From: Planctomycetota bacterium | Lineage (GTDB): Bacteria; Planctomycetota; J058 | Assembly: GCA_019636275.1 (NCBI GenBank) | Contig: JAHBXY010000002.1 | Location: 56,213-120,212 of the forward strand | Direction of reading: 5' to 3' | DNA length: 64,000 nucleotides | In this document: positions 1-64,000 of the stretch, piece after piece | How the letters are laid out: every line of letters starts with the position of its first letter | How positions within the stretch are numbered: the stretch's first letter is position 1 | Notes under the pieces: model-generated | The model's database searches: none | Seen by the model: the letters and a program-made list of their open reading frames with translations, nothing else | Told to the model about the DNA's origin: nothing | Program-made: the position numbers and the translations under genes

Positions 1-60
1 AGACCCTTACCGATCGTCTCGCTCCCAGGTTTGGGATTCACTCGATCGGGTCTGCGACCG

Positions 61-89
61 ACGGTCCCGGGAGAGCCTCCCGGGACCGT
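61..89 (-). terminator. GC-rich perfect hairpin (12-bp stem, acggtcccggga/tcccgggaccgt) directly downstream of the 96..812 gene
   Basis: Perfect inverted repeat seen in sequence, 7 nt after the stop codon; no U-tract (common in high-GC genomes). Confidence 0.35.
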
Positions 90-95
90 CCAGAG

Positions 96-812
96 TCAGT
101 GACCGCCGTGGCCGCCACCGCCGTGGCCGCCACCGCCATGGCCGTGGCCCGGCGCTCCGTGACCCGCTGCCTGCCCGTCGGTGCGCTTCTCGAGCGCCAT
201 CTTGCAGACCGTGCACTTCGCCCGCGGATCACGCGAGGTGACCTGCGGGTGCATCGGGCAAGCGTAGATGAACGGCGCCGCCACCAGGTCCATCTTGCAC
301 TTGGCGCACTTCCCCGCCGCGGCCTGCGGCGGCACGCAGTTCATCGGGCACGCGTGCTCGACCAGGCGGGCCAGGCGGAACGGCACCTCGATCGAGACCT
401 CGCCCTCGGCGCCGGGCACCTTCGTCAGACGTACGGTCCCGGTCGCGCTCCCCTCGGCCACCCCGGCCAGATCCGCGCGTCCCTGCAGGTGCTTCGGTGC
501 GCGATCGCGCGAGGGCTTCAGTTCGATCGCAACTGGCTCACGGCCACCCTCCTGAAAGGTGAGCTGGATCGTCCCCTCGGACTCCTTCAGATCGACGGGC
601 CTCTGGTCGGCTCCGACCGCGAACACGTGCACACCTTCTCTGTCGAACGCGACCTCGACCTTGATCGGCCCCGCCTCTCGAACGAGCCCGCCGTGCGGGC
701 CGACGACCTCAGCCTGTTGGGGCGCGGGTGGTGCCTGGGCGGCAGCCGCGTCCAAGCCGACGAACATGCAGCTCGCCAGCGCCATTCCAATCATTGACAT
801 CTTCATGTTCAA
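96..812 (-). CDS. secreted heavy-metal-binding protein: signal peptide, two CPM(H/N)P...CxxC heavy-metal-binding modules, His/Gly-rich C-terminus (HGHGGGGHGGGGHGGH)
   Basis: N-terminal hydrophobic signal (MKMSMIGMALASCMFVGLDAAAA); motifs HACPMNC...CAKCKM and YACPMHP...CTVCKM; last gene of the minus-strand cusBAC-like operon. Confidence 0.7.
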   Translation of the reverse strand: MNMKMSMIGMALASCMFVGLDAAAAQAPPAPQQAEVVGPHGGLVREAGPIKVEVAFDREGVHVFAVGADQRPVDLKESEGTIQLTFQEGGREPVAIELKPSRDRAPKHLQGRADLAGVAEGSATGTVRLTKVPGAEGEVSIEVPFRLARLVEHACPMNCVPPQAAAGKCAKCKMDLVAAPFIYACPMHPQVTSRDPRAKCTVCKMALEKRTDGQAAGHGAPGHGHGGGGHGGGGHGGH

Positions 813-848
813 CTCTCTTTCACTTGACGTTGATTCGTTGATCGTGTC

Positions 849-1227
849 TCAGGCGCCGCGCGGACACGGCTCGAACGCGCCCGTGCAATGGCTGCAGTCG
901 CAGTCCTCCATGGTCGTTTTGCACGCGCAGTGCTCGTCGAAGTACGCCTGACCATTCGCGCGGGGATTCTGCAGGAAGCGCGCCTTGCAGCCTTCGGCGC
1001 AGAAGGGGAAGCGCTGGCCGCCCTCGTCGACGGAGAGCGTCCAGCTCGGCGAGACTTCATGCCGCACATGGGATCGTGGGCGATCGCGACGGCCGCGTGG
1101 CCATGCTCGCCTGCGCCGTGATCGTGCGTGCGGTTGGCCGGGTGGTCGGGTGGGAGCGCCTGTCGCTCCGCCACACAGCCGGCGAGCCCGAAGCTCGTGA
1201 GCAGGATCAGGCTCCGCAGGATCACGG
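849..1227 (-). pseudogene. YHS-domain lipoprotein (lipobox LAGC, His-rich linker, DPMCGMKV...FCAEGCKARFLQNP) with an apparent -1 frameshift near nt 1054
   Basis: Two overlapping frames: one gives signal peptide+DPMCGMK, the other gives VSPSW...FPFCAEGCKARF. Joining them reconstitutes a canonical YHS domain. GTG start overlaps the TGA of the upstream gene (GTGA). Confidence 0.45.
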
Positions 1228-2571
1228 CGCACCTCCCACGATCGTGGAGTCGCCCACCGCGCGCCGGAGCTCGGCCTCGGCGATCGATCGTTCGCCGCGC
1301 GTCCGCTCGAGCTCGAGCTGCTGGCTGAGCAGCATGCGGCGCGCGTCGATCAAGGCCAGGAAGTCGAGCTGGCCGCTCACGTAGGCGGTCTCCGAGACCT
1401 CCACGTTCTGCCGCGCACGCGGCAGGGCCTGGTCGCGGACGATCCGGTGCTGCTCGCTGGCGGCATGGAGGCGGCTGGCCGCCGCGCGGACCTCGTCCAG
1501 CACCCGGTTCCGCGCCGCTCGCGTCTCGGCCTCGGCGCGGCGCACGTTGGCCTCGGACTCCCGGACGCCGGCGCGGATCCGACCCCACCAGATGGGCAGC
1601 GAGATGCCGCCCGTGAGCTCGATCTCGTTCTCGTCCTCGCCGAAGTCCCGCACGTAGGCACCTCCGAACACGACGTCGGGGACCCACTCGAGCTCGGCGC
1701 GCGAGAGCATCTCTCGCTCGGCCTCCCACCGCGAGCGGAAGGCGGCCAGCTCGGGGCGAAGACGGAACGCGCGCTCGAACAGGACGGAGAGCGCCTCGGG
1801 GGTCGCCGGCTCCGGGAGCGGGGCGACCGGGCCGAGCGGCGCGTCGGGCGCGCGGTCGAGCAGGACGTTCAGCGCGCTCGCGGCGAGCTCGACGTCGCGC
1901 ACGAACCCGGCGCGCTCGGCCCGGAGCCCGTCGCGCTCCACCTCGGCGCGCAGGACGTCCGACTGCGTGGCCTGACCCGCCGCGTAGCGCGTCCGAGCGA
2001 TCTCGATGAACCGCTCCAGGAGCCCGAGGTTCTCGTCCGCGAGCTGCACCTCGCGGCGCGCGACGTGGAGCACGGCCAGGCTGCGGGCCGCCTGCTCCCG
2101 GAGCTGGTTCGTGCGCTCGGCGAGCTCGGCCCGCATCCCGCGCGCCTCGGCCAGCGCGGCCCGACCCTCTGCGAGCAGCTTCTCCGGGAAGGGCACCTCC
2201 TGCATGAGCTCGACCGTGTGCATCTTGAACATGGACGAGTAGCCATATCGCAGCCACGGGTCCGGCAGGGCGGTCCGCTGCGGCGCGCGCTCGAGGAACG
2301 CCACCCAGCGCTCGAAGGCAGCCACGACGTTCGGGTTGCGGCGCACGACCTCGTCGGTGACGCGGTCGATGGTGAGCTCGCCCTCCAGGTGGAGGGGTGG
2401 CTGGCTACCCTCGGCGAGCGAGAGGTCCGCCGGGTCGAACGGGTCGCGCGGCGCGCCCCAGCCCAGCGCGTCGCGGAGTTCGTCCGCCTCGCGCCGCTGC
2501 TCGGAGTACGACGCGCTGGTGCAGCCCGCGACGCCGAGCAGAGCGATCGAGAATAGCCCGGGGGTCCTCAC
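1222..2571 (-). CDS. outer membrane efflux protein (TolC/CusC/CzcC family) lipoprotein
   Basis: GTG start preceded by GAGGAGG; lipoprotein signal MRTPGLFSIALLGVAGC; long coiled alpha/beta-barrel OMF-like sequence; start overlaps stop of RND pump (GTGA). Confidence 0.75.
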   Translation of the reverse strand: MRTPGLFSIALLGVAGCTSASYSEQRREADELRDALGWGAPRDPFDPADLSLAEGSQPPLHLEGELTIDRVTDEVVRRNPNVVAAFERWVAFLERAPQRTALPDPWLRYGYSSMFKMHTVELMQEVPFPEKLLAEGRAALAEARGMRAELAERTNQLREQAARSLAVLHVARREVQLADENLGLLERFIEIARTRYAAGQATQSDVLRAEVERDGLRAERAGFVRDVELAASALNVLLDRAPDAPLGPVAPLPEPATPEALSVLFERAFRLRPELAAFRSRWEAEREMLSRAELEWVPDVVFGGAYVRDFGEDENEIELTGGISLPIWWGRIRAGVRESEANVRRAEAETRAARNRVLDEVRAAASRLHAASEQHRIVRDQALPRARQNVEVSETAYVSGQLDFLALIDARRMLLSQQLELERTRGERSIAEAELRRAVGDSTIVGGAP

Positions 2572-5500
2572 GTCGTCACCTCCTCGGGGAGCTCTGCTGC
2601 CTCGGGGTGGAGCTTCTCCCAGCGGCCCTTCCGGTACCAGTAGAAGATCACCGGGATGAAGATGTCGATCACCTCGTCCGCGACGAGGATCCCGCCGAGG
2701 ACCGGCGCGGCCATGGGTCGCATGATCTCGGCCCCCACGCCCTCGGAGAACAGCATGGGCACGAGGCCCAGGATCAGCGTCCCCTCCGTCAGCAGCTTGG
2801 GACGCAGCCGATGGACCGCGCCCTCCACGACCGCGTCCTTGAGCTGCTGGAGCGAGCCCATGCCCTCGAGCCCGCCACGCCGCTCGACGGCCTCTCGCAG
2901 GTAGACCAGCATGATGATCCCGGTCTCCGCGGCGAGGCCGAAGCAGGCGATGTAGCCGACCCACACGGCGACCGAGAAGTTGAAGCCGAAGAGCCACTGG
3001 AAGATCACGCCGCCGACGAGCGCGCCGGGGACGGCCAGCATCATGAGCCCGGCGTCGCCGAGGTCCTGGTAGGTCAGGTACAGGATCACGAAGATGAGGA
3101 ACACGACGAGCGGCACGATCAACGACAGCGTGTTCTTGGCGCGGACCTGGTGCTCGAACTGGCCGCTCCACTCGACGAACATGCCCGCCGGGAGCTTGAC
3201 CGCGTCCTTGACCGCTCGCTGGGCCTCCTCGACGAAGCCGATAATGTCGCGGTCGCGCACGTTGAGCTGCACGTAGGCGCGCAGCAGGCCGTTCTCGCTC
3301 TTGATCATCGACGGACCCTGGAGGACGCGGACCGTCGCCACCTCCGCGAGGGGGATCTGGATCGGCCCGTCGGAGGCGAGCGTCGCGGCGGGGACGGCCA
3401 TGCCGCCGTCCATGCCGTCGCCGGCGGCCGCCATCGGCGCGCCCCCGCCGCTGACCAGGATCCGCCGGATCTGCTCCTCGTCGGTGCGCAGGTCGCGTGG
3501 GTATCGGACGCGCACCGAGAAGCGCTTGCGGCCCTCGATCGTGGTCGTGATCCGCCGACCACCCAGCGCGACCTCGATCGTGTCCTGCACGTCCTGCACC
3601 GACACGCCGTAGCGGGCCGCCCGCTCGCGGTCGATGTCGATGTCGATGTAGTTCTCGCCGACGATCTGGTCAGGGAACACGTCGACGGCGCCCGGGATCC
3701 CACGCAGCACGTCGGCGACCTGGTTGGAGACGTCCTGGATCTTCTGCAGGTCGTCGCCGAAGACCTTCACGCCGAGCATGGTCCGCACACCCGTTGCGAG
3801 CATGTCGACGCGGTTGATGATCGGCTGCGTCCAGATGTTCCCCCAGCCCGGCACCTGGGCGATCGTGTCCAGCTCCTGGACGAGCTCGTCCTTCGTCTTC
3901 TGCCGCAGGAGCAAGCTCGAGGGCGCCGCGAAGGTCGCCTCGACGTCGCGGGCCTTGGCGGCCTCGGAGAGGGAGGCCCGCACGACCTCGGGCGCGCGGT
4001 CCTCGAGCTCCCAGTCGAGCTGCTTCACCCGCTCGCGCACGAGCTCGTCGCGGCGAGCCTCGAGCGACTCGAGCAGGCCGGCCGTGACGGTCGGGGCCGG
4101 GCGGTCCGTGAGGAGGCGCAGGGGCGCGACCACCGCCTCGAACCCGCCGGGCGTGCGCTCGAGGAGCGCCCCCGCGTCGGCGACGCCCGAGGCGTCGAGC
4201 GAGCGGACGGCGTCCTGGGCCGCCGCCGAGACGTCCCAGGCGAGCGGATAGCGAGCGAAGAGGGGGCCATACGTCGGCAGGAGCGCGTTCACCGCGCTGT
4301 CGATCGCCGCCGCACCGACGTCGCGCTCACCGACGAGGTCCGTCACGAGACCCCGCACGAGCGCCTGGCCGAGCTCCGGCGCGTACTCGTCGAGGCGGCG
4401 CTCGGCCAGCTCGCGGAGCGTCGCGTCGAACGTGGTCGCAGCGTCCATGGCGATCGCGTTGGCGTCGTCGTCACGGCCCGGCAGGGCCGCCTTCGCTGCG
4501 GCCAGGAAGTGGTCGAAGTCGAGCGCGCGCCGGGGCCAGGTCTCGGTCGGCTGGAGCGTGATGATCGTCTCCACCATGTCGATCGGCGACGGGTCGGTCG
4601 GCGTGTCGGCTCGGCCGGCCTTGCCGACGACGGCGCGCACCTCGGGCAGCGTGCGCAGCAGGGCGTCGCGGTTGGTGAGGTCCTCGGCCGCCTCGGTGAT
4701 GGACGCGCTCGGCACGGTCACCGGCATGTCCATGATCGACCCCTCGTTCAGGGGCGGCATGAACTCGCGGCCGAGCTTGGGCCACAGGTTCAACCCGATG
4801 CCGATGAGGATCGCGAAGTTCAGCGCAACCAGCTTCGGGCGCTCGAGGAGGAACAGCAGCACGGGCCGGTAGACGTCGATCACGCTGCGCAGCAGCCAGC
4901 TCTCGCGCTCGCCGCGGAGGCGGCCGCGCACGAACGTGGGGATCAGCGCGGGCACGAGCGTCACGGCCAGCAGGGACACGCCGATGAGGGCGAAGGACTT
5001 CGTCAGCGCGAGCGGGTGGAACATCTTGCCTTCCATGCCGGTGAGCGCGAACACGGGCAGGAAGGAGACGAGCATGATGACGACGGAGAAGAACAGGGGC
5101 CTGCCGACGACCTTGCAGGCCTGCAGCACGATCGGGCGGGTATCGCCCGTGACGGGCTGGTCGCCGAAGTGCTCGTGGAGCCGCGCGTACGCGTTCTCCG
5201 TCATGACGATCCCGGCGTCGAGGAGCACGCCGATCGAGATCGCGATCCCGGCGAGCGACATGATGTTCGACGGGACGTCGAGGTAGTACATGAAGATGAA
5301 CGAGATCAGCACCGCCAGCGGCAGCGTGGCGCAGATCACGAACGAGCTGCGCAGGTGGTAGAGGATCAGGAAGACCATGAGCGAGGCGACGAGCATCTCC
5401 TCGATCAAGGTCTTGGTGAGCGTGCCGATGGCGTCCTGGATCAAGGGCGTTCGGTCGTAGAAGGGGACGATTCGCACGCCTTCGGGGAGACCGGCCTGGA

Positions 5501-6455
5501 GCGTCTCGATGCGCGCCTTGATGCGCTCGGTCACCGCCAGCGGGTTCTCGCCGTAGCGCATGAGCACGACGCCGCCCACGGCCTCGCCGCCGTCCTTCTC
5601 GAGCATGGAGCGTCGGGGCTCGGGGCCGAGCTGCACCGCGCCGAGGTGGCGCACGAAGATCGGCACGCCGTCGCGCTCGGCGACGACGATCGACTCGATG
5701 TCGCCCTTGCTCTGGATCCAGCCCTCGCCGCGGATCAGGAACTCGGCGCGGTTCTTCTGGAGCACGTTGCCGCCGACCGAGCTGTTGGCGCGGGCCACGG
5801 CCGAGAACACCTCGCCGAGCGTCACCCCATAGGCGCGCAGCCGCCCGGGGTCGACGTCGATCTGGTACTCCTGGACGAAGCCGCCGACCGACGAGACGCC
5901 CGCGACGCCCGGCACGGCGTTGAGCTGGTAGCGGACGTACCAGTCCTGGAGCGTGCGCAGCGCGCCGGGGTCGAGCCCGCCGCCCTCGACCGTGTACCAG
6001 AAGATCTGGCCGAGCGCGGTCGCGTCGGGCGCCATGTAGGGCACGACGCCGGGCGGCAGGAACGTGGCCGAGGTCGCCAGCCGCTCGAGGACGCGCTCGC
6101 GCGCGAAGTAGAACTCGACGCCGTCGTCGAAGATGACGTTGATCATCGAGTAGTTGAACTCGGACGTCGAGCGCACCGCCTTCACGCCGGCGAGCCCCTG
6201 CAGGTTCACCGACAGGGGGTAGGTGATCTGGTCCTCGACCTCCTGGGGCGAGCGGCCCATCCAGTCGGTGAAGACGATGACCTGGTTCTCGGAGAGGTCC
6301 GGGATCGCGTCGACCGGCGTGCGCTGGAGGCAGTAGACGCCCCACAGCGACACGGCCAGCGTGAGCATGAGCACGACGGCGCGGTTCTTGACCGAGAACT
6401 CGATGATCGACTCGATCCAGCCGTCCTTCTGCGGCGCGGACGATCCGGCGCTCAC
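2568..6455 (-). CDS. cusA: heavy-metal efflux RND permease (HME-RND, CusA/CzcA family) with a ~250-aa periplasmic insertion (1295 aa)
   Basis: Starts WIESIIEFSVKNR...; 12-TM RND architecture; GTG start overlaps stop of adaptor gene (GTGA). Confidence 0.85.
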   Translation of the reverse strand: MSAGSSAPQKDGWIESIIEFSVKNRAVVLMLTLAVSLWGVYCLQRTPVDAIPDLSENQVIVFTDWMGRSPQEVEDQITYPLSVNLQGLAGVKAVRSTSEFNYSMINVIFDDGVEFYFARERVLERLATSATFLPPGVVPYMAPDATALGQIFWYTVEGGGLDPGALRTLQDWYVRYQLNAVPGVAGVSSVGGFVQEYQIDVDPGRLRAYGVTLGEVFSAVARANSSVGGNVLQKNRAEFLIRGEGWIQSKGDIESIVVAERDGVPIFVRHLGAVQLGPEPRRSMLEKDGGEAVGGVVLMRYGENPLAVTERIKARIETLQAGLPEGVRIVPFYDRTPLIQDAIGTLTKTLIEEMLVASLMVFLILYHLRSSFVICATLPLAVLISFIFMYYLDVPSNIMSLAGIAISIGVLLDAGIVMTENAYARLHEHFGDQPVTGDTRPIVLQACKVVGRPLFFSVVIMLVSFLPVFALTGMEGKMFHPLALTKSFALIGVSLLAVTLVPALIPTFVRGRLRGERESWLLRSVIDVYRPVLLFLLERPKLVALNFAILIGIGLNLWPKLGREFMPPLNEGSIMDMPVTVPSASITEAAEDLTNRDALLRTLPEVRAVVGKAGRADTPTDPSPIDMVETIITLQPTETWPRRALDFDHFLAAAKAALPGRDDDANAIAMDAATTFDATLRELAERRLDEYAPELGQALVRGLVTDLVGERDVGAAAIDSAVNALLPTYGPLFARYPLAWDVSAAAQDAVRSLDASGVADAGALLERTPGGFEAVVAPLRLLTDRPAPTVTAGLLESLEARRDELVRERVKQLDWELEDRAPEVVRASLSEAAKARDVEATFAAPSSLLLRQKTKDELVQELDTIAQVPGWGNIWTQPIINRVDMLATGVRTMLGVKVFGDDLQKIQDVSNQVADVLRGIPGAVDVFPDQIVGENYIDIDIDRERAARYGVSVQDVQDTIEVALGGRRITTTIEGRKRFSVRVRYPRDLRTDEEQIRRILVSGGGAPMAAAGDGMDGGMAVPAATLASDGPIQIPLAEVATVRVLQGPSMIKSENGLLRAYVQLNVRDRDIIGFVEEAQRAVKDAVKLPAGMFVEWSGQFEHQVRAKNTLSLIVPLVVFLIFVILYLTYQDLGDAGLMMLAVPGALVGGVIFQWLFGFNFSVAVWVGYIACFGLAAETGIIMLVYLREAVERRGGLEGMGSLQQLKDAVVEGAVHRLRPKLLTEGTLILGLVPMLFSEGVGAEIMRPMAAPVLGGILVADEVIDIFIPVIFYWYRKGRWEKLHPEAAELPEEVTT

Positions 6456-8620
6456 TGGCCACCGTCCTTCAGGCCGGCGCCGTCCGTCGAGGAGCTGCCC
6501 GGAGTGTTGCTGGCGCCGAAGTAGTTCGACGTCGCGGCCGGGCTGAGCCGCGCCTCGGCGTCGACGAGGAACGCGCCGCGCGTGACCACGCGATCGCCGA
6601 GCCGCAGGCCCGAGATCACGGGGTAGAAGTCGCCGGAGCGCGGGCCGAGCTCGACCTGGACCGCGTCGTAGACGCCCTCCTCCGCCTCGCGGTAGACGAC
6701 CTGCCGTATGCCCGTGTCGATCACGGCGTCGGTCGGCACCACGAGCGGGTTGTTCGGGTCGTCGTCGACCGGGACCTCGCGCGGGATCAGCTTCATGCCG
6801 CCGCACGGCGCGCACGTTCCCGGCTCGTCCTGCGTGACCTCCGGGTGCATGGGGCACTCGTAGATCGTGCGGGTCTTCGGCCCGTCGGCCGAGGGGCCGC
6901 TCGTGTTGGGAGCCTGCGCAGTCGGGGCCACCCCGCGCGCGGCCGCTGCGTCAGCGAGGATCTTCCGCGCCTCGTCCGCCGGGACGGCCCGCGGAATCAA
7001 CTCCATCGTCCCGCACTTCGTGCAGATCCCGGGCTGGTCGAGCGTCATGTCCGGGTGACCCGGGCACTCGTAGAGCGTGATCGTCGCGGGGTCCGCGCTC
7101 GGCGCCGGAATGGCCTCGCCGCGTGCGGCCGCGGCGTCCGCGAGGATCTTGCGGGCCTCGGCGGCGGGAGCGTCACGCGGGATCAGCTCCATGGTCCCGC
7201 ACTTCGTGCAGATCCCCGGGTGATCGAGCGTCATGTCCGGGTGCCCTGGACACTCGTAGAGCGTCACGGTCGACGGACCGTTCGACGGCGTCGTGGGCGC
7301 TGGTGGCTCCGTCGTGTCGGCGGCCTCCGGGACGAGCTGCGCGCCGCAGAGGCCGCACGCTCCGGGTCCCGCCGCCCGGAACACGCGATCGGGGTGCATC
7401 GGGCAGCGACAGGCATACCCCGGGGAGGAGGACTGCCCGGCCGACAGCTCCACGGGCGTCAGGGCCATGCCGCACTTCGGGCAGTCGCCGGGGGTGGTCT
7501 GCTCGATCTCGGGGCACGCCGAGCAGCAGCGGTAGACGACAGGGTGCGTCGCGGTCTCGACCTCCCCCGAGGGACCGATCGGCGTGCGCAGCGACGCACG
7601 GACGTACATGCCCGGCCGCAGGAGGCGCGCCCCGTTCGGGACGTCGACCCGCACGCCGACGGTGCGCGTGCGCGGATCGATCATCGGATCGATGAACGAG
7701 ACGAACCCCTCGAACGCGCGACCGGGGTAGGCGCTGGCGCCGATCTCGACCCTCTGACCGAGGTGGACGAACGGCGCCTCATCCTCGAACACGCGCGCGA
7801 TCATCCACAGGACCGAGAGGTCGGCCACCGTGTACATCGGCGCGCCCTCCTCGACGTAGTCGCCCGCGACCACGCTCTTCGACATGACCGTGCCGGAGAT
7901 CGGCGAGGGAACGGTCACGTGCACGGCGGGCTCGCCGGCCACGACCATGGCGTCGATCTGCTCCGCGGACAGGCCCCAGAGCAGGAGTCGCTGCCTGGCG
8001 GCCGCGAGCATGGGGCCGCCCTGCTTCTGCGCGAGCAGGAGCTCCCGCGAGCTGGTGAACAGGTCCTGGCTGTACACCTTCGCCAGCGGCGCGCCGCGCT
8101 CGACCTCGATCCCGGTGAAGTCGACGAACAGCTCGTCGACACGGCCCTTGACGCGCGCGGAGATCCGCGCCAGGCGCCGCTCGTCCACGTCCACGGTCCC
8201 GACCGTGTCGATCACCCGCTCGAGCTGGCGGCGCGTGACGAGAGTCGTCGCCACGCCGGCCAACCGCACGCGGTTCGGCGCGAGCTGGACCCGGGCGAGC
8301 ACTCCCGGGGGCAGCGCCTCGGGCTCTCCCCTCTTCCGCTTCGACAGCGGCATGCCGCAGATCGGGCAGCTCGCCGGCTCTGCCCGGATCACGTTCGGGT
8401 GCATCGGGCAGTAGTACTCGTGCTCCGACAGCCCGACCGAGTCCGGCGCGACCGCCGGCTTCGTGAGTCGCTGCAGCCGCACGAGGATCGTGTCCCACGA
8501 GGCCACCAGCAGGGCGACGATCACCATGAGCCCGATGAAGCGAAGCCGGACGACGATCACGCGCAGCGCCCACAAGACCTTGCCGGCGACCCCCGTCAGA
8601 GACGATCGAATGTTCATGCG
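6452..8620 (-). CDS. cusB: RND membrane-fusion (periplasmic adaptor, CusB/HlyD family) protein with 1 N-terminal and 5 C-terminal CPMHP/CxxC heavy-metal-binding modules
   Basis: ATG MNIRSS with GGGAG RBS; N-terminal TM anchor; EYYCPMHP...CPICGM; HlyD-like barrel/lipoyl region; C-terminal repeats YECPGHP...CTKCG (x2), YACRCPMHP, YECPMHP. Confidence 0.8.
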   Translation of the reverse strand, partial: RMNIRSSLTGVAGKVLWALRVIVVRLRFIGLMVIVALLVASWDTILVRLQRLTKPAVAPDSVGLSEHEYYCPMHPNVIRAEPASCPICGMPLSKRKRGEPEALPPGVLARVQLAPNRVRLAGVATTLVTRRQLERVIDTVGTVDVDERRLARISARVKGRVDELFVDFTGIEVERGAPLAKVYSQDLFTSSRELLLAQKQGGPMLAAARQRLLLWGLSAEQIDAMVVAGEPAVHVTVPSPISGTVMSKSVVAGDYVEEGAPMYTVADLSVLWMIARVFEDEAPFVHLGQRVEIGASAYPGRAFEGFVSFIDPMIDPRTRTVGVRVDVPNGARLLRPGMYVRASLRTPIGPSGEVETATHPVVYRCCSACPEIEQTTPGDCPKCGMALTPVELSAGQSSSPGYACRCPMHPDRVFRAAGPGACGLCGAQLVPEAADTTEPPAPTTPSNGPSTVTLYECPGHPDMTLDHPGICTKCGTMELIPRDAPAAEARKILADAAAARGEAIPAPSADPATITLYECPGHPDMTLDQPGICTKCGTMELIPRAVPADEARKILADAAAARGVAPTAQAPNTSGPSADGPKTRTIYECPMHPEVTQDEPGTCAPCGGMKLIPREVPVDDDPNNPLVVPTDAVIDTGIRQVVYREAEEGVYDAVQVELGPRSGDFYPVISGLRLGDRVVTRGAFLVDAEARLSPAATSNYFGASNTPGSSSTDGAGLKDGGQ
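6900..7280. repeat. near-perfect tandem duplication (2 x 186 bp) inside the adaptor gene, duplicating one metal-binding module
   Basis: Protein repeat TLYECPGHPDMTLD(H/Q)PGICTKCGTMELIPR...ARKILADAAAARG occurs twice back-to-back; nucleotide repeats are nearly identical. Confidence 0.8.
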
Positions 8621-8874
8621 TGCTCCCTCGCGCCGCGCGCCTGCGCGCGGCCCGGTGTCTGCTGGAAGACCAGACGACGTGGTCCTGCCCGAGGTCGGCG
8701 AACGCGTGGTGGTGCACCTGCGACCGCCCACGCCGCGAGCGGCTGCAGGAGAGGACGCAGGGACCTTCCGGGACTTACAGCCCGGGTCGCGATCCGACGT
8801 GAGGACAGGAGGGGTGGGGGAACGTCGGTGCAGGCGCGGATCGACCGCGGCTCACACCGTCCCCTGGGGAGCCA

Positions 8875-9345
8875 TCAACAACGAAGAACGTGGAGCTCGA
8901 GATGCCGTCGAAGCGCTGGAGCACGCGGCTCGGTCGCTCGAACTGTCGCCCGGAGCACGCCAGAGGTCGGCGCAATCCACCCATCGAGCACCATCGGGCT
9001 CAACGAGAGGCCGAGCTCGGTCGAACGATCGAAGCCGGGACTCGAGCTCGCGGGGGACTCGGACGGGGACTGCTCGAGGACGATCACGGGGCAGCCGCAG
9101 CCGGCGGACTTGATCGCCTCGTCCGTCTGGGTCTGCTGAGCGGGCTCGCCACCGGAGCAGCAGCCATGCGCCACTTGCGGCGACGGAGCGCTCACGCTGT
9201 GACAGGAGGCCTGAAGGTCGGAGGCGTCGTCTGCGCAGAAGGTGCCATGGGAGGTGGCGTCGCAGGCGCACAGGTCGACGACCCCGCCGGCGAACACCAG
9301 CAGGACGGCGAGCACGACGCACAGTGGACGGGAAGCCGGACCCAT
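8875..9345 (-). CDS. hypothetical secreted Cys-rich protein (signal peptide, CAC...HGCCSGG...AGCGCP)
   Basis: ATG MGPASRPLCVVLAVLLVFAGG; 3' end runs into the promoter region of the adaptor gene. Weak support. Confidence 0.25.
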   Translation of the reverse strand: MGPASRPLCVVLAVLLVFAGGVVDLCACDATSHGTFCADDASDLQASCHSVSAPSPQVAHGCCSGGEPAQQTQTDEAIKSAGCGCPVIVLEQSPSESPASSSPGFDRSTELGLSLSPMVLDGWIAPTSGVLRATVRATEPRAPALRRHLELHVLRC

Positions 9346-9539
9346 GGGCGCCGATCCTACCTCGACTTCGATGTTCGACACAACGAGCGTTCGGAGCACC
9401 GGTACTTCAACCCCGGCGGCGTTCGAGACATTCCCGAGGCGGGTCCTGGGCTTCCGCTTCATGCAGACGCTTCGCTCCTGGCCTTCCATCAGCTATGACG
9501 ACGTCCGGCGCGCCAGGGTGCGGGCCGAGGAGGTTGATC

Positions 9540-9782
9540 ATGCGACGTTGGTTGGCGTGGGTCGGGGGGCTCGGGTGCCTCATGCTCGCCCTCGCCTTTC
9601 CGTCGACGCAGGGGCCGGTCGCCCGCGCCGTCGCGCAAGACCGCCACGGTGGTTCACACGGCGGGCCTGCGACCGACGTCGGCGCGCTGTTCCGGCAGCA
9701 GTGCGCCTCGTGCCACGTGACCCCGGACCCGGGCGTCGCGACCGACCGGGCCTACATCAGGCAGCTCCAGGAAACGGCCTGA
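9540..9782 (+). CDS. c-type cytochrome-like protein fragment (signal peptide + CXXCH heme-binding motif CASCH), ended by an in-frame TGA
   Basis: ATG with GAGGAGG 6 nt upstream; MRRWLAWVGGLGCLMLALAFP signal; QQCASCHV. High GC3 coding signal continues in the same frame past the TGA. Confidence 0.5.
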   Translation: MRRWLAWVGGLGCLMLALAFPSTQGPVARAVAQDRHGGSHGGPATDVGALFRQQCASCHVTPDPGVATDRAYIRQLQETA

Positions 9783-9902
9783 AGCGACACTCCGCAGGAG
9801 GCCCGTGAGGCGCTCCAGAAGTTCCTGAACGAGCAGACCGACGGCCGGCCCCGCGCCGCCGTCAACCGCGACAAGGCCGAGCCCGGCGAGGGGCTCGTCG
9901 AA

Positions 9903-10310
9903 GTGAAGGCCAACCGCCCGGGCGAGGCGCTCCTCCGCGACGCCAGCGGCACCGTGTGGCGGCTGCCCTGGACGGCCGCGCCGGCGCGCACGTTCGCGCT
10001 CCCGACGGGGACCTACGCGTGGGTCACCTATCGACTCGTCGAAGACGTGTGGCACGTGTCCGTCACCGGTCAGCTCGCGACCGTCGAGGTCAAGGCGGAC
10101 GGGACCGCCCCGCTCGAGGCGCAGGACGTGATCAAGATCCGTCTCCGAGGCTCGGCTCGTCCGGGTGGTGTCCAGGTCGACGCGGGGCTCTCTGGTGCCG
10201 CGCGTGGTGGCATGTCGCTCTATCGCGACGGTCGTCGCGTCGCGCTCACGTGCCAGGTCTTCGACGAGTCTGGCGGCGAGCTCGGGAGCGCACCCCTGCG
10301 CTATGGGTGA
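9903..10310 (+). CDS. hypothetical protein in the same frame as the upstream cytochrome-like ORF (coding signal starts at 9783, right after the TGA)
   Basis: High GC3 from 9783 to 10310. No ATG before 9903 (a possible GTG at 9897); ends with a second in-frame TGA. Confidence 0.35.
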   Translation: MKANRPGEALLRDASGTVWRLPWTAAPARTFALPTGTYAWVTYRLVEDVWHVSVTGQLATVEVKADGTAPLEAQDVIKIRLRGSARPGGVQVDAGLSGAARGGMSLYRDGRRVALTCQVFDESGGELGSAPLRYG

Positions 10311-10322
10311 GGCGGCGGTGGT

Positions 10323-10496
10323 ATGGCCTCGGTGAGGCCAACGAAAGCTGACCGTCCTGCCCGGCTCCGGCTCGTGTTGCCCGAGGGCGTCCCGTTCCCG
10401 ATCGAGGGTGCGGTCGAGGTCGAGATCGGAGCCCCGTCGGCGGGTGGTCACGGCGGCGGTGGTCACGGCGGCGGCGGCCACGGTGGCGGCCATTGA
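10323..10496 (+). CDS. small ORF ending in a His/Gly-rich tail (GGHGGGGHGGGGHGGGH), same frame again
   Basis: 57 codons; the tail resembles the C-terminus of the 96..812 metal-binding protein. Confidence 0.25.
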   Translation: MASVRPTKADRPARLRLVLPEGVPFPIEGAVEVEIGAPSAGGHGGGGHGGGGHGGGH

Positions 10497-10598
10497 GCTG
10501 ATCGAGCGACGGAGGACCCGGGCTGACCGGGTCCTGCGCCGCTTCATCGACCCGCGTCAGGATGTCAGGTGCGCGGTTGGGGTACGATCGCTGACGTC

Positions 10599-11162
10599 AT
10601 GACGACTCCGCACGCGCACGACCACACGGCGACGCCCGACGTGACCAGGACGCTGGTCGAAAATCACGCCCGCTTCCTCGCGTTCCTCACGCCTCGGCTC
10701 GGCTCTCGCGAGGCCGCCGAGGACGTGCTCCAGGCCGCGCTCGTGAAGGGGCTCGAGAAGCAGGACTCGGTCCGCGACGAGGAGAGCACCGTCGCGTGGT
10801 TCTTCCGCCTCCTCCGCAACGCGATCACCGATCACTACCGCCGCCGCGGCGCCGAGGACAGAGCGATTCCCCGCGCGGCGGCGGACGCAGAGGCGATCGT
10901 CGACGACGAGCCGCTGCGGGCCGAAGTGTGCCGCTGCGTGCACGACCTCGTGCCGCTGCTGAAGCCCGAGTACGCCACCATGGTCCGGCGCGTGGATCTC
11001 GAGGGCACTCCGCTCCAGGCGCTCGCGACCGAGCTGGAGATCACGCCGAACAACGCCGCGGTGCGACTGCACCGCGCGCGCGCGGCGCTGAAGAAGCAGC
11101 TCGAGGCGTCGTGCGGCACGTGCACCGAGCACGGTTGCCTCGACTGCACGTGCCGCGACTGA
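10599..11162 (+). CDS. ECF sigma-70 family factor with a C-terminal Cys-rich extension (CGTCTEHGCLDCTC), CorE-like metal-responsive sigma factor
   Basis: Sigma region 2/4 motifs (FLAFLTPRLGSREAAEDVLQAALVKGL; LQALATELEITPNNAAVRLHRARAALKK); Cys-rich tail as in copper-regulated ECF sigma CorE of Myxococcus. Confidence 0.7.
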   Translation: MTTPHAHDHTATPDVTRTLVENHARFLAFLTPRLGSREAAEDVLQAALVKGLEKQDSVRDEESTVAWFFRLLRNAITDHYRRRGAEDRAIPRAAADAEAIVDDEPLRAEVCRCVHDLVPLLKPEYATMVRRVDLEGTPLQALATELEITPNNAAVRLHRARAALKKQLEASCGTCTEHGCLDCTCRD

Positions 11163-11228
11163 CGAGTGACCTGTGCGCCTCGCGAGAGGACGGCGCCGGG
11201 TGCGGTCGCACCCGGCCCTTGCACCGGG

Positions 11229-11435
11229 CTACTTCTTCTCGTCGTTGATCGGGCAGCAGCAGGGCGAGATCTCCTCGCCCGTGAGCGGGCAGATGATCGT
11301 GTCCGTCTGCTGCGCCGACGTCGTGGGCGCGACCGCGGCCACGGGCTCGGTCGAGACCGGCCGGGTCGCCGCGTAGATCGCAGGTCCGCCCGCAGCGGCC
11401 GCCACAGTGAGAGCAACCAGCACCTTCGTCATCAT
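11229..11435 (-). CDS. small secreted Cys-rich peptide (signal peptide; ICPLTGEEISPCCCP), putative metal-binding/chaperone-like
   Basis: AAGGAGG RBS; ATGA overlap with the upstream MerR gene; 68 aa. Confidence 0.5.
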   Translation of the reverse strand: MMTKVLVALTVAAAAGGPAIYAATRPVSTEPVAAVAPTTSAQQTDTIICPLTGEEISPCCCPINDEKK

Positions 11436-11881
11436 TCAGCCTCCTTCGTCTTCCTGCGCCGAGTGGCGCGCTTGGTCCCTGGCTCGACCGGTGTCGCGCC
11501 TTCGAGACGGTTCATGATGGAGCAGGCGGTCGAGGGACCGCTGCCGGAGCAGCCGGCGATCAGCTTCACGAGCCTTCGTTCGAGCGTCCGAAGACCTGCG
11601 ATCCTCTGCCGGACACGGTCCAGCTTTCCGCGGGCTCGTTCGCGCACTTCCCTGGCTGTCCCAGGTCCGGCGCGAAGAGCGAGGAGATCGACGATCTCCT
11701 TCAGCGTGAAGCCCAGCGCCTGCGCCTCCTTCACGAAGCGCAGCCGCTCGGCATCACCGTCGTCGTACTCGCGATAGCCACCCCCGCCGCCGCGAGGGTC
11801 CGGCAGCAGCCCGCGGCGCTCGTAGTAGCGCACGGTCTGCACGTTGACCCCGCAGCTGCTGGCCAGCTCTCCGATCTTCAC
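11432..11881 (-). CDS. MerR-family metal-responsive transcriptional regulator (CueR/HmrR-like)
   Basis: N-terminal HTH (IGELASSCGVNVQTVRYYERRGLL), dimerisation helix, C-terminal metal-binding loop CSGSGPSTAC; GTG start. Confidence 0.8.
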   Translation of the reverse strand: MKIGELASSCGVNVQTVRYYERRGLLPDPRGGGGGYREYDDGDAERLRFVKEAQALGFTLKEIVDLLALRAGPGTAREVRERARGKLDRVRQRIAGLRTLERRLVKLIAGCSGSGPSTACSIMNRLEGATPVEPGTKRATRRRKTKEAE

Positions 11882-11900
11882 GACGACAGCGTACGCCCTC

Positions 11901-13680
11901 TACCTAGTTCCTGGCCGAGCACCAGGAAGTCCGCTTCGCAGGCTGGAGTCCTGGCGCCAGGTCGCGCCCATCTGGCCCATCCAAAAACCAAACATCGGAG
12001 GTAGAGGAGCGGCTCGCCGTCGGCGGCGAGGTGTATGGAGAGGTTTGGAACGACAACCCCAAGCCCCACACACCGAGGCGAGCCATGCGACGAACGATAC
12101 CGAAGCAGCGCCGACTGTTCACCCCCCTTGTCGAGGACGCGCTCTCCGAGGAGCTGGTAGAGATCGACGAGCTGATCCGTCTTCACCCCGAGTGGGAGGA
12201 GTGGATCCTGGAGGACCTCACGAACAGGAGGCGCGGCCGTGCGCGGCGCGGGCGTGAGGGCATGGGGCCCGATCTGGTGCTGCGGCTCCAGTTCCTCAAG
12301 CATCGGCTCGACGTCTCGCTCCGGAAGCTGTCGAAGATCGTCAATGACTCCGTCGGCTTTCGCGAGTTCCTGGGCCTCGGGGTCGAGGACCGTGCGCCGA
12401 AGCGCTCGACGATGCAGGACAACCTGGCGAAGGTCCGGCCCGAGACGTGGGGGAAGATCCTCCACTCTCATGTCCAGTCGCAGGAGCTGCGCGAGTTCGA
12501 GTCCGGTGACAAGCAGCGCGTCGACGCGACGGTCGTGAAGGCCAACATCCACCCTCCCTCCGACTCGTCGTTGCTCTGGGACGGCGTGCGGACGTTGACC
12601 AGGCTCATGAGCCAGGCGCGCCAGCTCTTCCCCGAGGTCGAGTTCGAGGACCGCAGCAAGCAGGCGAAGCGGCTTCAGTCGAAGATCTACTGGGCCCGCC
12701 GAAAGGAGCAGCGCCGCCCCGCATACGAGGCTCTGTTGAAGGAGGTGCGCTTCGTCGACACCCAGGCCGAGCGCGTGATCACGTCGCTGGAGACCGTCCG
12801 GACTCGCTCGGTGCAGGACGGCGTTCTCCGCGACGCGTTGGCCTCGGAGCTCCGTCGGTACCGCGGCCTCACCGCTCGCGTGATCGACCAGACCGAGCGG
12901 CGGGTCGTGCGGGGCGAGACGGTGCCACCCGGCGAGAAGCTGTACTCGATCTTCGAGCCTGAGACGGACATGATCGTCAAGACGAAGAACCGGCCGCCGG
13001 AGTTCGGGCACAAGGTCACGTTCACCATGGGCGTGCACTTCGTCCTCGACTGCGTCGTCGAGCGTGGGAACCCGGCGGACGTGACCCTCGCCGTGCGCCA
13101 GGTCGAGCGCCAGACGGCGCTCCGCGGGAAGGCTCCCGAGCAGGTGGCCTTCGACGGGGGCTACGCGTCAGCGGCGAACCTGGAAGCGATCAAGGCGCTT
13201 GGCGCCGAGCGCTGCGCGTTCAGCAAGGGCCGCGGCCTCACGCCCGTCGACATGGCAGGTAGCCGACGAACGTTCGGCCGTCTGCGCAACTTCCGCGCAG
13301 GCATCGAGGGAAAGATCTCCTGGTTGAAGCGCGACTTCGGTCTCGGCCGGTGCACATGGAAGAGCTGGCCTCGGTTCAGCTCGTACGTGTGGTCGGCTTG
13401 CTTCGCCGCGAACCTGAGCAAGCTCGCTCGGTTGAGGCTGAGCGCGACGGCAGCGCCAGCCAAGCGCGCCGCGTAGCCCATCGTCGCAGATCCGCCTCGC
13501 AGGCCCCCTTCCTGGGAGAGAGTGCGTACTCGTAGCCGCGACAACGAACGGAAGCGCCTCGAATACGGCTCAGCAGGCCGAGGAACTGTCTGCGAGCGCG
13601 CCGGCACACTCCAGCGGCCGGGTGGTCGCCGGCCTGGAGGCCGCGCCCCAGGCCGATTTCGGCCAGGAACTACCTAGGTA
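11901..13680 (+). mobile_element. IS element (IS5/IS1182-like), ~1.78 kb, imperfect terminal inverted repeats tacctag(gta)ttcctggccga
   Basis: IRL 11901-11918 and IRR 13659-13680 are reverse complements; single DDE transposase ORF; left end sits 20 bp upstream of the MerR start codon. Confidence 0.65.
12031..13476 (+). CDS. DDE transposase (IS5/IS1182-like family)
   Basis: Motifs AFDGGYASAANLE, FGRLRNFRAGIEGKISWLKRDFGL; the antisense ORF 11878..13038 is rejected. Confidence 0.7.
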   Translation: MYGEVWNDNPKPHTPRRAMRRTIPKQRRLFTPLVEDALSEELVEIDELIRLHPEWEEWILEDLTNRRRGRARRGREGMGPDLVLRLQFLKHRLDVSLRKLSKIVNDSVGFREFLGLGVEDRAPKRSTMQDNLAKVRPETWGKILHSHVQSQELREFESGDKQRVDATVVKANIHPPSDSSLLWDGVRTLTRLMSQARQLFPEVEFEDRSKQAKRLQSKIYWARRKEQRRPAYEALLKEVRFVDTQAERVITSLETVRTRSVQDGVLRDALASELRRYRGLTARVIDQTERRVVRGETVPPGEKLYSIFEPETDMIVKTKNRPPEFGHKVTFTMGVHFVLDCVVERGNPADVTLAVRQVERQTALRGKAPEQVAFDGGYASAANLEAIKALGAERCAFSKGRGLTPVDMAGSRRTFGRLRNFRAGIEGKISWLKRDFGLGRCTWKSWPRFSSYVWSACFAANLSKLARLRLSATAAPAKRAA

Positions 13681-13760
13681 CCGAGTCAAGGCTCGAGTCG
13701 TGCGCGCACCAGCCCCTTGCCTCCACGACCGGCCTTCAAGTAGCTTAGCCACTAAGCGAG

Positions 13761-14339
13761 TTGCTGAGCTTCATGAAGCGCGATGCCACGAGCGTTCAGG
13801 CGTTGTCCGAGGAGATCGTGGGGCGCCTCGTGCGCCGGCACAGCACCGCCGCCGTTCTGTTTCACCACGCCCTGGCAGAGCGCCTGGGACTCGGGCCGAC
13901 GGACCACAAGTGCCTCGACCTGGTCCGCGAGCGCGGTGGAATGACCGGCGCCGAACTGGCCGCCATCACCGGCCTCACCAGTGGCGCGATCACCGGCGTG
14001 GTCGCTCGGCTGGAGCGCGCTGGATACCTCCGTCGTGAGCCCGACCCGAACGACGGCCGCAAGCAGCTCCTCTCCGCGGTCCCGGAGCGGGTGCGCGACC
14101 TCCAGCGGGTGTTCCAGCCCATCCGAGACGATGCCGCCGCGCTGCTGGAAGGCTTCGACAAACGCCAGCTCACGGCGATCGCCTCGTTCCTGATTCGGAG
14201 CACCGACTTCGCCTACCGTCACGCAGCCCACCTGCGGGCTCAGTCGCTCTCGAGCGCGACCGCCGCGCCTTCCCCGTCCACGACCGCGCCTCGCCGAGCC
14301 CCTGAGCGGCGAACGGCGCGGGCTGCTCGGCGACCTTGA
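13761..14339 (+). CDS. MarR-family transcriptional regulator
   Basis: wHTH region LTSGAITGVVARLERAGYLRREPDPNDGRKQLL; an alternative start is MKRDATS at 13773. Confidence 0.7.
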   Translation: MLSFMKRDATSVQALSEEIVGRLVRRHSTAAVLFHHALAERLGLGPTDHKCLDLVRERGGMTGAELAAITGLTSGAITGVVARLERAGYLRREPDPNDGRKQLLSAVPERVRDLQRVFQPIRDDAAALLEGFDKRQLTAIASFLIRSTDFAYRHAAHLRAQSLSSATAAPSPSTTAPRRAPERRTARAARRP

Positions 14340-14355
14340 GCGAGGCTCCCCTTCC

Positions 14356-14997
14356 ATGACGCCCCGTGTTCGCAAGCTGGCGCTCACTGCCCACGTCACC
14401 TGCTCGGTCGGCTGGCTCGGCGGCGTCGCGGCCTTCCTCGTCCTCGCCGTGGCCGGGCGCACCAGCCAGAGCGACGAGGTCATCCGCAGCGCCTACATCT
14501 CGTCGGACCTGATCGGCCGCTTCGCGCTCCTGCCCCTGAGCGTCGCCTCCCTGCTCACCGGCCTCGTCCTGGCGCTGGGCACTCCCTGGGGCCTGGTCCG
14601 GCACTACTGGGTGCTGACAAAGTTCGTGCTGACCGTCCTGGCCGCCGTCGGCCTCGTGTTGCACCAGTTCACCGCAGGCGCGGGGGCGGCGAGGCTCGTC
14701 TCCGGGGCGGCGGCAGGAACGTTGCCGGGCGCCGAGCTCCGCGCGCTGGGGACTCAGCTCGTCGTCGACGCGAGCCTGGCCCTGCTCGTGCTGCTCGCGA
14801 CCACGGCACTGTCCGTGTTCAAGCCGTGGGGCAGGACTCCCTATGGGAGACGTGAGCAGGGCGAGAGCGGCGAAGCGACCGCCACCTCCGGGGCAGGACT
14901 GAAGATCGCCCTGGCCGTCGTCGGGGTGATCCTTCTGGTCTTCGCCGTGTCGCACCTCGCAGGCGGGGGACTTCACGCCCATGGTGCAGGCCGCTGA
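14356..14997 (+). CDS. integral membrane protein (4 predicted TM helices), unknown function
   Basis: Hydrophobic segments in translation; high GC3. Confidence 0.5.
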   Translation: MTPRVRKLALTAHVTCSVGWLGGVAAFLVLAVAGRTSQSDEVIRSAYISSDLIGRFALLPLSVASLLTGLVLALGTPWGLVRHYWVLTKFVLTVLAAVGLVLHQFTAGAGAARLVSGAAAGTLPGAELRALGTQLVVDASLALLVLLATTALSVFKPWGRTPYGRREQGESGEATATSGAGLKIALAVVGVILLVFAVSHLAGGGLHAHGAGR

Positions 14998-15006
14998 GCT
15001 TGGGCC

Positions 15007-15555
15007 GTGATCCGGAGAGCGCCGACAGGTCGAATCGTGCTGGGGTTCGTGGCGTTCCTGGCCTGCTCGGCAAGAATGAGACCCATGGCGGCGCGACCCA
15101 GAGGACGGCCCTTCAAGACGACAGTCTTCAACGTGGGCACGGCGGTCATGGGAGCCTTGGTCGTCGCGCTGCTCTTGGTCAAGGCCGTTGGCCTCGTCCA
15201 ATGCTTCCGGTTCACGAGCGAGTTCACCGAGGCGGCGTCGCGTCATCTCGTCGGAGCGAGCGGCATCGACGTGGCGGCGATTGCGAGTGCGCGCGCGGCT
15301 GCGCGTGATGCGGCCGTCGCGCGGGGGGTCGAGCCCGAGAGGGTGCGCGTGAGTCTGCTCAGGGAGGACACGACCGATCGGGCCTACGCTCACGTCGTCG
15401 TGTTCGACCTGGAGGTCGAAGGCTGTGACGCGTCAGTACGGCGGCCCGTCGGCCGTCGGCTGTCACCGGAGGAGGTGGCCGCGCTGACCGAAGTGGGCGT
15501 GCACGAATGCGGCTCGTGCGTCAGCGGCCTCTCCCACCGACACGCGGACCACTAG
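15007..15555 (+). CDS. hypothetical protein (possible N-terminal membrane anchor)
   Basis: Moderate GC3; no recognised domain. Confidence 0.35.
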   Translation: MIRRAPTGRIVLGFVAFLACSARMRPMAARPRGRPFKTTVFNVGTAVMGALVVALLLVKAVGLVQCFRFTSEFTEAASRHLVGASGIDVAAIASARAAARDAAVARGVEPERVRVSLLREDTTDRAYAHVVVFDLEVEGCDASVRRPVGRRLSPEEVAALTEVGVHECGSCVSGLSHRHADH

Positions 15556-15572
15556 TCACCGCGCACGCTCGG

Positions 15573-15737
15573 TCAGTGGCCCGTCTTCGTCTCGGTGGTG
15601 GCCTGCGTCGTGACCGGGGCGCTCTCGTCGTGCCCCTCGTGGCTGTCATGGTCGTGACCGGCGTGGGGGTCGGACTTGTCGCCAGGGCAGCCGACGAGAG
15701 AGGACACGAGCAGACCGATGATCAGGTAACGCTTCAT
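15573..15737 (-). CDS. small His-rich lipoprotein (MKRYLIIGLLVSSLVGC...HAGHDHDSHEGHDES), putative periplasmic metal-binding
   Basis: GGAGAG RBS; ATG overlaps TGA of the upstream RND pump (ATGA). Confidence 0.6.
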   Translation of the reverse strand: MKRYLIIGLLVSSLVGCPGDKSDPHAGHDHDSHEGHDESAPVTTQATTETKTGH

Positions 15738-18700
15738 GGAACAGGCTCTCCTGCGTTGGGGTGGTCGGGGGTGGGTTCGGTCGGCGAAACGAGCTGCTCG
15801 GGCTTCAGGCGCGAGCAGAGCGCCGGCAGCACGAGCAGCGTGAGCAGCGTCGACGTGATCAAGCCGCCGATCACGACGGTCGCGAGTGGTCGTTGCACCT
15901 CGGCGCCAGCCGACGTGGCCAGAGCCATGGGCACGAAGCCGAGCGACGCGACGAGCGCCGTCATGAGCACGGGTCGAAGGCGAGCGTGCGCTGCTTCTCG
16001 CGCGGCCTGGTCGCCGGTCAGCCCTGCGGCCCAGCGGTGCTCGAGGTAGGACACGAGCACGACGCCGTTCAGGACCGCCACGCCGAAGAGGGCGATGAAG
16101 CCGACGCCGGCGGAGATCGAGAACGGGTAGCCGCGCAGGGCAAGCGCGAAGACCCCGCCCGTCACGGCCAAAGGCACGTTGAGGAAGATCAGCGCGGCGA
16201 GCTTGGCCGAGTGGAACGTGGTGTAGAGCAGCACGAAGATCAGGAGCAGGGCGAGCGGGACGAGGAGCTGCAGGCGTCCCATGGCGCTCTCGAGGTTCTC
16301 GAACTGGCCGCCCCACTCGACCGTCCAGCCGGCGGGGATTCGCACGCTCTTCTGCACGGCGGCCTGAGCGTCTGCGACCGCTGAGCCGAGGTCCCGACCG
16401 CGGACGTTCGCCTCGACCGTGATCCGACGGCTCACGGCCTCGCGGCTGATCTGCGCCGGACCCGTCTCGATCTGCATGTCGACGAGTTGTCCGAGGGGAA
16501 TCAGCGCAGGCGTGCCCTCGGGGCCCACGTCAGGGCCGCCGACGGGGAGGTCCTCGAGAGCGTGCAGCGTCTCCCGCACGTCCGAGCCGAAGCGCGCCTG
16601 GAGTTGAAAGCGCTGCTGGCCTTCGACGACCGTTCCGAGCGGCTTGCCGCCGATCGTCTCGATCACGTCGAGGACGTGCGTGGCGTCGATACCCAGGCGC
16701 GCGATCGCGTCGCGCTTCAGGCGGACGCGGAGGTAAGGCAGGCCGACCGTCTGCTCGGCCTTGGCCTCCTCGATCCCGGGGACGGCCGCGATCGCGCGCA
16801 CGACCTCGTCGGCGACGGACTTCATGCGGTTGATGTCGTCGCCGTAGATCTTGATGCCGATGTCCGAGCGCACGCCGCTGATCAGCTCGGACACGCGCAG
16901 CTCGATCGGCTGCGAGTAGCTGAACATGACGCCCGGCACGCGACGGAGGAGTTCCTTGTCCAGCGCGGCGATCAGCTCCTCTTTGGAGTCGAAGCGCCAC
17001 GTGTCGGGCGGCTCCAGGATGATGTAGGTGTCGCTGATCTCGACGCCCATGGGGTCGGTCGCGATCTCCGGGCGCCCCGTGCGCGACACGACGGTCTTCA
17101 CCTCGGGGAAGGTCTTCACGACCTTCTCCGCCTGCAGGCTGATCTCGTTCGACTGCTCGAGCGAGATGCTCGGGATACGCCAGATCTGCATGGCCACCGC
17201 GCCCTCGTCGAGCCGCGGAATGAACTCGGCCCCGAGGAACGGCGCCACGCACAGGCTGGCCACGAACAAGGCGAGCGCCGTGAGCCCGGTCACCCGAGGG
17301 TGGCGGAGCGTCCGCTCGAGCAGGGGCTCGTAGCGGCGCTTGGCGAAGCGGAAGAGGAGCGGCTCCTTCTCGCTGATCTTCTTCAGGAAGATCGACGCGA
17401 GCACGGGCATGAGCGTGAGCGCGCAGGCGAGCGAGACCAGGAGCGCGAACACCACGGTCAGCGCCATGGGCCGGAACATCTTCCCCTCGATCCCGCGCAG
17501 CTCGAGGATCGGCAGGTAGACGATCGCGATGATCCCGACGGCGAACACGACGGGGCGCGCCACCTCGTGGCAGGCGGCGCGCACCTTCTCGAGGTGGGGC
17601 CGCGGATCGTTCCTGTGGTGGTGCAGGTAGCGGATCACGTTCTCGATCAGCACGACGGACCCGTCGACGATCAGGCCGAAGTCGATGGCCCCGAGCGACA
17701 TCAGGTTGCCCGACAGGCCGGCATAGCCCATGGCCGCGAAGGCCCCGAGCATCGAGAGCGGAATGGCCGAGGCGACGATCAAGCCGGCGCGCACGCTGCC
17801 GAGCAGGAGCAGGAGCACGAGCACGACGAGCACGCCGCCCTCGATCAGGTTCTTGGCGACGGTGTGGATCGTTCGGTCGACCAGCTCCGTGCGGTCGTAG
17901 AAGGTGTCGATCTTCACGCCGTCGGGGAGCGTCTTCTGGATCTGCTGGATCCGTTCGTGCACGTCGCGGGCGACCGTCCGCGAGTTGGCCCCCATGAGCA
18001 TCATGACGATCCCGACCACGGCCTCGCGTTCGCCATCGCGAGTGACGGCGCCCTGGCGGATGAGCGGCGCGAGCTCGACAGAGCCCAGCTGACCGACGGT
18101 GACGGGCGTTCCGCGGTCGTCGTTGCCCACGACCACGCGCGCGAGGTCGTCGAGGTCCTGGATCAGGCCCTCGCCGCGGATCAGGTACTGCTCGCCCGCG
18201 TGCGCGATGTAGCCGCCGCCGACGTTGCGGTTGTTCTCCTCGATCGCCTGGAACACGCGATCCAGGGGGATTCCGTAGGCAACCAGCCGGTCGGGATCGA
18301 TCGTGGCCTGATACGTCTTCAGCTCGCCGCCGAAGGCGTTGACCTCGACGACGCCGGGCACGGAGCGAAGCTGGTAGTTGACGTGCCAGTCGAGGATCGT
18401 GCGCAGCTCCATGGGGGTCTTCCCCTCGCCGCGGACCTCGAACTGGTAGATCTCACCGAGGCCCGACGAGATCGGCCCCATCTCGGGCTCGCCGTAGCCC
18501 TCCGGGATCTGCTCGCGCGCGTCCACGAGTCGCTCGGCCACGAGCTGGCGGGCCCAGTAGATGTCCGTCCCTTCCTCGAACACGACCGTCACCGCCGAGA
18601 GGCCGAACTTCGAGACCGAGCGCACCTCCTCGAGCTTCGGGAGGCCCGACATGGCGGACTCGACAGGGAACGTGATGAACCGCTCCACCTCTTCGGGCGC

Positions 18701-18868
18701 CAGGCCGGGGCTGTTCGTGAGCACCTGCACCTGGACGTTCGTCACGTCCGGCACGGCGTCGATCGGCAGCTTGCCGAGTGAGCCGATCCCCACGCCGACG
18801 ACCATCAGCCAGGCGGCGATCACCATGAAGCGGTTGTCGAGCGAGAGGTCGATGATGCGGCCGATCAT
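15734..18868 (-). CDS. czcA: heavy-metal efflux RND permease (CzcA/CusA family), 1044 aa
   Basis: MIGRIIDLSLDNRFMVIAAWL...; canonical HME-RND length and TM pattern. Confidence 0.9.
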   Translation of the reverse strand: MIGRIIDLSLDNRFMVIAAWLMVVGVGIGSLGKLPIDAVPDVTNVQVQVLTNSPGLAPEEVERFITFPVESAMSGLPKLEEVRSVSKFGLSAVTVVFEEGTDIYWARQLVAERLVDAREQIPEGYGEPEMGPISSGLGEIYQFEVRGEGKTPMELRTILDWHVNYQLRSVPGVVEVNAFGGELKTYQATIDPDRLVAYGIPLDRVFQAIEENNRNVGGGYIAHAGEQYLIRGEGLIQDLDDLARVVVGNDDRGTPVTVGQLGSVELAPLIRQGAVTRDGEREAVVGIVMMLMGANSRTVARDVHERIQQIQKTLPDGVKIDTFYDRTELVDRTIHTVAKNLIEGGVLVVLVLLLLLGSVRAGLIVASAIPLSMLGAFAAMGYAGLSGNLMSLGAIDFGLIVDGSVVLIENVIRYLHHHRNDPRPHLEKVRAACHEVARPVVFAVGIIAIVYLPILELRGIEGKMFRPMALTVVFALLVSLACALTLMPVLASIFLKKISEKEPLLFRFAKRRYEPLLERTLRHPRVTGLTALALFVASLCVAPFLGAEFIPRLDEGAVAMQIWRIPSISLEQSNEISLQAEKVVKTFPEVKTVVSRTGRPEIATDPMGVEISDTYIILEPPDTWRFDSKEELIAALDKELLRRVPGVMFSYSQPIELRVSELISGVRSDIGIKIYGDDINRMKSVADEVVRAIAAVPGIEEAKAEQTVGLPYLRVRLKRDAIARLGIDATHVLDVIETIGGKPLGTVVEGQQRFQLQARFGSDVRETLHALEDLPVGGPDVGPEGTPALIPLGQLVDMQIETGPAQISREAVSRRITVEANVRGRDLGSAVADAQAAVQKSVRIPAGWTVEWGGQFENLESAMGRLQLLVPLALLLIFVLLYTTFHSAKLAALIFLNVPLAVTGGVFALALRGYPFSISAGVGFIALFGVAVLNGVVLVSYLEHRWAAGLTGDQAAREAAHARLRPVLMTALVASLGFVPMALATSAGAEVQRPLATVVIGGLITSTLLTLLVLPALCSRLKPEQLVSPTEPTPDHPNAGEPVP

Positions 18869-20229
18869 CAGTGCGAGTGGCCCCCACCGAGCTCCTCGGC
18901 TCGAGCCATGGACTTCAGCGTGAAGGTGCCGGTGACGGCGACCTCGGCGCCGGGCTGGAGTCCCTGGACGACCTCCACGTCCGTTCCCGTCCCTTCGACG
19001 ATGCGCACAGGCTGCCGGCGGAAGGTGGTCGCGTCGACCTTCACGAAGACGAAGTGCTCCTCGCCTTCGTGCACGATGGCGACCTCGGGCAGCACCAGCG
19101 CGACCTGGCGCGAGCCGACCGTGATCTCGGCCGTGCCGAACATGCCGGGCCGGACCGGATAGGGCTCGGGCCAGCCCTCCACCTTCGGGTCCTCGAGCTC
19201 GATGCGCACCGTCGCCGCGCGAGTGGCGGTGTCGAGGGCGAAGCCGATCACCGCGACCTTCGCGTCCAGGTGGGTCTCGGGGAAGGCGTCGAGCTTGACG
19301 CAGGCCTCCTGTCCGGTCCGCACGGAGCGGAGGTCCTTCTCGTAGACGTTGGCCAGGACCCAGACCTTGAACAGGTCATGGATCTCGAAGAGCGTCGCCT
19401 GGGTATCGACGAACTCGCTCAGCGTCACGTGACGGGCCGCGATCACGCCTGGTCCGGCCGCCCGGATCATGTAGATCCCGATCCCCGGCCCGTCGTCGGC
19501 CGAGATCTTCTCGATCTCCTCAGCCGGCACGCCGAGGATCCGCAGCCGCTCGTGCGCGGCGAGGAGATCGACCTCGAGCTGCCGCACGGCGGCGCCGACC
19601 TCGAGCAGCCGCCGATCGCGATCCAGCTTCGTCCGGGCCAGGTCGCGCTCCGCCTCGAAGAACGCGCGGGCCGTGGAGATCTGCTGCTCCTTCAGCTGCC
19701 GCTCGCGCTCGAGGATCGTCGTCGCGAGCTCGACGCTCTGCTCCAGGATCCGGGTCTCCTGCGTGAGGATCTCGCGCTGCGCCTCCAGCATGGTCTTCGT
19801 CTTCAGGTACTCGCTCGCGACCTGCCCCAGCTCCACGCTCTCGATCTCGCAAAGCGGATCGCCGGTCTTCACCGCGTCGCCGAGCTGCTTGTGGATCGCG
19901 CGGACGACGCCGCTCACCTTCGGCGTCGCGTGGACCTGCGCGTCCTGGTTCGGCGCGACCACGGCCGTGAGTCGTAGGACCGTGCTGATGGTCCCGGGCC
20001 CTACGGTCTGCACGGCGATCTTGGCGGCCTCGAGCTGCTCGGGCGTGAGCTTGACCACGCCCTCCTCGTGACCTTCCTCTCCGTGCTCGTCGTGGCCTTC
20101 CTCACCGTGCTCGTCGTGGCCGTGACCTTCGTGGCCATGCCCGTCGTCGGCGGCCTTCCGATCGCAGCCGGTGAACGCCATGACGGCGCACAGGAGCAGG
20201 AGCCCGATGCGGGTGCTGTGGTTGATCAT
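18868..20229 (-). CDS. czcB: RND membrane-fusion adaptor (CzcB/CusB family) lipoprotein with His/Glu-rich N-terminal metal-binding stretch
   Basis: Lipobox AFTGC; HGHEGHGHDEHGEEGHDEHGEEGHEEG; HlyD-like core; stop overlaps pump start (TGATG). Confidence 0.85.
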   Translation of the reverse strand: MINHSTRIGLLLLCAVMAFTGCDRKAADDGHGHEGHGHDEHGEEGHDEHGEEGHEEGVVKLTPEQLEAAKIAVQTVGPGTISTVLRLTAVVAPNQDAQVHATPKVSGVVRAIHKQLGDAVKTGDPLCEIESVELGQVASEYLKTKTMLEAQREILTQETRILEQSVELATTILERERQLKEQQISTARAFFEAERDLARTKLDRDRRLLEVGAAVRQLEVDLLAAHERLRILGVPAEEIEKISADDGPGIGIYMIRAAGPGVIAARHVTLSEFVDTQATLFEIHDLFKVWVLANVYEKDLRSVRTGQEACVKLDAFPETHLDAKVAVIGFALDTATRAATVRIELEDPKVEGWPEPYPVRPGMFGTAEITVGSRQVALVLPEVAIVHEGEEHFVFVKVDATTFRRQPVRIVEGTGTDVEVVQGLQPGAEVAVTGTFTLKSMARAEELGGGHSH

Positions 20230-21608
20230 TCCTGATCCTCCTCCTCGGTGACTTCGACGGCTGGCGGGGGCAGAAGGCGAGCTGAGGCGGCATCAAGGAC
20301 GACCCGCGCGCGCGCGAGCCGTTCGCGCGCCGTGAGGAACTCGAACTGGACGCCGATCACCTGCCCCTGGGCGGCGAGGATCTCGATCGGCGTGATCTCT
20401 CCGGCCTCGAGCGCGGCGCGGGTCAGGCGCAACGTCTCCTGGAGGCCGGGCATGAGCTGCTCACGGAACAGCGCCACCTGCTCCGCGGCACGACTGATCT
20501 CCTCGACACCCTGGTGGACCTCACGTCGCGTCGCGTGCAGGGTCGCGACGAAGCGGTCACGCGCGGCGTCGCGCTCCCGCGTCGCGCGTTCGACGCCCCA
20601 GGCGTTGAACCTGGTGAGGAAGGGCAGCGAGATCGAGATCCCGGTCCCGATCCAGAGCTGCGGCCACTGACGGGCGACCTCGAGGCGAAGCCGTCCCTCG
20701 GCCTGCTCGTAGGCGGCCGCGACCTCCAGCACGTCAGGGCGGCGCTCGACCGCGACTCGCACGAGAGCGTCCGCCCGTTCCGGCAGCAGGAAGGGCGCGT
20801 CGAGCACGGCTCGGACGTCCTCGAGGATTAGCGGCGTCTCCGGAGGCAACCCAGCGAGCATGAGCAGCTCGTTGCGCGCCTCGATCTCGTCGAGGGCCAG
20901 ACGGACGCGGTCGGCGAGGACGCGATCGCGAGCCACGGTCGCGAGCCGCTCCTGCAGCGCCGTGGCCGCGCCTGCTCGACGGGCCCGCTCGAAGTAGTCG
21001 ACCGTGCCGTTCGCGATCTCCGCCTGCTCGGAGGCCAGGTCGACGCCGGCCTGGGCGGCAGCGAGCCGCAGGTAGGCCAGGCGGACGTCGCGAACGAGCT
21101 CCCACTCCGCCCGCACGAGGATGGCGCGAGCCTGCGACAGCTGGCCATGCGCCACGGCCTCGCGCGCGTCGATCTCGTCGGGACGGGGGACCTCCCAGAT
21201 CAGGCTCGCGCCCGCGACATAGCTGTTCGACGACGACTTGCGCTCGGTCGTGAAGTCCGCGACCACGTTCATGGCGTCCCAGCCGATCACCGGATCGGGG
21301 AGCAGCCCGGCCTCGACCAGCTGCGCGCGCGCGACGCCGATCTCCGCGCGCAGCGCGCGGAGCGACGGGTTCAGGTGGATCGCGAGCGACGCGGCCTCGA
21401 GATCGGTCAGCCCGTTCGTGGGATCGAAGCGCGTGGCGCTGCCGACGAGCGCGATCCCCTCGCGCGGAGCGTCGAGACGGACGCGGTCGAGCTCGTCGAG
21501 GAGCCGCAGCGGCGCGAGCGGGTCCGGGTCGTAGGACGCGCACCCGCCCAGCGTCGCGATCGCGACCGCGATGAAAGCGGATCCTGGACTAAGGGGAAGA
21601 CGAAGCAT
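20226..21608 (-). CDS. czcC: outer membrane efflux protein (CzcC/TolC family) lipoprotein
   Basis: Lipobox LGGCAS; AGGAGAG RBS; ATGA overlap with adaptor. Confidence 0.8.
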   Translation of the reverse strand: MLRLPLSPGSAFIAVAIATLGGCASYDPDPLAPLRLLDELDRVRLDAPREGIALVGSATRFDPTNGLTDLEAASLAIHLNPSLRALRAEIGVARAQLVEAGLLPDPVIGWDAMNVVADFTTERKSSSNSYVAGASLIWEVPRPDEIDAREAVAHGQLSQARAILVRAEWELVRDVRLAYLRLAAAQAGVDLASEQAEIANGTVDYFERARRAGAATALQERLATVARDRVLADRVRLALDEIEARNELLMLAGLPPETPLILEDVRAVLDAPFLLPERADALVRVAVERRPDVLEVAAAYEQAEGRLRLEVARQWPQLWIGTGISISLPFLTRFNAWGVERATRERDAARDRFVATLHATRREVHQGVEEISRAAEQVALFREQLMPGLQETLRLTRAALEAGEITPIEILAAQGQVIGVQFEFLTARERLARARVVLDAASARLLPPPAVEVTEEEDQE

Positions 21609-21677
21609 GGACTCTCCTGGGCGCGTGGACGGCCGGTCCGCAACGCGGAGCCAGCCGGGTACAGCCGCAGGAGAGCG

Positions 21678-22076
21678 TTAGGGGCGGAGCTGCGCCGGAC
21701 GCATCCGGCGCGGAGTCATATCCGGCGGCAGCGCCGCCAGCTCGAACGATGCGACCGTCGGCGGGAGCTCCAGCTCGACGATCGCGTCCGGCAGCGAGGC
21801 CGGCGCGATCACGACGCAGGGCGCGTCATTGCACGGACGCGCGGCCGGCGAGCTGAGCAGCTCGTCGACGCACGCGCCGCAGTCGTCCGAGGCCGGCGTG
21901 ATCGACGGCGCAGGAGCGCTCGGCTGATCGGACGGGGCGCGCTCGCAGCAAAGGGAGAGCGCCAGCTCAGTCGCGCGCCCACCGTCCTGCTCGATGCAGC
22001 TCACGAGCGCACCGCCTCCGACGAGGAGGTGCGTCACCATGAGGATGATCAGCAGGAGCTTGCGGAAGGTCGACAT
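21678..22076 (-). CDS. hypothetical secreted Cys-rich protein (MSTFRKLLLIILMVTHLLVGGG signal; 7 Cys)
   Basis: Sits between the ATPase/His-tail gene and the OMF gene on the same strand; weak RBS. Confidence 0.4.
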   Translation of the reverse strand: MSTFRKLLLIILMVTHLLVGGGALVSCIEQDGGRATELALSLCCERAPSDQPSAPAPSITPASDDCGACVDELLSSPAARPCNDAPCVVIAPASLPDAIVELELPPTVASFELAALPPDMTPRRMRPAQLRP

Positions 22077-22153
22077 GAGTCTGCACGGAATGCTACGGCC
22101 GTCTCGGAGCGAGCGCCAGAGGCAAGATCGGCCACAACGGAACTCTTCAGCGA

Positions 22154-22591
22154 TCAATGGTGATGGTGCTTCCAGCGCGTGTCCGTGTGCTCGCCCACGT
22201 GCTGTCGCTCGAGCGCCCGGAGCTCGGCTTCGTCGAGCAGCTCCGGCAACGCTCGCTCGATGTCGACATGGGAGCCGTCGGCACAGAGCTCGAACGCAGC
22301 GATATGAACGGCGCGCCCGTCGGCGAGCCGGCGCTCGATCGCCGACAGGATGATCGGGCGCTCGATCCCATGCTCCTTGGCCGTGCTCTTGATCGCTGCG
22401 CGCGTGGCGATGATCGTCGATGTCGTCGGGGCCACGCCGAGCGTCGAAGCTGCGGCCTCCTCCACGGCGCTCTTCAGGCGCAGGGACCTGACGATGCTGC
22501 AGCCCTTCGCCACGATAGCCAGGACGATCAAGGCGATCATGGCGAGCATGCCGGCCAACAGAAGGGTGCCGCGCCCTCGGCGCTTCTTCAC
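22154..22591 (-). CDS. membrane-anchored hypothetical protein with C-terminal HHHH tail
   Basis: GTG start overlapping ATPase stop (GTGA); N-terminal TM helix LLLAGMLAMIALIVLAIV; ends WKHHHH. Confidence 0.5.
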   Translation of the reverse strand: MKKRRGRGTLLLAGMLAMIALIVLAIVAKGCSIVRSLRLKSAVEEAAASTLGVAPTTSTIIATRAAIKSTAKEHGIERPIILSAIERRLADGRAVHIAAFELCADGSHVDIERALPELLDEAELRALERQHVGEHTDTRWKHHHH

Positions 22592-24786
22592 CGCGCCGAC
22601 TCCTGATCAGTGCCCCCGCCGAGGAGGCGGAGCCCGTTGAGGATGACGAGGAGCGATGCGCCCATGTCCGCCCCGATGGCCGCCCAGAGCGAGGCGTGAC
22701 CCGCGAACGTGAGCACGACGAACACGGCCTTCACCGCCAGCGAGAAGAACACGTTCTGCCGGATCACGCGGAGCGTGCGACGCGAGTGGAGGACGAGCCA
22801 GGGGAGCTTGCCCAGATCGTCCGACATGAGGGCCACGTCCGCGGTCTCGATCGCCGCGTCGCTGCCGGCGGCACCCATGGCGATCCCGAGAGAGGCGCGC
22901 GCGAGCGCGGGTGCGTCGTTCACGCCGTCGCCGATCATGGCGACGCGACCATGCTTCGCGACCAAGGCGTCGATCACTCGCACCTTGTCGCTCGGCAGCA
23001 GCTCGGCGTGGACCTCGTCGATTCCAGCCTCGGCCGCGATCGCCTTCGCGGTCCCGGCGTTGTCGCCCGTGAGCATGGCGATGTGCTTTACGCCCGCGGC
23101 GCGGAGCGCCTTCAGGGTCCCTGCCACGCCGGGCCGGACGGTGTCCGCGAGGGTGATCACGCCGCAGACGTGAGCCTCGTCGCCGACCAGGACGACGCTC
23201 TGCCCGGCGGTCGAGCGCGCGGCGAGCAGCGCCTGCACGTCGGCTGTCTCCTGACCCCGCTCCTGTAGATAGCGATGGGATCCGAGCCAGAACACGCGGC
23301 CGTCGATCCGGGCGGTGACGCCCTTGCCCTGCACCGTCTGCACGTCGTCCGCGGGCCTGACCGTGACGCCGCGCTCCTGGACGTGCTTCACGATCGCGCG
23401 CGCGAGCGGGTGCTCGCTCCGGGCCTCGATCGCGCCGGCGAGCTCGAGCAGCTCGCGCTCGGTGTGACCGTTCATGGGAGTGACCTCGGTCACGCGCGGC
23501 TTGCCCTCGGTGATGGTCCCGGTCTTGTCGAGCGCGAGCGCCACCAGGGTGGCGGGCGTCTCGACGTGAGCGCCGCCCTTCACGAGGACGCCGTTGCGAG
23601 CGGCGGCCGCGATCGAGGCGACGACGCTCACGGGCGTCGAGATCACGAGCGCGCACGGGCAGCCGATCACGAGCAGGACGAGCGAACGGTAGATCCAGTC
23701 CGACCAGGGCAGCCCGAACGCGAGCGGTGGCACGAGGAGCAGGCCGAGAGCGAGCGCCAGGATCGCTGGCGTGTAGTAGCGCGCGAAGGTCTCGACCCAG
23801 CGCTCCGACGGCGCGCGGCCTGCCTGCGCCTCTCCGACCATCTTGATGATGTGCGCGAGCGTCGTGTCGCCCGCGAGCTTCGTGCTCTCGACCTCGAGCG
23901 CGCCGTCCCCGTTGATCGTGCCGGCGAAGACGGTCTCACCCGGGGCCTTCGACACGGGCATGCTCTCGCCGGTGATCGGCGACTGATCGAGCGTGCTCGA
24001 GCCCCGCACCACCGTCCCGTCGAGGGCCACTCGCTCACCGGGCTTCACGACGAACCTCGCGCCGACGGGGACGCCCTCGGCGGCCACCTCGGCTTCGGTC
24101 CCGTCCTTCAGCAGGTGCACGGTGGGCGGTGCGAGGGCCATGAGCGCTCGCACGGCCCGCCGGGCTCGATCCACGCTCCATGACTCGAGGAGCAGCGAGA
24201 GCGAGAACAGGAACGCCACGACGGCGCCCTCGAACCACTCACCGATCGCGAGCGCGCCGGCGACCGCGACGGTCATGAGCAGGTTCATGTCGGGGCTGAG
24301 GCGGCGCGCAGCCAGCCAGGCCTTCGGCAGGAATGGCCAGGCGCCGAGGATCACGCTGACGAGGTACGCGGCTCGTGCTGGTAGGGGGACAGCGTCGGCC
24401 ACCCCCATGCCCTCCGAGCCGAGGGCCGCGAAGAAGTCCCCTGCGAGCAGGGCGTGAACCGTCAGACCGAGCGCCGCGGCCACACCGCTGCCCGCGGTCG
24501 TCGCTGCGCGGCCGTGCCGTGACCACCAGGTTCCCGGGTCGGGGACCGTGGACACGTCACCGACCGGGGTGGCCTTCATGCCCGTTGCAGCGATCGCGGC
24601 GACGACGGTGGCTGCAGACGCCGGCGACCCCTCGGGCAAGCGCACGGTCAGGCGCCTGCCGAGGAGGTCGAACCCGAGCCGGTCCTCGCCAGGACCGACG
24701 AGGGGCGTGAGCTCGCGCCGGAGGATGCTGATCTCCTCCGAGCAGTCCATGCCTTCGATGTGGAACTGCAGGTCGCGCGAGCTCAT
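22588..24786 (-). CDS. P1B-type heavy-metal-translocating ATPase (CPC motif; ZntA/CadA/CopA-like) with degenerate N-terminal HMA domain
   Basis: GMDCSEE N-terminal domain, TM CPC (IGCPCALV), DKTGT phosphorylation motif, GDGVNDAPAL hinge. Confidence 0.85.
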   Translation of the reverse strand: MSSRDLQFHIEGMDCSEEISILRRELTPLVGPGEDRLGFDLLGRRLTVRLPEGSPASAATVVAAIAATGMKATPVGDVSTVPDPGTWWSRHGRAATTAGSGVAAALGLTVHALLAGDFFAALGSEGMGVADAVPLPARAAYLVSVILGAWPFLPKAWLAARRLSPDMNLLMTVAVAGALAIGEWFEGAVVAFLFSLSLLLESWSVDRARRAVRALMALAPPTVHLLKDGTEAEVAAEGVPVGARFVVKPGERVALDGTVVRGSSTLDQSPITGESMPVSKAPGETVFAGTINGDGALEVESTKLAGDTTLAHIIKMVGEAQAGRAPSERWVETFARYYTPAILALALGLLLVPPLAFGLPWSDWIYRSLVLLVIGCPCALVISTPVSVVASIAAAARNGVLVKGGAHVETPATLVALALDKTGTITEGKPRVTEVTPMNGHTERELLELAGAIEARSEHPLARAIVKHVQERGVTVRPADDVQTVQGKGVTARIDGRVFWLGSHRYLQERGQETADVQALLAARSTAGQSVVLVGDEAHVCGVITLADTVRPGVAGTLKALRAAGVKHIAMLTGDNAGTAKAIAAEAGIDEVHAELLPSDKVRVIDALVAKHGRVAMIGDGVNDAPALARASLGIAMGAAGSDAAIETADVALMSDDLGKLPWLVLHSRRTLRVIRQNVFFSLAVKAVFVVLTFAGHASLWAAIGADMGASLLVILNGLRLLGGGTDQESAR

Positions 24787-24790
24787 ACGC

Positions 24791-25144
24791 TCACTGCGCC
24801 GCCGGGGCCATGGCCTTCCACTTCGCCTCGACCTCGGGGTTGCAGGCGATGCACTGCGACTCCGGCATCGTGTGCTCCGCGCACCAGTCCTTCTTGGCCT
24901 TGTAGCTGTCGATCAGCGACGCGTTGCACCGCGTGCAGACCGCTTCGGGGACGCCGTGCGGCGCGCACCACTCGCCCGTGGAGACGTGCGTGCCGCTGCC
25001 CGTCGCCGGAGTGGCGGCGGACGTCCCGGTCGGCGTCGCGGGGGTGGTGGCGGCCGGCGCGGGGGCCGACGGGGTCTCGGCCGGACACCCGGTCACGAGC
25101 AGGGCGAGCGAGACGGCGAACACGGCGAACGAACGACGGATCAT
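24791..25144 (-). CDS. lipoprotein with two Cys-pair modules (WCAPHGVPEAVCTRCN / WCAEHTMPESQCIACNP), putative metal-binding
   Basis: AAGGAG RBS; lipobox LVTGC; Thr/Pro-rich linker; same module repeated 4x in adaptor 28287..30053. Confidence 0.6.
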   Translation of the reverse strand: MIRRSFAVFAVSLALLVTGCPAETPSAPAPAATTPATPTGTSAATPATGSGTHVSTGEWCAPHGVPEAVCTRCNASLIDSYKAKKDWCAEHTMPESQCIACNPEVEAKWKAMAPAAQ

Positions 25145-25167
25145 GATCGACTCCTTGGGTTGATGGG

Positions 25168-28100
25168 TCACGAGGGTGCTGCCGGCTCGCGGCCGCGCAG
25201 GACCGAGTACAGGACGGGCAGGACGACGAGCGTCAGGATCGTCGACGTGAAGATCCCGCCGATGACGACGGTGGCGAGCGGGCGCTGCACCTCGGCGCCG
25301 ACGCCCGTGTTGAGCGCCATGGGCAGGAAGCCGAAAGCGGCCACGAGGCTCGTCATGAGCACGGGTCGCAGGCGCGTCTCCGCGGCCCGGCGGATCGCGT
25401 CCTGCAGCGGCACGCCTGCGTCGTGGAGCTGGCGGATCGCCGACACGAGCACCATGTCGCCCAGCACCGAGACGCCCGACAGCGCGATGAAGCCGACCGC
25501 GGCCGAGATGCTGAAGGGCAGGTCGCGCAGCCAGAGCGCGAGCACGCCGCCGACGATCGCGAAGGGCACGCCCGTGAACACGCGCAGCGCGTCGAGCACG
25601 CGACCGTAGGTGATGTAGAGGAGCGACAGGACGAGCAGGAGCGCCATGGGCACGACGATCAGCAGGCGCTCGCGGGCGCGCTCGAGGTGCTCGAACTGGC
25701 CGCCGAATGCGATGCGATACCCGGCGGGCAGAACGACCTGGGCGTCGAGCGCGCGTCGGACGTCCTCGACGAAGCCGCCGATGTCGCGGTCGCGGGCGTT
25801 GGCCTGCACGACGATCCGCCGCTTGCCCCACTCGTGCTGGATCGTCGAGGGCCCTTCGATCAGCTCGAGGCGCGCGAGCGTGTGCAGCGGGACCCGCTGC
25901 CCCGTGGGCGAGGTCAGCAGCAGCTCACCGAGCGCTTCGAGGTCGGTGCGATACCGATCCTCCAGTCGGAGGGCGAGGTCGAAGCGGCGCGCGCCGTCGA
26001 TCACCTGGCCCACGGGCCGCGTGCCGACCATCTCGACCGCCTCGAGCACCTCCTGCGCGTGGATCCCGTATCGCGCCAGCGCCGGCCGATCGACCGTGAC
26101 CTGGAGCACCGGGAGCCCGGTGATCTGCTCGGCCGAGACCTCCGCGGCGCCGGGCACGGCCTCGACGACGCGCTGGATCTCGAGGGCTTTCTCCTTGAGG
26201 ACGTCGATGTCGTCGCCGAAGAGCTTGATCCCGAGGTCGCCGCGGACGCCCGCGATCATCTCGTTGACGCGCATCTCGATCGGCTGCAGGAAGGCGGCTC
26301 GCATGCCCGGGAGCTTGCCTACGACCTCGCTCATGGCCTTTACGAGCTCGTCCTGCGTCGTGGCGCGCGTCCATTGCTCGGTCGGAGTCAGCGTGACGAA
26401 CACGTCCGAGAGCTCGAGGCCCATGGGGTCGGTCGCGACCTCGGCCGTGCCGGTGCGCGTCCACACGCGCTCGACCTCGTCCGGGAACGACTGCAGGACC
26501 ACCTGCTCGATCTGCATGCCATAGCGCACGCTCTCCTCGAGCGAGACGCTGGCCAGGCGGACCGTGTTGATCACGAGCGCGCCCTCGCGCAGGCGGGGCA
26601 CGAACTCGGACCCGAGGCGCGTCGCGACCCAGCCTGCGCCAGCGACGACGAGCACCGCCAGGACGAGGACGACCGCGGGCCAGCGGAGCGCGCCGCCGAG
26701 GATCGGCCGGTAGCCGCGCTTCAGCGCGCGGACGAGCACGTTGTCCTCATCCTCGCCGTGCGCTCGCTTGCGCAAGACGAGGCTGGCGAGCACGGGCATG
26801 AGCGTCAGCGAGAGCAGCATGGAGCCGAGCAGCGCGAAGATCACCGTCAGCGCCATGGGGCGGAACAGCTTCCCCTCGACGCCTTCCAGCGTGAGGATCG
26901 GCAGGTAGACGATCATGATGATCAGCTCGCCGAAGAGCGTCGGGCGCCGCACCTCGACGGCCGCGTCACGCACGATCTCGCGCACGCTGCGCCCGGACGT
27001 GTCCTCACCCAGCCGGCGGGCCGCGTTCTCGACCATGATCACGGAGCTGTCGACCACCAGGCCGAAGTCGATCGCGCCGAGGCTCATGAGGCTGCCGGCG
27101 ATCCCGAAGCGCAGCATTCCGTCGAAGGCGAAGAGCATGGACAGCGGGATCGCGAGCGCGACGATCAGACCGGCGCGCAGGTTGCCGAGGAAGGCGAACA
27201 GGACCGCGATCACCAGGAGCGCGCCCTCGAGCAGGTTCTTCTTCACCGTGTCCAGGACGCGGTCGACGAGGCTCGTGCGTGTGTAGACGGTCTCCAGCTT
27301 CACGCCCTCGGGCAACGTCTTCTGGACCTCGGCGAGGCGCTCGGCGAGCCGCACCGTGACCAGGCGGCTGTTCTCGCCCATGAGCATGAACGCGAGGCCG
27401 AGGACGACCTCGCCCTTGCCGTCCGCCGTGACCGCGCCGCGGCGGACCTCGTGCCCCTCCTCCACACGCGCGACGTCACGCACGAGGACCGGCACACCGT
27501 CGTGAGTGGCCACGACGATCTGCTCCACGTCAGCGACGTTGCTGGCGAGGGCGAGCCCCTGCACCAGCGTGGCCTCGCCGCCGCGCGAGACCATGCCCCC
27601 ACCCACGCTCAGGTTGTTGCTGCGGATCCCCGCGACGATGTCGTCGACGGTGAGGTCGTGCTTCAGCAGCCGGTCCGGATCGACGACGACGTGGACCTGC
27701 CGCTCCTCGCCGCCCCAGGCGTTCACCTCGGCGACGCCGGGCACAGCGCTGAGGGGCGGTCGCACCAGGTACTTGTGGATCGTGCGCAGCTCGGAGAGGC
27801 TCTTGTCCTCGCCGGTGACGAGGTAGTGGAACACCTCGCCCAGGCCCGTCGACACGGGGCCGAGGGTCGGTCGGTCGATCCCCTCGGGGAGCTCGACCGC
27901 GCCGAGCCGCTCCGAGACCACCTGGCGCGCGAGGTAGATGTCGAGCTCGTCCTCGAAGATCAGCGTGATCTGCGAGAAGCCGAACTTGGAGATCGAGCGG
28001 GCCTCGTGGAGCTTGGGCAGGCCGCTGAGGGCCGCCTCGACCGGGATCGTGATCTGCCGCTCGACCTCGAGCGGAGAGAGCGTCGGCGCGACGGTGTTGA

Positions 28101-28287
28101 CCGTGACCTGGATCGGCGTCGTGTCCGGGAATGCGTCGAGCGGAAGGCGCTGGAGCGCGTACACCCCGAGCATGGAGAGGAGCAGCGTGGCCACGAGGAC
28201 GATCGGGCGGTGCGCCAGGCACAGGTCGATCAGTCGTTCGAGAAAGCCGGGCGCCTCTGCCGGCGGCTCGGAAGAGGGGGGGGGCAT
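25168..28287 (-). CDS. czcA: heavy-metal efflux RND permease (CzcA/CusA family), 1039 aa
   Basis: ATG overlapping TAA of adaptor (TAATG); MPPPSSEPPAEAPGFLERLIDLCL...; HME-RND architecture. Confidence 0.85.
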   Translation of the reverse strand: MPPPSSEPPAEAPGFLERLIDLCLAHRPIVLVATLLLSMLGVYALQRLPLDAFPDTTPIQVTVNTVAPTLSPLEVERQITIPVEAALSGLPKLHEARSISKFGFSQITLIFEDELDIYLARQVVSERLGAVELPEGIDRPTLGPVSTGLGEVFHYLVTGEDKSLSELRTIHKYLVRPPLSAVPGVAEVNAWGGEERQVHVVVDPDRLLKHDLTVDDIVAGIRSNNLSVGGGMVSRGGEATLVQGLALASNVADVEQIVVATHDGVPVLVRDVARVEEGHEVRRGAVTADGKGEVVLGLAFMLMGENSRLVTVRLAERLAEVQKTLPEGVKLETVYTRTSLVDRVLDTVKKNLLEGALLVIAVLFAFLGNLRAGLIVALAIPLSMLFAFDGMLRFGIAGSLMSLGAIDFGLVVDSSVIMVENAARRLGEDTSGRSVREIVRDAAVEVRRPTLFGELIIMIVYLPILTLEGVEGKLFRPMALTVIFALLGSMLLSLTLMPVLASLVLRKRAHGEDEDNVLVRALKRGYRPILGGALRWPAVVLVLAVLVVAGAGWVATRLGSEFVPRLREGALVINTVRLASVSLEESVRYGMQIEQVVLQSFPDEVERVWTRTGTAEVATDPMGLELSDVFVTLTPTEQWTRATTQDELVKAMSEVVGKLPGMRAAFLQPIEMRVNEMIAGVRGDLGIKLFGDDIDVLKEKALEIQRVVEAVPGAAEVSAEQITGLPVLQVTVDRPALARYGIHAQEVLEAVEMVGTRPVGQVIDGARRFDLALRLEDRYRTDLEALGELLLTSPTGQRVPLHTLARLELIEGPSTIQHEWGKRRIVVQANARDRDIGGFVEDVRRALDAQVVLPAGYRIAFGGQFEHLERARERLLIVVPMALLLVLSLLYITYGRVLDALRVFTGVPFAIVGGVLALWLRDLPFSISAAVGFIALSGVSVLGDMVLVSAIRQLHDAGVPLQDAIRRAAETRLRPVLMTSLVAAFGFLPMALNTGVGAEVQRPLATVVIGGIFTSTILTLVVLPVLYSVLRGREPAAPS
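28276..28284. repeat. homopolymeric tract (9 G on + strand = 9 C in codons 2-4 of the RND gene)
   Basis: atg ccc ccc ccc tct, seen directly in sequence. Confidence 0.9.
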
Positions 28288-30053
28288 TACTCGCCCTCGC
28301 AACAGCCGGCGCCGATGCTGCCCTTGAGGATCTCGGTCTTGAGGAGGAACGCGCCGACCGAGACGACGGCCTCACCGTCCGAGAGGCCCGCGAGCACCTC
28401 GACGTGCGTGTCCGTCGCGCCGCCGAGTTGCACCTTCCGCGGCAGGAAGGCCGTGTCGCCCTCCGGGAGGAAGACGACGTTGCAGCAGCCCTCCCACTGC
28501 ACGGCCTCCCTCGGCACGAGCAGCGCGTCGCCTCGGTCGGAGAGGGTCACCTGCGCCGTGCCGAACAGGTTCGCGCGCAGACGGCCGTCGCCGTTCTTCA
28601 GCTCCGCGCGCGCCTTGAGCGTGCGCGTCCGTCGGTCGACCTCGCTCGAGATCCACGTGATGTGTCCCGAGAAGCTCTCCCCCCGCAGCGCATGAACCGC
28701 GAACACGACCGGCTGGTCGGGCGCGATCCGCGCGATCGCCGCCTCCGGCACGTCGAGCAGCGCCCACATGGTGTCGGTGTCGACGATCGTCAGCAGCGGC
28801 TGCCTGGTCTCCACGACCTGGCCGCGGACCGCGTCTCGCCTCACGACCACACCGGCGAAGGGGGCCCGGATCGCGAGCGTCGAGTCGCGCGCGTTTGCGC
28901 CACCTTCGCGGACCTTCGCCGCCTGGTCAGCGGTGAGCCCGATGCTTCGGAGGCGCTGCTCAGCCCTGGCCAGGTCCGCCTTCACCTCCGTCCTGCGAGT
29001 ATCCGCGTCGATCACGGCGCGCTGCGTGCCCAGCCCTCGCTCGACGAGGCCCAGCTCGCGGGCATGGTTCCGCTCCCACAGCTCGAGCATCGAGACCGCG
29101 GTCGTCAGCTCGGACTTCGCGGCGCCGAGCTCCGGCGACTCGATCGACGCGAGGACCGCGCCCTCTTCGACCCAGTCGCCGAGCTTCGCGTTGACCTCCA
29201 CGACCGTGCCCGGAACGCGCGAGGACACCTCCGCGCGACGGTCCGCGGCGTAGACGATCTCCACGTTCACGGTCGTCAGGTCGCGGAACGGCGCGCGCAC
29301 CACCGGCGTCGTCACGATCCCGGTCTGACGCACGACGTCCGCCGAGGCGAGCTGGATCTTCTGGGCGTGCTTCCGACAGCCGACGACCGGCGACGAATGC
29401 CGCCGCGCCTCCGGCGACATGGGCGCGCTCGCCGGCGGCGGCGCGGCGAGCCGCGGGTTGCAGATCACGCACTGGCTCTCGGGCACCTCGTGCTCGGCGC
29501 ACCAGTCGAACGTCTTCTTGAAGGCGGGGATCAGCGCCGCGTTGCAGCGGGTGCACAGCGCCTCGGGCACGCCGTGCTCGGTGCACATGCCCCGTTGCTC
29601 GACGAGGGCCGGCGAGCAGATGAAGCAGATCGCCTCCGCAACGCCGTGCTCTCCACAGAACGCGCCTTCGCCTTGACCATGACCCGACCCGCCCGGCGCG
29701 GGCGGCTTGTGTCGGCCCGCGACCTCCGGGTTGCAGGTGACGCACTGCGACTCCGGCAGGTTGTGCTCCGCGCACCAGTCGTTGATCGCCTTGAACGCAG
29801 GGATGACGTCCTTGTGGCAGCGGGTGCAGATCGCCTCGGGGACGCCGTGTCCGCCGCAGAAGCCCTTCGTCTCGAGGAGCGCGGGCGTGCAGAACGGACA
29901 CTCCGCCGTCGACAGCGTGTGCGGACACGTGCCCGTCGCCGCCGCCGCGGGCCCCACGCCTCGACTGCGCATGACGTGGAAGCGATAGCCTGCGCCGACC
30001 AGGAGCAGGACGAGGATCCCGGCGAGCGCCAGGTTCTTCTTCGTGGTGTTCAT
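28287..30053 (-). CDS. RND membrane-fusion adaptor with an N-terminal array of four C-x-(E/G)H-x-(V/L)PE-x-x-C-x-x-C modules and C-terminal Cys pairs (EGCCN, GAGCCEGE)
   Basis: GGGAGGA RBS; TM anchor LALAGILVLLLVGAGY; CGGHGVPEAICTRCH, CAEHNLPESQCVTCNP, CGEHGVAEAICFICSP, CTEHGVPEALCTRCN, CAEHEVPESQCVICNP; HlyD-like core. Confidence 0.8.
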   Translation of the reverse strand: MNTTKKNLALAGILVLLLVGAGYRFHVMRSRGVGPAAAATGTCPHTLSTAECPFCTPALLETKGFCGGHGVPEAICTRCHKDVIPAFKAINDWCAEHNLPESQCVTCNPEVAGRHKPPAPGGSGHGQGEGAFCGEHGVAEAICFICSPALVEQRGMCTEHGVPEALCTRCNAALIPAFKKTFDWCAEHEVPESQCVICNPRLAAPPPASAPMSPEARRHSSPVVGCRKHAQKIQLASADVVRQTGIVTTPVVRAPFRDLTTVNVEIVYAADRRAEVSSRVPGTVVEVNAKLGDWVEEGAVLASIESPELGAAKSELTTAVSMLELWERNHARELGLVERGLGTQRAVIDADTRRTEVKADLARAEQRLRSIGLTADQAAKVREGGANARDSTLAIRAPFAGVVVRRDAVRGQVVETRQPLLTIVDTDTMWALLDVPEAAIARIAPDQPVVFAVHALRGESFSGHITWISSEVDRRTRTLKARAELKNGDGRLRANLFGTAQVTLSDRGDALLVPREAVQWEGCCNVVFLPEGDTAFLPRKVQLGGATDTHVEVLAGLSDGEAVVSVGAFLLKTEILKGSIGAGCCEGE

Positions 30054-30221
30054 GCGAGTCCTCCCGCTCCGCGAAGTCGCGGAGTCGGTGCCGGGTGCGT
30101 GGTGTTCTTGAAGCGTGAACGCGGACCACGCGCCGCCGTGAGACGACGGCGACGCGCTGGTCGCGTGGACGTGCAGGGGCACCGTGGGCGGAGTCTCTCC
30201 GCGAACGGCGACTACACGGAG

Positions 30222-30620
30222 CTACGCTCGGGGCGGGTGAAAGACCTCGAGCGGCTGCACATGGCGAGCGCCGGCGCGGTCGAGCGTCGACGACCGAGCA
30301 CCGGGCAGATCAGCCACGACAGACGGACCAGCGTCCGTGCCGAGGGGTAGCCCACCGCAGCAGCCGCAGTGACATCCCGAATCGCAGCCGTCCTTCGGGA
30401 CCGGTGCGCCGGCGTCGTTCTCGACCGCGAGGCCGTCGTCGCAGCCGTCGCTGCCGTCCGCGGGGATGCTCGGGCAGCACGCCGAACCGTGGGAATGAGC
30501 GGCCTCCGACCGGAACGCGTCGAGCGGGATGTGCAGCACCAGCACGCCCACGATCAGGGCGAAGCAGATCAGCGAGGTGAACCCGGCCGGGCGATGCACA
30601 GGCTGCGACCGTACCAGCAT
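30222..30620 (-). CDS. small membrane-anchored Cys-rich protein (HSHGSACCP...CDDG...DGCDSGCHCGCCGG)
   Basis: N-terminal TM helix; 12 Cys in 132 aa; upstream of the third RND operon on the same strand. Confidence 0.45.
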   Translation of the reverse strand: MLVRSQPVHRPAGFTSLICFALIVGVLVLHIPLDAFRSEAAHSHGSACCPSIPADGSDGCDDGLAVENDAGAPVPKDGCDSGCHCGCCGGLPLGTDAGPSVVADLPGARSSTLDRAGARHVQPLEVFHPPRA

Positions 30621-30650
30621 GTCGTTGAGCCATCAAGCTTCAGTAAGCTC

Positions 30651-30908
30651 ATGCCGAGGATCTGCATGATCGAGCCCGCCACGACCTACCTTCTCCTCCT
30701 TCTCGTGCAGGCGCTGCACCTGCTGCATCACCGCCTTGCGAAGCGGCACATCAGCTTCGCCGAGGTCACCTCGGCCGCCGTCCTCTGCGTCCCGTTGACG
30801 GCGCCGGCGCCCGCCTGGCTGTTCTGCTCCGTGCACCTGGCCCTCGTCGCCGTGCAGGTGATCGGGAGCGTGTGGATCCGTCGGCTTTCGCCGGACTGGG
30901 GTAAGTGA
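30651..30908 (+). CDS. small hydrophobic membrane protein, unknown function
   Basis: High GC3; two hydrophobic helices; stop overlaps GTG of the next ORF (GTGA). Confidence 0.35.
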   Translation: MPRICMIEPATTYLLLLLVQALHLLHHRLAKRHISFAEVTSAAVLCVPLTAPAPAWLFCSVHLALVAVQVIGSVWIRRLSPDWGK

Positions 30909-31123
30909 GCCGTGTGGCCGCGACCGTCGAGGTCGTCACGACGTACGCGCTCAGCGTGCGCACCGGCGCCTGGACGGGCAACTCGGTCACCGGCCAGACG
31001 AACACGGGCCAGATGCATGTGCGCGTGCAGCAGAGCCGCGACTGGGTCCTCGCGCAGTTCGACAACCGTACCGGCTGGATTCAGATTCACGGCGACTACA
31101 CGCACACCGTCTCGCCGGGGTGA
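30905..31123 (+). CDS. small SH3b-like (bacterial SH3) domain protein
   Basis: YALSVRTGAWTGNSVTGQTNTGQMHVRVQQSRDWVLAQFDNRTGWIQIHGDY fits the SH3_3 pattern (LxVRxG...G..V.V....W..V....G.GWI); high GC3. Confidence 0.35.
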   Translation: MSRVAATVEVVTTYALSVRTGAWTGNSVTGQTNTGQMHVRVQQSRDWVLAQFDNRTGWIQIHGDYTHTVSPG

Positions 31124-31585
31124 TCGGCTGACGGCCGCAAGGGCGAGGCATGCCCGCCGCATGATGCGGGCGAGATGGATCGGATTCGCGTGGTGTGGAA
31201 CTCCTAAGTCCAGTGGCCGCACACCATCCTCCAGGAGTCGGATGGGCCGGGTAGTCTAGCCGCAGGGCGGCTTTCATCGCTTTAAATGTTTCTGCTCGCG
31301 ATCCTGCAGTTTTGACGACTTAACCCGTGCTGCGCCAGCTGTCCGGTTTGATGTGGCAGGGCTGTTCTGCCAAATTGACAACGTGGCGCTGGGTCAGGGT
31401 TCATCCTGCGTCGGTTGCGCGTGGCCCGCCCTGTGCAGGTGAGGTGCGGCCAGGCGTTCGACTCCGGTCTGCCCCAAACCCACACCGAACCATCGGCGGT
31501 GCGGTCCCGGGCGGCGACTTTGAAGGTTGTTCCTCCGGGAGGGCCAACGTCGCGGTCAGTCGTGCTCGGGCGGTGGAGGGAGCTC

Positions 31586-32788
31586 ATGAGTACACGCCCC
31601 ACGAAGGAGGGACCACGCCCGACCAGGCGAACGCGCCCTGGCCCCGCTGACGCGATGAGCAGGCACATTCCTCCCGCAGTTCGGTGCTCTCTCTGGGGAC
31701 GGGCTTCAGGTCGTTGCGAGTTCTCGGGCTGCAACCGTGCCGTGTCGTGGCACGCGGTGACGATGGAGGCGGGCAACTTCGCGGAAGTCGCGCACATCGT
31801 CGGGTTCAGCAAGGACGGACCCCGCGGTGAGGCCTTCCTCTCCGCGGACCTCGCCAAGGACGTTTCGAATCTCATGCTCCTCTGCCGTGGGTGTCACGAC
31901 CTCGTCGACAAGGACCCCACGAACTATACGGTGCATGTGCTCCAGGACATGAAGCTGGCCCATGAGCAGCGCGTGGAGCTGGTCACGGGCATCGCCGAGG
32001 AGAAGAAGAGCCACGTCCTGCTCTACTCCGCCAACGTCGGCGACCACGGTCCGGCGTCTACGTTCCAGCGGGCTGCGACCGCCATGTCCCCCGACTCGTA
32101 TCCGGCAGAGACGTATGCGATCTCACTTGGGTTCTCGAACAGCGCCATTCGCGACACCGACGACGACTTCTGGGCGATCGAGCAGAGGAACCTGACCGCG
32201 TCCCTGAAGGAGCGGCTGCGACCTCGGCTGGCTCGAGGCGGCGACATCTCCCACCTCGCCATCTTCGCGGTCGCGCCTCAGCCGCTGCTCATGCAGCTCG
32301 GATTCTCGCTGTCCGACATTCCTTCGGCCGAGACCTTTCAGCTGCATCGTGAGCCTCCAGGTTGGAAGTGGCGCTCTCACCCGCCGCGGTCACGGTTCGT
32401 TGTTGTGGAGCCGACCGAGATACGCGGGGCCCCAGCCCTCGTGCTCTCGTTGAGCGCGTCCATCTCGCCCGAGCGCGTCAAGGCTGTCCTGGGCGAGGAC
32501 GTGACGATCTGGACCCTCACGGTCGACGAGCCGCACAACGATTTCCTGCAATCGCGACAGCAGTTGAAAGAGTTCCGCGAGACGGTCCGGCCGCTCCTTG
32601 ACCTGATCAAGCTCAAGCACGGCGAGAGCTCGTTGCTGCACGTCTTCCCTGCCATGCCCGTCTCGACTGCGGTCGACTTCGGTCGTGTGCTCATGGCCAA
32701 GGCCGACCTGCCGATCAGGGTCTACGACCAGAACCGGTCCAAGGGCGGCTTCGTCCATGCTTTGGATCTCGTGTCGAGTCCTTTGTAG
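31586..32788 (+). CDS. cap5: CBASS effector, Cap5-like: N-terminal HNH endonuclease + C-terminal SAVED domain
   Basis: HNH motif CSLWGRASGRCEFSGCN...AEVAHIVGF...LMLLCRGCHDLVDKDP; SAVED-like halves HLAIFAVAPQPLLMQLGFSL / LLHVFPAMPVSTAVDFGRVL; GGAGGG RBS before ATG 31586 (alternative ATG 31655). Confidence 0.65.
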   Translation: MSTRPTKEGPRPTRRTRPGPADAMSRHIPPAVRCSLWGRASGRCEFSGCNRAVSWHAVTMEAGNFAEVAHIVGFSKDGPRGEAFLSADLAKDVSNLMLLCRGCHDLVDKDPTNYTVHVLQDMKLAHEQRVELVTGIAEEKKSHVLLYSANVGDHGPASTFQRAATAMSPDSYPAETYAISLGFSNSAIRDTDDDFWAIEQRNLTASLKERLRPRLARGGDISHLAIFAVAPQPLLMQLGFSLSDIPSAETFQLHREPPGWKWRSHPPRSRFVVVEPTEIRGAPALVLSLSASISPERVKAVLGEDVTIWTLTVDEPHNDFLQSRQQLKEFRETVRPLLDLIKLKHGESSLLHVFPAMPVSTAVDFGRVLMAKADLPIRVYDQNRSKGGFVHALDLVSSPL

Positions 32789-32803
32789 GACGAGAGGGCC
32801 AAC

Positions 32804-33536
32804 ATGGCAGAGCACCTTTCACCGGAGCGCATGGAGCAGTTCAGCCGCATCCTCGGGGATCTGGCCGACGACCTCGATGTTCCACCGTCGAAGTATGAGG
32901 AAGCGAAGGAGCACTACGACGCGGTAGGGGCGTGGCTGAACGACAGCCCCGACCTGGCCGCCCTGAACCCGACCATCTACCCACAGGGGTCCTTCGCTCT
33001 TGGCACCGCGATCAAGCCGGTTGGCGATGGCGACTATGACGTCGATGCCGTCTGCGTACTCCAGCTCAGCACCGCGACCACGACCCAGCACGCAGTGAAA
33101 ACTCTCGTCGGTGATCGCCTGAAGGAGAACAAGACGTATGCCCGCATGCTGCACCCCAAGGCGGGTGGGCGTCGTTGTTGGACCCTCAAGTACGCTGACT
33201 CGTCCAACTTTCATCTCGACATCTTGCCGGCCGTTCCCGATAGCCAAAGGGAGCTTGTCCGGCTCGGCGTCCCGCCCGAGATCGCGAAGTACGCAATCTG
33301 CATCACCGATCGCGAGCTCTGGGCCGTCGCGTTGACCTGGCCGCGGAGCAACCCGCAGGGCTACGTCGAGTGGTTCAAGTCGCGGATGCGCGTTGTCTTT
33401 GAAGAGCGTCGCCAGCTACGCGCGCTTGAGATTCGCGCCTCGGTCCAGGACATTCAGGACTATCAGGTCCGAACGCCCCTTCAACGTCTCATTCAGCTCC
33501 TGAAGCCCACGTTCCAGAGATCTCGGCCGTGCTCCG
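32804..33536 (+). pseudogene. nucleotidyltransferase (SMODS/CD-NTase-like; GS...DxD motif), N-terminal fragment interrupted by an IS1634-family insertion
   Basis: YPQGSFALGTAIKPVGDGDYDVDAVCVL; reading frame runs into the IS inverted repeat at ~33537. Confidence 0.55.
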
Positions 33537-35688
33537 CCCAATTATGTGTCTGCCAGAGTGGGGCTGAGTCGTCCTGCGCGTCCTCGGCGACGGGCTACTT
33601 CGCCTTCTTGGCCCTCCAGCCGCGGTGGCGTGGCTTCGGCTCCGCGAGTTGGGCATAGGCGACGCCAGGATCCGTCAGCATCGAGTGGTTGAGCAGCTCG
33701 AGCGCGTCACGCTGTGCGGTCGTCATGTTCGTCACGGTCACGCCGGGCACCCCGTCGACGCGGATCGTGTTGATCCCCTCGAAGAGACGGAAGACGACCT
33801 CCGTGGTCGGTCGCGTGGTCCAGCCCTTGTTCCCCGGGAAGTCGGCCCCGTGCTGCTCGAGGAGGCGGCGCACCTCCCGCTGGATGAGCGCGTAGACCAT
33901 CAGGGCCAGCACGTAAACGAGACCGAGCGCCGCGATCCGGGCGTCGGTCTTCAGGAACAGCGGCGCCACCTGTTGTGGATTCTTGAAGATCCGGATCGCG
34001 GTCTCGACCAGGTTCTGGTCCTGGTACGTGCGGAAGAGCTCCTGGTCCGAGCAAGCGTCGGGCCCCGTCGACGGGCGGGTCGTGATCAGGACGAAGCAAC
34101 TCTCGCGAAGGATAGCCTCGTCGACGTCGTGCTGGTCGTGTTCGATCGTGAGCACGGCGCGCCATACCGTTTCCATTTCGCGCTGCTCGTCTGCTGGCGG
34201 TCGTCCCGGGCCGGGGCGCTTCGTCGGTCGACGCTCGGCCACCACGCCAGCGACAAGCCGGTGAAGGTCTGGGCCGTGCCGCTCGATCGCGGCCGCAGCC
34301 GCGCGCCGGGCGTCCTCGTCGCACTTGAACTCGCGCTTGCCGAGCCGGACTGCGATCCGTTCGAGGCTCTTGCGCTCCTTGTCTCGTCGCGCCTCGATGA
34401 TCGCCGTCTTCTGCTCGCGCAAGGTCGTGGACTCAACGACGAGAGCGCGGATCGGGAACTCGTGCTCGACGCCGGTCGACTCGTCCTTCCAGCGATAGGA
34501 GAGGGCACACGAGCGGCCGTTCCACTCCTTCTCCGGCTCCGCCTCGAGGTCGTCGACGGCAGTCCCGTCCTCCAGGAACACCTTCGGGTAGACGACCTTC
34601 AGGCGAGTGAGCGGCTCGTCGCGCCCGAGAGCCGCGCGGAAGGCAGTGAACGCCTCCCCCCAGAGCCCGACACCGCGCGGCATCATCGTCAGGACATGGA
34701 AGCCGTGCTTCTGCGCGAGCAGCAGCGTCTCGCCCGAGAAGAGCTTGGCGTCGCCGACGATCGTCGTGCCCCGTGGGTCGGGGAGGACCTCGGCGAGGCG
34801 CCCCATGAGCCAACGGGTCTCCTGCGGGTCACTGCGGTTGCCGGACGACACGCGACCGAGAACGGCGACGCCGCCGTCGCAGGCCACGGCCAGTCCGTAC
34901 ACGATCTGCTTCAGGTCGCTCCGATAGTCCTTGCTGTGGCCTCTCGTGACGTGTGGAACCGCTCGCTCGTCCTCCGGGTCCAACGGCGGCACGCTGGCCG
35001 CATACTCGCCGTAGACCGAGACGGACGAGGTGTCGACGTGAATGGTCCCGAGCTCGAGGTCGTGCACTTTCACCGCACGAACGACGGCTGCAGCTTGGAT
35101 CTTCGTCGGGCCCGCGGCGAACGTGTCGTCGAGCGCCCGGGCCAACCGGTCGTCGTGGAACTGGGCGCAGCTCCCCTTCCAGCCGAACGCCAGCTCGAGG
35201 TCGTACGGCGCGAGGAGCTCGTCGATCCGATAGAGAGTGTGCCGGCCCAGCAGGATCGCGACGATCAGGGCCTCGACGCACTCACCCGCGCTCACACGAC
35301 TGCGCGGGTCCATGGGAACGATCTCGTCCACGAGGGCTGCGACGTCGAGCTGCCGCAGAGCACGTCCAATGATCGGCAAGAAGTCGAGGCGCTTCGCGCT
35401 GGCTTGCATGTGCCCTCTCCTCGCACGCCCGCGTGCGCGGGGCAAGGACAGCACGACAGCGGCCAGCACATCTCCAGCGTCCACGCCTCGCGCGGTCCAG
35501 TTGCGCATCCTTGCGCATCAGAAGCGTCTCCGGAGTGCAGCCGAACGGCGCCACGGAGTGGCCTCCAACACGGAGCTCCAACAGAATGCGCGCGGCGCGC
35601 CAGATGCACGCCAGTCGCCGCGGCTCGCCCCCCTGGGCGGCGGGGCGCCGTCGTCGGCTCTCAGTTGTTTGGCAATTACATAATTGGC
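33537..35688 (-). mobile_element. IS1634-family (IS4 superfamily) insertion sequence, ~2.15 kb, imperfect ~30-bp terminal inverted repeats (ccaattatgt...tgcca...ctgag)
   Basis: IRL 33537-33568 and IRR 35657-35688 are reverse-complementary; large DDE transposase inside. Confidence 0.65.
33595..35409 (-). CDS. IS1634-family DDE transposase (604 aa)
   Basis: Length and motifs typical of IS1634 (HVDTSSVSVYG, DGGVAVLGRV, PRGVGLWGEAFTAF); the antisense 782-aa ORF is rejected. Confidence 0.7.
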   Translation of the reverse strand: MQASAKRLDFLPIIGRALRQLDVAALVDEIVPMDPRSRVSAGECVEALIVAILLGRHTLYRIDELLAPYDLELAFGWKGSCAQFHDDRLARALDDTFAAGPTKIQAAAVVRAVKVHDLELGTIHVDTSSVSVYGEYAASVPPLDPEDERAVPHVTRGHSKDYRSDLKQIVYGLAVACDGGVAVLGRVSSGNRSDPQETRWLMGRLAEVLPDPRGTTIVGDAKLFSGETLLLAQKHGFHVLTMMPRGVGLWGEAFTAFRAALGRDEPLTRLKVVYPKVFLEDGTAVDDLEAEPEKEWNGRSCALSYRWKDESTGVEHEFPIRALVVESTTLREQKTAIIEARRDKERKSLERIAVRLGKREFKCDEDARRAAAAAIERHGPDLHRLVAGVVAERRPTKRPGPGRPPADEQREMETVWRAVLTIEHDQHDVDEAILRESCFVLITTRPSTGPDACSDQELFRTYQDQNLVETAIRIFKNPQQVAPLFLKTDARIAALGLVYVLALMVYALIQREVRRLLEQHGADFPGNKGWTTRPTTEVVFRLFEGINTIRVDGVPGVTVTNMTTAQRDALELLNHSMLTDPGVAYAQLAEPKPRHRGWRAKKAK

Positions 35689-36541
35689 GAAGCCTGGGCC
35701 GAGATGTCTGGAATGCGGGCTGAAGCGCCACCGCGATCTCCGTTACGACGACGACGACGACAAGCCAATCTCGATCATCATCACGACGCTGGCAGCCAAG
35801 GCCTATCGGAACGAGCGGGACCTGGGCTCCGCACTCCTGAACGTCGTTCCCGGAATGCGTCACGGGATCGAGCTGCGCGAAGGCAAGTGGTGGGTCCCCA
35901 ACCCCGTCGACCCGCGCGAAAACTTCGCCGACAAGTGGAACGAGACGCCTCGCAAATACGAGCTGTTCCGTGACTGGCTCCAGGCCGTCGAGACGGAGCA
36001 TCGAGCCCTCCTGAATTCGCTCGGGCCGAAATCGGGGCAAACCGTCGCAAGGCTGTTGTGTGAGTCGTACGGTGCCGACACCTCGAAGGGAGCCATCGAA
36101 AAGTTCGCCCGTCGGAATGACGCCGACACCTTCGTACTTACGGGGCCAAGGAACGCTCAGCGCTTCAGCATCGCGTATCGAGAGAATCCCCTCTGGCCTA
36201 TCTACCTGAAGCACCGCGTGACCATCTCGGGGCGCGCAACCAGGAACGGCTTCACGCCGTTCGCGTTCGAGAACGGTTCCACCGCGATTACAAAGCACTG
36301 TTCGCTTAGCTTCGCCGCGCACACCGACGTTCCCCGACCGTTCCAGGTGTTCTGGCAGGTTGTGAACACGGGCGCCGAGGCGGAGCGAGCCAAGTGCCTC
36401 CGCGGTGACCGCTTCTACCAGAGCGGTCCCACACACGATGAGATCACGCTCTATCGAGGCATGCACTGGGTGGAGTGCTTCGTCGTGAAGGACGGCATGT
36501 GCATCGCGCGGAGCGCCGAGTTCGTCGTCAACGTGCAATGA
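35689..36541 (+). pseudogene. C-terminal fragment of the IS-split nucleotidyltransferase (helical region PISIIITTLAAKAY + C-terminal beta-rich domain, possibly AGS-C-like)
   Basis: No plausible own start (TTG only); continues in-frame sense from the N-terminal fragment if the IS is removed. Confidence 0.45.
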
Positions 36542-36622
36542 CTGAGCCGGTGGCTCGGGCGCCCTAGCGAACAGGATCTCGCCGCAGGTCTCAATCGGAT
36601 CAATTAAAGAAGTGACTGCTGC

Positions 36623-37627
36623 ATGGCCACGACCGTCGACACAGCTTTTGAGGAGTTTCTTCGGACGAAGGTCAATCTCGACCCCGATGACACCGGAGGT
36701 GCCCGTAGGAGCCGCGATTGGCTCCTCGAACTGATCGCAAAGTTCCCGGACACATACGGCGACTTCCCTCTCCTCTACTCCGAACGAGACATTGCCTACG
36801 GCTCGTTCGCCCGTCGAACGAAAATCCGCGAACTCGACGACGTTGACCTGATTTCCTGCCTACACGCCACCGGGGGAACATACGTCGACCAAGGCTTCGG
36901 CGGGCCGATTCAGATCACCGTCCCAGCTTCCAGTCGACTCAGTGATTTTTGCCACGACAACAGCGCTAGCCTCAACTCCATCAAAGTGGTGAATCGTTTT
37001 GTGAAGGCATTGGCAGCCGTGCCGCAGTACAGCTCGGCAGCGATCAACAGGCGCGGCGAAGCGGCCGTCCTCGAACTCACGTCCTATCCATGGAGCTTCG
37101 ACGTCGTCCCAGGATTCTTCACTGCGCCAGACGCGCACGACCGAACCTACTACTTGATTCCAGACGGTAGCGGACACTGGAAGCGGACGGATCCGAGAAG
37201 GGACCGGGACCGGATCGCCAAGGTGAACCAAGACCATGACGGTCACGTTCTGAGCATCGTCCGTCTTATGAAGTACTGGAACCGACGCCCTACGATGCCT
37301 TCGGCACCTTCGTACATGTTCGAGTGCATGATCACGGACTACTACGAGGGGAGAGTTACGAAGGCAGTAAAGTGGGTCGACATCGAGACCGGCCAGGTAT
37401 TGCGGTACATTGCTGAGGCGGTCCTTGGTGTGGTGAACGACCCCAAGGGACTTCAGGGTGACCTGAACTCGCTGACTTTTGAGCAGCGCTGGGCAATCCG
37501 CGAGCGCGCCTTGCTCGATGCTGGACGGGCTGATGAGGCCCGCGCCCACGAGACGAGGAAGGATCATGAAAGGTCGATCAATAAGTGGCGCGAGGTCTTT
37601 GGACCGGAGTTCCCCCCATTTGAATGA
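36623..37627 (+). CDS. cdnX: cGAS/DncV-like nucleotidyltransferase (CD-NTase)
   Basis: YGSFARRTKIRELDDVDLISCL (GS...DhD active site), IVRLMKYWNRR helix typical of CD-NTases. Confidence 0.65.
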   Translation: MATTVDTAFEEFLRTKVNLDPDDTGGARRSRDWLLELIAKFPDTYGDFPLLYSERDIAYGSFARRTKIRELDDVDLISCLHATGGTYVDQGFGGPIQITVPASSRLSDFCHDNSASLNSIKVVNRFVKALAAVPQYSSAAINRRGEAAVLELTSYPWSFDVVPGFFTAPDAHDRTYYLIPDGSGHWKRTDPRRDRDRIAKVNQDHDGHVLSIVRLMKYWNRRPTMPSAPSYMFECMITDYYEGRVTKAVKWVDIETGQVLRYIAEAVLGVVNDPKGLQGDLNSLTFEQRWAIRERALLDAGRADEARAHETRKDHERSINKWREVFGPEFPPFE

Positions 37628-37734
37628 GGACAACGGGGACACGGACCCATACGGTTTGCGCCCGACCTGACGCATGCGGTGTGGCGACGCAAGTGTCGCC
37701 GTGTTGTTATTTGGCAACGAACGTGAGGAATTGA

Positions 37735-38604
37735 GTGAATTCACTTGAGCGCGTTCACGCGTGCTTTCGAGGTGCGGCCGAGATCGCGAAGACAACCACA
37801 AAGACCGGGTTCGTCCTCGAAGTGACAGCCGCCGGATTTGCCATCTGGGGGCTATTTTCAGACGTGCCGCGAATGTGGTTGCCGATCACCGGCTTAGGGC
37901 TCGCATTCGCTGCGTCGTGTGTAAGAGCGCTCGGGAGCCACTGGCGCGCCTTTTCACGCGCATGCGTTAGGACGTCAGCCCGCGCATTCGCCCTAGGAGA
38001 AGACATAGATCCCGCGACACTCTCCAGCATCGAGAGCGATGCCCCGCCGCTCGCGGCACCCTTGGCGAAGTGGCTACCGGCTCAGACCTTGCAAGGGTAC
38101 TACCAGCCACGGTTTCCCGCGGGAGAGGCGCGCTTGCGAGAAATCTATGCAGAATCAGCCTTCTTCACGTGGCGTCTGCTTCGCGTTTTCTTCTGGGCGC
38201 TCCTCCTGCTGACTCTCATCATTGCGGCGGGCGCTTTCGTTGCCCTTTACGGGCTGGTCGTCCAGTCTCCGACTGACGAGAACGTCAAGCGCGCCATCCT
38301 CGAAACATTGTGCTCCGTTACTGTCGCGATCTTTGGGATGAAGGCGGCGGAGCAGACAATTGAGGTCTTCGGCCAGGCTTCGTCCGTTCGTTCAGTAGCG
38401 GATGCCTTGATCCGAGCTCCCCTCCCTTGCGGCAAGGTTCTGGGCGAACTGGTCGACGATTACGACATCCAAATGTCTGCAGGGAAAGATCCTCCGACGC
38501 TGCTCTGGGTCCTGATGCGATCGAGCTTGAACGAACAGTGGAATCGTAGGCGTGAGGCCCTTGGACCTGTTCCCCCGACGGCGACATCGAGCGCGGAACA
38601 GTGA
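37735..38604 (+). CDS. multi-pass transmembrane protein, putative CBASS membrane effector
   Basis: Hydrophobic helices (FVLEVTAAGFAIWGLF; LPITGLGLAFAA; FFWALLLLTLIIAAGAFVALYGLVV; ILETLCSVTVAIFGM) immediately downstream of the CD-NTase. Confidence 0.45.
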   Translation: MNSLERVHACFRGAAEIAKTTTKTGFVLEVTAAGFAIWGLFSDVPRMWLPITGLGLAFAASCVRALGSHWRAFSRACVRTSARAFALGEDIDPATLSSIESDAPPLAAPLAKWLPAQTLQGYYQPRFPAGEARLREIYAESAFFTWRLLRVFFWALLLLTLIIAAGAFVALYGLVVQSPTDENVKRAILETLCSVTVAIFGMKAAEQTIEVFGQASSVRSVADALIRAPLPCGKVLGELVDDYDIQMSAGKDPPTLLWVLMRSSLNEQWNRRREALGPVPPTATSSAEQ

Positions 38605-38702
38605 AACCGGCTGAGCAGCGTCGCGTTTGTCGGGCTGCATACGAGAGTATGTAGGCGAATGTCCGGGCCTCCGCCGTGATGCCTCAGGCTTGAACGGCGT
38701 AG

Positions 38703-39665
38703 GTGCCCAATGTGGGCGAAGGACGCTACGCTGATCTCGTGGAAGAGTCGGACACGCGGTCACGAGAGGACGCTCGCCGTGAGACAACCTGGGCTGGGTG
38801 GTGTGAGGACGTTATTGCCCGCGCGTCACTGGCACCCGGGCATGCCGAACGGGCCCGCTGTCTGCTCCCGCTACTTGTGCCTGACGAAGCTACGGCGGAC
38901 ACGCTCTCGCGGGCCTACGCATCACGCACGACGCAGTCAGCCCGTGCTGCCCTCCGAGCGTCTGTTCGAGCACTCGCCGTGAGTGTGCCTGGTGTGGCGG
39001 ATGGAAGCGTGCTGGTCGCGAGCGAGCTGTTGGAGCTTGAGTCGAGGGAACAGGACGAGACGCTCTCCGGAATCGGTCAGCACGGAGTCGACGGAGACGC
39101 AGTTATCTGGAGCGACGAAGGTCCGACCCTTCGCGAGGGCGACGGAGTGTTGGAGACACGCGCCCTCCTCTCGGCCCTTCTCGAACTGTCGGCGGTCCGC
39201 CCGGCAGTCCAAGAGCTCGGCTTCACCGTGCTCGACGGCGCCACCACGCCGACCTTCCAGCAGGATCTCCGTCGTGCGTGGGCGATCGTCAACGGCGACC
39301 CGGTGCCGTCGACCGCGAGCAACGGCGAGCCGCCGACGCCGGACGCGTTGACGTCAGTGGCCAATGAGCTTCGAGCGCTTCGCGCGGAGGTGGCCCGACG
39401 GGCCACCCCGTACGAGGGGACTGTCGACTGGATCGAGGACGTGGTTGCCGCGCTGCCGCCGCTGCTGGAGCAAGGCGAAGCCGCCAAGGCCCTCGGGGTG
39501 GATCCGCGCACCATCAGGCGCATGATCAACCGGGGCGAGTTGAAGTCCGTTGACGTAGGAGAAGGCGGCCGGGGACGATCTTGCGGCGTACGGATTCCTC
39601 GCGTCGCGATCGCCGACTTCTTGCGCGAGAAGGAAGCGCGCGGCCAGCGACCTTCTTCGCCGTGA
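38703..39665 (+). CDS. hypothetical protein with C-terminal excisionase/AlpA-like HTH
   Basis: EAAKALGVDPRTIRRMINRGELKSVDVG...RIPRVAIADFL; adjacent to integrase. Confidence 0.45.
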   Translation: MPNVGEGRYADLVEESDTRSREDARRETTWAGWCEDVIARASLAPGHAERARCLLPLLVPDEATADTLSRAYASRTTQSARAALRASVRALAVSVPGVADGSVLVASELLELESREQDETLSGIGQHGVDGDAVIWSDEGPTLREGDGVLETRALLSALLELSAVRPAVQELGFTVLDGATTPTFQQDLRRAWAIVNGDPVPSTASNGEPPTPDALTSVANELRALRAEVARRATPYEGTVDWIEDVVAALPPLLEQGEAAKALGVDPRTIRRMINRGELKSVDVGEGGRGRSCGVRIPRVAIADFLREKEARGQRPSSP

Positions 39666-39668
39666 CCG

Positions 39669-41075
39669 CTACGTGGTCGCGGAGTCGATGGAGACGACGG
39701 CGACGCTGCTCGAAGACCCCCGGCGCTTGAGGCGAGCCACGATCGCAGCCACGTCGGCGGTGATGCCCATCGCAGCCTCGAGCGTCTTCGCGGACTTGCT
39801 GATGCCCTTGAGCAGCCCGACATAGTGACGCTCGGCGATCACGATCGAATGGCCGAGGCGCTTGGCGGAGTGGAAAGCGGCGGCGGCCGCGTAGATGCCC
39901 GGCGCGTTGGTCAGGAACGTGCCGCACGTGGCCCGCAGCGCGGGCGTCTCGTCCTCGGTCTGCGACCAGCAGAAGTCCGGCGCACCGAGCTCGTCGACGA
40001 GGCGCTTGCGCGCCGACTCGACCTTGGAACGAGACCAGGGCTCCTTGCCACCGAAGACGTACACGTCGTCCTTTCCGCGCTCGAGGGCCTCCAGGATCTT
40101 CTTGAGGCCCGGGCAGATGCTGAGGTCGATCGCGCGCTCGTGACCCGTCTTGACGTCGCCGGCGCGCAGGACGATCTCCCCTGCCTTCCTGCCCCGGCCG
40201 TCGCGGGCGTCGAAGTCGACGGAGGCCCAGCGGAGCATGAGCGCCTCGTCGCGGCGGCAGCCGGTCAGGAGCATGAAGACGATGAACGGTGCGATCGGGT
40301 CGTACTTCGGGGTGCCGCCCTTCGCACCCGCTGCCTTCTCGGTGCGAGTCATGACGAACGTGCCGGTGTCGTGGCTGAGCGCGGCCTGGAGCAGCGTCTT
40401 GATCTGCGCGACGCGGAGGAAAGCAGGCCGAGGCTTCGCGGTCTTGAGGGGCTTGATGCGGTCCTTGATGTCGTCGGACGTGATGTGAGGCAGGCGGCCG
40501 ACTCGGCGGAGCTGGTTAAGGATCGCCTTGACGGAGCGCAGGCGGTTGTTGACCCCACCGGGGGAGCAGGTGCGATCGCTCGGCGCGCGCTCGGTGCGGC
40601 GTCCGCCCTTGACGGGCCTCTTGGCGGGCCTCGCCGCCAGCCACTCGACGAACGCGGCCAGGTGGTGCGGCCGGAGATCGTCGGCGAGACGGATCCGGTT
40701 GATGTTCGCCCACTCGAGGAAGATCGTCGTGGCGGTGCGGTAGGTCTTTGGGGTGGACCCCTTGAGCCGCGCGCCCTTGGTGCTGAAGTAGCCCTCGATC
40801 GCGTCCGCGAGAGACGCGCCGGTGTGTGTCGCCGCCCCCGTGGCGAGCTTGCGCTCGCGTTCGCCCAGCGCGAGGGACTTCGTGATCATCCACTTCCGGC
40901 GCCCCTCCGCGGTCGTGATCCCCTCTGGCTCGAAGGAGAACTCCCGCGGCTTCCCGGTGTCCGGGTCGAACCAGCGCGCGCGGAGGTCGAGGCCGGCTGC
41001 GCTCCGTCGCTTGACCTCGAACACGCCCGGATGGGCCGACCTGGCCCTCCGGCGCTGCACCTTCTTCACGATCAC
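39669..41075 (-). CDS. int: tyrosine-type site-specific recombinase / phage integrase
   Basis: C-terminal catalytic region LLTGCRRDEALMLRW ... HSAKRLGHS ... ERHYVG; N-terminal SAM-like domain. Confidence 0.8.
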   Translation of the reverse strand: MIVKKVQRRRARSAHPGVFEVKRRSAAGLDLRARWFDPDTGKPREFSFEPEGITTAEGRRKWMITKSLALGERERKLATGAATHTGASLADAIEGYFSTKGARLKGSTPKTYRTATTIFLEWANINRIRLADDLRPHHLAAFVEWLAARPAKRPVKGGRRTERAPSDRTCSPGGVNNRLRSVKAILNQLRRVGRLPHITSDDIKDRIKPLKTAKPRPAFLRVAQIKTLLQAALSHDTGTFVMTRTEKAAGAKGGTPKYDPIAPFIVFMLLTGCRRDEALMLRWASVDFDARDGRGRKAGEIVLRAGDVKTGHERAIDLSICPGLKKILEALERGKDDVYVFGGKEPWSRSKVESARKRLVDELGAPDFCWSQTEDETPALRATCGTFLTNAPGIYAAAAAFHSAKRLGHSIVIAERHYVGLLKGISKSAKTLEAAMGITADVAAIVARLKRRGSSSSVAVVSIDSATT

Positions 41076-41085
41076 CTCCGATCGG

Positions 41086-41146
41086 CTCAGTCAACAAGCC
41101 AGTCAACAATAGCGCGTCCGTCGGGGTCCGTGCGAGTCCGTCGGAG
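41086..41146. promoter_or_regulatory. direct repeats (2 x agtcaacaa; 2 x (c/a)gtccgtcgg(g/a)g) between integrase start and tRNA fragment, candidate arm-type recombinase-binding sites
   Basis: Seen in sequence; related GTCAA(C/T)A motifs recur at 41325 and 41337 on the other side of the tRNA fragment. Confidence 0.3.
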
Positions 41147-41199
41147 TTCCGTAAATGCCTGTGCGGCAACGTATCTACTGACGGCCCAGGAGGCCTGGC

Positions 41200-41246
41200 C
41201 GTGACTGAAAATCACGGAGTCGGCGGTTCAAGTCCGCCCTCGTCCA
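41200..41246 (+). other. 3' fragment of a tRNA-Phe(GAA) gene (anticodon arm, variable loop, T-arm, acceptor 3' strand + discriminator A); 5' half absent. Putative att site of the integrase
   Basis: cgtga-CTGAAAA-tcacg (anticodon GAA), gagtc, ggcgg-TTCAAGT-ccgcc, ctcgtcc-a; upstream sequence cannot form acceptor or D stems. Confidence 0.55.
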
Positions 41247-41260
41247 TGCGGTAAGAGAAG

Positions 41261-41287
41261 AAGGCCCCGGCGGTCGCGCCGGGGCCT
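41261..41287 (+). terminator. perfect 12-bp GC-rich hairpin (aaggccccggcg-gtc-cgccggggcctt) followed by cttctgcgtt, likely the original tRNA terminator
   Basis: Seen in sequence 15 nt after the tRNA fragment. Confidence 0.5.
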
Positions 41288-41708
41288 TCTGCGTTCCGGC
41301 GGAGCCGCGGTCGTTCAGTCAATACGCCGGTCAACATTCGCGCGGGCCATGGCCGCGCCCGATGACAACGGGCCGCCTCTCGTGGTCAGGAGCCGCACTC
41401 CTGATCCAAGGGGCTCGCGTGCGCGTGCCCCCTCCTGAGCTCACAGGGTGGAGCTTCTTCGGCGCGGTCGCGGACTGGGCTGCAGCACGAGGCACCGAAC
41501 CGGTGCCAGGAGAGCTGCATGTCCCTTCTGCTTCTCGACCTCGACGCCCGCGTCCGCGTCGCCATGATCGCGGAGCTCGATCGCGACCTCGCCGGCGACG
41601 GCCCCTTCATCTCGCCGCGGCTCACGCCGCCGGGGGTCGCGCTCGTGGAGCTCGTGAGCGTGGCGGCCCGCCAGGCCGCGACGGTCGGCCGGAACGAGGT
41701 CTGCCCTC

Positions 41709-42437
41709 GTGGTGCGCCCGGCGCGAACGGGAAGCGGAAGAAGTTCAAGAACTGCTGCCTGGTCCCGCTCGATCGCGTGGGGCCGCCGGCAGGGAGCGGC
41801 GGTGGACGACGAACTGATCGACGACCTGGTCGAGCGCGACGCGGCCGTGTCGGTGTGGCGCTTCCACGAGGAGCCGCGCGCGCTGTGGTCGGTGATCCGC
41901 GACTTCCTGGGCGGCGGCGGTCACGCGCCGAACGCGGCGCACGTGGCGCTGGCGCGCCTGCCGCTCGCGGGCGTCGTCACGCAGAACGTCGACGGCCTGC
42001 ACCAGGCGACCGGGACGCGCGCGCCGATCGTCGAGCTGCACGGGTCGCTCCTGGCGACCCGCTGCGACGCGTGCGGCGCGCGCGGGCCGGCGTGCGCGGC
42101 GCTGCTCGACGGGCCGCTGCCGCCCCCGTGCGCCTGCGGCGCCGCCCTGCGGCCCGACGTCGTGCTCTTCGGCGAGTGGGTCGCGCCCGACCGGCTCGCG
42201 CGGGCGCGGGCGCTCGTCGAGCGCTGCGACCTCTTGCTCGTCGTCGGCACGGCGGCCGACGTGTCGCCCGCGGCCGACCTCGTCCGGCTCGCCGCGGCGC
42301 GCGGGGCGCCGGTCGCCGAGGTCAAGCGGCGGCCGTCGTGCCTGCACGAGGCGGCAGGTACGCGGCACCTCCCGGGGGCGGCGGAGGACGTGCTGCCGGC
42401 GGTCGTCGAGCGCCTGCGCGCGCGGGGGACGGCGTGA
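41709..42437 (+). CDS. Sir2-family (CobB-like) protein lacking the N-terminal Rossmann GAGIS motif (truncated/frameshifted)
   Basis: PNAAHVALARL...VVTQNVDGLHQ...ELHGS...CDACG...CACG zinc ribbon; in-frame stop at 41655 prevents N-terminal extension; upstream frame (41519-) has coding GC3 and a SEC-C-like motif KRKKFKNCC. Confidence 0.55.
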   Translation: MVRPARTGSGRSSRTAAWSRSIAWGRRQGAAVDDELIDDLVERDAAVSVWRFHEEPRALWSVIRDFLGGGGHAPNAAHVALARLPLAGVVTQNVDGLHQATGTRAPIVELHGSLLATRCDACGARGPACAALLDGPLPPPCACGAALRPDVVLFGEWVAPDRLARARALVERCDLLLVVGTAADVSPAADLVRLAAARGAPVAEVKRRPSCLHEAAGTRHLPGAAEDVLPAVVERLRARGTA

Positions 42438-43069
42438 GCCTCGACGACGAGCTGCGCCGGCTCGAGCGCGCCGCGGCGCAGGGCGACCCGGAGGCGGCCG
42501 CGCGCCTGGAGGAGCTCCGCCGGCGCGCGGGGCGGCTGATCCCGGTGCCGTTAGTGATCCCGCCCCTCGGCGCGACCGTCGAGGAGGCGGAGGTCGGCGA
42601 GGTCGAGGTCCAGGTCGGGGCGCACGTGCACAAGGGCCAGCCGCTGGTCGTGCTCGAGACCGACAAGGTGTCCGTCGAGCTGGTCGCGCCGGCGGACGGC
42701 GTCGTGACGGCCGTGTCGGCGGGGGCCGGCGAGCGGCTGAGGATCGGCGCCGAGGTGGTGCAGCTCGCCTGCGCCGACCTGCCCGACGACGACCCGTGGG
42801 CGCTCCTGGCCGTGGCGCGCGCCGCGCAGGCGAGCGGGCACGCCGAGCTCGCCCTGCGCGCGCTCGACCGCGCCGTCCCGGCCGCCTCGTGCGGGGCGCT
42901 CTACCGCGAGCGCGACGCCGGGGTCGAGGGCGTCGCGCGCGCGGCGCTACGAGGCGCTCGGGCGGCGGGAGGCGCGGGCCGCTGGCGCGCCGCGCTGGAG
43001 GCGGCGCGCGGCGATGAGGCCCTGCGCGCCGAGGCGGCGGCGCGGCTGGCGGCGCTGGACGCCGGCTGA
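42434..43069 (+). CDS. lipoyl/biotinyl-attachment-like domain protein
   Basis: GTG start overlapping sirtuin stop (GTGA); VVLETDKVSVELVAPADGVVTAV resembles lipoyl-domain core; Ala/Arg-rich C-terminus. Confidence 0.45.
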   Translation: MSLDDELRRLERAAAQGDPEAAARLEELRRRAGRLIPVPLVIPPLGATVEEAEVGEVEVQVGAHVHKGQPLVVLETDKVSVELVAPADGVVTAVSAGAGERLRIGAEVVQLACADLPDDDPWALLAVARAAQASGHAELALRALDRAVPAASCGALYRERDAGVEGVARAALRGARAAGGAGRWRAALEAARGDEALRAEAAARLAALDAG

Positions 43070-43118
43070 CCCGCGCGAGGTGCCGCGGCTGCACGGCCCG
43101 ACGGGCGCGCCATGTGAA
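43011..43118. repeat. direct repeat copy 1 (~105 bp, ~85% identical to 44751-44860); includes the 3' end of gene 42434..43069
   Basis: Aligned by eye: gcgcgcggcgaYgaggccctgcgcgccgaggcRgcggcgcggctggcggcgctggac...tgacc...ggctgcacggcccgac. Confidence 0.7.
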
Positions 43119-43148
43119 GTCGGCTCGTGATGTAGCGGCCCGCGTCAC

Positions 43149-44648
43149 TCACCGCTCCTCGACGGCCTCCCGTACGACGCGCACGCTCACGTCGATCTCG
43201 CGCAGCAGCGAGCGCTCCGCAGGGGTGAAGCCCTCGAACTGGTAGGGGCGGTACTGGAACGGGTGTGCGGTGCGCCACAGCACGTCGCCCGTCGGGACCT
43301 CCTCCGCCGGTCCCAGGAGCGGATAGAGGTAGGTCGCGTTCAGCAGCCACGTGCCAGGGGGCGCCCCGGGCGGGCGCGGCGGCGCGGGCGGCCCGAGCAC
43401 GCTCGCGCGCTCCGCCATGGGCCCGAAGCGCGCGGCGACCTGCCGCTGCGCCTCGTCGGGGAACACGAGCCGCAGCGGGGCGGCGAACTGCGCGCCGGCG
43501 TGCGCGAGGAGCATGGCCCCGAGCGCCGCGCGGGCCGCCGGGGACCCCCGGCGCAGCCGGGGCGCCAGGGCCCACGCGGCCGCCAGGCAGAGGAACGGGA
43601 TCAGCGGGCGGACGAGGCGGCCGTAGACGGTGAACGTCTGGAGCAGCGTGGAGCTGACGGCGAGCGCCGCGTAGATCCCGAGCACCGCTCCCACCCACAG
43701 TCCGCCGCGCGCCCGCTCGCCCGGGTCGCCACAGCGCGCGAGCCGGTGCACCGCGAGCGCCAGCGCGGCGAGCAATCCGGCGAGGAGCGCCTTCTCCGCC
43801 TCCCACAGGTACTCCCACGGCAGGCGCCAGCCCTCGGTGAACGCCCCCTGCGTCACGGTGCGGGCGAAGCTCCGCGCCTCGCGGATGTAGGCGCCTTCGA
43901 GCAGCAACCGGTCCAGCGCCACGACGAGGCCGACCGGGCTCGCCGCGCCGATCCCGAGCGCGACCGCGCGCCGCGCGCGCGCCCACCACGACCCGGCTCG
44001 CCCGGCCGCGACCGCGACGACGCCGCCGGCGAGCATCCAGGAACCGTTGTAGGTGAGGAAGGAGGCCCCGGCGAGGAGCCCGCAGCCGAGGCTGGTCGCG
44101 AGCCGCGGCGCCGGGCTCAGGGCAAGCCAGAGCGCCGCGAGCGCCAGCGCCAGCGCCGCGTCGTAGGGCTGCAGGTGCCGCGCGGGGTAGAACAGGCTGG
44201 TCGAGCAGGCGGCCAGGAGCGCCGCCAGGAGCGCCTCGTCGGGCGGCGCGCCCATGCGCCTGGCGAGCGCGTGCACGAGGCCGATCAGGGCCACGGACAC
44301 GAGCGACAGGAAGAGGGCCGGCACCCAGAGGGTCCGCGTCCATGATGCGCGCGACTCGAGGGGCGCCCCGCGCCACACGAGGTAGAGCCCCTGCGCCAGC
44401 GCCGGGGCGGCGCCGACGTGGACCCAGCCGGTGTGCTCCGGGTCGAGGCCCATCTCGGCCGCGGCGGCGATGTCACCCTCGCGGAGGCGGAGGAGCATGA
44501 GGATCGAGCGGCCGAAGCGGCCCTCGTCGGGGAAGAAGGACTGGCCGCCGCCCAGCACCAGCGCGATGCGCACGGCGGCCGAGGCGAGGAGCAGGAGCAG
44601 CAGCGCTCGGCGCTCCCTGGACCTCCACCCCGTGCCCGCGGTCGTCAC
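43149..44648 (-). CDS. polytopic membrane glycosyltransferase-like protein (GT-C fold; ArnT/PMT/GT39-like)
   Basis: GTG start; ~11 hydrophobic helices; Arg-rich loops; bracketed by the 105-bp direct repeats. Confidence 0.5.
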   Translation of the reverse strand: MTTAGTGWRSRERRALLLLLLASAAVRIALVLGGGQSFFPDEGRFGRSILMLLRLREGDIAAAAEMGLDPEHTGWVHVGAAPALAQGLYLVWRGAPLESRASWTRTLWVPALFLSLVSVALIGLVHALARRMGAPPDEALLAALLAACSTSLFYPARHLQPYDAALALALAALWLALSPAPRLATSLGCGLLAGASFLTYNGSWMLAGGVVAVAAGRAGSWWARARRAVALGIGAASPVGLVVALDRLLLEGAYIREARSFARTVTQGAFTEGWRLPWEYLWEAEKALLAGLLAALALAVHRLARCGDPGERARGGLWVGAVLGIYAALAVSSTLLQTFTVYGRLVRPLIPFLCLAAAWALAPRLRRGSPAARAALGAMLLAHAGAQFAAPLRLVFPDEAQRQVAARFGPMAERASVLGPPAPPRPPGAPPGTWLLNATYLYPLLGPAEEVPTGDVLWRTAHPFQYRPYQFEGFTPAERSLLREIDVSVRVVREAVEER

Positions 44649-44750
44649 GGCGGCGAGCCTACACCGGGCGCCATCGTGCCGCAGGCCTCGCGGAGTCAGC
44701 CGCCTGCGCCGCTGCTCGGCGGTCCAGGCGCAGCGACCAGGCGGCGCGTC

Positions 44751-44860
44751 GAGGCGCGCGGCGACGAGGCCCTGCGCGCCGAGGCAGCGGCGCGGCTGGC
44801 GGCGCTGGACACGGGTTGACCCCACGCAAGCGCGGCGGCTGCACGGCCCGACCGCGTGCC
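44751..44860. repeat. direct repeat copy 2 (duplicated 3' end ...RGDEALRAEAAARLAALD(T/A)G*)
   Basis: See copy 1. Confidence 0.7.
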
Positions 44861-44894
44861 ATCGATCCCACCCTCCGTGCATGGAGGGTGACGC

Positions 44895-45929
44895 GTGCTC
44901 TGCGACAAGACGACCCTGCGTGCGCGCTACGACGCGATCCTGGCCGCGGGCTGCCTCGACCCGGCGCAGCAGGCGCGGGTCCGGGCGGGCGAGGCGCCGC
45001 CCGGGGTCGTGCTCCAGCAGAGCGGCGGCTCGAGCGGCGAGGCGCCCCTGCGGCTCCCCAAGGCCCGGGCCGAGACGGCCTGGCTGATCGACCGGCTGGC
45101 CGGGCACCACCGCCGCGTCTTCGGCGAGGCGCCCCGGCGCGTGGCGTTCGTCGGCGGCGTGACGCACCTCCAGGCGGGGCGCGTGGAGGGCCTGTTCCCC
45201 GGCGGCGTGACGCGCAGCTTCCGCCTGCGCGAGTGGGACGCGCTGGTCGCGTTCCAGCCGGACCTCCTCTCCTGCTACCCGAGCGCGGCGCGCGACCTCG
45301 TCGTCCGCGACGCCGCGGCGCTCGGCTGCGTGCGCACGCTGAAGCTCGGCGGCGAGACCGTCCTGCCGGCCGACCGGGCGCGCCTCCTCGAGCGCCTCCC
45401 GGGGGTCCTGCTCCTCGAGCAGTTCGGCTCGACCGAGATGCCTTGCCTGGCGCTCCGCGCCACGACCCGCGACGAGGACACGGGCTACGTCCTGAGCCGC
45501 GACCGCTACGCGTTCAGCTTCGAGCCGCCCGGCGAGGGCTGGCGCGAGGTCGTCGTGCGCGACGACCTCCCGGCGCGGGCGTTCCCGATCCCCGGCTGGT
45601 ACCGCACCGGCGACGAGGCGCTCCTCGACCCGGGCGGCCGCGTCCTGGCCCTGCGGCGCCGGGGCGACCCCGCCGCGCCGTTCCTCGACGCGCTCGACGC
45701 GCTGGTCCGCGCGGGCTGCACGCAGGTGCAGGTGGACCTGCGCGACCGCACGCTGCGCCTCGAGGCCGGGCCGGAGGTGCGGCTCGAGCGCGAGGTGGTC
45801 CTCGGCGGCGTCACGCTCGCCGTCGAGCGCGGGCCGGTCTACCGGCTGAAGGACTCGAACAAGGCGCCGCTGGTCCTGGCGGCGGTGGGCCGCGCGCCGA
45901 CCTGGCGCCGGCCGGAGGAGGAGGCATGA
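44895..45929 (+). CDS. adenylate-forming enzyme, phenylacetate-CoA ligase (PaaK)/F390-synthetase-like
   Basis: QQSGGSSGEAP (SxGTTGxP-like P-loop), YRTGD motif; GGAGGG RBS before GTG. Confidence 0.6.
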   Translation: MLCDKTTLRARYDAILAAGCLDPAQQARVRAGEAPPGVVLQQSGGSSGEAPLRLPKARAETAWLIDRLAGHHRRVFGEAPRRVAFVGGVTHLQAGRVEGLFPGGVTRSFRLREWDALVAFQPDLLSCYPSAARDLVVRDAAALGCVRTLKLGGETVLPADRARLLERLPGVLLLEQFGSTEMPCLALRATTRDEDTGYVLSRDRYAFSFEPPGEGWREVVVRDDLPARAFPIPGWYRTGDEALLDPGGRVLALRRRGDPAAPFLDALDALVRAGCTQVQVDLRDRTLRLEAGPEVRLEREVVLGGVTLAVERGPVYRLKDSNKAPLVLAAVGRAPTWRRPEEEA

Positions 45930-46924
45930 GCTCGCCGTTCACGATCACCACGGTGGAGGAGCTGCGCGCCGGCGTCGGCGAGCTGCTCGAGCGCGTCTAC
46001 GTCGACGAGTGGGGCAAGCGCCTGGCGCCCGCCGCCGGGCGCACGCGCCGCGGATCGAGCCGCACGCTGATCGCGGTCGACCGGGGCCGCGTCGTGGGGA
46101 CCGCCCGGCTCACCCGCGGCTCGGTCCTGCCGCTCGAGGAGCAGCGCCGCCTCCAGCTCCCGCACTTCGCCGCCGTCGTCCCGCTCGAGCGGCTGGCGGT
46201 CGGCGGGCGCCTCGCCGTCGCCGCGCCCCTGCGCTCGTCGGGCCTGGCGCACGACCTGCTGCAGGCCGCGATCCGCGCGGCGGTCGACGACGGCGTGCGG
46301 CTGCTGTTCACCGCCTGCCAGCCGCACCTGCTGAACCTCTACGGCCAGCTCGCGTTCACCCCCTACGGGCCGGTCTCGAGCAAGGAGGGCGTGGGCGTCC
46401 TGGTCCCGGTGGTCCGCGACCTGACCCCGGGCGACGCGGCCCTGCGCGACCTGATCGCGAGCGCGCCCGGTCACGCGGCGCGCTGCCGGCTCCCGGGCGA
46501 GCTCGGCGAGGCCCTCGCGGGGAGCCCGCTCGACCCGACCGTCGCCGCGGCGGTGCTGCGCAGCGCGGCCCTCGTCCCCTGCGGCCCGGGCGACCTCGTC
46601 GTCAGCCGCGGGCAGGCGGTCCGCACGCTGTTCCTCGTGCTCGAGGGGCGGATCGACGTCGTCGACGACGGGCAGGTCGTCGACGTCGTCGCGCGCGGCG
46701 AGTTCGCGGGCGTGGTCAGCTACCTGCTCGGGGTGCGGCAGCGCCGCGACCTGCGCGCCGGCCCCGAGGGCGCCCGGCTCCTGGCCCTGCCCGTCCAGGC
46801 CTTCGCCAGCCGCGGCGACGACGAGGCCGCCGCCGAGGCGTTCCTGCTGACCCTGGTCGCGACGCTCCGCGCGCGCTGCCCGCACGCGGCCGCCCGCCTG
46901 GTCAGCCCTGGAGGTGTCGCGTGA
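45926..46924 (+). CDS. GNAT-fold N-acyltransferase (acyl-amino-acid/AHL-synthase-like) fused to a C-terminal cyclic-nucleotide-binding domain
   Basis: ATGA overlap with upstream gene; LLFTACQPHLLNLYGQLAFTPYG; cNMP-binding signature RGEFAGVVSYLLGVRQRRDLRA. Confidence 0.5.
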   Translation: MSSPFTITTVEELRAGVGELLERVYVDEWGKRLAPAAGRTRRGSSRTLIAVDRGRVVGTARLTRGSVLPLEEQRRLQLPHFAAVVPLERLAVGGRLAVAAPLRSSGLAHDLLQAAIRAAVDDGVRLLFTACQPHLLNLYGQLAFTPYGPVSSKEGVGVLVPVVRDLTPGDAALRDLIASAPGHAARCRLPGELGEALAGSPLDPTVAAAVLRSAALVPCGPGDLVVSRGQAVRTLFLVLEGRIDVVDDGQVVDVVARGEFAGVVSYLLGVRQRRDLRAGPEGARLLALPVQAFASRGDDEAAAEAFLLTLVATLRARCPHAAARLVSPGGVA

Positions 46925-47802
46925 GCGTCCTCGTCGAGGGCAGCGGCACGGCGCAGATGATCGCGCGCTGCCTGGTCCTGCTCCGCGCCTCGGCCGGGCC
47001 CGCCGCGCCCGTGTCCGAGCGCGCCGCCCTGCTCGCCCTGGCGTTCCTGCGCGAGGCGCGCCCCCCGTGGCGCCGCGCGCTCGAGGCCGGCCTGGCGCGC
47101 GGGCGCCTCCGGCTGCTCGAGGCGCTGACGATCCCCGGCCTCGTCGGCCAGTACGCCCTGCGCAAGCGCTGGCTCGAGGACGTCGCCCGGCGCGCCGTGG
47201 CGGCGGGGGTGCGGCGCGTGGTGGTGGTCGGGGCGGGCTACGACCCGCTCGCCGCGACGCTCGCGGCCGAGCTCCCGCACGTGCGCTTCGTCGAGCTCGA
47301 CCACCCGGCCACGCAGGCGCCCAAGCGGCGCGCCCTCGAGGCGCTCGGGCTCCTCGGCCCGGTCGAGCTCCTGGCCGTCGACCTCGAGCGCACGTCGCTG
47401 GCCGACGCCCTCGGCGGGCGCGCCGACCGCGCGCTGCCGACGCTCTTCGTCGCCGAGGGCCTCCTCATGTACTTCCCGGCCGCCGCCGTCGGCGCCTTCT
47501 TCGAGGACCTGGGCCGGGTCGCGGGGCCGGGGAGCCAGGTGGCGTTCAGCTTCATGGAGCCGGACGCCGGCGGCGGGCTGGCCTACCGCGGCTCGACGCG
47601 GCTGGCGAACGCCTGGCTCCGCTGGCGCGGCGAGCCCCTGCGCTGGGGGATCGCGCGCGCCGCGCTGGCCGACTTCCTTCACGGCCACGGCCTCTCGCTG
47701 CTCGAGACCGCCGCGTCCGACGAGCTGCGCGACCGCTACCTGCCCGGCGCCGAGGTCGCGCGGGGCGAGGTCCTGGCCCTGGCGCGGCTGGAGGGGCCCT
47801 GA
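46921..47802 (+). CDS. SAM-dependent methyltransferase (leucine-carboxyl/TcmP-like O-methyltransferase family)
   Basis: GTGA overlap; VVVVGAGYDPL motif; length ~293 aa. Confidence 0.6.
   Translation: MSVLVEGSGTAQMIARCLVLLRASAGPAAPVSERAALLALAFLREARPPWRRALEAGLARGRLRLLEALTIPGLVGQYALRKRWLEDVARRAVAAGVRRVVVVGAGYDPLAATLAAELPHVRFVELDHPATQAPKRRALEALGLLGPVELLAVDLERTSLADALGGRADRALPTLFVAEGLLMYFPAAAVGAFFEDLGRVAGPGSQVAFSFMEPDAGGGLAYRGSTRLANAWLRWRGEPLRWGIARAALADFLHGHGLSLLETAASDELRDRYLPGAEVARGEVLALARLEGP
47653..47802. repeat. direct repeat copy 1 = 3' end of the methyltransferase gene; copy 2 at 52612-52716 has a ~48-bp internal deletion
   Basis: gcgcgccgcgctggccgacYtcct...gcgcgRccgctacctgcccggcgccg(a/c)ggtcgcgcggggcgaggtcct(g/c)gccctggcgcgg. 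Confidence 0.7.
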
Positions 47803-47874
47803 TGCCGACCGCGGAAGCTCGAGCGTGGCCGCGCCCCCCGCCTCCTCATGGCAGGGGCGGCGTCCGGAGGGACG

Positions 47875-48747
47875 ATGAGTCCCATGTCCGACGGGTCCAT
47901 GCCAGCGGCGTTCCTGGGCCACGGCAGCCCCATGAACGCGCTGGAGACGAATCGCTTCACGGCGGCCTGGCGGGCGTTCGGCGCGAGCGCTCCGCGGCCG
48001 CGCGGCATCGTCGTCGTCTCGGCGCACTGGTACGTGAACGTCACGGCGGTGACCGCCATGCCGTCGCCGCGCACGATCCACGACTTCTACGGCTTCCCGC
48101 GGCCGCTGTTCGAGGTGCAGTACCCCGCGCCGGGCGACCCCGGCCTCGCCGAGGAGGTCGCCGAGGTGGCGAAGCCCACCTCGGTCGGCCTGGACCACGA
48201 CGGCTGGGGGCTCGACCACGGCACCTGGTCGGTGCTGGTCCACGCCTTCCCGCGCGCCGACGTCCCGGTCGTGCAGCTCTCGATCGACGCGCGGCGGACG
48301 TTCGACGAGCACCTCGAGCTCGGGGCGCGGCTGGCGCCGCTCCGCGCGCGTGGCGTGCTGGTCCTGGGCAGCGGTAACGTCGTCCACAACCTGCGCGAGC
48401 TCGACTGGTCCCGGCCGGACCTGGGCGAGGACTGGGCGCGGCGCTTCGACGACGCCGCGCGCGAGGTGCTGGCCGAGCGCCCGGCCGACGCGGCCGCGCT
48501 CCAGGGCCACCCCGAGTTCCGCCGGGCCCACCCGACGCCGGACCACTTCCTCCCCCTGCTGTACGTCGCCGGCGCGGCGGCCGCGGCGGGCAAGCCCCTG
48601 CGGCGGCTCGTCGCAGGGCACGCCTACGGCTCGATCTCCATGGCCGCGTACGGGCTCGCCGCGGCCTGCCCGGAGACCTCCGAGGGCGGCCCCGCCGCGA
48701 GCCTCCCGGACCCGCGCGTCGTCCCCCCGGCGGACGCGAACGTCTGA
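47875..48747 (+). CDS. class III extradiol ring-cleavage dioxygenase (LigB family; YgiD/DOPA-dioxygenase-like)
   Basis: MPAAFLGHGSPMNALE...VVSAHW...; typical length. Confidence 0.7.
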   Translation: MSPMSDGSMPAAFLGHGSPMNALETNRFTAAWRAFGASAPRPRGIVVVSAHWYVNVTAVTAMPSPRTIHDFYGFPRPLFEVQYPAPGDPGLAEEVAEVAKPTSVGLDHDGWGLDHGTWSVLVHAFPRADVPVVQLSIDARRTFDEHLELGARLAPLRARGVLVLGSGNVVHNLRELDWSRPDLGEDWARRFDDAAREVLAERPADAAALQGHPEFRRAHPTPDHFLPLLYVAGAAAAAGKPLRRLVAGHAYGSISMAAYGLAAACPETSEGGPAASLPDPRVVPPADANV

Positions 48748-49013
48748 TCCGAGGAGAAACCAGGTCGGGTCGATGCGCCACCTGCGCAGGAGCGGCGCGG
48801 ACGAGGGGCCACGGAGGTCCCGGCGGCGGGTCGGGCGAGCCCCCGGTTCGCGCGCTCGCGCTGCAACGGCGTACGTCGAGCGGCCTCGCGCGCGCGGTGG
48901 CCGTTGGTCCCGCACGTGCGCTACCTCGGCACGAGGAGAGGGACGCCGCGAGACCGAGGAGCTCGCCGCCGGCGGGGTCACGGTCGTGTCTGGATCCCGG
49001 AGGAAGGTGAAGC

Positions 49014-49604
49014 ATGCTCAAGCTGGCCATCATCATTGGGAGCACGCGCCCGGGGCGCGTCGGCGAGAGCGTCGCTCGGTGGGTCCACGAGGTGGCGCAG
49101 CGGCGCGACGACGCGGAGTTCGAGCTGGTCGACATCGAGGACTTCGACCTGCCGCTGCTGGACGAGCCGATCCCGCCCGCCATGGGCAAGTACTCGAAGC
49201 CCCACACGAAGCGCTGGGCGGCGAAGATCGCCTCCTTCGACGGCTTCGTCTTCGTGACGCCCGAGTACAACCACGGCATCTCCGGCGCGCTGAAGAACGC
49301 GATCGACTTCCTCTACGCCGAGTGGAACGACAAGGTGGCCGGGTTCGTCGGCTACGGCAGCGCGGGCGGCGCGCGGGCCGTGGAGCAGCTGCGGCTGGTC
49401 ATGGCCGAGGTGCAGGTCGCGACGGTGCGCAACCAGGTCATGCTCTCGTTGCGCGAGGACTTCGAGGACTACAGCAGGTTCAGGCCGCGCAGCTTCCACG
49501 AGCAGGCGCTCGGTCAGGTGCTCGACCAGGTCGTCGCCTGGAGCGGCGCGCTCCGCGGCGTCCGGGAGGGGCACGCGACGTCCGGCGCGTCCACGCGCGG
49601 GTAG
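49014..49604 (+). CDS. NAD(P)H-dependent FMN reductase (flavodoxin-like fold)
   Basis: MLKLAIIIGSTRPGRVGE...FVTPEYNHGISGALKNAIDFL. Confidence 0.7.
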   Translation: MLKLAIIIGSTRPGRVGESVARWVHEVAQRRDDAEFELVDIEDFDLPLLDEPIPPAMGKYSKPHTKRWAAKIASFDGFVFVTPEYNHGISGALKNAIDFLYAEWNDKVAGFVGYGSAGGARAVEQLRLVMAEVQVATVRNQVMLSLREDFEDYSRFRPRSFHEQALGQVLDQVVAWSGALRGVREGHATSGASTRG

Positions 49605-49606
49605 CG

Positions 49607-50650
49607 ATGCGCGCGCTGCAGGTGCGGCCGGGGCGCGGGGGCGGGGCGGACCTGGTGTCCGTCGACGAGCCGTCGCCCGACGAGGGCTCCGTCCTCGTCG
49701 AGGCGCTCGCGCTCGGGGTGTGCGGGACGGACCGCGAGATCGTGCGCGACGAGTACGGCGCGCTGCCCCCCGGCGACGAGGCGCTGGTGCTCGGGCACGA
49801 GTCGCTGGGCAGGGTCCTCGCCGCGCCCGCCGGGTGCGAGCTCGCGGCGGGCGACCTCGTGGCCGGCGTCGTGCGACATCCCGACCCGGTCCCCTGCTCG
49901 AGCTGCGGCGCCGGCGAGCCCGACATGTGCAAGAACGGCCGCTACACCGAGCGCGGGATCAAGGGGCGGCACGGCTTCGGGCGCGAGCGCTACCGCCTCG
50001 AGCCGGCCTTCGCGATCAAGGTGCCGCCCGCGCTCGGCCACCTCGGCGTCCTCATCGAGCCCGCGAGCGTCCTGGCGAAGGCCTGGGAGCACATCGAGCG
50101 CATCGGCCGGCGCGCGCACTGGGCGCCGCGCAGGGCCCTCGTGACGGGCGCCGGCCCCGTGGGTCTGCTCGCGGCGCTCATGGCGCGGCAGCGCGGGCTC
50201 GACGTCCACGTCGTCGACCTCGCGCGCGACGGCCCCAAGCCGCAGCTCGTGCGCGACCTCGGCGCCACGTACCACGTGGTCGACGTGGCGAAGGCCTGCA
50301 CGACCGCCGACGTGATCGTCGAGTGCACGGGCGCGCCCGCGCTCGTGCTCGAGGCCATGCGCTGCAACGCGGGCGGCGGGATCGTGTGCCTGGCGGGCCT
50401 GTCCGGCTCGAAGACGCTGGACGTGGACGTGGGCGCGCTGAACCAGCGCCTCGTGCTGCACAACGACGTGATCTTCGGCACGGTCAACGCGAACCGTCGC
50501 CACTACCGCGACGCGGCGGAGGCCCTGCTCGCCGCCGACCGCGCCTGGCTCGAGCGGCTCATCACCCGGCGCGTGCCGCTCGCGCGCTGGGCCGACGCGC
50601 TCGAGGCGCACGAGCACGACGTCAAGGTGGTGATCGACTTCGCCGCGTAG
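49607..50650 (+). CDS. zinc-dependent dehydrogenase, MDR superfamily (glucose-1-dehydrogenase/threonine-dehydrogenase-like)
   Basis: GVCGTDRE, GHE, CxxCxxGxxxxC structural-zinc motif, Rossmann GAGPVGLL. Confidence 0.7.
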   Translation: MRALQVRPGRGGGADLVSVDEPSPDEGSVLVEALALGVCGTDREIVRDEYGALPPGDEALVLGHESLGRVLAAPAGCELAAGDLVAGVVRHPDPVPCSSCGAGEPDMCKNGRYTERGIKGRHGFGRERYRLEPAFAIKVPPALGHLGVLIEPASVLAKAWEHIERIGRRAHWAPRRALVTGAGPVGLLAALMARQRGLDVHVVDLARDGPKPQLVRDLGATYHVVDVAKACTTADVIVECTGAPALVLEAMRCNAGGGIVCLAGLSGSKTLDVDVGALNQRLVLHNDVIFGTVNANRRHYRDAAEALLAADRAWLERLITRRVPLARWADALEAHEHDVKVVIDFAA

Positions 50651-50667
50651 GCGGCGGGAGGGCGGGG

Positions 50668-52500
50668 ATGCCCGCACGGATCGAGGACTACGGGCTCCTG
50701 GGCGACTGCCACTCGGCGGCGCTCGTCTCGCGGGACGGCTCGATCGACTGGCTGTGCTGGCCGCGCTTCGACTCGCCCGCCTGCTTCGCGGCGCTGCTCG
50801 GGACCCCGGACCACGGGCGCTGGCGGATCGCGCCCGAGGGCGCGGTGCGGCGCTCGAACCGCCGGTACCGCGACGGGACGCTCGTCCTCGAGACCGAGCT
50901 CGAGACGGCCGAGGGCGTCGTCGCGCTCATCGACTTCATGCCGCCGCGGGCGGACTGCCCCGAGCTGGTGCGGATCGTCGAGGGCCGGCGCGGCGAGGTC
51001 CCCATGCGCATGGAGCTGATCATGCGCCTCGACTACGGCTCCGTCGTGCCGTGGGTCCGCCGCACCGAGGGCGGTCTGCGCGCCAACGCCGGCCCCGACA
51101 CGCTGCACCTGTTCACGGACGTCGACATCCACGGCGAGGACTTCCGGACGCTGGCCGAGTTCTCGGTGAAGGCGGGCGAGCGCCGCACCTTCCAGCTCGT
51201 GTGGTCACCGACCTTCGGACCCTCGCGACCGTGCGCCGACGCGAGCGGGAAGCTCGAGGAGACCGAGCGCTGGTGGCGCGCCTGGCTCCGCGCGTGCTCT
51301 TACGAGGGGCCCTGGCGCGACGCCGTGCTCAGGTCCTCGCTCGTGCTCAAGGCGCTGACCTACGCGCCGACGGGTGCGATCGTCGCCGCGCCGACGACGT
51401 CGTTGCCCGAGGAGCTCGGCGGCGTGCGCAACTGGGACTACCGCTACTGCTGGCTGCGCGACGCCACGTTCGCGCTCTACGCCTTCCTCGTCGGCGGCTA
51501 CGTCGACGAGGCCGCGGCCTGGCGCGAGTGGCTCGCCAACGCCGTGGCCGGCAAGCCGGAGCAGCTCCACATCATGTACGGCCTCGAGGGCGAGCGCCGC
51601 CTGCCGGAGCTCGAGCTGCCGTGGCTGCCGGGCTACGAGGGCTCGCGGCCCGTCCGCGTGGGCAACGCCGCGCACCACCAGCACCAGCTCGACGTGTACG
51701 GCGAGGTCATGGACGCGCTGCACGTCGCCCGACGCCTCGGCCTGGCCACGACCGAGGACAGCTGGCGCGTGCAGCGGGTGATCGTGCGCTTCCTCGAGCG
51801 CGACTGGCAGCGGCCGGACGACGGCATCTGGGAGGTCCGCGGGGGGCCTCGGCACTTCACCCACTCGAAGGTCATGGCCTGGGTCGCAGCCGACCGCGCC
51901 GTGAAGGCGGTCACGGAGTTCGGGCTCCCGGGCGACGTCGAGCGCTGGCGCCGCCTGCGCGACGAGATCCACGCCGAGGTGTGCGCGCGGGGGTTCGACC
52001 CGCAGCTCGGCGCGTTCGTCCAGCACTACGGCTCGAAGGTCCCGGACGCCAGCCTGCTCATGCTGCCCGCCGTCGGGTTCCTGCCGGCGACGGACCCGCG
52101 CATGGTCGGCACGGTGCGCCTCATCGAGCAGCGCCTGGTGCGTGACGGGTTCGTCGATCGGTACCCGACCGAGCGCGGCGTCGACGGCCTGCCCGGCGGC
52201 GAGGGCGCGTTCCTGCTCTGCACGTTCTGGCTCGTCGACAACCTGGCCCTGCAAGGCCGCCATGACGAGGCGCTCGAGCTCTTCGAGCGCCTCCTCTCGA
52301 TCAGGAACGACCTCGGCCTGCTCTCCGAGGAGTACGACCCGGTCGCGCGGCGCCTGCTCGGCAACTTCCCGCAGGCCTTCTCTCACATCGGCCTGATCAA
52401 CTCCGCGCGCAACCTGGCCGAGCACGGCGGCCCGGCGGAGGACCGCCGGGACCAGGACGCCCGCGCTCAGCGGCCGCTCGCGGCCGCCAGGAGGCGCTGA
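50668..52500 (+). CDS. glycoside hydrolase family 15 protein (glucoamylase/trehalase-like (alpha/alpha)6 barrel)
   Basis: MPARIEDYGLLGDCHSAALVSRDGSIDWLCWPRFDSP...; NWDYRYCWLRDA; GGAGGGCGGGG RBS. Confidence 0.75.
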   Translation: MPARIEDYGLLGDCHSAALVSRDGSIDWLCWPRFDSPACFAALLGTPDHGRWRIAPEGAVRRSNRRYRDGTLVLETELETAEGVVALIDFMPPRADCPELVRIVEGRRGEVPMRMELIMRLDYGSVVPWVRRTEGGLRANAGPDTLHLFTDVDIHGEDFRTLAEFSVKAGERRTFQLVWSPTFGPSRPCADASGKLEETERWWRAWLRACSYEGPWRDAVLRSSLVLKALTYAPTGAIVAAPTTSLPEELGGVRNWDYRYCWLRDATFALYAFLVGGYVDEAAAWREWLANAVAGKPEQLHIMYGLEGERRLPELELPWLPGYEGSRPVRVGNAAHHQHQLDVYGEVMDALHVARRLGLATTEDSWRVQRVIVRFLERDWQRPDDGIWEVRGGPRHFTHSKVMAWVAADRAVKAVTEFGLPGDVERWRRLRDEIHAEVCARGFDPQLGAFVQHYGSKVPDASLLMLPAVGFLPATDPRMVGTVRLIEQRLVRDGFVDRYPTERGVDGLPGGEGAFLLCTFWLVDNLALQGRHDEALELFERLLSIRNDLGLLSEEYDPVARRLLGNFPQAFSHIGLINSARNLAEHGGPAEDRRDQDARAQRPLAAARRR

Positions 52501-52611
52501 CGGTCGCCGGCCTCCGAAGGGGCTCGGGAGCGCCCAGGTGGACGGTCTCGGTGGCGCTCCCAGGACCTGCACGTCGTCGCCGGTCCGGGGAGCCGGGCGG
52601 CGTTCAGGCCT

Positions 52612-52716
52612 CATGCGCGCGCCGCGCTGGCCGACCTCCTGCGCGGCCGCTACCTGCCCGGCGCCGCGGTCGCGCGGGGCGAGGTCCTCGCCCTGGCGCG
52701 GGTGGGGCTCACCTGA
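52612..52716. repeat. direct repeat copy 2 of the methyltransferase 3' end (...LRGRYLPGAAVARGEVLALARVGLT*)
   Basis: See 47653-47802. Confidence 0.7.
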
Positions 52717-55456
52717 CGACGCGGAAGCCGACGTCGTCCGCCCGCGCCTCGGGCGGCAGCCACGACCGGTGGGCCGAGCGCGCCCACGTCGCGTCCCAGG
52801 CGAAGCAGCCGCCGCGCAGCACGCGGCACACCCCGTAGGCCGGCCCGACCGGCGCCTCGGCGGGGCCCTCCTCGTAGGGGCCGTACCAGTCCTGCACCCA
52901 CTCCCAGGCGTTGCCGTGCACGTCGTGGAGGCCCCAGGCGTTGGCGGGCTTGAGCCCCGCCGCGCGGACGCGCCCGCCCGAGTTGTCGCGGAACCAGCCG
53001 ACGCGGTCGAGGTCGTGCACCGCGTCGCCGCTCCAGTAGGCGGTCGCGGTGCCGGCGCGGGCCATGTACTCCCACTCGGCCTCGGTCGGCAGCCGGACGG
53101 GCCGCGCGCCGCCGGCCCGCGAGAGCCAGCGGCAGAACGCGACGGCCCCGTACCAGCTCACGTCGATCGCGGGCTGCGTCGCCCACTCGGCCGGGTCGAC
53201 GCCGGCGGGCGGGCGGTGCGAGGGGGCGAACGCGGCGTACTGGCGGTTGGTCACCTGCGTCGCGCCCGCCTCCCACGCGGCCGGGAAGCTCACGCGGCGG
53301 CGGGGCTGCTCCCAGGGGAAGCCCTGCTCGTCGGGCCGCCCGCCCATGACGAACTCGCCGGCGGGGATCGGCCGCCAGTCGACGAGGTCGCGCGGCGGCG
53401 CGGCGAGGCGGTCGTAGAGCGCCCCGGCGGCGTCCGGCGCGCCGTGGCTGCGGCGCAGGAGCTCGTCGAGGAAGAACAGGTCCTCGGGCACCTCGGTGCC
53501 CCGGGCCAGGGCCGCGTCCCACAGCTCGAGGGCCAGCGCGCGGGCCTGGGCGGGGCTCAGGAGCCGGGCCGTCTGCAGGTAGACCGCGCCGCGGAGCGGG
53601 CCGCGGAAGCACGGGAGCTGCCGGGCGAGCGCGTCGAGGGCCGCGTCGACCTCCAGCCCGTCGACGTGCGCGCGGCCGAGGGCGGTCGTGAGCTCGGCGA
53701 GGCCGGCGCGCCCGGCCGCGTCGTCGCCGATCCACCCGCCGACGCGGTACTCGACCGCCTTCACGAGCCCGACGCGGGCGGAGTCGCCGACGACCGACCA
53801 CCAGTTGCGCATGCCCTCGATGAACGTGCGGGCGCGGGGGCGCTCGTCCTCGAGCGGCCGCGCGGCGGCGACGAGCGCGCGGAGCGTCGCCGGCTCGACG
53901 CGCCGCGCGCACTCGAGCCCGCGGACGGCGAGCTCGGGGTCCGCCTCGGCCAGCGCGAGCAGGAGCGCGTCGGGGCGCGCGAGCTCGCCGCAGAGGAGGA
54001 CGAACGGCTCGGCCCACTGCGAGCGCTCCCCGCCCCGGCGCAGGCCGCGCGCCGCGTCCAGCAGGGCGGCCTCGCCCTGCTCCCGCGCCTGCCGGGCGAG
54101 GCGCCGGGCGGCGAGCAGCTCCTGCAGGCTGCGGTGCCAGAACCGCCACGGGGTGCCCCGCCCGTCGGGCTGGCCGAGGATCGCCGTGCGGTCGGCGAGC
54201 TCGGTCAGGAACTCCTCGGGCCCGGCGGCCCAGCGCGAGACGCGCTCGAGGCGCTGCCAGAGCGGCGGCTCGTCGCGGAGTCGCCGCGCGACGGCGGCCA
54301 GCGGCTCCGCCACGACGCCCTCGCCGGTGAAGGCGTGCGCGACCAGCTCCAGGGCCTCCTCGGCGGCGACCAGGTCGGTCATGCGCGGCGCGGCCTCGGT
54401 CCGGTGGAGCCCCTCGAGGAGCAGCTCGAGGACCTGCGTGTAGAGCTCGTGGCGGGTCCGCGGCGGCGCCGCGCCGCCCCCGGTCGTCGGATGCGGGCGG
54501 TGCTCGCCGAGGAGGGCCGCGAAGGTCAGGAGCAGGGGGGTGCGCCGCAGCTCCGGCGCGTCGAGCAGGCCTTCGGGCAAGGCCGACGTGGCCTCTGTCC
54601 GCCCCAGGCGGCGGAGGAAGTCGGCCACCTGCGCGTCGCTCAGCGGGTTGAGCGTGGCGATCTCGAAGCCGCCGGGGCAGCGCAGGCCCTGCGGCCGGCT
54701 GGTGACGACGATCGGAGAGGGCCACGCTGCCGCCGCGACCTTCAGCAGGCTGCGCACCTGCTCGCGCTTGACCGGCAGCACCTCGTCGAGGCCGTCGAGG
54801 AGCAGCACCAGGCCGCCCTGAGCCGCCAGCTCGACCAGCGCCGGGGCGTGGGCGCCCTTCGAGGCCAGGAGCGACTCCGGGAGGTCCGGCCGGAAGGGCT
54901 CCAGGGCCAGCTCGGCCAGCCGGACGACGACCGGGTGGTGCTCGGCGAGCTCGTCGCAGGCGAGGTCGTGGGCCAGGGCGTGGACGAGCGTCGTCTTGCC
55001 GGAGCCGACGTCGCCCACGACCAGCCAGCGCCCGGGGCCGTCGTCGCGCGAGCTCCAGAGGAGGCTCCTGGGGCGCTCCGCGGCGCGGGTCGGCGAGAGC
55101 GCCAGCGTCCGCTCGATCGCGTGGTCGCGCAGGGGCAGGGCGCGCGAGAGCGTCATGCCGGTCAGGAGGTTGGCGTTGCCGCTGTCCGCCGCGACGGCGG
55201 CGCGGAGGCGCTCCAGGTCCGACAGGGGCTCGCCGAGGGGCGCGGGGGTGTCCGCGAGCTGGAGCTGAGCGATCGACCGGGCGAGCGCCTTCGCCACGCT
55301 CCCGAGCGACCCCCGGCGCACGCGCTCGCCGCGCTCGATCCGGCGCAGCGTCTGGACGTCCACGAAGGCCTTGTCCGCCAGGCCCTCCTGGCTCCAACCC
55401 TTTGCTTCGCGAAGGGTTCGGACGAGCCCGCCGTTGGCACGTACCTCTCGCCGCAT
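52709..55456 (-). CDS. STAND NTPase: N-terminal XRE-type HTH, NACHT ATPase, helical region, C-terminal FGE-sulfatase (SUMF1/formylglycine-generating-enzyme-like) domain
   Basis: HTH LRTLREAKGWSQEGLADKAFVDVQTLRRIERG; Walker A VVGDVGSGKTT; Walker B VLLLDGLDEV; C-terminal ...WYGAVAFCRWLS...RLPTEAEWEYMARAG...GLHDVHGNAWEW...RVLRGGCF (FGE-sulfatase fold). The ATG of MRREV is read ~1 nt from the computed in-frame codon at 55456. Confidence 0.7.
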   Translation of the reverse strand: MRREVRANGGLVRTLREAKGWSQEGLADKAFVDVQTLRRIERGERVRRGSLGSVAKALARSIAQLQLADTPAPLGEPLSDLERLRAAVAADSGNANLLTGMTLSRALPLRDHAIERTLALSPTRAAERPRSLLWSSRDDGPGRWLVVGDVGSGKTTLVHALAHDLACDELAEHHPVVVRLAELALEPFRPDLPESLLASKGAHAPALVELAAQGGLVLLLDGLDEVLPVKREQVRSLLKVAAAAWPSPIVVTSRPQGLRCPGGFEIATLNPLSDAQVADFLRRLGRTEATSALPEGLLDAPELRRTPLLLTFAALLGEHRPHPTTGGGAAPPRTRHELYTQVLELLLEGLHRTEAAPRMTDLVAAEEALELVAHAFTGEGVVAEPLAAVARRLRDEPPLWQRLERVSRWAAGPEEFLTELADRTAILGQPDGRGTPWRFWHRSLQELLAARRLARQAREQGEAALLDAARGLRRGGERSQWAEPFVLLCGELARPDALLLALAEADPELAVRGLECARRVEPATLRALVAAARPLEDERPRARTFIEGMRNWWSVVGDSARVGLVKAVEYRVGGWIGDDAAGRAGLAELTTALGRAHVDGLEVDAALDALARQLPCFRGPLRGAVYLQTARLLSPAQARALALELWDAALARGTEVPEDLFFLDELLRRSHGAPDAAGALYDRLAAPPRDLVDWRPIPAGEFVMGGRPDEQGFPWEQPRRRVSFPAAWEAGATQVTNRQYAAFAPSHRPPAGVDPAEWATQPAIDVSWYGAVAFCRWLSRAGGARPVRLPTEAEWEYMARAGTATAYWSGDAVHDLDRVGWFRDNSGGRVRAAGLKPANAWGLHDVHGNAWEWVQDWYGPYEEGPAEAPVGPAYGVCRVLRGGCFAWDATWARSAHRSWLPPEARADDVGFRVVR

Positions 55457-55530
55457 CCTGCCTACGTGACCCTCGATCGGATTGTAGCGGAGCTGCCCCA
55501 ACCCTCGCCACGTCCAGTAAATACGCACCG

Positions 55531-55560
55531 TAGTTCCCGGTCTAGTTCCCTGTAGTTCCC
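55531..55560. promoter_or_regulatory. three tandem copies of TAGTTCCC (spacings 12 and 10 bp) upstream of the HTH-NACHT gene, candidate operator
   Basis: ccgTAGTTCCCggtcTAGTTCCCtgTAGTTCCCtatg, seen directly. Confidence 0.35.
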
Positions 55561-55758
55561 TATGTGCGCCCTTCCTTCGAGGTGGTCCCCGAGACACCCT
55601 GGGCCCGGGACCTGTGCGATCCACGCGGTCGGTTGGCTGGCGGTCGGGGGAACGACCGCCAGCCGGGCACAGGGGGGAGAAGGGCGGATGGTGCGCCGCA
55701 GTCGCCGGAGCACCGAGCGCCGAGGTCCATGCGAGCGACAACCGGAGGCGAGCCTCAG

Positions 55759-55911
55759 ATGAACCCGCCCGTGGACCTCGGCGCCCTGCTGGTGGTCCTG
55801 GAGTACGCTCAGGCGGTCCAGGACAGTGTGGCCGTGCAGCTCGAGTCGACGCTCGGCGAGCAGGCCCGGAGCCTGCTCGTCCAGCTGGAGCTGACGGCGT
55901 CGTTGAACTGA
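55759..55911 (+). CDS. small ORF (50 aa, predicted helical: MNPPVDLGALLVVLEYAQAVQDSVAVQLESTLGEQARSLLVQLELTASLN)
   Basis: GGAGG RBS 8 nt upstream of ATG; between the NACHT gene and the azoreductase. Weak. Confidence 0.25.
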   Translation: MNPPVDLGALLVVLEYAQAVQDSVAVQLESTLGEQARSLLVQLELTASLN

Positions 55912-56078
55912 CGACGCGTCCCCGAGCCGACCCCCGCGCCGACCGGCCGGCGTGCCGCCGACCGGCCGGCGCGGACGGCGGCCGGACGGTCCGCCGGCGT
56001 CGGGAGTTAGCTCGCGGTCTGCTTCATGCAACGGGACGGGTCGTGCAGCGACGGTCGCTCGCTGCGGAAGGACCCGTC

Positions 56079-56702
56079 ATGAAGCTCCTGCACGTCGACT
56101 CCAGCATCCTCGGCGCGGACTCCGCCTCGCGTCGGCTCACGCAGGCGGTCGTCGACCGCTTCGCGCGTGCCGACCCCGGGCTCGAGGTCGTCCGCCGCGA
56201 CCTGGCCGCCGAGCCCCTGGCCCACCTGTCCGGCGCGCTCCTGGCGGCCGCGCGCGGCGGCGCGACCGAGGTCGACGAGGCGGTCGCCCGCGACCTCGCC
56301 CGCGACCGTCAGGCGCTGGCCGAGTTCCTCGCCGCCGACGTCGTGGTGATCGGCGCGCCCATGTACAACTTCACCGTCCCCACGCAGCTCAAGGCCTGGC
56401 TCGACCGCCTGGCGGTGGCCGGGACGACGTTCAAGTACACGGCCGAGGGCGCGGTTGGCCTCGTGCGCGGCAAGCGCGTGGTCGTGGTCTCGACGCGCGG
56501 CGGCGTCTACGCCGAGGGCGGGCCCGACTTCCAGGAGCCCTACCTGCGCGCCTTCTTCGCCTTCCTGGGCGTCACCGACCTCGAGGTCGTCCGCGCCGAG
56601 GGCCTGGCCCTGGGGCCCGCGCCGCGGCAGCGCGCGCTCGACGAGGCGGCCGCGCGGGTCGCGGCGCTGGCCACCGACGCGGCGGGAGCGGTCGCCGCGT
56701 AG
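56079..56702 (+). CDS. azoR: FMN-dependent NADH-azoreductase (AzoR/AcpD-like flavodoxin-fold protein)
   Basis: MKLLHVDSSILGADSASRRLTQAVV...IGAPMYNFTVPTQLKAWLDR; GAAGGA RBS. Confidence 0.7.
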   Translation: MKLLHVDSSILGADSASRRLTQAVVDRFARADPGLEVVRRDLAAEPLAHLSGALLAAARGGATEVDEAVARDLARDRQALAEFLAADVVVIGAPMYNFTVPTQLKAWLDRLAVAGTTFKYTAEGAVGLVRGKRVVVVSTRGGVYAEGGPDFQEPYLRAFFAFLGVTDLEVVRAEGLALGPAPRQRALDEAAARVAALATDAAGAVAA

Positions 56703-56708
56703 CGTCGG

Positions 56709-57368
56709 TCAGTTGAACTCCGACGCCGCGAGGAGCGGAGCGCCGGCGTGACACGCCTCGCACGCGGGCGGGAGGACCGCCCGCCAGCGCGCCGACACGA
56801 GCCAGGTCATGGGCAGGGCGCGCGCCGCGAGCATGGCCTTGGCGGCGTCGGGCTCCACGAGCCCGAACAGGTAGACCCCGATCACCTGGCAGCCGGCAGC
56901 CTCCGCGAGCGCGAGGAGGCGCTCCAGCGAGGCGGCAGTGGTGGCGACGTCGTTGACGACGACCACCGGCCGTCCTGGCGTCAGCCGCCCGGCCCGCAGC
57001 GGGAGGCCGAGCGGGCGCCGCCGGAGGTCGATCCGCGCCGTCGCGAGGCTCGCGCGGAGCTCGACGGCCACGGCGTGGCCCAGCGCGAAGCCGGCCGACT
57101 CGGGCGAGAGGACCGTGAGCTCGAGGCCGAGCGGAGGGTGCGAGGCGCCGAGCAGCCAGCGCGCGACCTGCTCGACGGCGGCGCGGTCGCGGCCGATCTG
57201 CGCGAAGCGGAGGAAGTACGGGGCATGGTGCCCGCTCTGGAGGGCGAAGTGACCCTGGAGGAGGGCGCCGGTCGCGGCCACGACGTCCAGCAGCGCCGCG
57301 GCCGGCACCCCGTTGGGTTCGACCGTGAGCCGCTCGGCCAGCTCCTCGCGATCGACGACGAAGCTCAC
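56709..57368 (-). CDS. type I phosphoribosyltransferase (PRTase) domain protein
   Basis: PRPP-binding motif VVVVNDVATTAAS; GTG start overlapping stop of the upstream wHTH gene (GTGA). Confidence 0.55.
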   Translation of the reverse strand: MSFVVDREELAERLTVEPNGVPAAALLDVVAATGALLQGHFALQSGHHAPYFLRFAQIGRDRAAVEQVARWLLGASHPPLGLELTVLSPESAGFALGHAVAVELRASLATARIDLRRRPLGLPLRAGRLTPGRPVVVVNDVATTAASLERLLALAEAAGCQVIGVYLFGLVEPDAAKAMLAARALPMTWLVSARWRAVLPPACEACHAGAPLLAASEFN

Positions 57369-58477
57369 GCGTCCACCGTGACGAGCTCGAGCTCCGCCAC
57401 GGGCGCGGCGTCGGCCGAGGCGAGGCAGGCGCGCCGGCTGGCCGCCTGCAGCGCGCCCCGGCGCTGGTCGCGCAGGAAGAGCATCAGGTTGTCGTAGAGG
57501 ACGAGCGCGCCGTCCGTCGGGATCCGCGTCGCCAGCTCGGCGTCCTGGTCGTCGAGGGTCCGCGCGTCGAGCCCGAGATGAAGCCGGAGGGACGCGTCCC
57601 ACTTGTCCCGGAGGCGCGAGGTGCGGACGAACAGCTTCGTCCCGGCGGGGGCCAGGCGCTTGATCTTGTCGAAGAGCGCCGGCAGCCCGGCGCCAGGCGC
57701 GTCGTCGCCGAGCCCGCGCTCGACGAGCGCCTCGAGCTCGCTGGCGAGGCGGTGCTGGGCCGTGATCTCGGTCGCCCAGAAGACCCCGGCCTCGGTCTGA
57801 CGCGCGAGGCCACGGTCGGCCGCCAGCTCCATCACGGAGTCGATCACGTCGTCGCTCGATCGCTCGCCGAGCGCCGCTGCGCACATGCGGCGAAGCTCGC
57901 GCGAGGAGACGCGCCGGGCCACCGCCAGCTCGACCACCATGTCGAGGACGAAGCCGATCAGCCCACGATCCGGCGGCCGGCCGGGCGCCTGCGCGAGGCG
58001 CTCGACGAGCCGCCGGCCGGGCGGCGTGAGCCGGTACCACCTCGACCGGCCGTCGGCGTCGGGATCGCGGTCGACCTCGTGGATCCAGCCGTTGCGGACG
58101 AAGGCCCCGAGCGCGCGGGAGACGACGGCGCGGTCGCGTCCGGTCAACTCCGCGAGCTCCGTGTTCCGCCGGGGAGCCGTGTCGAGGGCCTGGAGGAGCT
58201 CGGGCCAGCCGGAGCGCGCCTGCACGGCCCGGACGGCTGCGGCCAGGTCCTCCTCGGACTCATGGGCGAGGAGGAACCCGGCGAGCAGGTCGTCGAGCGC
58301 CGCGCGGTAGCCGGCCGAGTAGTCGTCCCCGTCGCCCAGGCTGGCGATCCCGGCCCTGACCGCGGCAAGCTCCGCGGCAGAACCCTTCGCGAGCTCGCGG
58401 CCGAGCTGCTGCCCGACGCTCTGGAGGGCGGCGCGCGCGCCCGAGCGCAGGCGCTCGAGGAGACGAACGAGCTTCAT
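57365..58477 (-). CDS. winged-HTH (MarR/PadR-like) domain protein with large uncharacterised N- and C-terminal regions
   Basis: LAELTGRDRAVVSRALGAFVRNGWIHEV; translationally coupled to the PRTase. Confidence 0.45.
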   Translation of the reverse strand: MKLVRLLERLRSGARAALQSVGQQLGRELAKGSAAELAAVRAGIASLGDGDDYSAGYRAALDDLLAGFLLAHESEEDLAAAVRAVQARSGWPELLQALDTAPRRNTELAELTGRDRAVVSRALGAFVRNGWIHEVDRDPDADGRSRWYRLTPPGRRLVERLAQAPGRPPDRGLIGFVLDMVVELAVARRVSSRELRRMCAAALGERSSDDVIDSVMELAADRGLARQTEAGVFWATEITAQHRLASELEALVERGLGDDAPGAGLPALFDKIKRLAPAGTKLFVRTSRLRDKWDASLRLHLGLDARTLDDQDAELATRIPTDGALVLYDNLMLFLRDQRRGALQAASRRACLASADAAPVAELELVTVDA

Positions 58478-58548
58478 GGCGCTGCTCCCCCTTTGATGAT
58501 GCCTCCATGACGGGGGTCGTCCAGACCTCCGTCAAGCATACGGCAATG

Positions 58549-58578
58549 ACATTTATCACGAAGTCAATCATTTGTCAA
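58549..58578 (-). promoter_or_regulatory. sigma70-like promoter on the minus strand: TTGACA-18 nt-TAAATG, ~70 nt upstream of the wHTH/PRTase operon
   Basis: Reverse complement of 58549-58578 reads ttgacaaatgattgacttcgtgataaatg, in an AT-richer intergenic patch. Confidence 0.4.
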
Positions 58579-59928
58579 CTATGGGTGCCTGACGTCCACG
58601 ATCGGATCTCCCAGGGTGACCAGGGTCAGGGAGCTGCCCTGCTGAGGGTCCAGCGTGAACGCCCGCGGCCCCGTGGTGCTCGTCCGTACCGGCCGGGCCA
58701 CGATCGCCGTCGAGGCCCCGGCGGCGCGAAGGCCGTTGGCGACGAGAGTGGTCGCCTGGCAGTCGAGAACGAGCTGCTCCGCGCGGACGCAGAACTCGCC
58801 GGTGCGATCGGTCAGGGCCGGGACGAGCACGAGGGTGGCGCGGAGCGCGGTCGCGAGCGCCGTGGCCTCCGCATCCAGAAAGTCCTTACACACCAGCAGC
58901 AGGACCGAGGAGCGACCGCTCACCAGGAGCCGGAGCCGCTTCTTTGGCCAGATGTCCTCGTGCCGGTCGAGGCCTCCTGCCTCTCGGATCACGTAAGGGG
59001 CGTACTTCCGGTGCTCGTGCCGCCCTCCGGTGGTCAGCAGGGTCGTGACGTTCTCCCCAGGCTGATCGCGGTCTGATCTGGGGACGTGGCGGCTGCCCGC
59101 GACGACGCCGAACGGGGCCTCTCCGGGTCGTAGCCAGCCCTCCAGGGTGGCGAGCAGGGCGTCGTCCACGAGCAGCTCGGGGAGGACGACGAGGTGCGCG
59201 CGGCTCTCTCGCGCACGCTCCAGGAGCTCCAGGATCTCGGCGCGCACGCGCTCCCGGTCGGTGGGCCGCACGTCGTAGAAGAGGGGCTGGTCACCGCGCT
59301 CGTAGGAGTCCTTGTCCAGGTTGCCAGGTGCCAGGGGCGCGGGGCACGCGGCTCCGAGCCGGAGGTCCGGGCGTAGCGCCACGGGCGCGAGCGCGCCGTC
59401 GAGCCCCCACGAGAGCGTCACCTCGACTCCCCGTAGGTCGTCGGGCGCCAGGGTGAACCGCAAGGTCCGGTCCGTCGGTGGCGTCGTCGTCTCAGGGTTC
59501 GTCGTGAGGCGCACGTCGTCCCCGAAGGTCGTCCGGTCTGGCGGCCGGATCGGGACGAGCGCCCGGGGCGTGACCGCGAGCTCAGGGCCGTGTAGCCGCT
59601 GGAGCTGCTGCGTGATCGCGTCGGCGTGCTCCGCCGAGAGGTGCCCGGCGAGGAGCCATGCGACGACGACCTCCGGCAGGGCGTCTACAAGAGCCGCGTC
59701 GACGGCCGCACGGAGCTCGTCGAGCTCCTCGGCGAAGAGCTCGTCGTCGTCGAGCGCGCGGACGCACGAGCGGAGCGCGACGTCGTGCGCGTGGAGCATC
59801 CGCGCATTCTCGGGCGCGACGAGCGCGACTCGGAGCGCGCCCGCGCCGTCCCGGCACTCGGCGAGGAGGCCCGCGAGGAGGGTCGACATGGCGAGTGGCG
59901 GCGGACCGGCGAGCAGGTTCGAGACCAT
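58579..59928 (-). CDS. carbon-nitrogen hydrolase (nitrilase superfamily)-like protein with N-terminal extension
   Basis: Putative E-K-C triad context: HLVVLPE, HEHRKYAPY, LLLVCKDF. Confidence 0.45.
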   Translation of the reverse strand: MVSNLLAGPPPLAMSTLLAGLLAECRDGAGALRVALVAPENARMLHAHDVALRSCVRALDDDELFAEELDELRAAVDAALVDALPEVVVAWLLAGHLSAEHADAITQQLQRLHGPELAVTPRALVPIRPPDRTTFGDDVRLTTNPETTTPPTDRTLRFTLAPDDLRGVEVTLSWGLDGALAPVALRPDLRLGAACPAPLAPGNLDKDSYERGDQPLFYDVRPTDRERVRAEILELLERARESRAHLVVLPELLVDDALLATLEGWLRPGEAPFGVVAGSRHVPRSDRDQPGENVTTLLTTGGRHEHRKYAPYVIREAGGLDRHEDIWPKKRLRLLVSGRSSVLLLVCKDFLDAEATALATALRATLVLVPALTDRTGEFCVRAEQLVLDCQATTLVANGLRAAGASTAIVARPVRTSTTGPRAFTLDPQQGSSLTLVTLGDPIVDVRHP

Positions 59929-60431
59929 CGCGAGCCTCCCCGGCGGCGATCCATCACTCTATGTCGCCCTGGTCACCAGGCGCAAACACTCACAGCGGCC
60001 GTCGCTTGTTCTGATGTCCACGTTTGGGCGCGCGGCTCGATGCTCCGATCCGCAGTGAGGCACCTGTCGCCCTCGCTCCGGCCGCTGCGCGGCCTCCGCT
60101 CGGGGATGCGCGCCACCGCTCGATCTGCTCGCTTCGCTCTCAGGTCAAGCGGCGAGCGCGGTCACTGTCCCGGCGAGCCCTCGATCACGGCGGCGCTACA
60201 AGTCGGAGGGCTTCCGCCGGCGACCTGAACTCGGCTCAACCGGACGGCGCTGCCGGCGGGCGACGAGCGTGGTGCTCAGCGCCGAGCCAGGCGCTTTGCA
60301 GCCCGGTCGACAGCCTCGCGCGTCACGGTGTCGTCTGCGAGACGGGCGTTCCCGTAGGCGAAAGAACGCCGTGCGTGGTCGGCCAGACGCCCACTGCTCT
60401 GGCTGACGGGGTCGCAACCAGCCCCTGCAGC

Positions 60432-61709
60432 CTACGCCCCCCCGAAGACCGCCGTGACGATCGCCCGGCGCAGCCCTTCGGCCGCGCGGCCGGACACGTA
60501 GGCCTCGGTCACCTGCTCGAGGTCGACCTCGAGCCCGACGACGCGGCCTGGGCGGCCGGCGCGGGGGCGGCCGACGAGGTCGTGCGTCGCGCGCAGCCGG
60601 ACGCCGGCGCCCGGGACGAGCGCGGGGAAGAGGAAGGCGTTTCCGACGGCGTCGAGCGGCGGGCCCTGCGGGTCGACGAGGTCCGAGTGGAGGAGGCGGT
60701 AGAGGACCTGCTTGCCCAGGTCCGGGGTGCCGGGCAGCGCCCCTGCGTCGTAGTCCTTGGCGTCGAGCACCAGGAGGACCGCGCGGCCGTCGGGCAGGCG
60801 GTCGCGGACGACGACGTCCGGCCGGAGGTTCAGGCCCGGGAGGAGCGAGCCGTCCGGGAGGCGATAGGTGCCGCGCAGGCCGGCGCCGCGCCCCTCGTCG
60901 CGGAGGGCGACCTGGAGCATGCGCTCCCACACGTGCGCGTAGCTGCGGGCGAAGAGGCCGCGGACCTCGGCCCCGCGCTCCGAGGCCTCGCGCGCGGCGT
61001 GGTAGCGGCGCAGGAGAGCCAGGAGCCGGCGCGGGCGGTCGGCGAAGCACACGCGCTCGCCGCGCTCGATCCGGTCGAGCGCCTCGGTGGGCGGGATCGG
61101 CGGGCGCTCGCCGGCGCCGCCCAGGCCGAAGCGCGCGCCGATCTGCTCGCACGTGGCCTCGTGCAGGTCGGTGAGCTCGTGGCGCGGGTCCGGGCGCACG
61201 GAGCGTCGCGGCAGGGCCCGGAAGACGACCCCGGTGCGCCCCTGGACCGGCGCGCCGTCGCGGAGCGCCTGCGGCCAGAGCACCCGGCCCGGGACCTGGT
61301 CGTGGACCCGGGGGGCGCTGACGAGCAGCGGGCCGCGCTCGACGAAGTCGCGCCAGAGGAGGAGGGCCGCCTCGACCTGGTCGACGAGGTCGCCCGGGTC
61401 GCCGACCGCGACGAGCGCGCCTTCGCGCGTGGCCAGCGCCGGGTCGTCGACGGCGCGGCCGCCCGGACGCTCGCGCGCGTAGCGGGCGAGGCTGGAGACG
61501 AACAGGGCCACGCGCTCCAGGGCAGCGCCGGGGTCGAGCGGCGCGCCCGCGTAGCAGCGGGGCAGGACGACGACGAGCCGCCCGCCGACGCTGGCGAGCC
61601 CCGGCAGGAGCGAGGGCGCGCCGTCCGCGGTGGACCACGCCTCCGGCGGCAGGCCGGCGGCAGGGTCGAGCGGCTGGCCCGCGACCAGGAGCCGGACCGG
61701 CGCGGTCAC
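60432..61709 (-). CDS. mcrC: McrC-like restriction endonuclease subunit (PD-(D/E)xK)
   Basis: RPDVVVRDRLPDGRAVLLVLDAKDY (PD...DAK nuclease motif); GTG start overlaps McrB stop (GTGA). Confidence 0.6.
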   Translation of the reverse strand: MTAPVRLLVAGQPLDPAAGLPPEAWSTADGAPSLLPGLASVGGRLVVVLPRCYAGAPLDPGAALERVALFVSSLARYARERPGGRAVDDPALATREGALVAVGDPGDLVDQVEAALLLWRDFVERGPLLVSAPRVHDQVPGRVLWPQALRDGAPVQGRTGVVFRALPRRSVRPDPRHELTDLHEATCEQIGARFGLGGAGERPPIPPTEALDRIERGERVCFADRPRRLLALLRRYHAAREASERGAEVRGLFARSYAHVWERMLQVALRDEGRGAGLRGTYRLPDGSLLPGLNLRPDVVVRDRLPDGRAVLLVLDAKDYDAGALPGTPDLGKQVLYRLLHSDLVDPQGPPLDAVGNAFLFPALVPGAGVRLRATHDLVGRPRAGRPGRVVGLEVDLEQVTEAYVSGRAAEGLRRAIVTAVFGGA

Positions 61710-63835
61710 CCGGCCGGGCCGTCAGGCGGCTCGTCGCCGGCGTCGTGGCGCCCGAGGGCCGCGAGGACGTCGCCCTGGAAGACGTGCCGCCCCTGGTCGT
61801 AGCGGGCGAGGAGCGCCTCGTAGGTGACGACGTCACCGCGGAAGACTCGCGCCGGGCGGTCCCGGAAGACGGTCGCCCACAGGTAGAAGAGCACCTTCGA
61901 CTTGAACTCGACCGCGTCGACGAGGACCTCGCCCACGGGCGGGCGAATGAACCAGGGGCCCATCTGCTTGTCGTCCGAGCGGGCGTGGTCGACGATCGCG
62001 CGGTTGAGCGTCTGCATGAGCGTCATCCACGACACGCCGGTCTCGTCGGCTGCGTGGAGGCGGACGCGGGCGTTGGGCTGCCGCGGGGTGTCGACCCCCA
62101 TGTAGGACATGCCCCAGCGCCGCCGGAAGGCGGTGTCCATGGGGAACAGGCTCTGGTCCGACGTGTTCATCGTCGCGTAGAGGTAGAGGTTGCCCGGGAG
62201 GCGGAGCTGCCGCGTGGCCTGGTCGAACACGGGCGAGCCGGTCACCTCCCGCTCGAGCCACGCCGCCCACTCGGCCGAGGGCACGATCCCGTACTGGCTC
62301 CAGCCCTCGTGCTCGCGCGCCTTCGCGTCGCCGGCCCGGTCGAGGAGCTGGAACACGTCGCCGAAGATCGCCGCGCAGTTGCCCCGGTTGATCTCCTCGA
62401 TCACCAGCACGACCGGCGCAGCCGGCGAACGCGCCGCGAGCGCGAGCGCCTGGCTGAACGGGCCCGGCTCGAAGCGGTAGTAGGTGCGCGGCTCGCGGTC
62501 GCGCTCGACGCCGTCGGCGTCGACGAACGTCGCCGTGGTCCGCAGCCAGCCCACCGCCGGGCGGTAGCTGCCGACGAAGTCGAAGTAGCTGTACTCCGGG
62601 TGGAAGGTCACCCGCTTGACGTGCTCCGGCCGCGCGTCGAGGTGCTTGGTGACGATCTCCTGCACCTGGTAGCTCTTCCCCGTGCCGGGCGGGCCGAAGA
62701 AGATCACGTTGCGGTGCCGCGCCCAGACGCTCTCCTCGACCTCTTCCGGCCCTTCCTCCTCTTCGACGGCGTCCGTGACGTCGAGCACCTCGTCGCCCTC
62801 GAGGCCGTCCGTGAGGCCGTGCAGGAGGTGCCCGAACTGGTTCAGGGGCAGCGTGTCGACCCCGCGCTCGCGGAGCGCGCCGGCGACCGTGTCGCGCTCC
62901 TCGGGGATCAGCAGGGCGGCGACCTCGGGGGCGCTCGGGTCGACATGGAAGAAGCTGTAGACGTTCAGAGACGTGGTCCGGCGCTCCGGGCTCTCGACGG
63001 GGATGCAGAGGCCACTCCCGTACTGGTTGAGCGAGACCGTCTTGTTGACGCTCGAGCGGAGCGCCTCCGCGCTCCAGCGCCAGTGCTTCCGGTGGGCTTC
63101 GTGAAGCAGTCCATCGGCGTAATCGGCCGGGATCTGCTCCAGCCTGTCGACCATGCTCTGCGTGACGCGGACACGGATCTCGTCGCCCACGAGGAGTCCG
63201 TCGATCCGACGGTCACGCTGCCCCTTCCAGTAGAGCGGGAGGACGACCTCCCGCCCCGCGCGCTCGGCACGTTCCTGGAGGATCGCCCACAGGTGGGCGC
63301 GCCAGGCGTTTCCGCCCGGCTCGACCGCCCGCTCCCGCCGGAAGCTGGCGAACTCGCGGACGAAGCGCGCGATCGAACCGACGAGCTCGGGCGCGCCGAT
63401 CTCGCCCAGCAACGCGACCGGGCGGCCGTCGACCTCGACGACCTCGCCCTTCCAGGCCTGGAGGAACTGCCGCCACTGCTCCTGGCCGCTGAGCCCGCCG
63501 ACGCGCCCGAGGTGGACCTTGCCGTCGGGGCCGCGGAGGAACAGGCCGCTGAACTGGCGCGAGCGTCCTTGCCGAGGGGTGTTCACCTCGACCGCGCAGC
63601 GATCGTTCTCCTGGGGGTCGCCGATCCCGAGGAGGCAGCAGTAGCGGTCCTCGCGCCCCTCGTCGAAGGCGGCCCAGAACTCCTCGCGCTCGAGGACGTG
63701 GACGGGGAGGTTCGCCTTGCGGCCGCTGGCGCGGACGATCGGCAACGTCCCCGCTGGCCGACCGGCCGTGCTGCACTGCTTCTCGAGCGCCTGGAAGCTG
63801 TCGCGGAGCTCCGCCGCCGACTCGACGACCTTCAC
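61706..63835 (-). CDS. mcrB: McrB-like AAA+ GTPase restriction subunit with a ~370-aa non-canonical N-terminal (DNA-recognition) region
   Basis: Walker A VIFFGPPGTGKS; McrB signatures LVIEEINRGN and LYLYATMNTSDQS. Confidence 0.75.
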   Translation of the reverse strand: MKVVESAAELRDSFQALEKQCSTAGRPAGTLPIVRASGRKANLPVHVLEREEFWAAFDEGREDRYCCLLGIGDPQENDRCAVEVNTPRQGRSRQFSGLFLRGPDGKVHLGRVGGLSGQEQWRQFLQAWKGEVVEVDGRPVALLGEIGAPELVGSIARFVREFASFRRERAVEPGGNAWRAHLWAILQERAERAGREVVLPLYWKGQRDRRIDGLLVGDEIRVRVTQSMVDRLEQIPADYADGLLHEAHRKHWRWSAEALRSSVNKTVSLNQYGSGLCIPVESPERRTTSLNVYSFFHVDPSAPEVAALLIPEERDTVAGALRERGVDTLPLNQFGHLLHGLTDGLEGDEVLDVTDAVEEEEGPEEVEESVWARHRNVIFFGPPGTGKSYQVQEIVTKHLDARPEHVKRVTFHPEYSYFDFVGSYRPAVGWLRTTATFVDADGVERDREPRTYYRFEPGPFSQALALAARSPAAPVVLVIEEINRGNCAAIFGDVFQLLDRAGDAKAREHEGWSQYGIVPSAEWAAWLEREVTGSPVFDQATRQLRLPGNLYLYATMNTSDQSLFPMDTAFRRRWGMSYMGVDTPRQPNARVRLHAADETGVSWMTLMQTLNRAIVDHARSDDKQMGPWFIRPPVGEVLVDAVEFKSKVLFYLWATVFRDRPARVFRGDVVTYEALLARYDQGRHVFQGDVLAALGRHDAGDEPPDGPAG

Positions 63836-64000
63836 GAGCGCACCGCCTGCTGCGCGCCGACGATCCGGGCCCGGAGCTCGTCCTTCGACCGGCCGCGGTC
63901 GTCGAGGTCGAGGGCGCGGCAGACCGCCTGGAGCTCCTCGCGCTTGAGCGGCTCGAGCACCGCATCGAAGCCGAGACCGGCCTGGAGGATGCCGGCGCGG
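63832..64000 (-). CDS. 3' end of a gene continuing beyond the window; C-terminus contains a SAP-like motif (LKREELQAVCRALDLDDRGRSKDELRARIV)
   Basis: High GC3 in this frame; TGA overlaps the GTG start of mcrB (GTGA). Confidence 0.3.
   Translation of the reverse strand, partial: RAGILQAGLGFDAVLEPLKREELQAVCRALDLDDRGRSKDELRARIVGAQQAVRS

Follow-up and report, generated by a model that had tools for sequence, protein, structure and literature searches.

An IS1634-family insertion sequence splits the cyclase gene of a type I CBASS operon in a Planctomycetota bacterium

In a Planctomycetota metagenome-assembled genome (MAG) we found a two-gene type I CBASS operon, cap5 then cdnG, whose cyclase gene is split by an IS1634-family insertion sequence (IS), so that cdnG is here a disrupted member of its family, a pseudogene. 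The split gene lies at 32804-36541 of a 64-kb window, by which we mean the whole stretch of DNA that was analysed (GCA_019636275.1, JAHBXY010000002.1:56213-120212). We consider it very probable that the insertion is recent and of an ordinary loss-of-function kind, and that the Cap5 effector thereby lacks its activating signal. The features of the locus are listed in Table 1.

Table 1. Features of the split cyclase gene and its surroundings, in window coordinates.
Feature	Position	Strand	Details
cap5, HNH-SAVED effector nuclease, 377 aa, intact	31655-32788	+	likely start ATG 31655
cdnG 5' part, codons 1-234	32804-33505	+	PDLC00770 profile 5-236, E=8e-80
Target-site duplication, left copy	33500-33505		CTGAAG, 6 bp
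IS1634-family insertion sequence	33506-35719 (2214 bp)	-	terminal inverted repeats, related copies
Left terminal inverted repeat	about 33506-33555		outer block 33506-33528, inner block 33538-33555
Transposase, 604 aa, intact	33595-35409	-	likely start ATG 35409, GGAGAGG ahead
Right terminal inverted repeat	about 35670-35719		inner block 35670-35687, outer block 35697-35719
Target-site duplication, right copy	35720-35725		CTGAAG, 6 bp
cdnG 3' part, codons 235-505	35726-36541	+	PDLC00770 profile 235-509, E=4.2e-84
Second CD-NTase, 334 aa, intact; part of another type I CBASS operon	36623-37627	+	PDLC00802, Pfam SMODS
Putative 4TM effector, second CBASS	37735-38604	+	PADLOC PDLC00724, E=3.4e-7, weak match

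Results

Two open reading frames are halves of one cyclase gene

The coding sequence of cdnG is interrupted between codons 234 and 235. Because the two fragments match ranges 5-236 and 235-509 of one and the same profile, the PADLOC CBASS cyclase PDLC00770, the halves are contiguous. We repaired the gene in silico by taking out 33507-35726 (2220 bp, the IS plus one copy of the target-site duplication), which gives the empty site CTCATTCAGCTCCTGAAGCGCCACCGCGATCTCCGT and a 505-aa open reading frame (ORF) without a stop codon. Taking out the 2214-bp IS alone also keeps the frame, with two extra codons left behind. The repaired protein matches PDLC00770 from end to end (5-509 of 509, E=1.9e-169) and has about 4,500 homologues, the best of which are 500-517 aa long with 98-100% coverage; identity to the best intact homologue is 61%. 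Across the junction, LLK/RHRD, it aligns to intact homologues free of gaps, with residues L233, K234, R235, H236, R237 and D238 all invariant, and the cut falls in a conserved helix (TPLQRLIQLLK/RHRD) between the catalytic N-lobe and the helical C-lobe. In 13 homologues 116 alignment columns do not vary; cdnG keeps 112 of these, evenly over both halves.

A sequence-only reading of the window had taken the two ORFs to be the halves of one CBASS cyclase, to be doubted if the fused ORF could not be aligned as one protein; run with the corrected excision, the alignment gives one protein, and its central proposal holds. The excision that it suggested, of exactly 33537-35688, produces instead a frameshift and a stop at residue 256, since 2152 bp are removed (2152 mod 3 = 1). 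That frameshift results from wrong boundaries and is not evidence against a split gene: the outer limits of the gene, 32804 and 36541, stand, whereas the limits given for the IS are about 31 bp off on each side and take in the inner repeat block only. Similarly, the pair of sequences put forward as a candidate target-site duplication, cagagatctcgg and ccgagatgtctgg, are not a direct repeat but inverted copies that make up the outer arms of the terminal repeats. Nor does the N-terminal ORF stop at the edge of the IS: only its homology ends there, while the ORF itself continues for another 50 codons within the IS and ends with a stop at 33658. The annotated 3' ORF starts at a TTG at 35684, inside the IS; this codon comes straight after a TAA, within the IS repeat, and has no Shine-Dalgarno sequence.

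An insertion sequence of the IS1634 family

The terminal inverted repeats of the IS are about 50 bp long, imperfect and bipartite, with pairing arms at 33504-33555 and 35670-35721, and the CTGAAG duplication is perfect and abuts their ends exactly. Its transposase gene, which is antisense to the CBASS operon, is open as far as 35508. The protein matches NF033559 (IS1634 family, equivalog) with 214.2 bits against a cut-off of 100, over profile positions 5-481 of 483, in agreement with the family named by the sequence-only reading, and its N-terminal domain is Pfam DUF4277. Homologues of the transposase are 604-630 aa long, including a protein cluster (P0121) of 604 aa that is 99% identical; public assemblies contain no record of the exact protein, whether in its 637-aa or in its 604-aa form.

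Copies in differing genomic contexts are evidence that this IS is mobile. There is a full copy, 98.5% identical, in a metagenome contig (L012; WBZO01051104), and a 90%-identical IS is present in four copies at different sites in the Planctomycetota MAG ACE_NR_PLAN1. All four of the latter have 6-bp duplications (CGTAAG, CCCGAG, CTGAAG and TCCAAG), which possibly point to a target preference, NNNRAG, in a group of IS1634-family elements of Planctomycetota. The family mostly assembles as IS-sized contigs, which marks the IS as a repeat; the 64-kb window itself contains no further copies. ARAGORN found no tRNA beside a related IS copy (contig L007) where one had been suspected.

Elements of the IS1634 family (an ISfinder family) have target-site duplications of 5-6 bp and are typically 1.5-2 kb in length. 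The IS described here resembles that family in having a single DDE transposase with DUF4277, terminal inverted repeats, 6-bp duplications and multiple copies in related genomes. It differs in being, at 2214 bp, somewhat longer than the typical size, and in the length (about 50 bp) and bipartite form of its inverted repeats.

A clade-G cyclase beside an intact Cap5

By sequence and fold, the cyclase is a clade-G CD-NTase with a C-terminal AGS-C domain. Its catalytic residues, G62-S63, D79-V-D81 and D139, fit the pattern GS...[D/E]x[D/E]...D and stand in invariant alignment columns. The N part is recognised by the Pfam profiles DncV-like_NTFase (35.1 bits, cut-off 24.9) and SMODS (33.7 bits, cut-off 26.5). 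The 3' part of the gene codes for the helical C-lobe, a linker and an Ig-like AGS-C domain (residues ~386-505; Pfam AGS_C, PF18134, 108.2 bits, cut-off 26.7, residues 386-505). In an AF2 model of the repaired cyclase (pLDDT 85.6) the AGS-C segment is beta-rich, and the best fold matches of the model, which span both halves, are the CdnG structures 8hsb and 7ljn (TM(target) 0.72-0.75). Sequence matches among solved structures include 9woo (E=2.5e-62) and SmCdnG (E=4.9e-34). At residues 217-220 the motif IQDY matches LPEY of EcCdnG, although the proline of this motif, invariant in 13 homologues, is a glutamine here (P218Q). With the activation loop placed by this motif match, the break after K234 would lie about 9-10 residues past the loop.

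Cap5 is intact, as the sequence-only reading had held, with both HNH and SAVED domains at full length. It matches the PADLOC Endonuclease effector profile PDLC00739 (476.8 bits, 5-375 of 378) and AsCap5 (PDB 7RWK; E=3.5e-88, residues 10-371 of 377), and the His/Asn/His positions of its HNH domain (AHIV, NLxLLC and HxLxD) are aligned with those of AsCap5. In Pfam it scores 156 bits for SAVED and 20.7 bits for HNH_2, just below the cut-off of 21. Its ORF is open from a TTG at 31415.

Cyclase and effector alone make up the operon, as in type I CBASS; in profile searches of the neighbouring ORFs we found no Cap2, Cap3 (E1/E2/JAB), HORMA or TRIP13. The same two-gene unit accompanies the intact cyclase homologues P0022 and P0024, each of which directly follows an HNH-SAVED gene (382-404 aa) whose product is 51-57% identical to the Cap5 of the window. 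No sigma-70-like promoter was found by a scan that is blind to other promoter types and uninformative for a planctomycete. The operon sits within a lower-GC island of the MAG. All repeats that join 30.0-31.7 kb to 40.9-41.8 kb, as att sites of the island might, are 12 nt or shorter, which is chance level, and there is no tRNA in the 64-kb window and no Rfam match across 29-43 kb.

The second CBASS operon, which was absent from the sequence-only reading, is immediately downstream of cdnG. Its CD-NTase matches PDLC00802 with 436 bits (profile 1-330 of 332), and the nearest solved chains are 6p82/6p8u ('Nucleotidyltransferase') and 9sa4 (CD-NTase), at E about 1e-13. With this intact system next to cdnG, the cell still has a CBASS. 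Cap5 may be cross-activated by what the adjacent cyclase makes.

Recurrence of the insertion allele

We found the same insertion allele in five other assemblies, with 100% identity over the gene and both junctions (SRR12908349, SRR17973843/46/47 and GCA_026184275.1; these datasets may not be independent populations), so that all six assemblies of the locus found carry it. The left junction is spanned by the independent contigs L001-L005 and the right one by L006, again at 100% identity, and the short-read contigs of the locus all end inside the IS. A 36-mer of the empty site had no matches in public genome contigs and none in metagenome contigs, and there was no near-identical full-length cyclase among 5.8 billion protein clusters. 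The insertion appears to be fixed in the sampled populations.

Comparison with known CBASS systems

The operon shares its HNH-SAVED effector architecture, its clade-G cyclase and the adjacent, co-oriented placing of effector and cyclase with the CdnG-Cap5 systems of Asticcacaulis sp. and Lactococcus lactis (PMC8568899; 7RWK, 7RWM, 7RWS). The latter operons are type II (short) and have a third gene (Fatma et al. 2021, PMC8568899), whereas here there is no third gene, the cyclase carries AGS-C, and it is IS-interrupted. About 40% of type I operons, branches of clade G among them, are reported to carry CD-NTase-AGS-C fusions (bioRxiv 10.1101/2023.05.21.541620), and our operon resembles these in consisting of a cyclase and an effector, with an Ig-like AGS-C domain of about 18 kDa fused to the cyclase. 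Unlike the operons of this kind that have been tested, which are gammaproteobacterial, it contains a pseudogene and its host is a Planctomycetota MAG. EcCdnG, which has a protease-sensing activation loop (Hobbs & Kranzusch 2026, bioRxiv 10.64898/2026.03.04.709575), belongs to the same clade, and both proteins have a charged segment that ends in an I/L-P-D/E-Y-like motif, followed by the conserved TPLQ helix. In contrast to the cleavage of EcCdnG, the genetic break would fall about 10 residues beyond the loop, inside the conserved helix, and foreign residues are added. A search of the literature showed no directly comparable IS-disrupted CBASS, and nothing turned up there for the sample accessions.

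Discussion

In the scenario that we favour, an IS1634-family element would have transposed into cdnG at codon 234/235, duplicating the hexamer CTGAAG. Since the cut is in the helix that joins the N-lobe and the C-lobe, only two products would be possible: an N-lobe of 234 aa followed by 50 aa that the IS encodes and, if it is made at all, a TTG-initiated fragment with no Shine-Dalgarno sequence that comprises the C-lobe and AGS-C. Judging from the position of the break, the cyclic-nucleotide signal would no longer be made, and the insertion almost certainly knocks out the cyclase. By homology to AsCdnG and EcCdnG (PMC8568899), the lost signal is most likely 3',2'-cGAMP, which is the product of AsCdnG and activates Cap5 (PMC8568899). 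Because Cap5 needs its ligand to assemble as an active nuclease, we expect it to stay inert. The cdnG-cap5 unit would then be a null allele, beside an intact CBASS composed of the neighbouring cyclase and 4TM effector. The insertion looks recent, since both halves of the gene and the duplication are undecayed. The allele fits a simple loss of function, which drift may have fixed or which selection may have favoured if the system was costly.

One point counts against a null allele: a break in the chain does not by itself preclude activity, since proteolysis within the central loop is the normal way in which clade-G CD-NTases become active (bioRxiv 10.64898/2026.03.04.709575). The split enzyme might still be active if its fragments reassembled and mimicked a protease-cleaved CdnG, which would leave the system functional or constitutively primed. 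Clade-G enzymes are turned on when a central loop some 30 aa long is cut (in EcCdnG K184-K218, with LPEY at 210-213), and the native N fragment here, at 26.5 kDa, is close in size to the reported tagged product of about 28 kDa. However, the break is placed outside the loop, in the invariant helix after it; the N fragment ends in 50 residues of foreign sequence; for the C fragment there is a TTG start only, with no Shine-Dalgarno sequence and no sigma-70-like promoter by scan; and a constitutive cyclase beside an intact Cap5 should kill, which does not fit the persistence of the allele in several samples. We consider an active split enzyme highly improbable. The sequence-only reading took the insertion as a possible means of domesticating the system or shutting it down. 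We also find it unlikely that the insertion is an adaptive silencing or a reversible switch, selected because CdnG-Cap5 is costly or autoimmune and perhaps undone by precise excision between the 6-bp duplications. The intact effector and the little-decayed cyclase halves (112 of 116 invariant columns) could be seen as kept in reserve, the insertion allele is the sole one in six assemblies while the empty site was not found, and excision with one duplication copy (2220 bp) or of the IS alone (2214 bp) restores the frame; but each of these observations is equally expected from a knockout that is recent and either neutral or slightly advantageous, and we saw no relative in which this insertion had occurred a second time, which would have hinted at recurrence. 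Precise excision of DDE-type elements is rare and is not known to be programmed, which also counts against a switch, and our data give no indication of one. The broader idea of a system held in reserve or re-wired, whether by a reversible IS 'safety catch' or by a split cyclase that reassembles under some conditions, has in our estimate only a slender chance of being right.

Two further explanations would remove the split gene altogether. A MAG assembler could have misplaced a repeated IS into an intact gene, and the IS is indeed a repeat in which the short-read contigs all break. Against this, the 6-bp duplication is perfect and lies at the exact ends of the IS, independent contigs cross both junctions at 100% identity, and neither public collection contains the 36-mer of the empty site; an assembly artefact is already largely refuted, and we assign it hardly any probability. 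An IS that happens to lie between two unrelated genes would agree with the separate public annotations of the halves, 'nucleotidyltransferase' and 'hypothetical protein', but not with contiguous profile ranges, with an in-frame fusion that rebuilds an invariant motif, or with thousands of single-chain homologues. The repaired ORF, its profile coverage and the gap-free junction refute this explanation, to which we give virtually no credence.

The loss of cdnG function that we propose is ordinary gene loss without a new mechanism, and it leaves knowledge of how CBASS or IS elements function unchanged. Its consequences are for annotation and for surveys. The public 'nucleotidyltransferase' and 'hypothetical protein' should be corrected to one IS-disrupted CBASS cyclase with IS-encoded tails and, as they are halves of one disrupted gene, it would be wrong to score the locus as a working CBASS. 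For a group of IS1634-family elements of Planctomycetota, a 6-bp target-site duplication is now documented. The locus offers surveys of defence-system turnover a clean natural case in which the sensor and synthase would have been lost, while the nuclease effector is intact and a second, intact CBASS adjoins it.

One cyclase gene in two pieces

The open reading frames on either side of the transposase gene are the halves of a single CD-NTase gene, cdnG. When the insertion sequence (IS) and one copy of its target-site duplication are taken out (2220 bp, 3 x 740), a stop-free ORF of 505 aa results, which matches the PADLOC cyclase profile PDLC00770 over positions 5–509 of 509 (E = 1.9e-169) and contains the Pfam domains SMODS, DncV-like NTase and AGS_C; the actual fragments match profile positions 5–236 and 235–509. 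A sequence-only reading had taken the two ORFs for one cyclase rather than unrelated genes, and this alignment as a single protein bears it out. Among 5.8 billion protein clusters, approximately 4,500 homologs of the repaired protein were found; the best of these are 500–517 aa long, have 55–61% identity and span 98–100% of it. The only entries with 100% identity were the two fragments, from a Planctomycetes MAG, named 'nucleotidyltransferase' and 'hypothetical protein KF878_01240'. These halves are deposited as two proteins (P0010 and P0084) with IS-encoded ends: the last 50 residues of the former and the first 12 of the latter.

The junction, TPLQRLIQLLK/RHRD, aligns without a gap to 13 intact homologs, in which L233, K234, R235, H236, R237 and D238 are invariant. 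With AlphaFold2, the repaired protein was modelled at a mean pLDDT of 85.6, and the model has the CdnG enzymes 8hsb and 7ljn as its top structural matches, aligning over both halves. In sequence, the protein is nearest to the solved chains 9woo (E = 2.5e-62) and SmCdnG (E = 4.9e-34).

Features at and near the split cdnG locus
Feature	Position	Strand	Basis or remark
P-type ATPase	22588–24786	−	metal-efflux-type cluster
RND pump	25168–28302	−	ACR_tran, 945 bits
CusB/HlyD-type adaptor	28287–30182	−	long Cys-rich N-terminal extension, repeated C..C..C motifs
cap5, HNH-SAVED ORF, 457 aa	31415–32788	+	ORF listing, direct reading
cdnG 5' fragment ORF, 284 aa	32804–33658	+	ORF listing, direct reading
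Target-site duplication CTGAAG	33500–33505 and 35720–35725		directly outside each IS end
IS1634-family IS, 2214 bp	33506–35719	transposase on −	inverted repeats and 6-bp duplication
Terminal inverted repeat, outer block	33506–33528 / 35697–35719		repeat finding, pairwise alignment of ends
Terminal inverted repeat, inner block	33538–33555 / 35670–35687		repeat finding, pairwise alignment of ends
Transposase ORF, 637 aa	33595–35508	−	ORF listing; between the two cyclase-fragment ORFs
cdnG 3' fragment ORF, 285 aa	35684–36541	+	ORF listing, direct reading

Structure and relatives of the insertion sequence

The assignment of the intervening element to the IS1634 family was correct: its transposase scores 214 bits against the NCBIfam equivalog for this family (cut-off 100), over nearly the whole profile, and has DUF4277 as its N-terminal domain. 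Translation likely starts at an ATG at 35409, preceded by GGAGAGG, giving 604 aa; homologs are 604–630 aa long, matching this form, and public cluster P0121 is 99% identical. The terminal inverted repeats are about 50 bp long, bipartite and imperfect. The limits first proposed for the element, 33537–35688, cover the inner repeat block only, and their excision removes 2152 bp, causing a frameshift and a stop at residue 256. The two candidate duplications proposed with them correspond to the outer arms of the repeats, an inverted pair and not a direct one.

We scanned public collections for further copies using a degenerate pattern of the outer repeat. In the Planctomycetota MAG ACE_NR_PLAN1, a 90%-identical IS occurs four times, each time at another site (L007, L009, L010 and L011) and flanked by a 6-bp direct repeat (CGTAAG, CCCGAG, CTGAAG and TCCAAG), which fixes the limits of the window's IS and its 6-bp duplication and shows that the element is mobile. 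All five duplications of the group, including the window's, end in RAG, which suggests a preference for NNNRAG targets; the hexamer CTGAAG was hit twice, in unrelated contexts. A full copy, 98.5% identical, is on the 2444-bp metagenome contig WBZO01051104.1. It lacks a matching duplication (CTTGAG on the left, CATCGG on the right), and could have arisen as a chimeric assembly of repeats or by two copies recombining. One copy has been binned with a myxobacterial MAG of the Sandaracinaceae, ACE_MYX11. Its contig (JAHBWG010000193.1, 2218 bp) is essentially one copy of the 90%-related ACE_NR_PLAN1 element, has the same BLAST statistics as the four copies there, and comes from a MAG sharing the 'ACE' isolate prefix; likely, either a repeat contig was placed in the wrong bin or the element was transferred between phyla.

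The insertion is real and recent

Independent contigs cross the left junction (from SRR12908349 and SRR17973843/46/47 as assembled in Logan, and from GCA_026184275.1), reaching 215–517 bp into the IS, and a further one spans the right junction. Within the gene portions, identity is 100% for all of them. One has six mismatches in all, inside the IS near the contig's broken end, as expected if the sample holds several slightly different IS copies. These contigs and the target-site duplication rule out an assembly artefact. A 36-mer representing the empty site had no match in either public contig collection (genome or metagenome contigs).

Both halves are free of stops and frameshifts and the duplication is perfect, so the insertion is evolutionarily recent. 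Repaired cdnG keeps 112 of the 116 columns invariant in the 13 homologs (59 of them N-terminal to the split, 53 C-terminal), the departures being L98V, P218Q, N296D and V494I.

The CBASS unit and its neighborhood

The upstream effector Cap5 is intact, as had been claimed, matching the PADLOC profile for endonuclease effectors over its full length (476.8 bits). Its SAVED domain scores 156 bits, and residues 10–371 match Asticcacaulis AsCap5 (PDB 7RWK; E = 3.5e-88). Profile and structure matches begin at residue 81–82 of the 457-aa ORF, so translation probably starts at an ATG at 31655, giving 377 aa. Two intact cyclase homologs (P0022 and P0024) directly follow a SAVED gene of 382–404 aa, 51–57% identical to the window's Cap5, so cap5 followed by cdnG-AGS-C is a conserved two-gene unit. 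We found no Cap2, Cap3, HORMA or TRIP13 genes near the locus, which makes this a type I CBASS. AGS-C fusions are reported in about 40% of type I operons, clade G branches included (bioRxiv 10.1101/2023.05.21.541620).

A second type I CBASS, apparently intact, lies in tandem 82 bp downstream of split cdnG (36623–38604), with a 334-aa CD-NTase, which carries a GSFA...DDVD motif and matches PDLC00802 at full length with 436 bits, and a putative 4TM effector, whose profile match is weak (E = 3.4e-7). The pair is within a stretch of lower GC content (~30600–41400; 58–69% vs 71% for the whole window), whose end part carries an HTH_17/MerR-like gene (38703–39665) and a minus-strand tyrosine-recombinase-like gene (39669–41075; Phage_integrase 26.3 bits, just below the cut-off of 27.1). 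These features suggest that a mobile defence island has integrated here; searches for a tRNA, att repeats and Rfam matches found none. Just upstream is a minus-strand metal-efflux-type cluster (22588–30182). GC content rises to as much as 81% just downstream, in sharp contrast to the island (77–81% at 41700–44700), and the sole domain match of the ORF at 41519–43069 is biotin/lipoyl-attachment (residues 346–415).

Expected effect of the insertion

The N-lobe, which holds the catalytic GS, DxD and D139, is cut off by the break from the helical C-lobe and AGS-C domain; the break falls mid-way in a helix (H225–240) predicted by AlphaFold2. The N fragment runs on for 50 residues encoded by the IS, and the sole start of the C fragment is a TTG right after a stop codon, within the IS repeat and without a Shine-Dalgarno sequence. 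Cap5 is activated by 3',2'-cGAMP, the product of AsCdnG (PMC8568899), and by analogy the window's pair would use the same chemistry. The split enzyme would make no cyclic nucleotide, Cap5 would stay unliganded as an inactive nuclease, and the unit would be a null allele.

A broken chain is not automatically inactive, because clade-G and clade-A CD-NTases are turned on by a phage prohead protease, which cuts a central loop of about 30 residues (K184–K218 in EcCdnG, with an LPEY motif at 210–213; bioRxiv 10.64898/2026.03.04.709575), and by motif matching (IPDY in homologs, IQDY at 217–220 here) the equivalent loop ends only about 9–10 residues ahead of the IS break. A constitutively active split cyclase is nevertheless extremely improbable, since the break is inside an invariant helix, foreign sequence has been added, and such an enzyme next to intact Cap5 should be lethal. 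The glutamine at codon 218 (33455–33457) replaces an I-P-D-Y proline invariant in the 13 homologs that probably corresponds to P211 in the protease-recognition motif of EcCdnG; a shift in phage specificity or the onset of relaxed constraint could lie behind this change.

Loss of function being our preferred reading, the insertion might also be adaptive, a domestication or switch of the unit. It is the sole allele seen and both halves are undecayed, but an ordinary knockout fits the computed data equally well, and IS1634-type elements are not known to be reversible in a programmed way. We consider adaptive silencing or a switch improbable.

The defence unit and the element are each of a known family (type I CBASS CdnG-AGS-C/Cap5; IS1634), and breakage of a defence gene by an IS is a familiar kind of event. 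Mechanistically, split cdnG is not new. The deposited half-proteins are a minor annotation artefact from which spurious protein families could arise; the split gene is real, and its worth is as an annotation correction.

Follow-up and report, generated by a model that had tools for sequence, protein, structure and literature searches.

A probable two-gene type I CBASS operon pairing a CdnD/CdnC-like cyclase with a remote S-4TM effector on a lower-GC island of an uncultured planctomycete

In the 64,000-nucleotide stretch of planctomycetal DNA analysed here (hereafter, the window), positions 36623 to 38604 very probably contain an abortive-infection operon of two genes, a type I CBASS, located on an integrase-bearing island of lower GC content in a Planctomycetes MAG. 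With its CdnD-like cyclase and 4TM effector, it belongs to a kind of type I CBASS that is already known. Its first gene (36623..37627, forward strand, 334 aa, ATG start) encodes a CD-NTase, i.e., a CBASS oligonucleotide cyclase, that appears to be CdnD/CdnC-like, and after a spacer of 107 nt (37628..37734) the second gene (37735..38604, same strand, 289 aa, GTG start) encodes a predicted four-TM effector, recognised by the PADLOC 4TM model PDLC00724; both ORFs lie exactly where a sequence-only reading of this DNA had placed a CBASS pair. The effector gene, of a recognised class (E 3.4e-7 for PDLC00724 in the query itself), is adjacent to and co-oriented with the cyclase gene. Neither PADLOC nor Pfam detected any adjoining accessory gene (Cap2/Cap3, HORMA/TRIP13 or Cap9-12-type) among the neighbouring ORFs, which encode Cap5, a split CD-NTase, an IS1634 transposase, an HTH/excisionase-like protein and an integrase, so that the label "minimal" (type I), given to the system from the sequence alone, is right. 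The operon was also called intact, and at the sequence level it apparently is: both ORFs align over their full length to their homologues (coverage of 100% and 94-100%), and the catalytic and invariant residues are all present.

The cyclase had been regarded as a cGAS/DncV-like enzyme on account of two motifs, YGSFARRTKIRELDDVDL (residues 59-76) and LMKYWNRR (residues 215-222), and the family and fold matches agree with it. The PADLOC cyclase model PDLC00802 aligns end to end (residues 1-332, E 1.9e-131), and Pfam SMODS (PF18144) is matched with 28.6 bits (E 1.9e-6), which passes the gathering threshold of 26.5 by about 2 bits, in a partial match comprising residues 121-202 only. With the NCBIfam equivalog CBASS_cyclase_b (NF041117) the score is 102.3 bits (E 3.4e-29), under the curated cut-off of 200 bits; the cyclase is related to this family but is no equivalog member. 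When the family profile was compared with the PDB, the closest solved relatives were PaCdnD (1.8e-22), BcCdnD (1.6e-15) and EcCdnC (4.9e-10), followed by other CdnD enzymes, while clade E and clade A enzymes appeared only at E 0.12-0.9. Foldseek, in turn, placed PaCdnD (6p8u/6p82) at the top for the AF2 model of the cyclase (pLDDT 84.3), and the fold matches of this model comprised only PaCdnD, EcCdnC, CdnD, CdnB, DncV, cGAS and MiD51. The cyclase therefore reads as CdnD/CdnC-like, in a ranking that takes the solved CD-NTases as its reference in place of a formal clade phylogeny; its motifs, DDVDL and FDV, are similar but not identical to those of the clade D active site, 'PDVDI' and 'LDL' (PMC13424991). 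PaCdnD (PDB 6P82/6P8U), BcCdnD (9SA4) and the CdnC of E. coli MS115-1 (6P80) share with the window cyclase the GS / DxD / D layout and a conserved Lid-1 threonine (T189 here), although their identity to it is only ~22%. Moreover, these enzymes make cA3 and work with nuclease effectors (NucC, Cap4) in systems of type III (HORMA/TRIP13) or type II (Cap2/Cap3), whereas the window operon has a membrane effector and no accessory genes.

Regarding the active site, the catalytic residues G60-S61, D73-V-D75 and D160 are present, and 20 cyclase homologues all retain G60, S61, D72, D73, D75 and D160. The XGSX motif corresponds to Y59-G60-S61-F62 and the Lid-2 position to D194. Within clades C and D, the enzymes that make cA3 have S/T at XGSX and His at Lid 2, and those that make cAAG have Gln/Asn at XGSX and Gln at Lid 2 (PMC13424991). 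The family of the window cyclase has instead Y/F at XGSX and an invariant Asp at Lid 2 (YGSF with Asp in the window copy, against S/T-GS-Y/L with His in cA3 makers), which is neither the cA3 nor the cAAG pattern and agrees with no characterised product rule. By analogy with the nearest characterised relatives, it would most likely be a cyclic trinucleotide of cA3/cAAG type.

The effector had been assigned to the type I CBASS membrane effectors, and this assignment stands, in that PDLC00724 is matched by the window copy (27.7 bits, residues 117-273) and by 15/15 aligned family members (best 1.4e-12), with no match to any other PADLOC effector model; it has to be refined, though, since the protein seems to belong to a Pfam-invisible, unannotated and rarely encountered remote branch of S-4TM and not to be a textbook Pfam S_4TM. 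The family has 763 representatives at E<=1e-3 among 1.84 billion proteins. Pfam S_4TM (PF18159, gathering 26.9 bits) does not match the effector even at E 10, and an hmmscan of 15 family members against Pfam gave an S_4TM match for only one of them (E 0.26). In hhalign, a 15-sequence family profile reached 0.1% probability against single canonical S_4TM proteins, whereas a 131-sequence profile reached 89.7% against canonical S_4TM (E 1.8e-6) over 263 colinear columns, including an aromatic-Tyr-x-Pro motif ahead of TM3 and a P-x-x-P-T/D motif near the C-terminus. There are, in addition, bridging proteins: P0254 is matched by the family profile (2.1e-16), by PDLC00724 (2.2e-28) and by Pfam S_4TM (33.8 bits vs the gathering value of 26.9), and P0271 by Pfam S_4TM (28.7 bits) and by the family profile as well. 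It is because of these bridging sequences and the profile-profile comparison that the effector is assigned to S-4TM, a link that is seen with the 131-sequence profile and the bridging proteins and not with the 15-sequence profile.

The members of Pfam S_4TM (SMODS-associating 4TM effector; 'S-4TM family putative pore-forming effector' at NCBI) resemble the window effector in size (about 290-330 aa), in the four-TM layout and in that their genes adjoin the same cyclase family, but neither the query nor any of its 14 close homologues is recognised by the Pfam model. The plasmid S-4TM effectors differ from it too, in that they match PDLC00715-00723 and 00725 and the window effector belongs to a different, remote branch that is PDLC00724-like; no plasmid homologue of the window effector was found at E 1e-3. 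Neither a solved structure nor a demonstrated ligand was found for any member of the query branch or the S_4TM branch and, to our knowledge, there is no 4TM effector whose ligand, structure or mechanism is known.

At least four hydrophobic helices had been attributed to the effector. Four hydrophobic segments, peaking around residues 33, 57, 163 and 197 (Kyte-Doolittle), are indeed conserved in position across homologues, but in the window copy strong hydrophobicity is confined to the third (2.63), the other three being marginal (1.45-1.55); three of the four are stronger in most homologues. The AF2 model (pLDDT 86.4, pTM 0.80) contains, besides cytoplasmic helices, four long ones of 39-47 residues each (3-41, 48-87, 131-177 and 182-226), and the K/R-rich loops fall on the predicted cytoplasmic side; the predicted topology is N-in/C-in with four TM segments. 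Invariant motifs lie at residues 122-150 (YYxP..G..R..E.YA...F..WxLLR) and at L239..YD244, and the cytoplasmic helical part is dense in invariant Tyr, Trp, Phe and Arg residues that directly precede TM3 or follow TM4. A sensor domain of beta-barrel, SAVED or CARF type was not detected in the protein, and in the model the TM helices extend into the cytoplasm as an all-helical part, the putative sensor. The idea of a tandem duplication of a two-TM unit was also considered, and the comparison of the N-terminal with the C-terminal half by hhalign gave E 0.007 but a probability of only 5%. The NCBI annotation of the effector is truncated, to 171 aa.

The pairing of the two genes recurs elsewhere. 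In 7/8 CBASS-type contexts examined, the gene directly 5' of the effector homologue is a CD-NTase or what is left of one after a deletion, with a CD-NTase directly upstream in the window and in loci L001, L002, L006, L007 and L014, and an internally deleted cyclase remnant upstream of an intact effector homologue in L010. The effector homologue of L011 has no recognisable cyclase alongside. In Desulfomonile and C. botulinum, canonical S-4TM genes lie beside cyclase homologues with 50-53% identity, and homologues at ~50% identity occur in 953 plasmid records, 615 of them E. coli plasmids; in the one E. coli plasmid inspected, the cyclase homologue is followed by an annotated S-4TM effector. Cyclase-4TM adjacency is conserved across phyla and plasmids, and the effector family appears directly 3' of CD-NTases in independent metagenomic contexts. 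A scan of GTDB genomes with one effector peptide pattern returned two loci only, which is not an abundance measure. More distant, PDLC00724-type relatives of the effector are also present inside type III-D CRISPR loci, either between Cas7/Cas5 genes and cas1-cas2 (L008/L009) or adjoining cas1-cas2 (L012/L013).

In CBASS Cap15/S-2TM-beta, Cap14 TM-SAVED, SLATT proteins and the type III CRISPR effectors Cam1/Csx23, a cyclic nucleotide made upon infection switches on a small membrane protein, and the membrane is depolarised or permeabilised. The same logic is proposed for the window operon, although its effector has no detectable beta-barrel, SAVED or CARF domain. The mechanism can be modelled on the known behaviour of the family, for a locus that is presumably both expressed and active: phage infection, as the presumed cue, would switch on the CdnD/CdnC-like CD-NTase, which would polymerise and cyclise NTPs in the active site formed by GS / DxD / D; the nucleotide product would bind a putative site in the helices that the four-TM effector exposes to the cytoplasm; and the bound effector would permeabilise the inner membrane, presumably by forming a pore, with a damage that would kill or arrest the cell ahead of phage release. 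A comparable system is EcCdnD12-4TM, an E. coli type I CBASS that restricts phages of five families at least 10,000-fold (bioRxiv 10.1101/2023.05.21.541620). It has likewise two genes, a clade-D-type CD-NTase and then a four-TM effector, without accessory genes, the likeness drawn here being one of gene layout and clade type.

The spacer between the two genes is nonetheless unusual. In homologous loci, the cyclase and effector genes overlap or have 14 nt between them, whereas here the 107 nt contain a terminator-like hairpin (37681-37699, GTGGCGAC-GCA-AGTGTCGC, then a T-rich tail), which is atypical against such overlapping or abutting operons. The operon could be a decaying or silent remnant whose genes, though open, no longer work together, with an effector uncoupled, for instance, by the spacer and its hairpin or weak in membrane insertion, which would also fit the marginal hydropathy of TM1, TM2 and TM4 in the window copy and the fact that such loci do decay, as seen in the deleted cyclase of L010 and in the adjacent, IS-disrupted CBASS of the window. 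This explanation is improbable, however: both ORFs remain full length relative to their homologues, every catalytic and family-invariant residue is kept, a GAGGA ribosome-binding site (37725-37729) lies 5 nt ahead of the effector GTG, and the count of terminator-like sites in the region (4 vs 1.7 +/- 1.4 expected) is not significantly above chance.

A working operon might, on the other hand, follow an inverted or decoy logic of the Panoptes type, in which a constitutively made nucleotide would hold the effector off and its depletion by phage sponges or nucleases would trigger killing. The absence of a sensor domain or accessory regulator, with activation left unexplained, speaks for it, and so does the behaviour of EcCdnD12, the closest studied enzyme, which virions, phage proteins and nucleic acids failed to stimulate in vitro (bioRxiv 10.1101/2023.05.21.541620). 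Such a circuit is still very unlikely here, given that the window enzyme is a CD-NTase and not a minimal CRISPR polymerase, and that the toxicity of EcCdnD12-4TM needs two catalytic aspartates whose mutation abolishes it (Richmond-Buccola et al., bioRxiv 10.1101/2023.05.21.541620), the opposite of what inverted logic predicts. The idea that the NTase is a non-CBASS enzyme of the polymerase-beta superfamily (either an antibiotic NTase or a component of an MNT-type toxin-antitoxin system), with the membrane protein as unrelated cargo, is effectively refuted. It could draw on the partial SMODS match, with its narrow excess over the threshold, and on the missed NCBIfam equivalog cut-off, but the PADLOC cyclase model fits end to end, the NTP_transf_2, KNTase and Polbeta families of Pfam do not match the cyclase, the profile and fold searches yield CD-NTases, cGAS and MiD51 only, and the conserved adjacency to 4TM effectors is at odds with a chance cargo. 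A better match to polymerase beta-like antibiotic NTases, named by the sequence-only reading as the observation that would speak against it, was looked for and did not appear; an antibiotic-NTase identity was rejected on the family and fold evidence, no such NTase being among the matches.

Taken as a type I CBASS, the locus itself is one more of the common cyclase-plus-4TM systems, located in an uncultured Planctomycetes defence island. Its modest interest lies rather in the effector: recognising a Pfam-invisible family of 763 cluster representatives as a CD-NTase-paired S-4TM branch would allow a better annotation of defence systems, the type III-D CRISPR relatives hint at a nucleotide-gated membrane effector that both kinds of system would share and that lacks a CARF or SAVED sensor, and the conserved cytoplasmic aromatic and arginine motifs offer concrete mutagenesis targets. 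Two readings can be put forward jointly, and only tentatively, i.e., that the remote S-4TM branch is a cyclic-oligonucleotide-gated pore former interchangeable between CBASS and type III-D CRISPR-Cas, and that the window cyclase family, with its aromatic XGSX and Lid-2 Asp, may signal with a product other than cA3 or cAAG. If the first were true, the branch would constitute a cOA receptor whose sensor is all-helical and independent of CARF and SAVED.

Upstream, the operon begins 81 nt past the C-terminal fragment of another CD-NTase, which belongs to a first CBASS that had been described as disrupted, and so it proved. That system comprises an HNH-SAVED (Cap5-type) effector (31415..32788, forward strand; PADLOC PDLC00739 1.4e-143, Pfam SAVED 1.1e-45) and a CD-NTase with an AGS_C C-terminal domain (32804..36541, forward strand; PADLOC PDLC00770, Pfam AGS_C 1.7e-31), split by an IS1634-family transposase on the reverse strand (33595-35508; NCBIfam transpos_IS1634 3.7e-63) into the fragments 32804-33658 and 35684-36541, which correspond to PDLC00770 positions 5-236 and 235-509. 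The two cyclases of the window had been considered unrelated in sequence, and pairwise BLASTP gave nothing significant (E 0.42 and 7.9), which, together with their different PADLOC cyclase models, means that they are not a recent duplication; they do, even so, share a superfamily. Downstream, an HTH_17/excisionase-like gene (38703-39665, forward strand; Pfam HTH_17 1.6e-10, TIGR01764 excise 4.2e-6) and a tyrosine integrase gene (39669-41075, reverse strand; Pfam Phage_integrase 7.2e-6) mark the right end of the island, whose GC content in the profile is ~60-65% vs 70% or more around it. Beside the integrase gene there is a degenerate tRNA-like element (41183..41246, forward strand), in which ARAGORN found no tRNA and whose Rfam tRNA score (27.3 bits, E 0.031) is below the gathering value of 29. 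Its 3' end occurs just once in the window, and a search for att repeats gave direct repeats that look like chance. With a Phe-like anticodon loop (CTGAAAA) and an intact T-arm, the element is probably the attachment-site remnant of the island.

The two open reading frames at 36623-37627 (334 aa) and 37735-38604 (289 aa), both of them on the plus strand and present as the sequence-only reading had placed them, very probably make up a type I CBASS of the CD-NTase plus 4TM design. That reading had taken them for a CBASS of a CD-NTase and a multi-TM effector, and it proved correct: the cyclase models and folds, the matches of the second protein to the PADLOC model PDLC00724 and the conserved adjacency of the two genes all speak for it. 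The peptide motifs on which it had relied, LMKYWNRR among them, occupy residues 59-76 and 215-222 in the first protein. This protein matches the PADLOC CBASS cyclase model PDLC00802 at 1.9e-131 (residues 1-332 on model positions 1-330 of 332) and clears the Pfam SMODS threshold, and its score on NCBIfam CBASS_cyclase_b, 102 bits under a 200-bit equivalog cut-off, points to relatedness below the equivalog level. A search of a 5.8-billion-protein collection returned 1,077 relatives at E<=1e-10, typically of 331-335 aa and 52-57% identity, from many phyla, and an alignment of 20 of them left G60, S61, D72, D73, D75 and D160 invariant, thereby covering the catalytic GS, DxD and third-Asp positions. 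Against solved structures, the family profile ranked PaCdnD (1.8e-22), BcCdnD (1.6e-15) and EcCdnC (4.9e-10) at the top, followed by the Enterobacter and Salmonella CdnD (about 1e-8), a clade E enzyme (0.12) and DncV (0.9). A fold search with the AlphaFold model (pLDDT 84.3) placed the same CD-NTases first, the remaining matches being cGAS, MiD51 and other CD-NTases only. Judged by its closest solved relatives, the enzyme is CdnD/CdnC-like. Since neither antibiotic-type nor MNT-type NTases appeared at any step of the family, profile and fold searches, the competing assignment to such enzymes falls away. As the sequence-only reading had also held, the two cyclases of the window are not duplicates of each other, since comparing them directly gave nothing significant (E 0.42 and 7.9).

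The extent of the effector depends on the choice of its start codon. The NCBI annotation (KF878_01250) begins at TTG 38089 and yields a 171-aa product devoid of TM1 and TM2. The 289-aa reading from GTG 37735 is the one supported by sequence comparison, because the homologues align from residue 1 (H8, F11, R12, G13 and E16 being nearly invariant) and a GAGGA ribosome-binding site lies 5 nt ahead of the GTG. A word-indexed search turned up no more than 14 relatives (277-296 aa, 32-39% identity) besides the NCBI version of the same gene; an exhaustive HMMER search with the family alignment gave 763 cluster representatives at E<=1e-3, 98 of these at E<=1e-30. Four hydrophobic peaks recur across the family in constant places, about residues 33, 57, 163 and 197 of the 289-aa protein, where the sequence-only reading had counted at least four hydrophobic helices; in the window copy the third alone is strongly hydrophobic, but the other three are clear in the homologues. 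Stretches rich in K/R occupy the N-terminus, the TM2-TM3 interval and the region after TM4, with the two short loops poor in them, a distribution that fits a putative N-in/C-in topology. Invariant residues cluster before TM3 (Y122, Y123, P125, G130, R133, E136, Y138, A139, F143, W146, L148, L149, R150) and after TM4 (L239, Y243, D244, L265, W269). The AlphaFold model (pLDDT 86.4, pTM 0.80) consists of four helices of 39-47 residues plus short cytoplasmic helices; as predicted, the four helices must reach well past the bilayer. No solved structure resembled the effector past generic helical hairpins.

How does this family relate to the known 4TM effectors? The protein and all 14 homologues match PDLC00724 ("4TM" CBASS effector) and essentially no other PADLOC model, none of the 15 is significant on Pfam S_4TM, and canonical S_4TM proteins match nine other PADLOC 4TM models and not PDLC00724, a split that defines two separate 4TM groups at the HMM level. 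The two are nonetheless bridged: P0254, an effector-family protein, matches the family profile (2.1e-16) and PDLC00724 (2.2e-28) and also scores 33.8 bits, full length, on Pfam S_4TM against a gathering score of 26.9, and a second one, P0271, is likewise above that threshold. Moreover, a 131-sequence family profile aligned with three canonical S_4TM proteins over 263 colinear columns (89.7% probability, E 1.8e-6). From the bridging proteins and this profile alignment, we conclude that the effector belongs to the S-4TM superfamily as one of its remote branches and lies outside the Pfam-defined S_4TM membership.

The loci L001, L002, L006, L007 and L014 share with the window a CD-NTase gene that directly precedes, on the same strand, the gene of the effector or its homologue. 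At least three PADLOC cyclase models are represented among these CD-NTases, and further defence genes, Abi, WYL and TIR among them, are found in the neighbourhoods. In L010 (3666-4867), the gene ahead of that of the homologue P0006 (38% identical) is a 112-aa ORF, a remnant of the cyclase family of the window in which an internal deletion has fused PDLC00802 positions 4-73 to the C-terminal end; this locus is an example of the operon type decaying. The sole case with no recognisable cyclase beside the homologue is L011 (3397-7724), where the gene of P0004 is followed by those of a 365-aa protein without family match and a 766-aa GAF-domain protein, which may represent a different partner or sensor. 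In Desulfomonile tiedjei and Clostridium botulinum, canonical S-4TM genes adjoin cyclases 50-53% identical to that of the window, and 953 plasmid records match the cyclase family at about 50% identity; most of these plasmids are conjugative and enterobacterial, and 615 of the records come from Escherichia. In the one plasmid inspected (E. coli NZ_AP028312.1, 3001-4932), the gene directly after the cyclase is annotated as 'S-4TM family putative pore-forming effector'. The plasmid copies of the cyclase are often annotated merely as 'hypothetical protein'. The effector of the window had no homologue in the plasmid collection. Judged by these comparisons, the window pairs a common cyclase family with one of the less common branches of the effector superfamily that usually accompanies it, a pattern of effector swapping known from earlier work on type I CBASS.

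Of the studied systems, EcCdnD12-4TM comes closest; it restricts phages of five families by at least 10,000-fold, is triggered in vivo by the scaffold domain of a phage prohead protease and loses its toxicity on mutation of the two catalytic aspartates (bioRxiv 10.1101/2023.05.21.541620). For the operon of the window, it is the anatomy that is shown; by analogy, phage infection would switch on the cyclase, whose nucleotide product would bind the effector at its conserved cytoplasmic surface of aromatic and arginine residues, and the ligand-bound effector might then permeabilise the membrane through a putative pore. Transfer of the specificity positions of clade C/D enzymes (PMC13424991) via the PaCdnD alignment gives T189, a conserved threonine, for Lid 1, D194 for Lid 2, where Asp is invariant in the family, and YGSF (Y59 first; family consensus FGSF, i.e., an aromatic Y/F) for the XGSX motif. 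In the published pattern, cA3 makers have His at Lid 2 and S/T-GS at XGSX, and cAAG makers have Gln and Q/N-GS (PMC13424991); the family matches neither, so that these rules yield no prediction of its product. Going by relatedness only, the default guess would be a cyclic trinucleotide. The operon is an ordinary case of a known system type; what makes it of interest is the effector branch, uncharacterised and poorly annotated, together with the cyclase specificity residues, which the published patterns leave unexplained.

Some more distant relatives of the effector, 4TM proteins of PDLC00724 type, have their genes within type III-D CRISPR-Cas loci. The order is Csm4/Cas5-IIID, three Csm3/Cas7, the 4TM gene (P0265), cas1 and cas2 in L008 (1-6526; also L009; both metagenome contigs), and the 4TM gene (P0254), cas1 and cas2 in L012 (610-2307; also L013); Cas10 was not seen in the stretches examined. 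This location is suggestive of a membrane effector that responds to cOA and has neither a CARF nor a SAVED domain. Were these relatives ancillary effectors activated by cOA, CBASS and CRISPR would have in this superfamily a common nucleotide receptor independent of CARF and SAVED, and an oligoadenylate-type ligand would be favoured. Within an incomplete coverage of the literature, no publication joining '4TM' with 'type III CRISPR' was found.

That the window copy of the operon is active is less certain than its identity. Its genes are separated by a 107-nt spacer, unlike the homologous operons, which overlap or abut, and the spacer holds a terminator-like hairpin (37681-37699; GTGGCGAC..GTCGC, then a T-rich tail). 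This hairpin could be an attenuator or, since the hairpin count in the region is not above chance expectation, mere chance. Two further reasons for caution are the weak hydrophobicity of three of the four TM segments and the adjacent CBASS, which is already dead. The latter (31415-36541) consists of an HNH-SAVED Cap5-type effector (31415-32788, plus strand) and a CD-NTase with an AGS_C domain (32804-33658 and 35684-36541, plus strand), split near model position 235 by an IS1634-family insertion whose transposase gene (33595-35508, minus strand) cuts it in two and which has inactivated the system. The Cap5 ORF as listed (457 aa, TTG start) probably carries some 80 surplus residues at the N-terminal end, since the family models begin aligning at residue 81.

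The operon, whose cyclase starts 81 nt past the split one, lies in an island. GC is about 70-80% over the window, falls to 60-65% at about 31-41 kb and reaches its minimum, 59.5%, over 36623-38604. An HTH_17/excisionase-like gene (plus strand) lies 3' of the effector gene, with a tyrosine integrase (minus strand) beyond it. Adjoining the integrase gene is a degenerate tRNA-like element (41183-41246, plus strand; Rfam 27.3 bits, gathering score 29) with an anticodon loop CTGAAAA, an intact T-arm and an odd 5' half, just before a GC-rich hairpin at 41264-41290. ARAGORN called no tRNA there, and no second copy was found within the window; the element is probably an attachment-site remnant of the island. 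To the right, at 42000-48000, GC is 77-81% against about 70% on the left side, and very long ORFs overlap on both strands, as is typical of extreme GC. On the minus strand, 28287-30182 encodes a 631-aa protein with Cys-rich units repeated in its N-terminal part, where motifs such as CPFC, CxRC and CVTCNP occur.

Follow-up and report, generated by a model that had tools for sequence, protein, structure and literature searches.

Introduction

What is a sirtuin gene that lacks its NAD-binding end, set between a SEC-C-like reading frame and a gene for a lipoyl-domain protein: a fusion, a divergent variant of a known signalling module, or a gene in decay? The question is raised by a locus in a planctomycete window (the whole stretch of DNA analysed here, 64 kb in length), for which the window ORF list gives a 516-aa open frame over 41519-43069 and, in a different frame, a sirtuin ORF (41709-42437) which matches Pfam SIR2 (E=3.1e-26) at profile positions 29-180 of 180 only. 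The original prediction had described a truncated sirtuin without its Rossmann GAGIS part, with a stop at 41655, a high-GC3 frame upstream and a GTGA overlap with the next gene, and all of this is borne out: the GAGxS motif is absent; TGA 41655-41657 closes the sirtuin frame upstream; third-position GC gives a coding signal in the 41519 frame to ~41790, in the sirtuin frame over ~41775-42437 and then in the 41519 frame again; and the start of the lipoyl gene (GTG 42434) overlaps the sirtuin stop (TGA 42435-42437). It had also let the Sir2 core begin at PNAAH, of which the truncation stands but not the starting point, sirtuin-derived sequence beginning at 41830 (ERDAAVSVW...). Open frames are uninformative at 80% GC, where an out-of-frame reading is also open (210 codons), and automatic ORF calling could wrongly read the locus as a 516-aa fusion or as a short sirtuin. 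We conclude instead that 41830-42437 is very probably a 5′-truncated pseudogene, produced by a mobile-element-associated rearrangement (features in Table 1).

Table 1. Features of the sirtuin locus and its left flank (window positions)
Feature	Position	Strand	Basis or remark
Lower-GC genomic island	1..41075		at least 41 kb; extends past the left end of the window
Tyrosine-recombinase-type integrase	39669..41075	-	right end of island; Pfam Phage_integrase E=7.2e-6
30-nt direct repeat (TCAGTCAAYANGCCRGTCA...), left copy	41087..41116	+	flanks tRNA fragment
tRNA-like stretch, non-functional	41183..41246	+	Rfam tRNA, relaxed threshold
14-bp hairpin, perfect, terminator-like	41259..41290	+	inverted repeat I6, 100% complementary; directly after tRNA fragment
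30-nt direct repeat, right copy	41315..41344	+	repeat search
SEC-C-motif gene fragment	41519..41817	+	ATG 41519, AGGAGA upstream; homology to P0124
Putative rearrangement junction	41824..41829		blastn ends: L083 to 41823, L001 from 41830
3′ remnant of TPR-SIR2 gene	41830..42437	+	residues 231-431 of 431; 3′ 47% of gene
Lipoyl-domain protein gene	42434..43069	+	211 aa; identical to NCBI MAG protein KF878_01270; 100% match to P0001
Lys78 codon (ETDK), predicted lipoyl-attachment lysine	42665..42667	+	computed position
Compensated frameshift, TPR-like tail	42930..42981	+	+1 at 42930, -3 at 42972, -1 at 42981

The sirtuin gene is intact in close relatives

Over the 9.6 kb of window 41830-51445, identity to a metagenome contig (L001) is 96.9%, and the homology breaks off abruptly at 41829/41830. 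This contig encodes an intact 431-aa protein, with a TPR-like N-domain and a complete SIR2 domain (profile 1-180), from a gene that overlaps the same lipoyl gene as in the window; the remnant is identical to it at 195 of 201 residues. L001 and P0127 are the only close relatives, and both carry an intact sirtuin gene. Since the intact gene exists in L001 and its 5′ 230 codons are absent in the window, the decaying copy which the original prediction had allowed as an alternative is what we find.

The remnant retains TQNVDGLH (as VTQNVDGLH), the catalytic HG (ELHGS) and four zinc cysteines (RCDACG...PCACG), and its TQNxD, catalytic HG and four zinc-binding Cys are invariant across the family alignment. 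Missing from it are the TPR-like domain, strand beta1 and the LTGAGxSxxSGLxTRKELW NAD loop; LTGAG occupies residues 209-213 of the L001 ortholog, N-terminal to the breakpoint at residue 231, and the family-invariant residues G211, G213, S215, S218, G219 and W227 are lost. By the Pfam PF02146 profile and the ortholog alignment, the N-terminal Rossmann strand and GAGxS loop of a sirtuin domain are lacking, and the N-terminal TPR-like domain (~200 aa) and SGLxTRK[EQ]LW loop, both present in L001 and 12 relatives, are deleted in the window copy. The remnant is thus predicted to be incapable of binding NAD+ and should be inactive.

Searching the 64-kb window by tblastn did not find the missing sirtuin N-terminal half (229 residues tested), and with this the idea of a split gene was rejected. 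The two ORFs upstream of the sirtuin gene in L001 are likewise absent from the whole 64-kb window: within L001 1-3028 a match to it is confined to positions 1-128 (77%, at window 41219-41345), the sole window match of 129-3028 being one of 71 nt, at chance level. In the protein collection searched, no entry contains the remnant, although the NCBI product of the neighbouring gene is present there. 

A genomic island with a tRNA-Phe fragment adjoins the locus

Left of the remnant lies a genomic island whose cargo, by Pfam, includes three RND heavy-metal efflux sets, a P-type ATPase and DDE and DUF4277 transposases, together with two CBASS systems (PADLOC/Pfam) and an HTH_17 (excisionase-like) gene at 38703-39665. 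The integrase at its right end has a Phage_integrase score of 26.3 bits, just under the cut-off of 27.1, and shares 71% DNA identity with an integrase on another contig (L083). Up to about 41.8 kb GC runs at 0.60-0.74, and to the right of this at 0.71-0.81, with a change of ~7 points at the junction; this step coincides with the junction, and a chimeric join would give the same.

Between the integrase and the sirtuin locus, from about 41199, lies the 48-nt 3′ part of a tRNA-Phe(GAA), comprising anticodon arm, T arm and acceptor 3′ strand, at 108-124 nt from the integrase start codon. The tRNA-like stretch scores 27.3 bits with Rfam, short of the gathering score (29); it has mismatches in the acceptor pairs and a D arm of only 7 nt against 15 in the model, and ARAGORN found no tRNA there or anywhere in the 64-kb window. 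We read this fragment as a putative att-site remnant. The 30-nt direct repeat, of which the window holds two copies against 0.01 expected, is possibly an arm-type site of the recombinase. Window 41219-41246 recurs unchanged as the opening 28 nt of L001, where a corresponding hairpin also stands 3′ of the tRNA end and a third copy of the 30-nt repeat lies at the same 69-nt distance from that end. In L001 these three elements (tRNA-Phe 3′ end, hairpin and repeat) precede the intact sirtuin by 2.3 kb, as they precede the remnant by 0.58 kb in the window, so that the predicted att site is a true neighbour of the sirtuin locus in the lineage.

Integrative islands which target tRNA genes by means of tyrosine integrases are a known element type. 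The island here resembles them in that its integrase adjoins a partial 3′ tRNA copy, that it is of lower GC and carries resistance and defence cargo, and that its border is decayed; it differs in that one att-like copy is visible and that the border in the window cuts into a neighbouring chromosomal gene. Neither a second att copy (25-nt core) nor an intact tRNA was found in the 64-kb window; these may lie beyond it, so the limits of the island and a history of tandem elements are what we infer.

How the sirtuin gene may have been halved

From left to right, the order is the island of at least 41 kb, its integrase, the tRNA-Phe fragment with repeats, the SEC-C fragment and the sirtuin remnant. 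The proposed rearrangement would have removed the 5′ 230 codons (with the TPR-like domain and the NAD-binding Rossmann start) as well as any promoter upstream of the original start, and would have joined the sirtuin remnant to the debris of an integrative mobile element. Most likely, one element family integrated repeatedly at the tRNA-Phe near the sirtuin locus, and a deletion from inside an older copy of the element into the chromosome took the front half of the sirtuin gene. The right flank of the tRNA fragment is 77% identical to L001 versus 97% for the backbone, so a single deletion does not account for the whole history of the locus. Only one assembly, a MAG, shows the junction.

It is unlikely, though of the competing explanations this one survives best, that the contig is a chimera of two genomes, in which island sequence from one was joined to a sirtuin gene, at its middle, from the other, the gene being intact in the real genome. 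Such a join would fit a sequence from a metagenome-assembled genome, the GC shift of ~7 points, and a junction that recurs in no second assembly, the only close relatives having the intact gene. A random misjoin would, however, have to hit by an improbable coincidence upon a locus that has the tRNA-Phe 3′ end, the hairpin and the 30-nt repeat near the sirtuin in L001 too; nor is the junction at a repeat, as judged from the alignments and the repeat search. The left side, moreover, ends in decayed fragments, as in real genomic scars, and the lipoyl gene in the same genome has lesions of its own.

There is still less to be said for a truncated protein, made from GTG 41709 or GTG 41799, which serves a non-catalytic role, for example in binding the lipoyl protein, or complements a separate N-terminal half. 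Its frame is intact, with no internal stop or frameshift, keeps 195 of the 201 residues of L001 with a pN/pS below 1 (0.50), and retains the GTGA coupling, but the divergence from L001 (11 substitutions) is too small to show selection. The N-terminal half that would be complemented is not in the window, no protein of an NCBI record is at least 98% identical to it, and no split sirtuin occurs among the listed relatives; the first Rossmann strand and the NAD loop would be missing from any product. Against L001, pN/pS for the lipoyl gene is 0.85 and for eight neighbouring genes 0.14-0.43, the counts being very small throughout; the trend is in the direction expected of relaxed selection, but such counts give it no weight.

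The upstream frame is the end of an integrase-linked gene

The pseudogene reading leaves the upstream frame to be accounted for. It does contain the KRKKFKNCC peptide from which a SEC-C type had been proposed, and this assignment holds in part: the fragment matches P0124, a protein of 203 aa, at its C-terminus (phmmer E=2.4e-20; BLASTP 83% identity over 53 aa), with homology from about 41615-41648 to 41797, but the window peptide has no Pfam SEC-C (PF02810) hit at E<=1. For P0124 itself, CPCG...KKFKHCC reaches E=0.02 with Pfam SEC-C (15.2 bits, below the cut-off of 20.4), and one motif Cys, the second, is lost in the window fragment (CPCG to CPRG). The indel suspected near 41800 exists as a 4-nt deletion at 41799/41800, which shifts the frame of the fragment 6 codons ahead of its native stop (TGA 41815-41817); the DNA alignment with L083 has a 4-nt gap and a common ...TGGACGA.GAACTGA end, and the frame translations there read RWTTN* in the window and RWTKN* in P0124. 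This deletion falls within the tail of the SEC-C gene itself and reconnects nothing to the sirtuin; with 230 codons absent from the window, the sirtuin could not be restored by any indel. The remnant begins 12 nt past the SEC-C gene stop, and in L083 an integrase related to that of the window lies 17 nt downstream of the SEC-C gene.

The frameshifted SEC-C/sirtuin fusion of the original prediction is therefore abandoned, since the frame belongs to the 3′ end of a different, unrelated gene, one linked to an integrase and closed by a stop of its own. That a mutational or programmed frameshift makes the SEC-C-frame peptide the N-terminus of the sirtuin is scarcely credible: although the coding-type GC3 of the upstream frame reaches the sirtuin frame and an indel exists, the frame is homologous to an independent protein whose stop is conserved, in the third frame, the intact ortholog carries a TPR N-domain but lacks any SEC-C motif, the listed family members have no precomputed Pfam SEC-C hit, and the product would still be without the invariant NAD loop. 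The conserved stop of the SEC-C gene was the ground on which we rejected programmed frameshifting.

The lipoyl-domain gene

The lipoyl-attachment-like core that had been noticed in the downstream gene is confirmed by profile: Pfam Biotin_lipoyl (PF00364) matches it with E=2.1e-15, at 56.7 bits well above the cut-off of 22.1, and the lipoyl domains of E. coli PDH E2 in the PDB at 5e-15, with the Lys aligned. E2 lipoyl domains are its best matches in both NCBIfam and PDB, and for a GcvH-like carrier (PF01597 GCV_H) the score stays below threshold (E=0.074; 13.4 bits versus 22.2), so that of the GcvH and lipoyl domains proposed for comparison it is the lipoyl type that holds. K78 is invariant in 7 of 7 aligned partner proteins, and aligns with the DK of the E. 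coli E2 lipoyl domains. Towards the 3′ end, the compensated frameshift, seen as gaps against L001, rewrites ~17 codons; the GC3 phase is disturbed at 42855-43064, and in this tail it is the window that departs from a reading common to P0002 and the more distant P0003. The lipoyl gene appears to have lost its coupled upstream partner and to show its first lesions.

An exact-sequence look-up returned no record for the window lipoyl protein or P0001. A profile scan of genome contigs with the lipoyl alignment yielded no ortholog and missed the source genome also, its patterns having caught only alphaproteobacterial-type E2 lipoyl domains.

A two-gene pair in relatives, compared with known sirtuins

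In 8 of the 11 loci inspected, the TPR-SIR2 gene is followed directly by a Biotin_lipoyl gene, the other neighbours being unrelated. The start of this second gene overlaps or abuts the sirtuin stop in L001, L002, L084, L085, L168, L169 and the P0135 contig, and the window has the same arrangement, with the lipoyl gene immediately downstream and its start overlapping the sirtuin stop. Named records with the pair come from Labilithrix and Nannocystis; both are Myxococcota. Judged by these genomic arrangements, the TPR-sirtuin and lipoyl genes of the intact relatives form a conserved, unstudied two-gene pair, of which a full-text literature search, with incomplete coverage, found no description. 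The tails of the partner proteins are variable, either TPR-like or with an LLAAIxAAPDD...YADFL motif and a repeat region, and we take this motif to resemble the TIGR02996 domain. One protein, P0191, appears to be a fusion (a possible one, seen once) of TPR and SIR2 parts with a lipoyl-like stretch in which LETDK occurs; the AlphaFold2 model of P0191 is confident in the TPR and SIR2 parts and low in the lipoyl-like N-terminus (pLDDT 41-61).

Scanning metagenome contigs with the TPR-SIR2 alignment, from which generic sirtuin motifs were chosen, gave hits that are almost all ordinary CobB-like genes; the only family member among them, L087, is without the partner gene. An anti-phage defence role for the SIR2 pair was rejected: PADLOC has no hit for the sirtuin or the lipoyl protein, and the domain is of the true sirtuin family PF02146.

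Staphylococcus and Streptococcus have an operon of SirTM, GcvH-L, a macrodomain protein and LplA2, in which the class M sirtuins, with QG replacing the catalytic HG, are ADP-ribosyltransferases (Rack et al. 2015, PMC4518038). The original prediction had likened the locus to such lipoamidase/ADP-ribosylation modules. What stands of this is the linkage of a sirtuin gene to a dedicated, stand-alone lipoyl carrier, which suggests a private substrate in both cases. Unlike SirTM, however, the TPR-SIR2 family keeps HG, its carrier is an E2-type lipoyl domain (PF00364) and not GcvH (PF01597), and the intact sirtuin has an N-terminal TPR domain, the window copy being truncated. The adjacent macrodomain or LplA that had been thought worth seeking does not occur among the Pfam-annotated neighbours (window 43149-46924; L001, L084, L085, L168 and L169), several neighbours being without a Pfam result.

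The closest sequence relatives of the intact ortholog are Sir2-Af1 (PDB 1ICI; E=5.6e-35) and the NCBIfam NAD-dependent deacylase models, although it scores below the cut-offs of NF001753 (180.7 versus 243) and NF040867 (173.9 versus 320). In the Sir2-Af1 alignment, ...vwkwYawR... stands opposite ...lwsvIrdF... of the ortholog, with Ile and Phe at the Tyr and Arg positions; the YxxR of Sir2-Af1 is presumably the class III Tyr/Arg pair that binds the acyl carboxylate. The HG, QN and Zn-Cys motifs of CobB and Sir2-Af1 are kept in the TPR-SIR2 family, but the cofactor loop reads SGLxTRK[EQ]LW versus SGIPTFRGxxGLW, with a 4-residue deletion, and there is an extra TPR domain of ~200 aa. CobB delipoylates E2 lipoyl domains (CobB/SrtN lipoamidases; Rowland et al. 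2017, PMC5596343), and it is a domain of this type that is encoded beside the TPR-SIR2 gene. CobB, though, acts globally, without a paired private carrier, whereas the TPR-SIR2 protein is paired with its lipoyl partner; the intact ortholog is not the stand-alone cobB that had been considered but a 431-aa TPR-SIR2 protein.

For the intact pair, we suggest a sirtuin with deacylase-type chemistry, given the retained HG, which would be recruited via its TPR domain and, as the gene linkage alone would indicate, may have as its target the invariant lysine of its dedicated lipoyl partner, acylated and probably lipoylated. Tentatively, and with rather less than even confidence, we propose that the intact locus is a second, independent sirtuin/lipoyl-carrier signalling pair after SirTM/GcvH-L, in which a TPR-tethered sirtuin, still with HG but with TRK[EQ] for FRG in an unusual cofactor loop, might write or erase a mark on the invariant lysine of a private carrier, the variable tail coupling the signal to outputs, and the window holding a recently inactivated copy.

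For the window itself the finding matters little, as a gene halved at the edge of an island is an ordinary event; the intact family is a useful by-product. The pair could give a clean, genetically isolated system in which to ask about bacterial sirtuin action, be it delipoylation or another modification, on lipoyl domains outside the central dehydrogenase complexes.

The sirtuin remnant and its intact ortholog

The flagged feature at 41519-43069 is a real but ordinary 5′-truncated pseudogene at the border of a genomic island. The original prediction's observations on the sequence itself all held: the truncated SIR2 match, the stop, the third-position GC phase, the GTGA overlap and the lipoyl domain. 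ORF reading gives a 516-aa open frame from 41519 to 43069, which runs through without a stop because of the GC content (71% in the window). Coding phase by third-position GC follows the 41519 frame to ~41790, a second frame at ~41775-42437 and the 41519 frame again from 42434, so the 516-aa frame is not one gene, and it is by chance that the SEC-C-like fragment shares a frame with the lipoyl gene. In the second frame, for which TGA at 41655-41657 is the upstream stop, ORF 41709-42437 matches Pfam SIR2 (E=3.1e-26) at profile positions 29-180 of 180 only, and its stop is overlapped (GTGA) by the GTG at 42434 that begins a 211-aa lipoyl-domain protein.

A 12.6-kb Logan contig, L001, encodes an 89%-identical relative of that lipoyl protein; directly upstream, with a stop that overlaps the lipoyl start, is a gene for a 431-aa SIR2 protein. 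In this sirtuin the N-terminal region is TPR-like, the SIR2 profile is matched over its full length (1-180), and LTGAGLS occupies residues 209-215. By blastn, L001 3029-12588 aligns with window 41830-51445 as a single block of 96.9% identity; within L001 1-3028 only 1-128 matches (77%, at 41219-41345), the sole match of 129-3028 being a chance-level 71 nt. At 41829/41830 the alignment falls from near-perfect identity to noise over a few bases, and we consider it very improbable that this junction is an assembly chimera. The remnant corresponds to residues 231-431 of the L001 ortholog (195/201 identical). Neither the ortholog's missing N-terminal part as tested (229 residues) nor the two ORFs upstream of it in L001 matched anywhere in the 64-kb window. 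With 53% of the gene missing (lost family-invariant residues include G211, G213, S215, S218, G219 and W227), no single indel could restore the sirtuin.

The remnant carries no lesion of its own and differs from L001 by 11 substitutions, which fits a recent event; its open frame is uninformative at 80% GC. No protein containing it was found in the protein collection, though the NCBI product of the adjoining lipoyl gene is present there, consistent with annotation as a pseudogene by the depositor. The pN/pS values against L001 (remnant 0.50, lipoyl gene 0.85, eight neighbours 0.14-0.43) are suggestive only.

The SEC-C-like frame is a separate gene

A frameshifted SEC-C/sirtuin fusion, as originally predicted, is refuted. 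In exhaustive phmmer searching the 94-aa upstream peptide matched a 203-aa protein, P0124 (E=2.4e-20), whose C-terminus is 83% identical by BLASTP to residues 42-94 of the peptide (...VSVAARQAATVGRNELCPCGALGPNGKRKKFKHCCLVPLDRVGPPAGSAPRWTKN); upstream of residue 42 (P0124 residue 145) BLASTP found no similarity to P0124, and any similarity is weak at best. The contig of P0124, L083, shows 87% DNA identity to window 41648-41823. An indel had been expected near 41780-41810 and one is there, a 4-nt deletion at 41799/41800 relative to L083, but it lies within the SEC-C gene, 6 codons ahead of the stop, and cannot repair the sirtuin. The last codons and stop of the SEC-C gene (41815-41817) are kept, shifted by the deletion into the third frame (RWTTN* versus PRWTKN*), and one motif cysteine is gone. 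Given this homology and the conserved stop of its own, the SEC-C-like frame belongs to an independent gene, of which it is the decayed 3′ end. In L083 an integrase gene lies next to the SEC-C gene, 17 nt off and convergent, with 71% DNA identity to the window integrase, which makes the SEC-C gene cargo of the same integrative-element family.

The island border at tRNA-Phe

Here a large integrative island at a tRNA-Phe attachment site has its right-hand border. The leftmost 38 kb has a GC content of 0.60-0.74 and the right side 0.71-0.81; genes in the former encode three RND metal-efflux sets and a P-type ATPase, along with transposases and two CBASS systems. The tRNA-like stretch fits well in its anticodon arm (GAA, Phe), T arm and 3′ acceptor strand but not in its 5′ half; ARAGORN called no tRNA in the whole window. 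L001 begins with the exact final 28 nt of this fragment, and in both a GC-rich hairpin follows the tRNA end, then a TCAGTCAAYANGCCRGTCA motif 69 nt from that end. The downstream 30-nt repeat thus has exactly the same spacing in an independent contig, and these repeats may be recombinase arm-type sites. Since L001 has this tRNA end 2.3 kb ahead of its intact sirtuin gene, the tRNA-Phe site is a true neighbour of the sirtuin locus.

Features of the island border and the truncated locus
Feature	Position	Evidence or remark
HTH_17 excisionase-like gene	beyond integrase, left of tRNA fragment	Pfam
Tyrosine integrase	39669-41075	Pfam Phage_integrase, one bit below cut-off
30-nt direct repeats flanking tRNA-Phe fragment	41087-41116 and 41315-41344	third copy at L001 97-126
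tRNA-like stretch	41183-41246	Rfam tRNA, 27.3 bits against 29, sub-threshold
Sirtuin remnant	41830-42437 (+)	3′ part of TPR-SIR2 gene
Lipoyl gene	42434-43069 (+)

Most of the lower-GC island (1-30200) is taken up by the three RND heavy-metal efflux sets (ACR_tran, HlyD with HMBD, OEP) together with the P-type ATPase and a DDE transposase; a 1429-aa ORF at 2568-6857, with two ACR_tran stretches and overlapping the next ORF, may be disrupted. One CBASS CD-NTase gene (32804-33658 and 35684-36541, matching PADLOC cyclase model PDLC00770 at 5-236 and 235-509 of 509) is apparently split by a DUF4277 transposase gene (33595-35508, minus strand), beside an intact SAVED-HNH effector gene (31415-32788). 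A second CBASS-like pair at 36623-38604 comprises a full-length cyclase (PDLC00802, E=1.9e-131), then a weak 4TM effector match.

A probable route to the truncation

Because the 580 bp from the tRNA fragment to the remnant contain part of a gene that is typical of the element family, as well as an arm-like repeat, we propose that a second, older copy of the element formerly separated the present island from the chromosome. Most of that copy would then have been deleted, one deletion beginning 12 nt beyond the SEC-C stop and running across the element end and chromosomal flank into sirtuin codon 230. We infer this to be the most likely route to the truncation. Identity to L001 is 97% in the backbone but only 77% in the flank right of the tRNA fragment, and the L001 DNA there is different, with a 393-aa ORF that has no family match; both facts argue for a history more complicated than a single event.

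The lipoyl-domain gene

That the neighbour carries a lipoyl-type domain is borne out by a significant profile match (Pfam Biotin_lipoyl E=2.1e-15; GCV_H E=0.074 only) and by matches to E. coli PDH E2 lipoyl domains in the PDB (5e-15), with whose lipoyl lysine Lys78 of ETDK aligns. The protein has three relatives only in the large protein collection, and is 100% identical to NCBI MAG protein KF878_01270, labelled “Planctomycetes bacterium”; yet all named TPR-sirtuin relatives are Myxococcota, and the label may merit a check. A compensated frameshift at 42930-42981 (+1/-3/-1) has rewritten ~17 codons of its TPR-like tail, where the window departs from a reading common to the 89% and 66% relatives. 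This is the only indel set in a gene body across the 9.6-kb block common with L001; the others are intergenic or at a gene end, so the assembly is not generally indel-prone.

Downstream, 44895-47802 is conserved with L001 and encodes an AMP-binding-like protein (weak match), a FeeM/GNAT and cNMP-binding protein and an LCM-type methyltransferase; starts and stops overlap, and this may be a small acyl-amino-acid biosynthetic set. Further right, 52709-55741 (minus strand) encodes a 1010-aa protein with HTH_3, NACHT and a C-terminal FGE-sulfatase domain.

The intact TPR-SIR2 family and its lipoyl partner

Searching with the L001 sirtuin found ~50 full-length TPR-SIR2 proteins of 400-470 aa, with named members in Labilithrix, Archangium, Hyalangium and Nannocystis. 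In the family alignment the cofactor loop is unusual, reading SGLxTRK[EQ]LW (L001 residues 218-227) against SGIPTFRGxxGLW in ordinary sirtuins, the canonical PTFRG being replaced by xTRK[EQ] with four residues deleted; TQNVD, the catalytic HG and the zinc cysteines are kept. Matches to NCBIfam deacylase models fall below their cut-offs. The closest solved structure is Sir2-Af1, and the positions that we take to be its class III Tyr/Arg pair align with Ile and Phe.

A Biotin_lipoyl gene directly follows the sirtuin gene, overlapping or abutting it, in 8 of 11 loci (the window, L001, L002, L084, L169, the contig of homolog P0135, which has two such genes, L085 from Labilithrix and L168 from Nannocystis), and other neighbours are unrelated; downstream of the sirtuin in L086 (Archangium), L167 and L087 the lipoyl-domain gene is absent. 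What all aligned partners have in common is the lipoyl domain alone, in which the lysine is invariant; an N-terminal helix is shared by the closer ones. The tails of these proteins vary, being TPR-like in some and bearing an LLAAIxAAPDD...YADFL motif and a repeat region in others; in the more distant L084 (7241-8335) and L085 (7305-8360) this motif and a leucine-rich-repeat-like region replace the short TPR-like tail. The motif presumably resembles the TIGR02996 domain. P0191, from an AT-rich organism, is an apparent fusion of an LETDK-bearing lipoyl-like stretch (Pfam 20.7 against a cut-off of 22.1) with TPR and SIR2, and has the same loop. At the level of gene linkage, this supports a putative dedicated enzyme-substrate pair.

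We rejected identity with the class M sirtuin (SirTM) operon (PMC4518038): the catalytic motif there is QG and here HG, its macrodomain and LplA2 were not found among neighbours carrying Pfam results, and its carrier is GcvH-like, unlike the carrier here. Retention of HG argues for deacylation rather than SirTM-type ADP-ribosylation. The CobB lipoamidase (PMC5596343) is alike in enzyme class and target domain type, and the TPR-SIR2 pair differs from it in architecture, cofactor loop and private partner. Full-text searching, incomplete in coverage, found no description of a TPR-sirtuin/lipoyl-domain pair. The window adds only a broken copy; the intact family, of modest interest, is apparently an undescribed variant of the sirtuin/lipoyl-carrier linkage.
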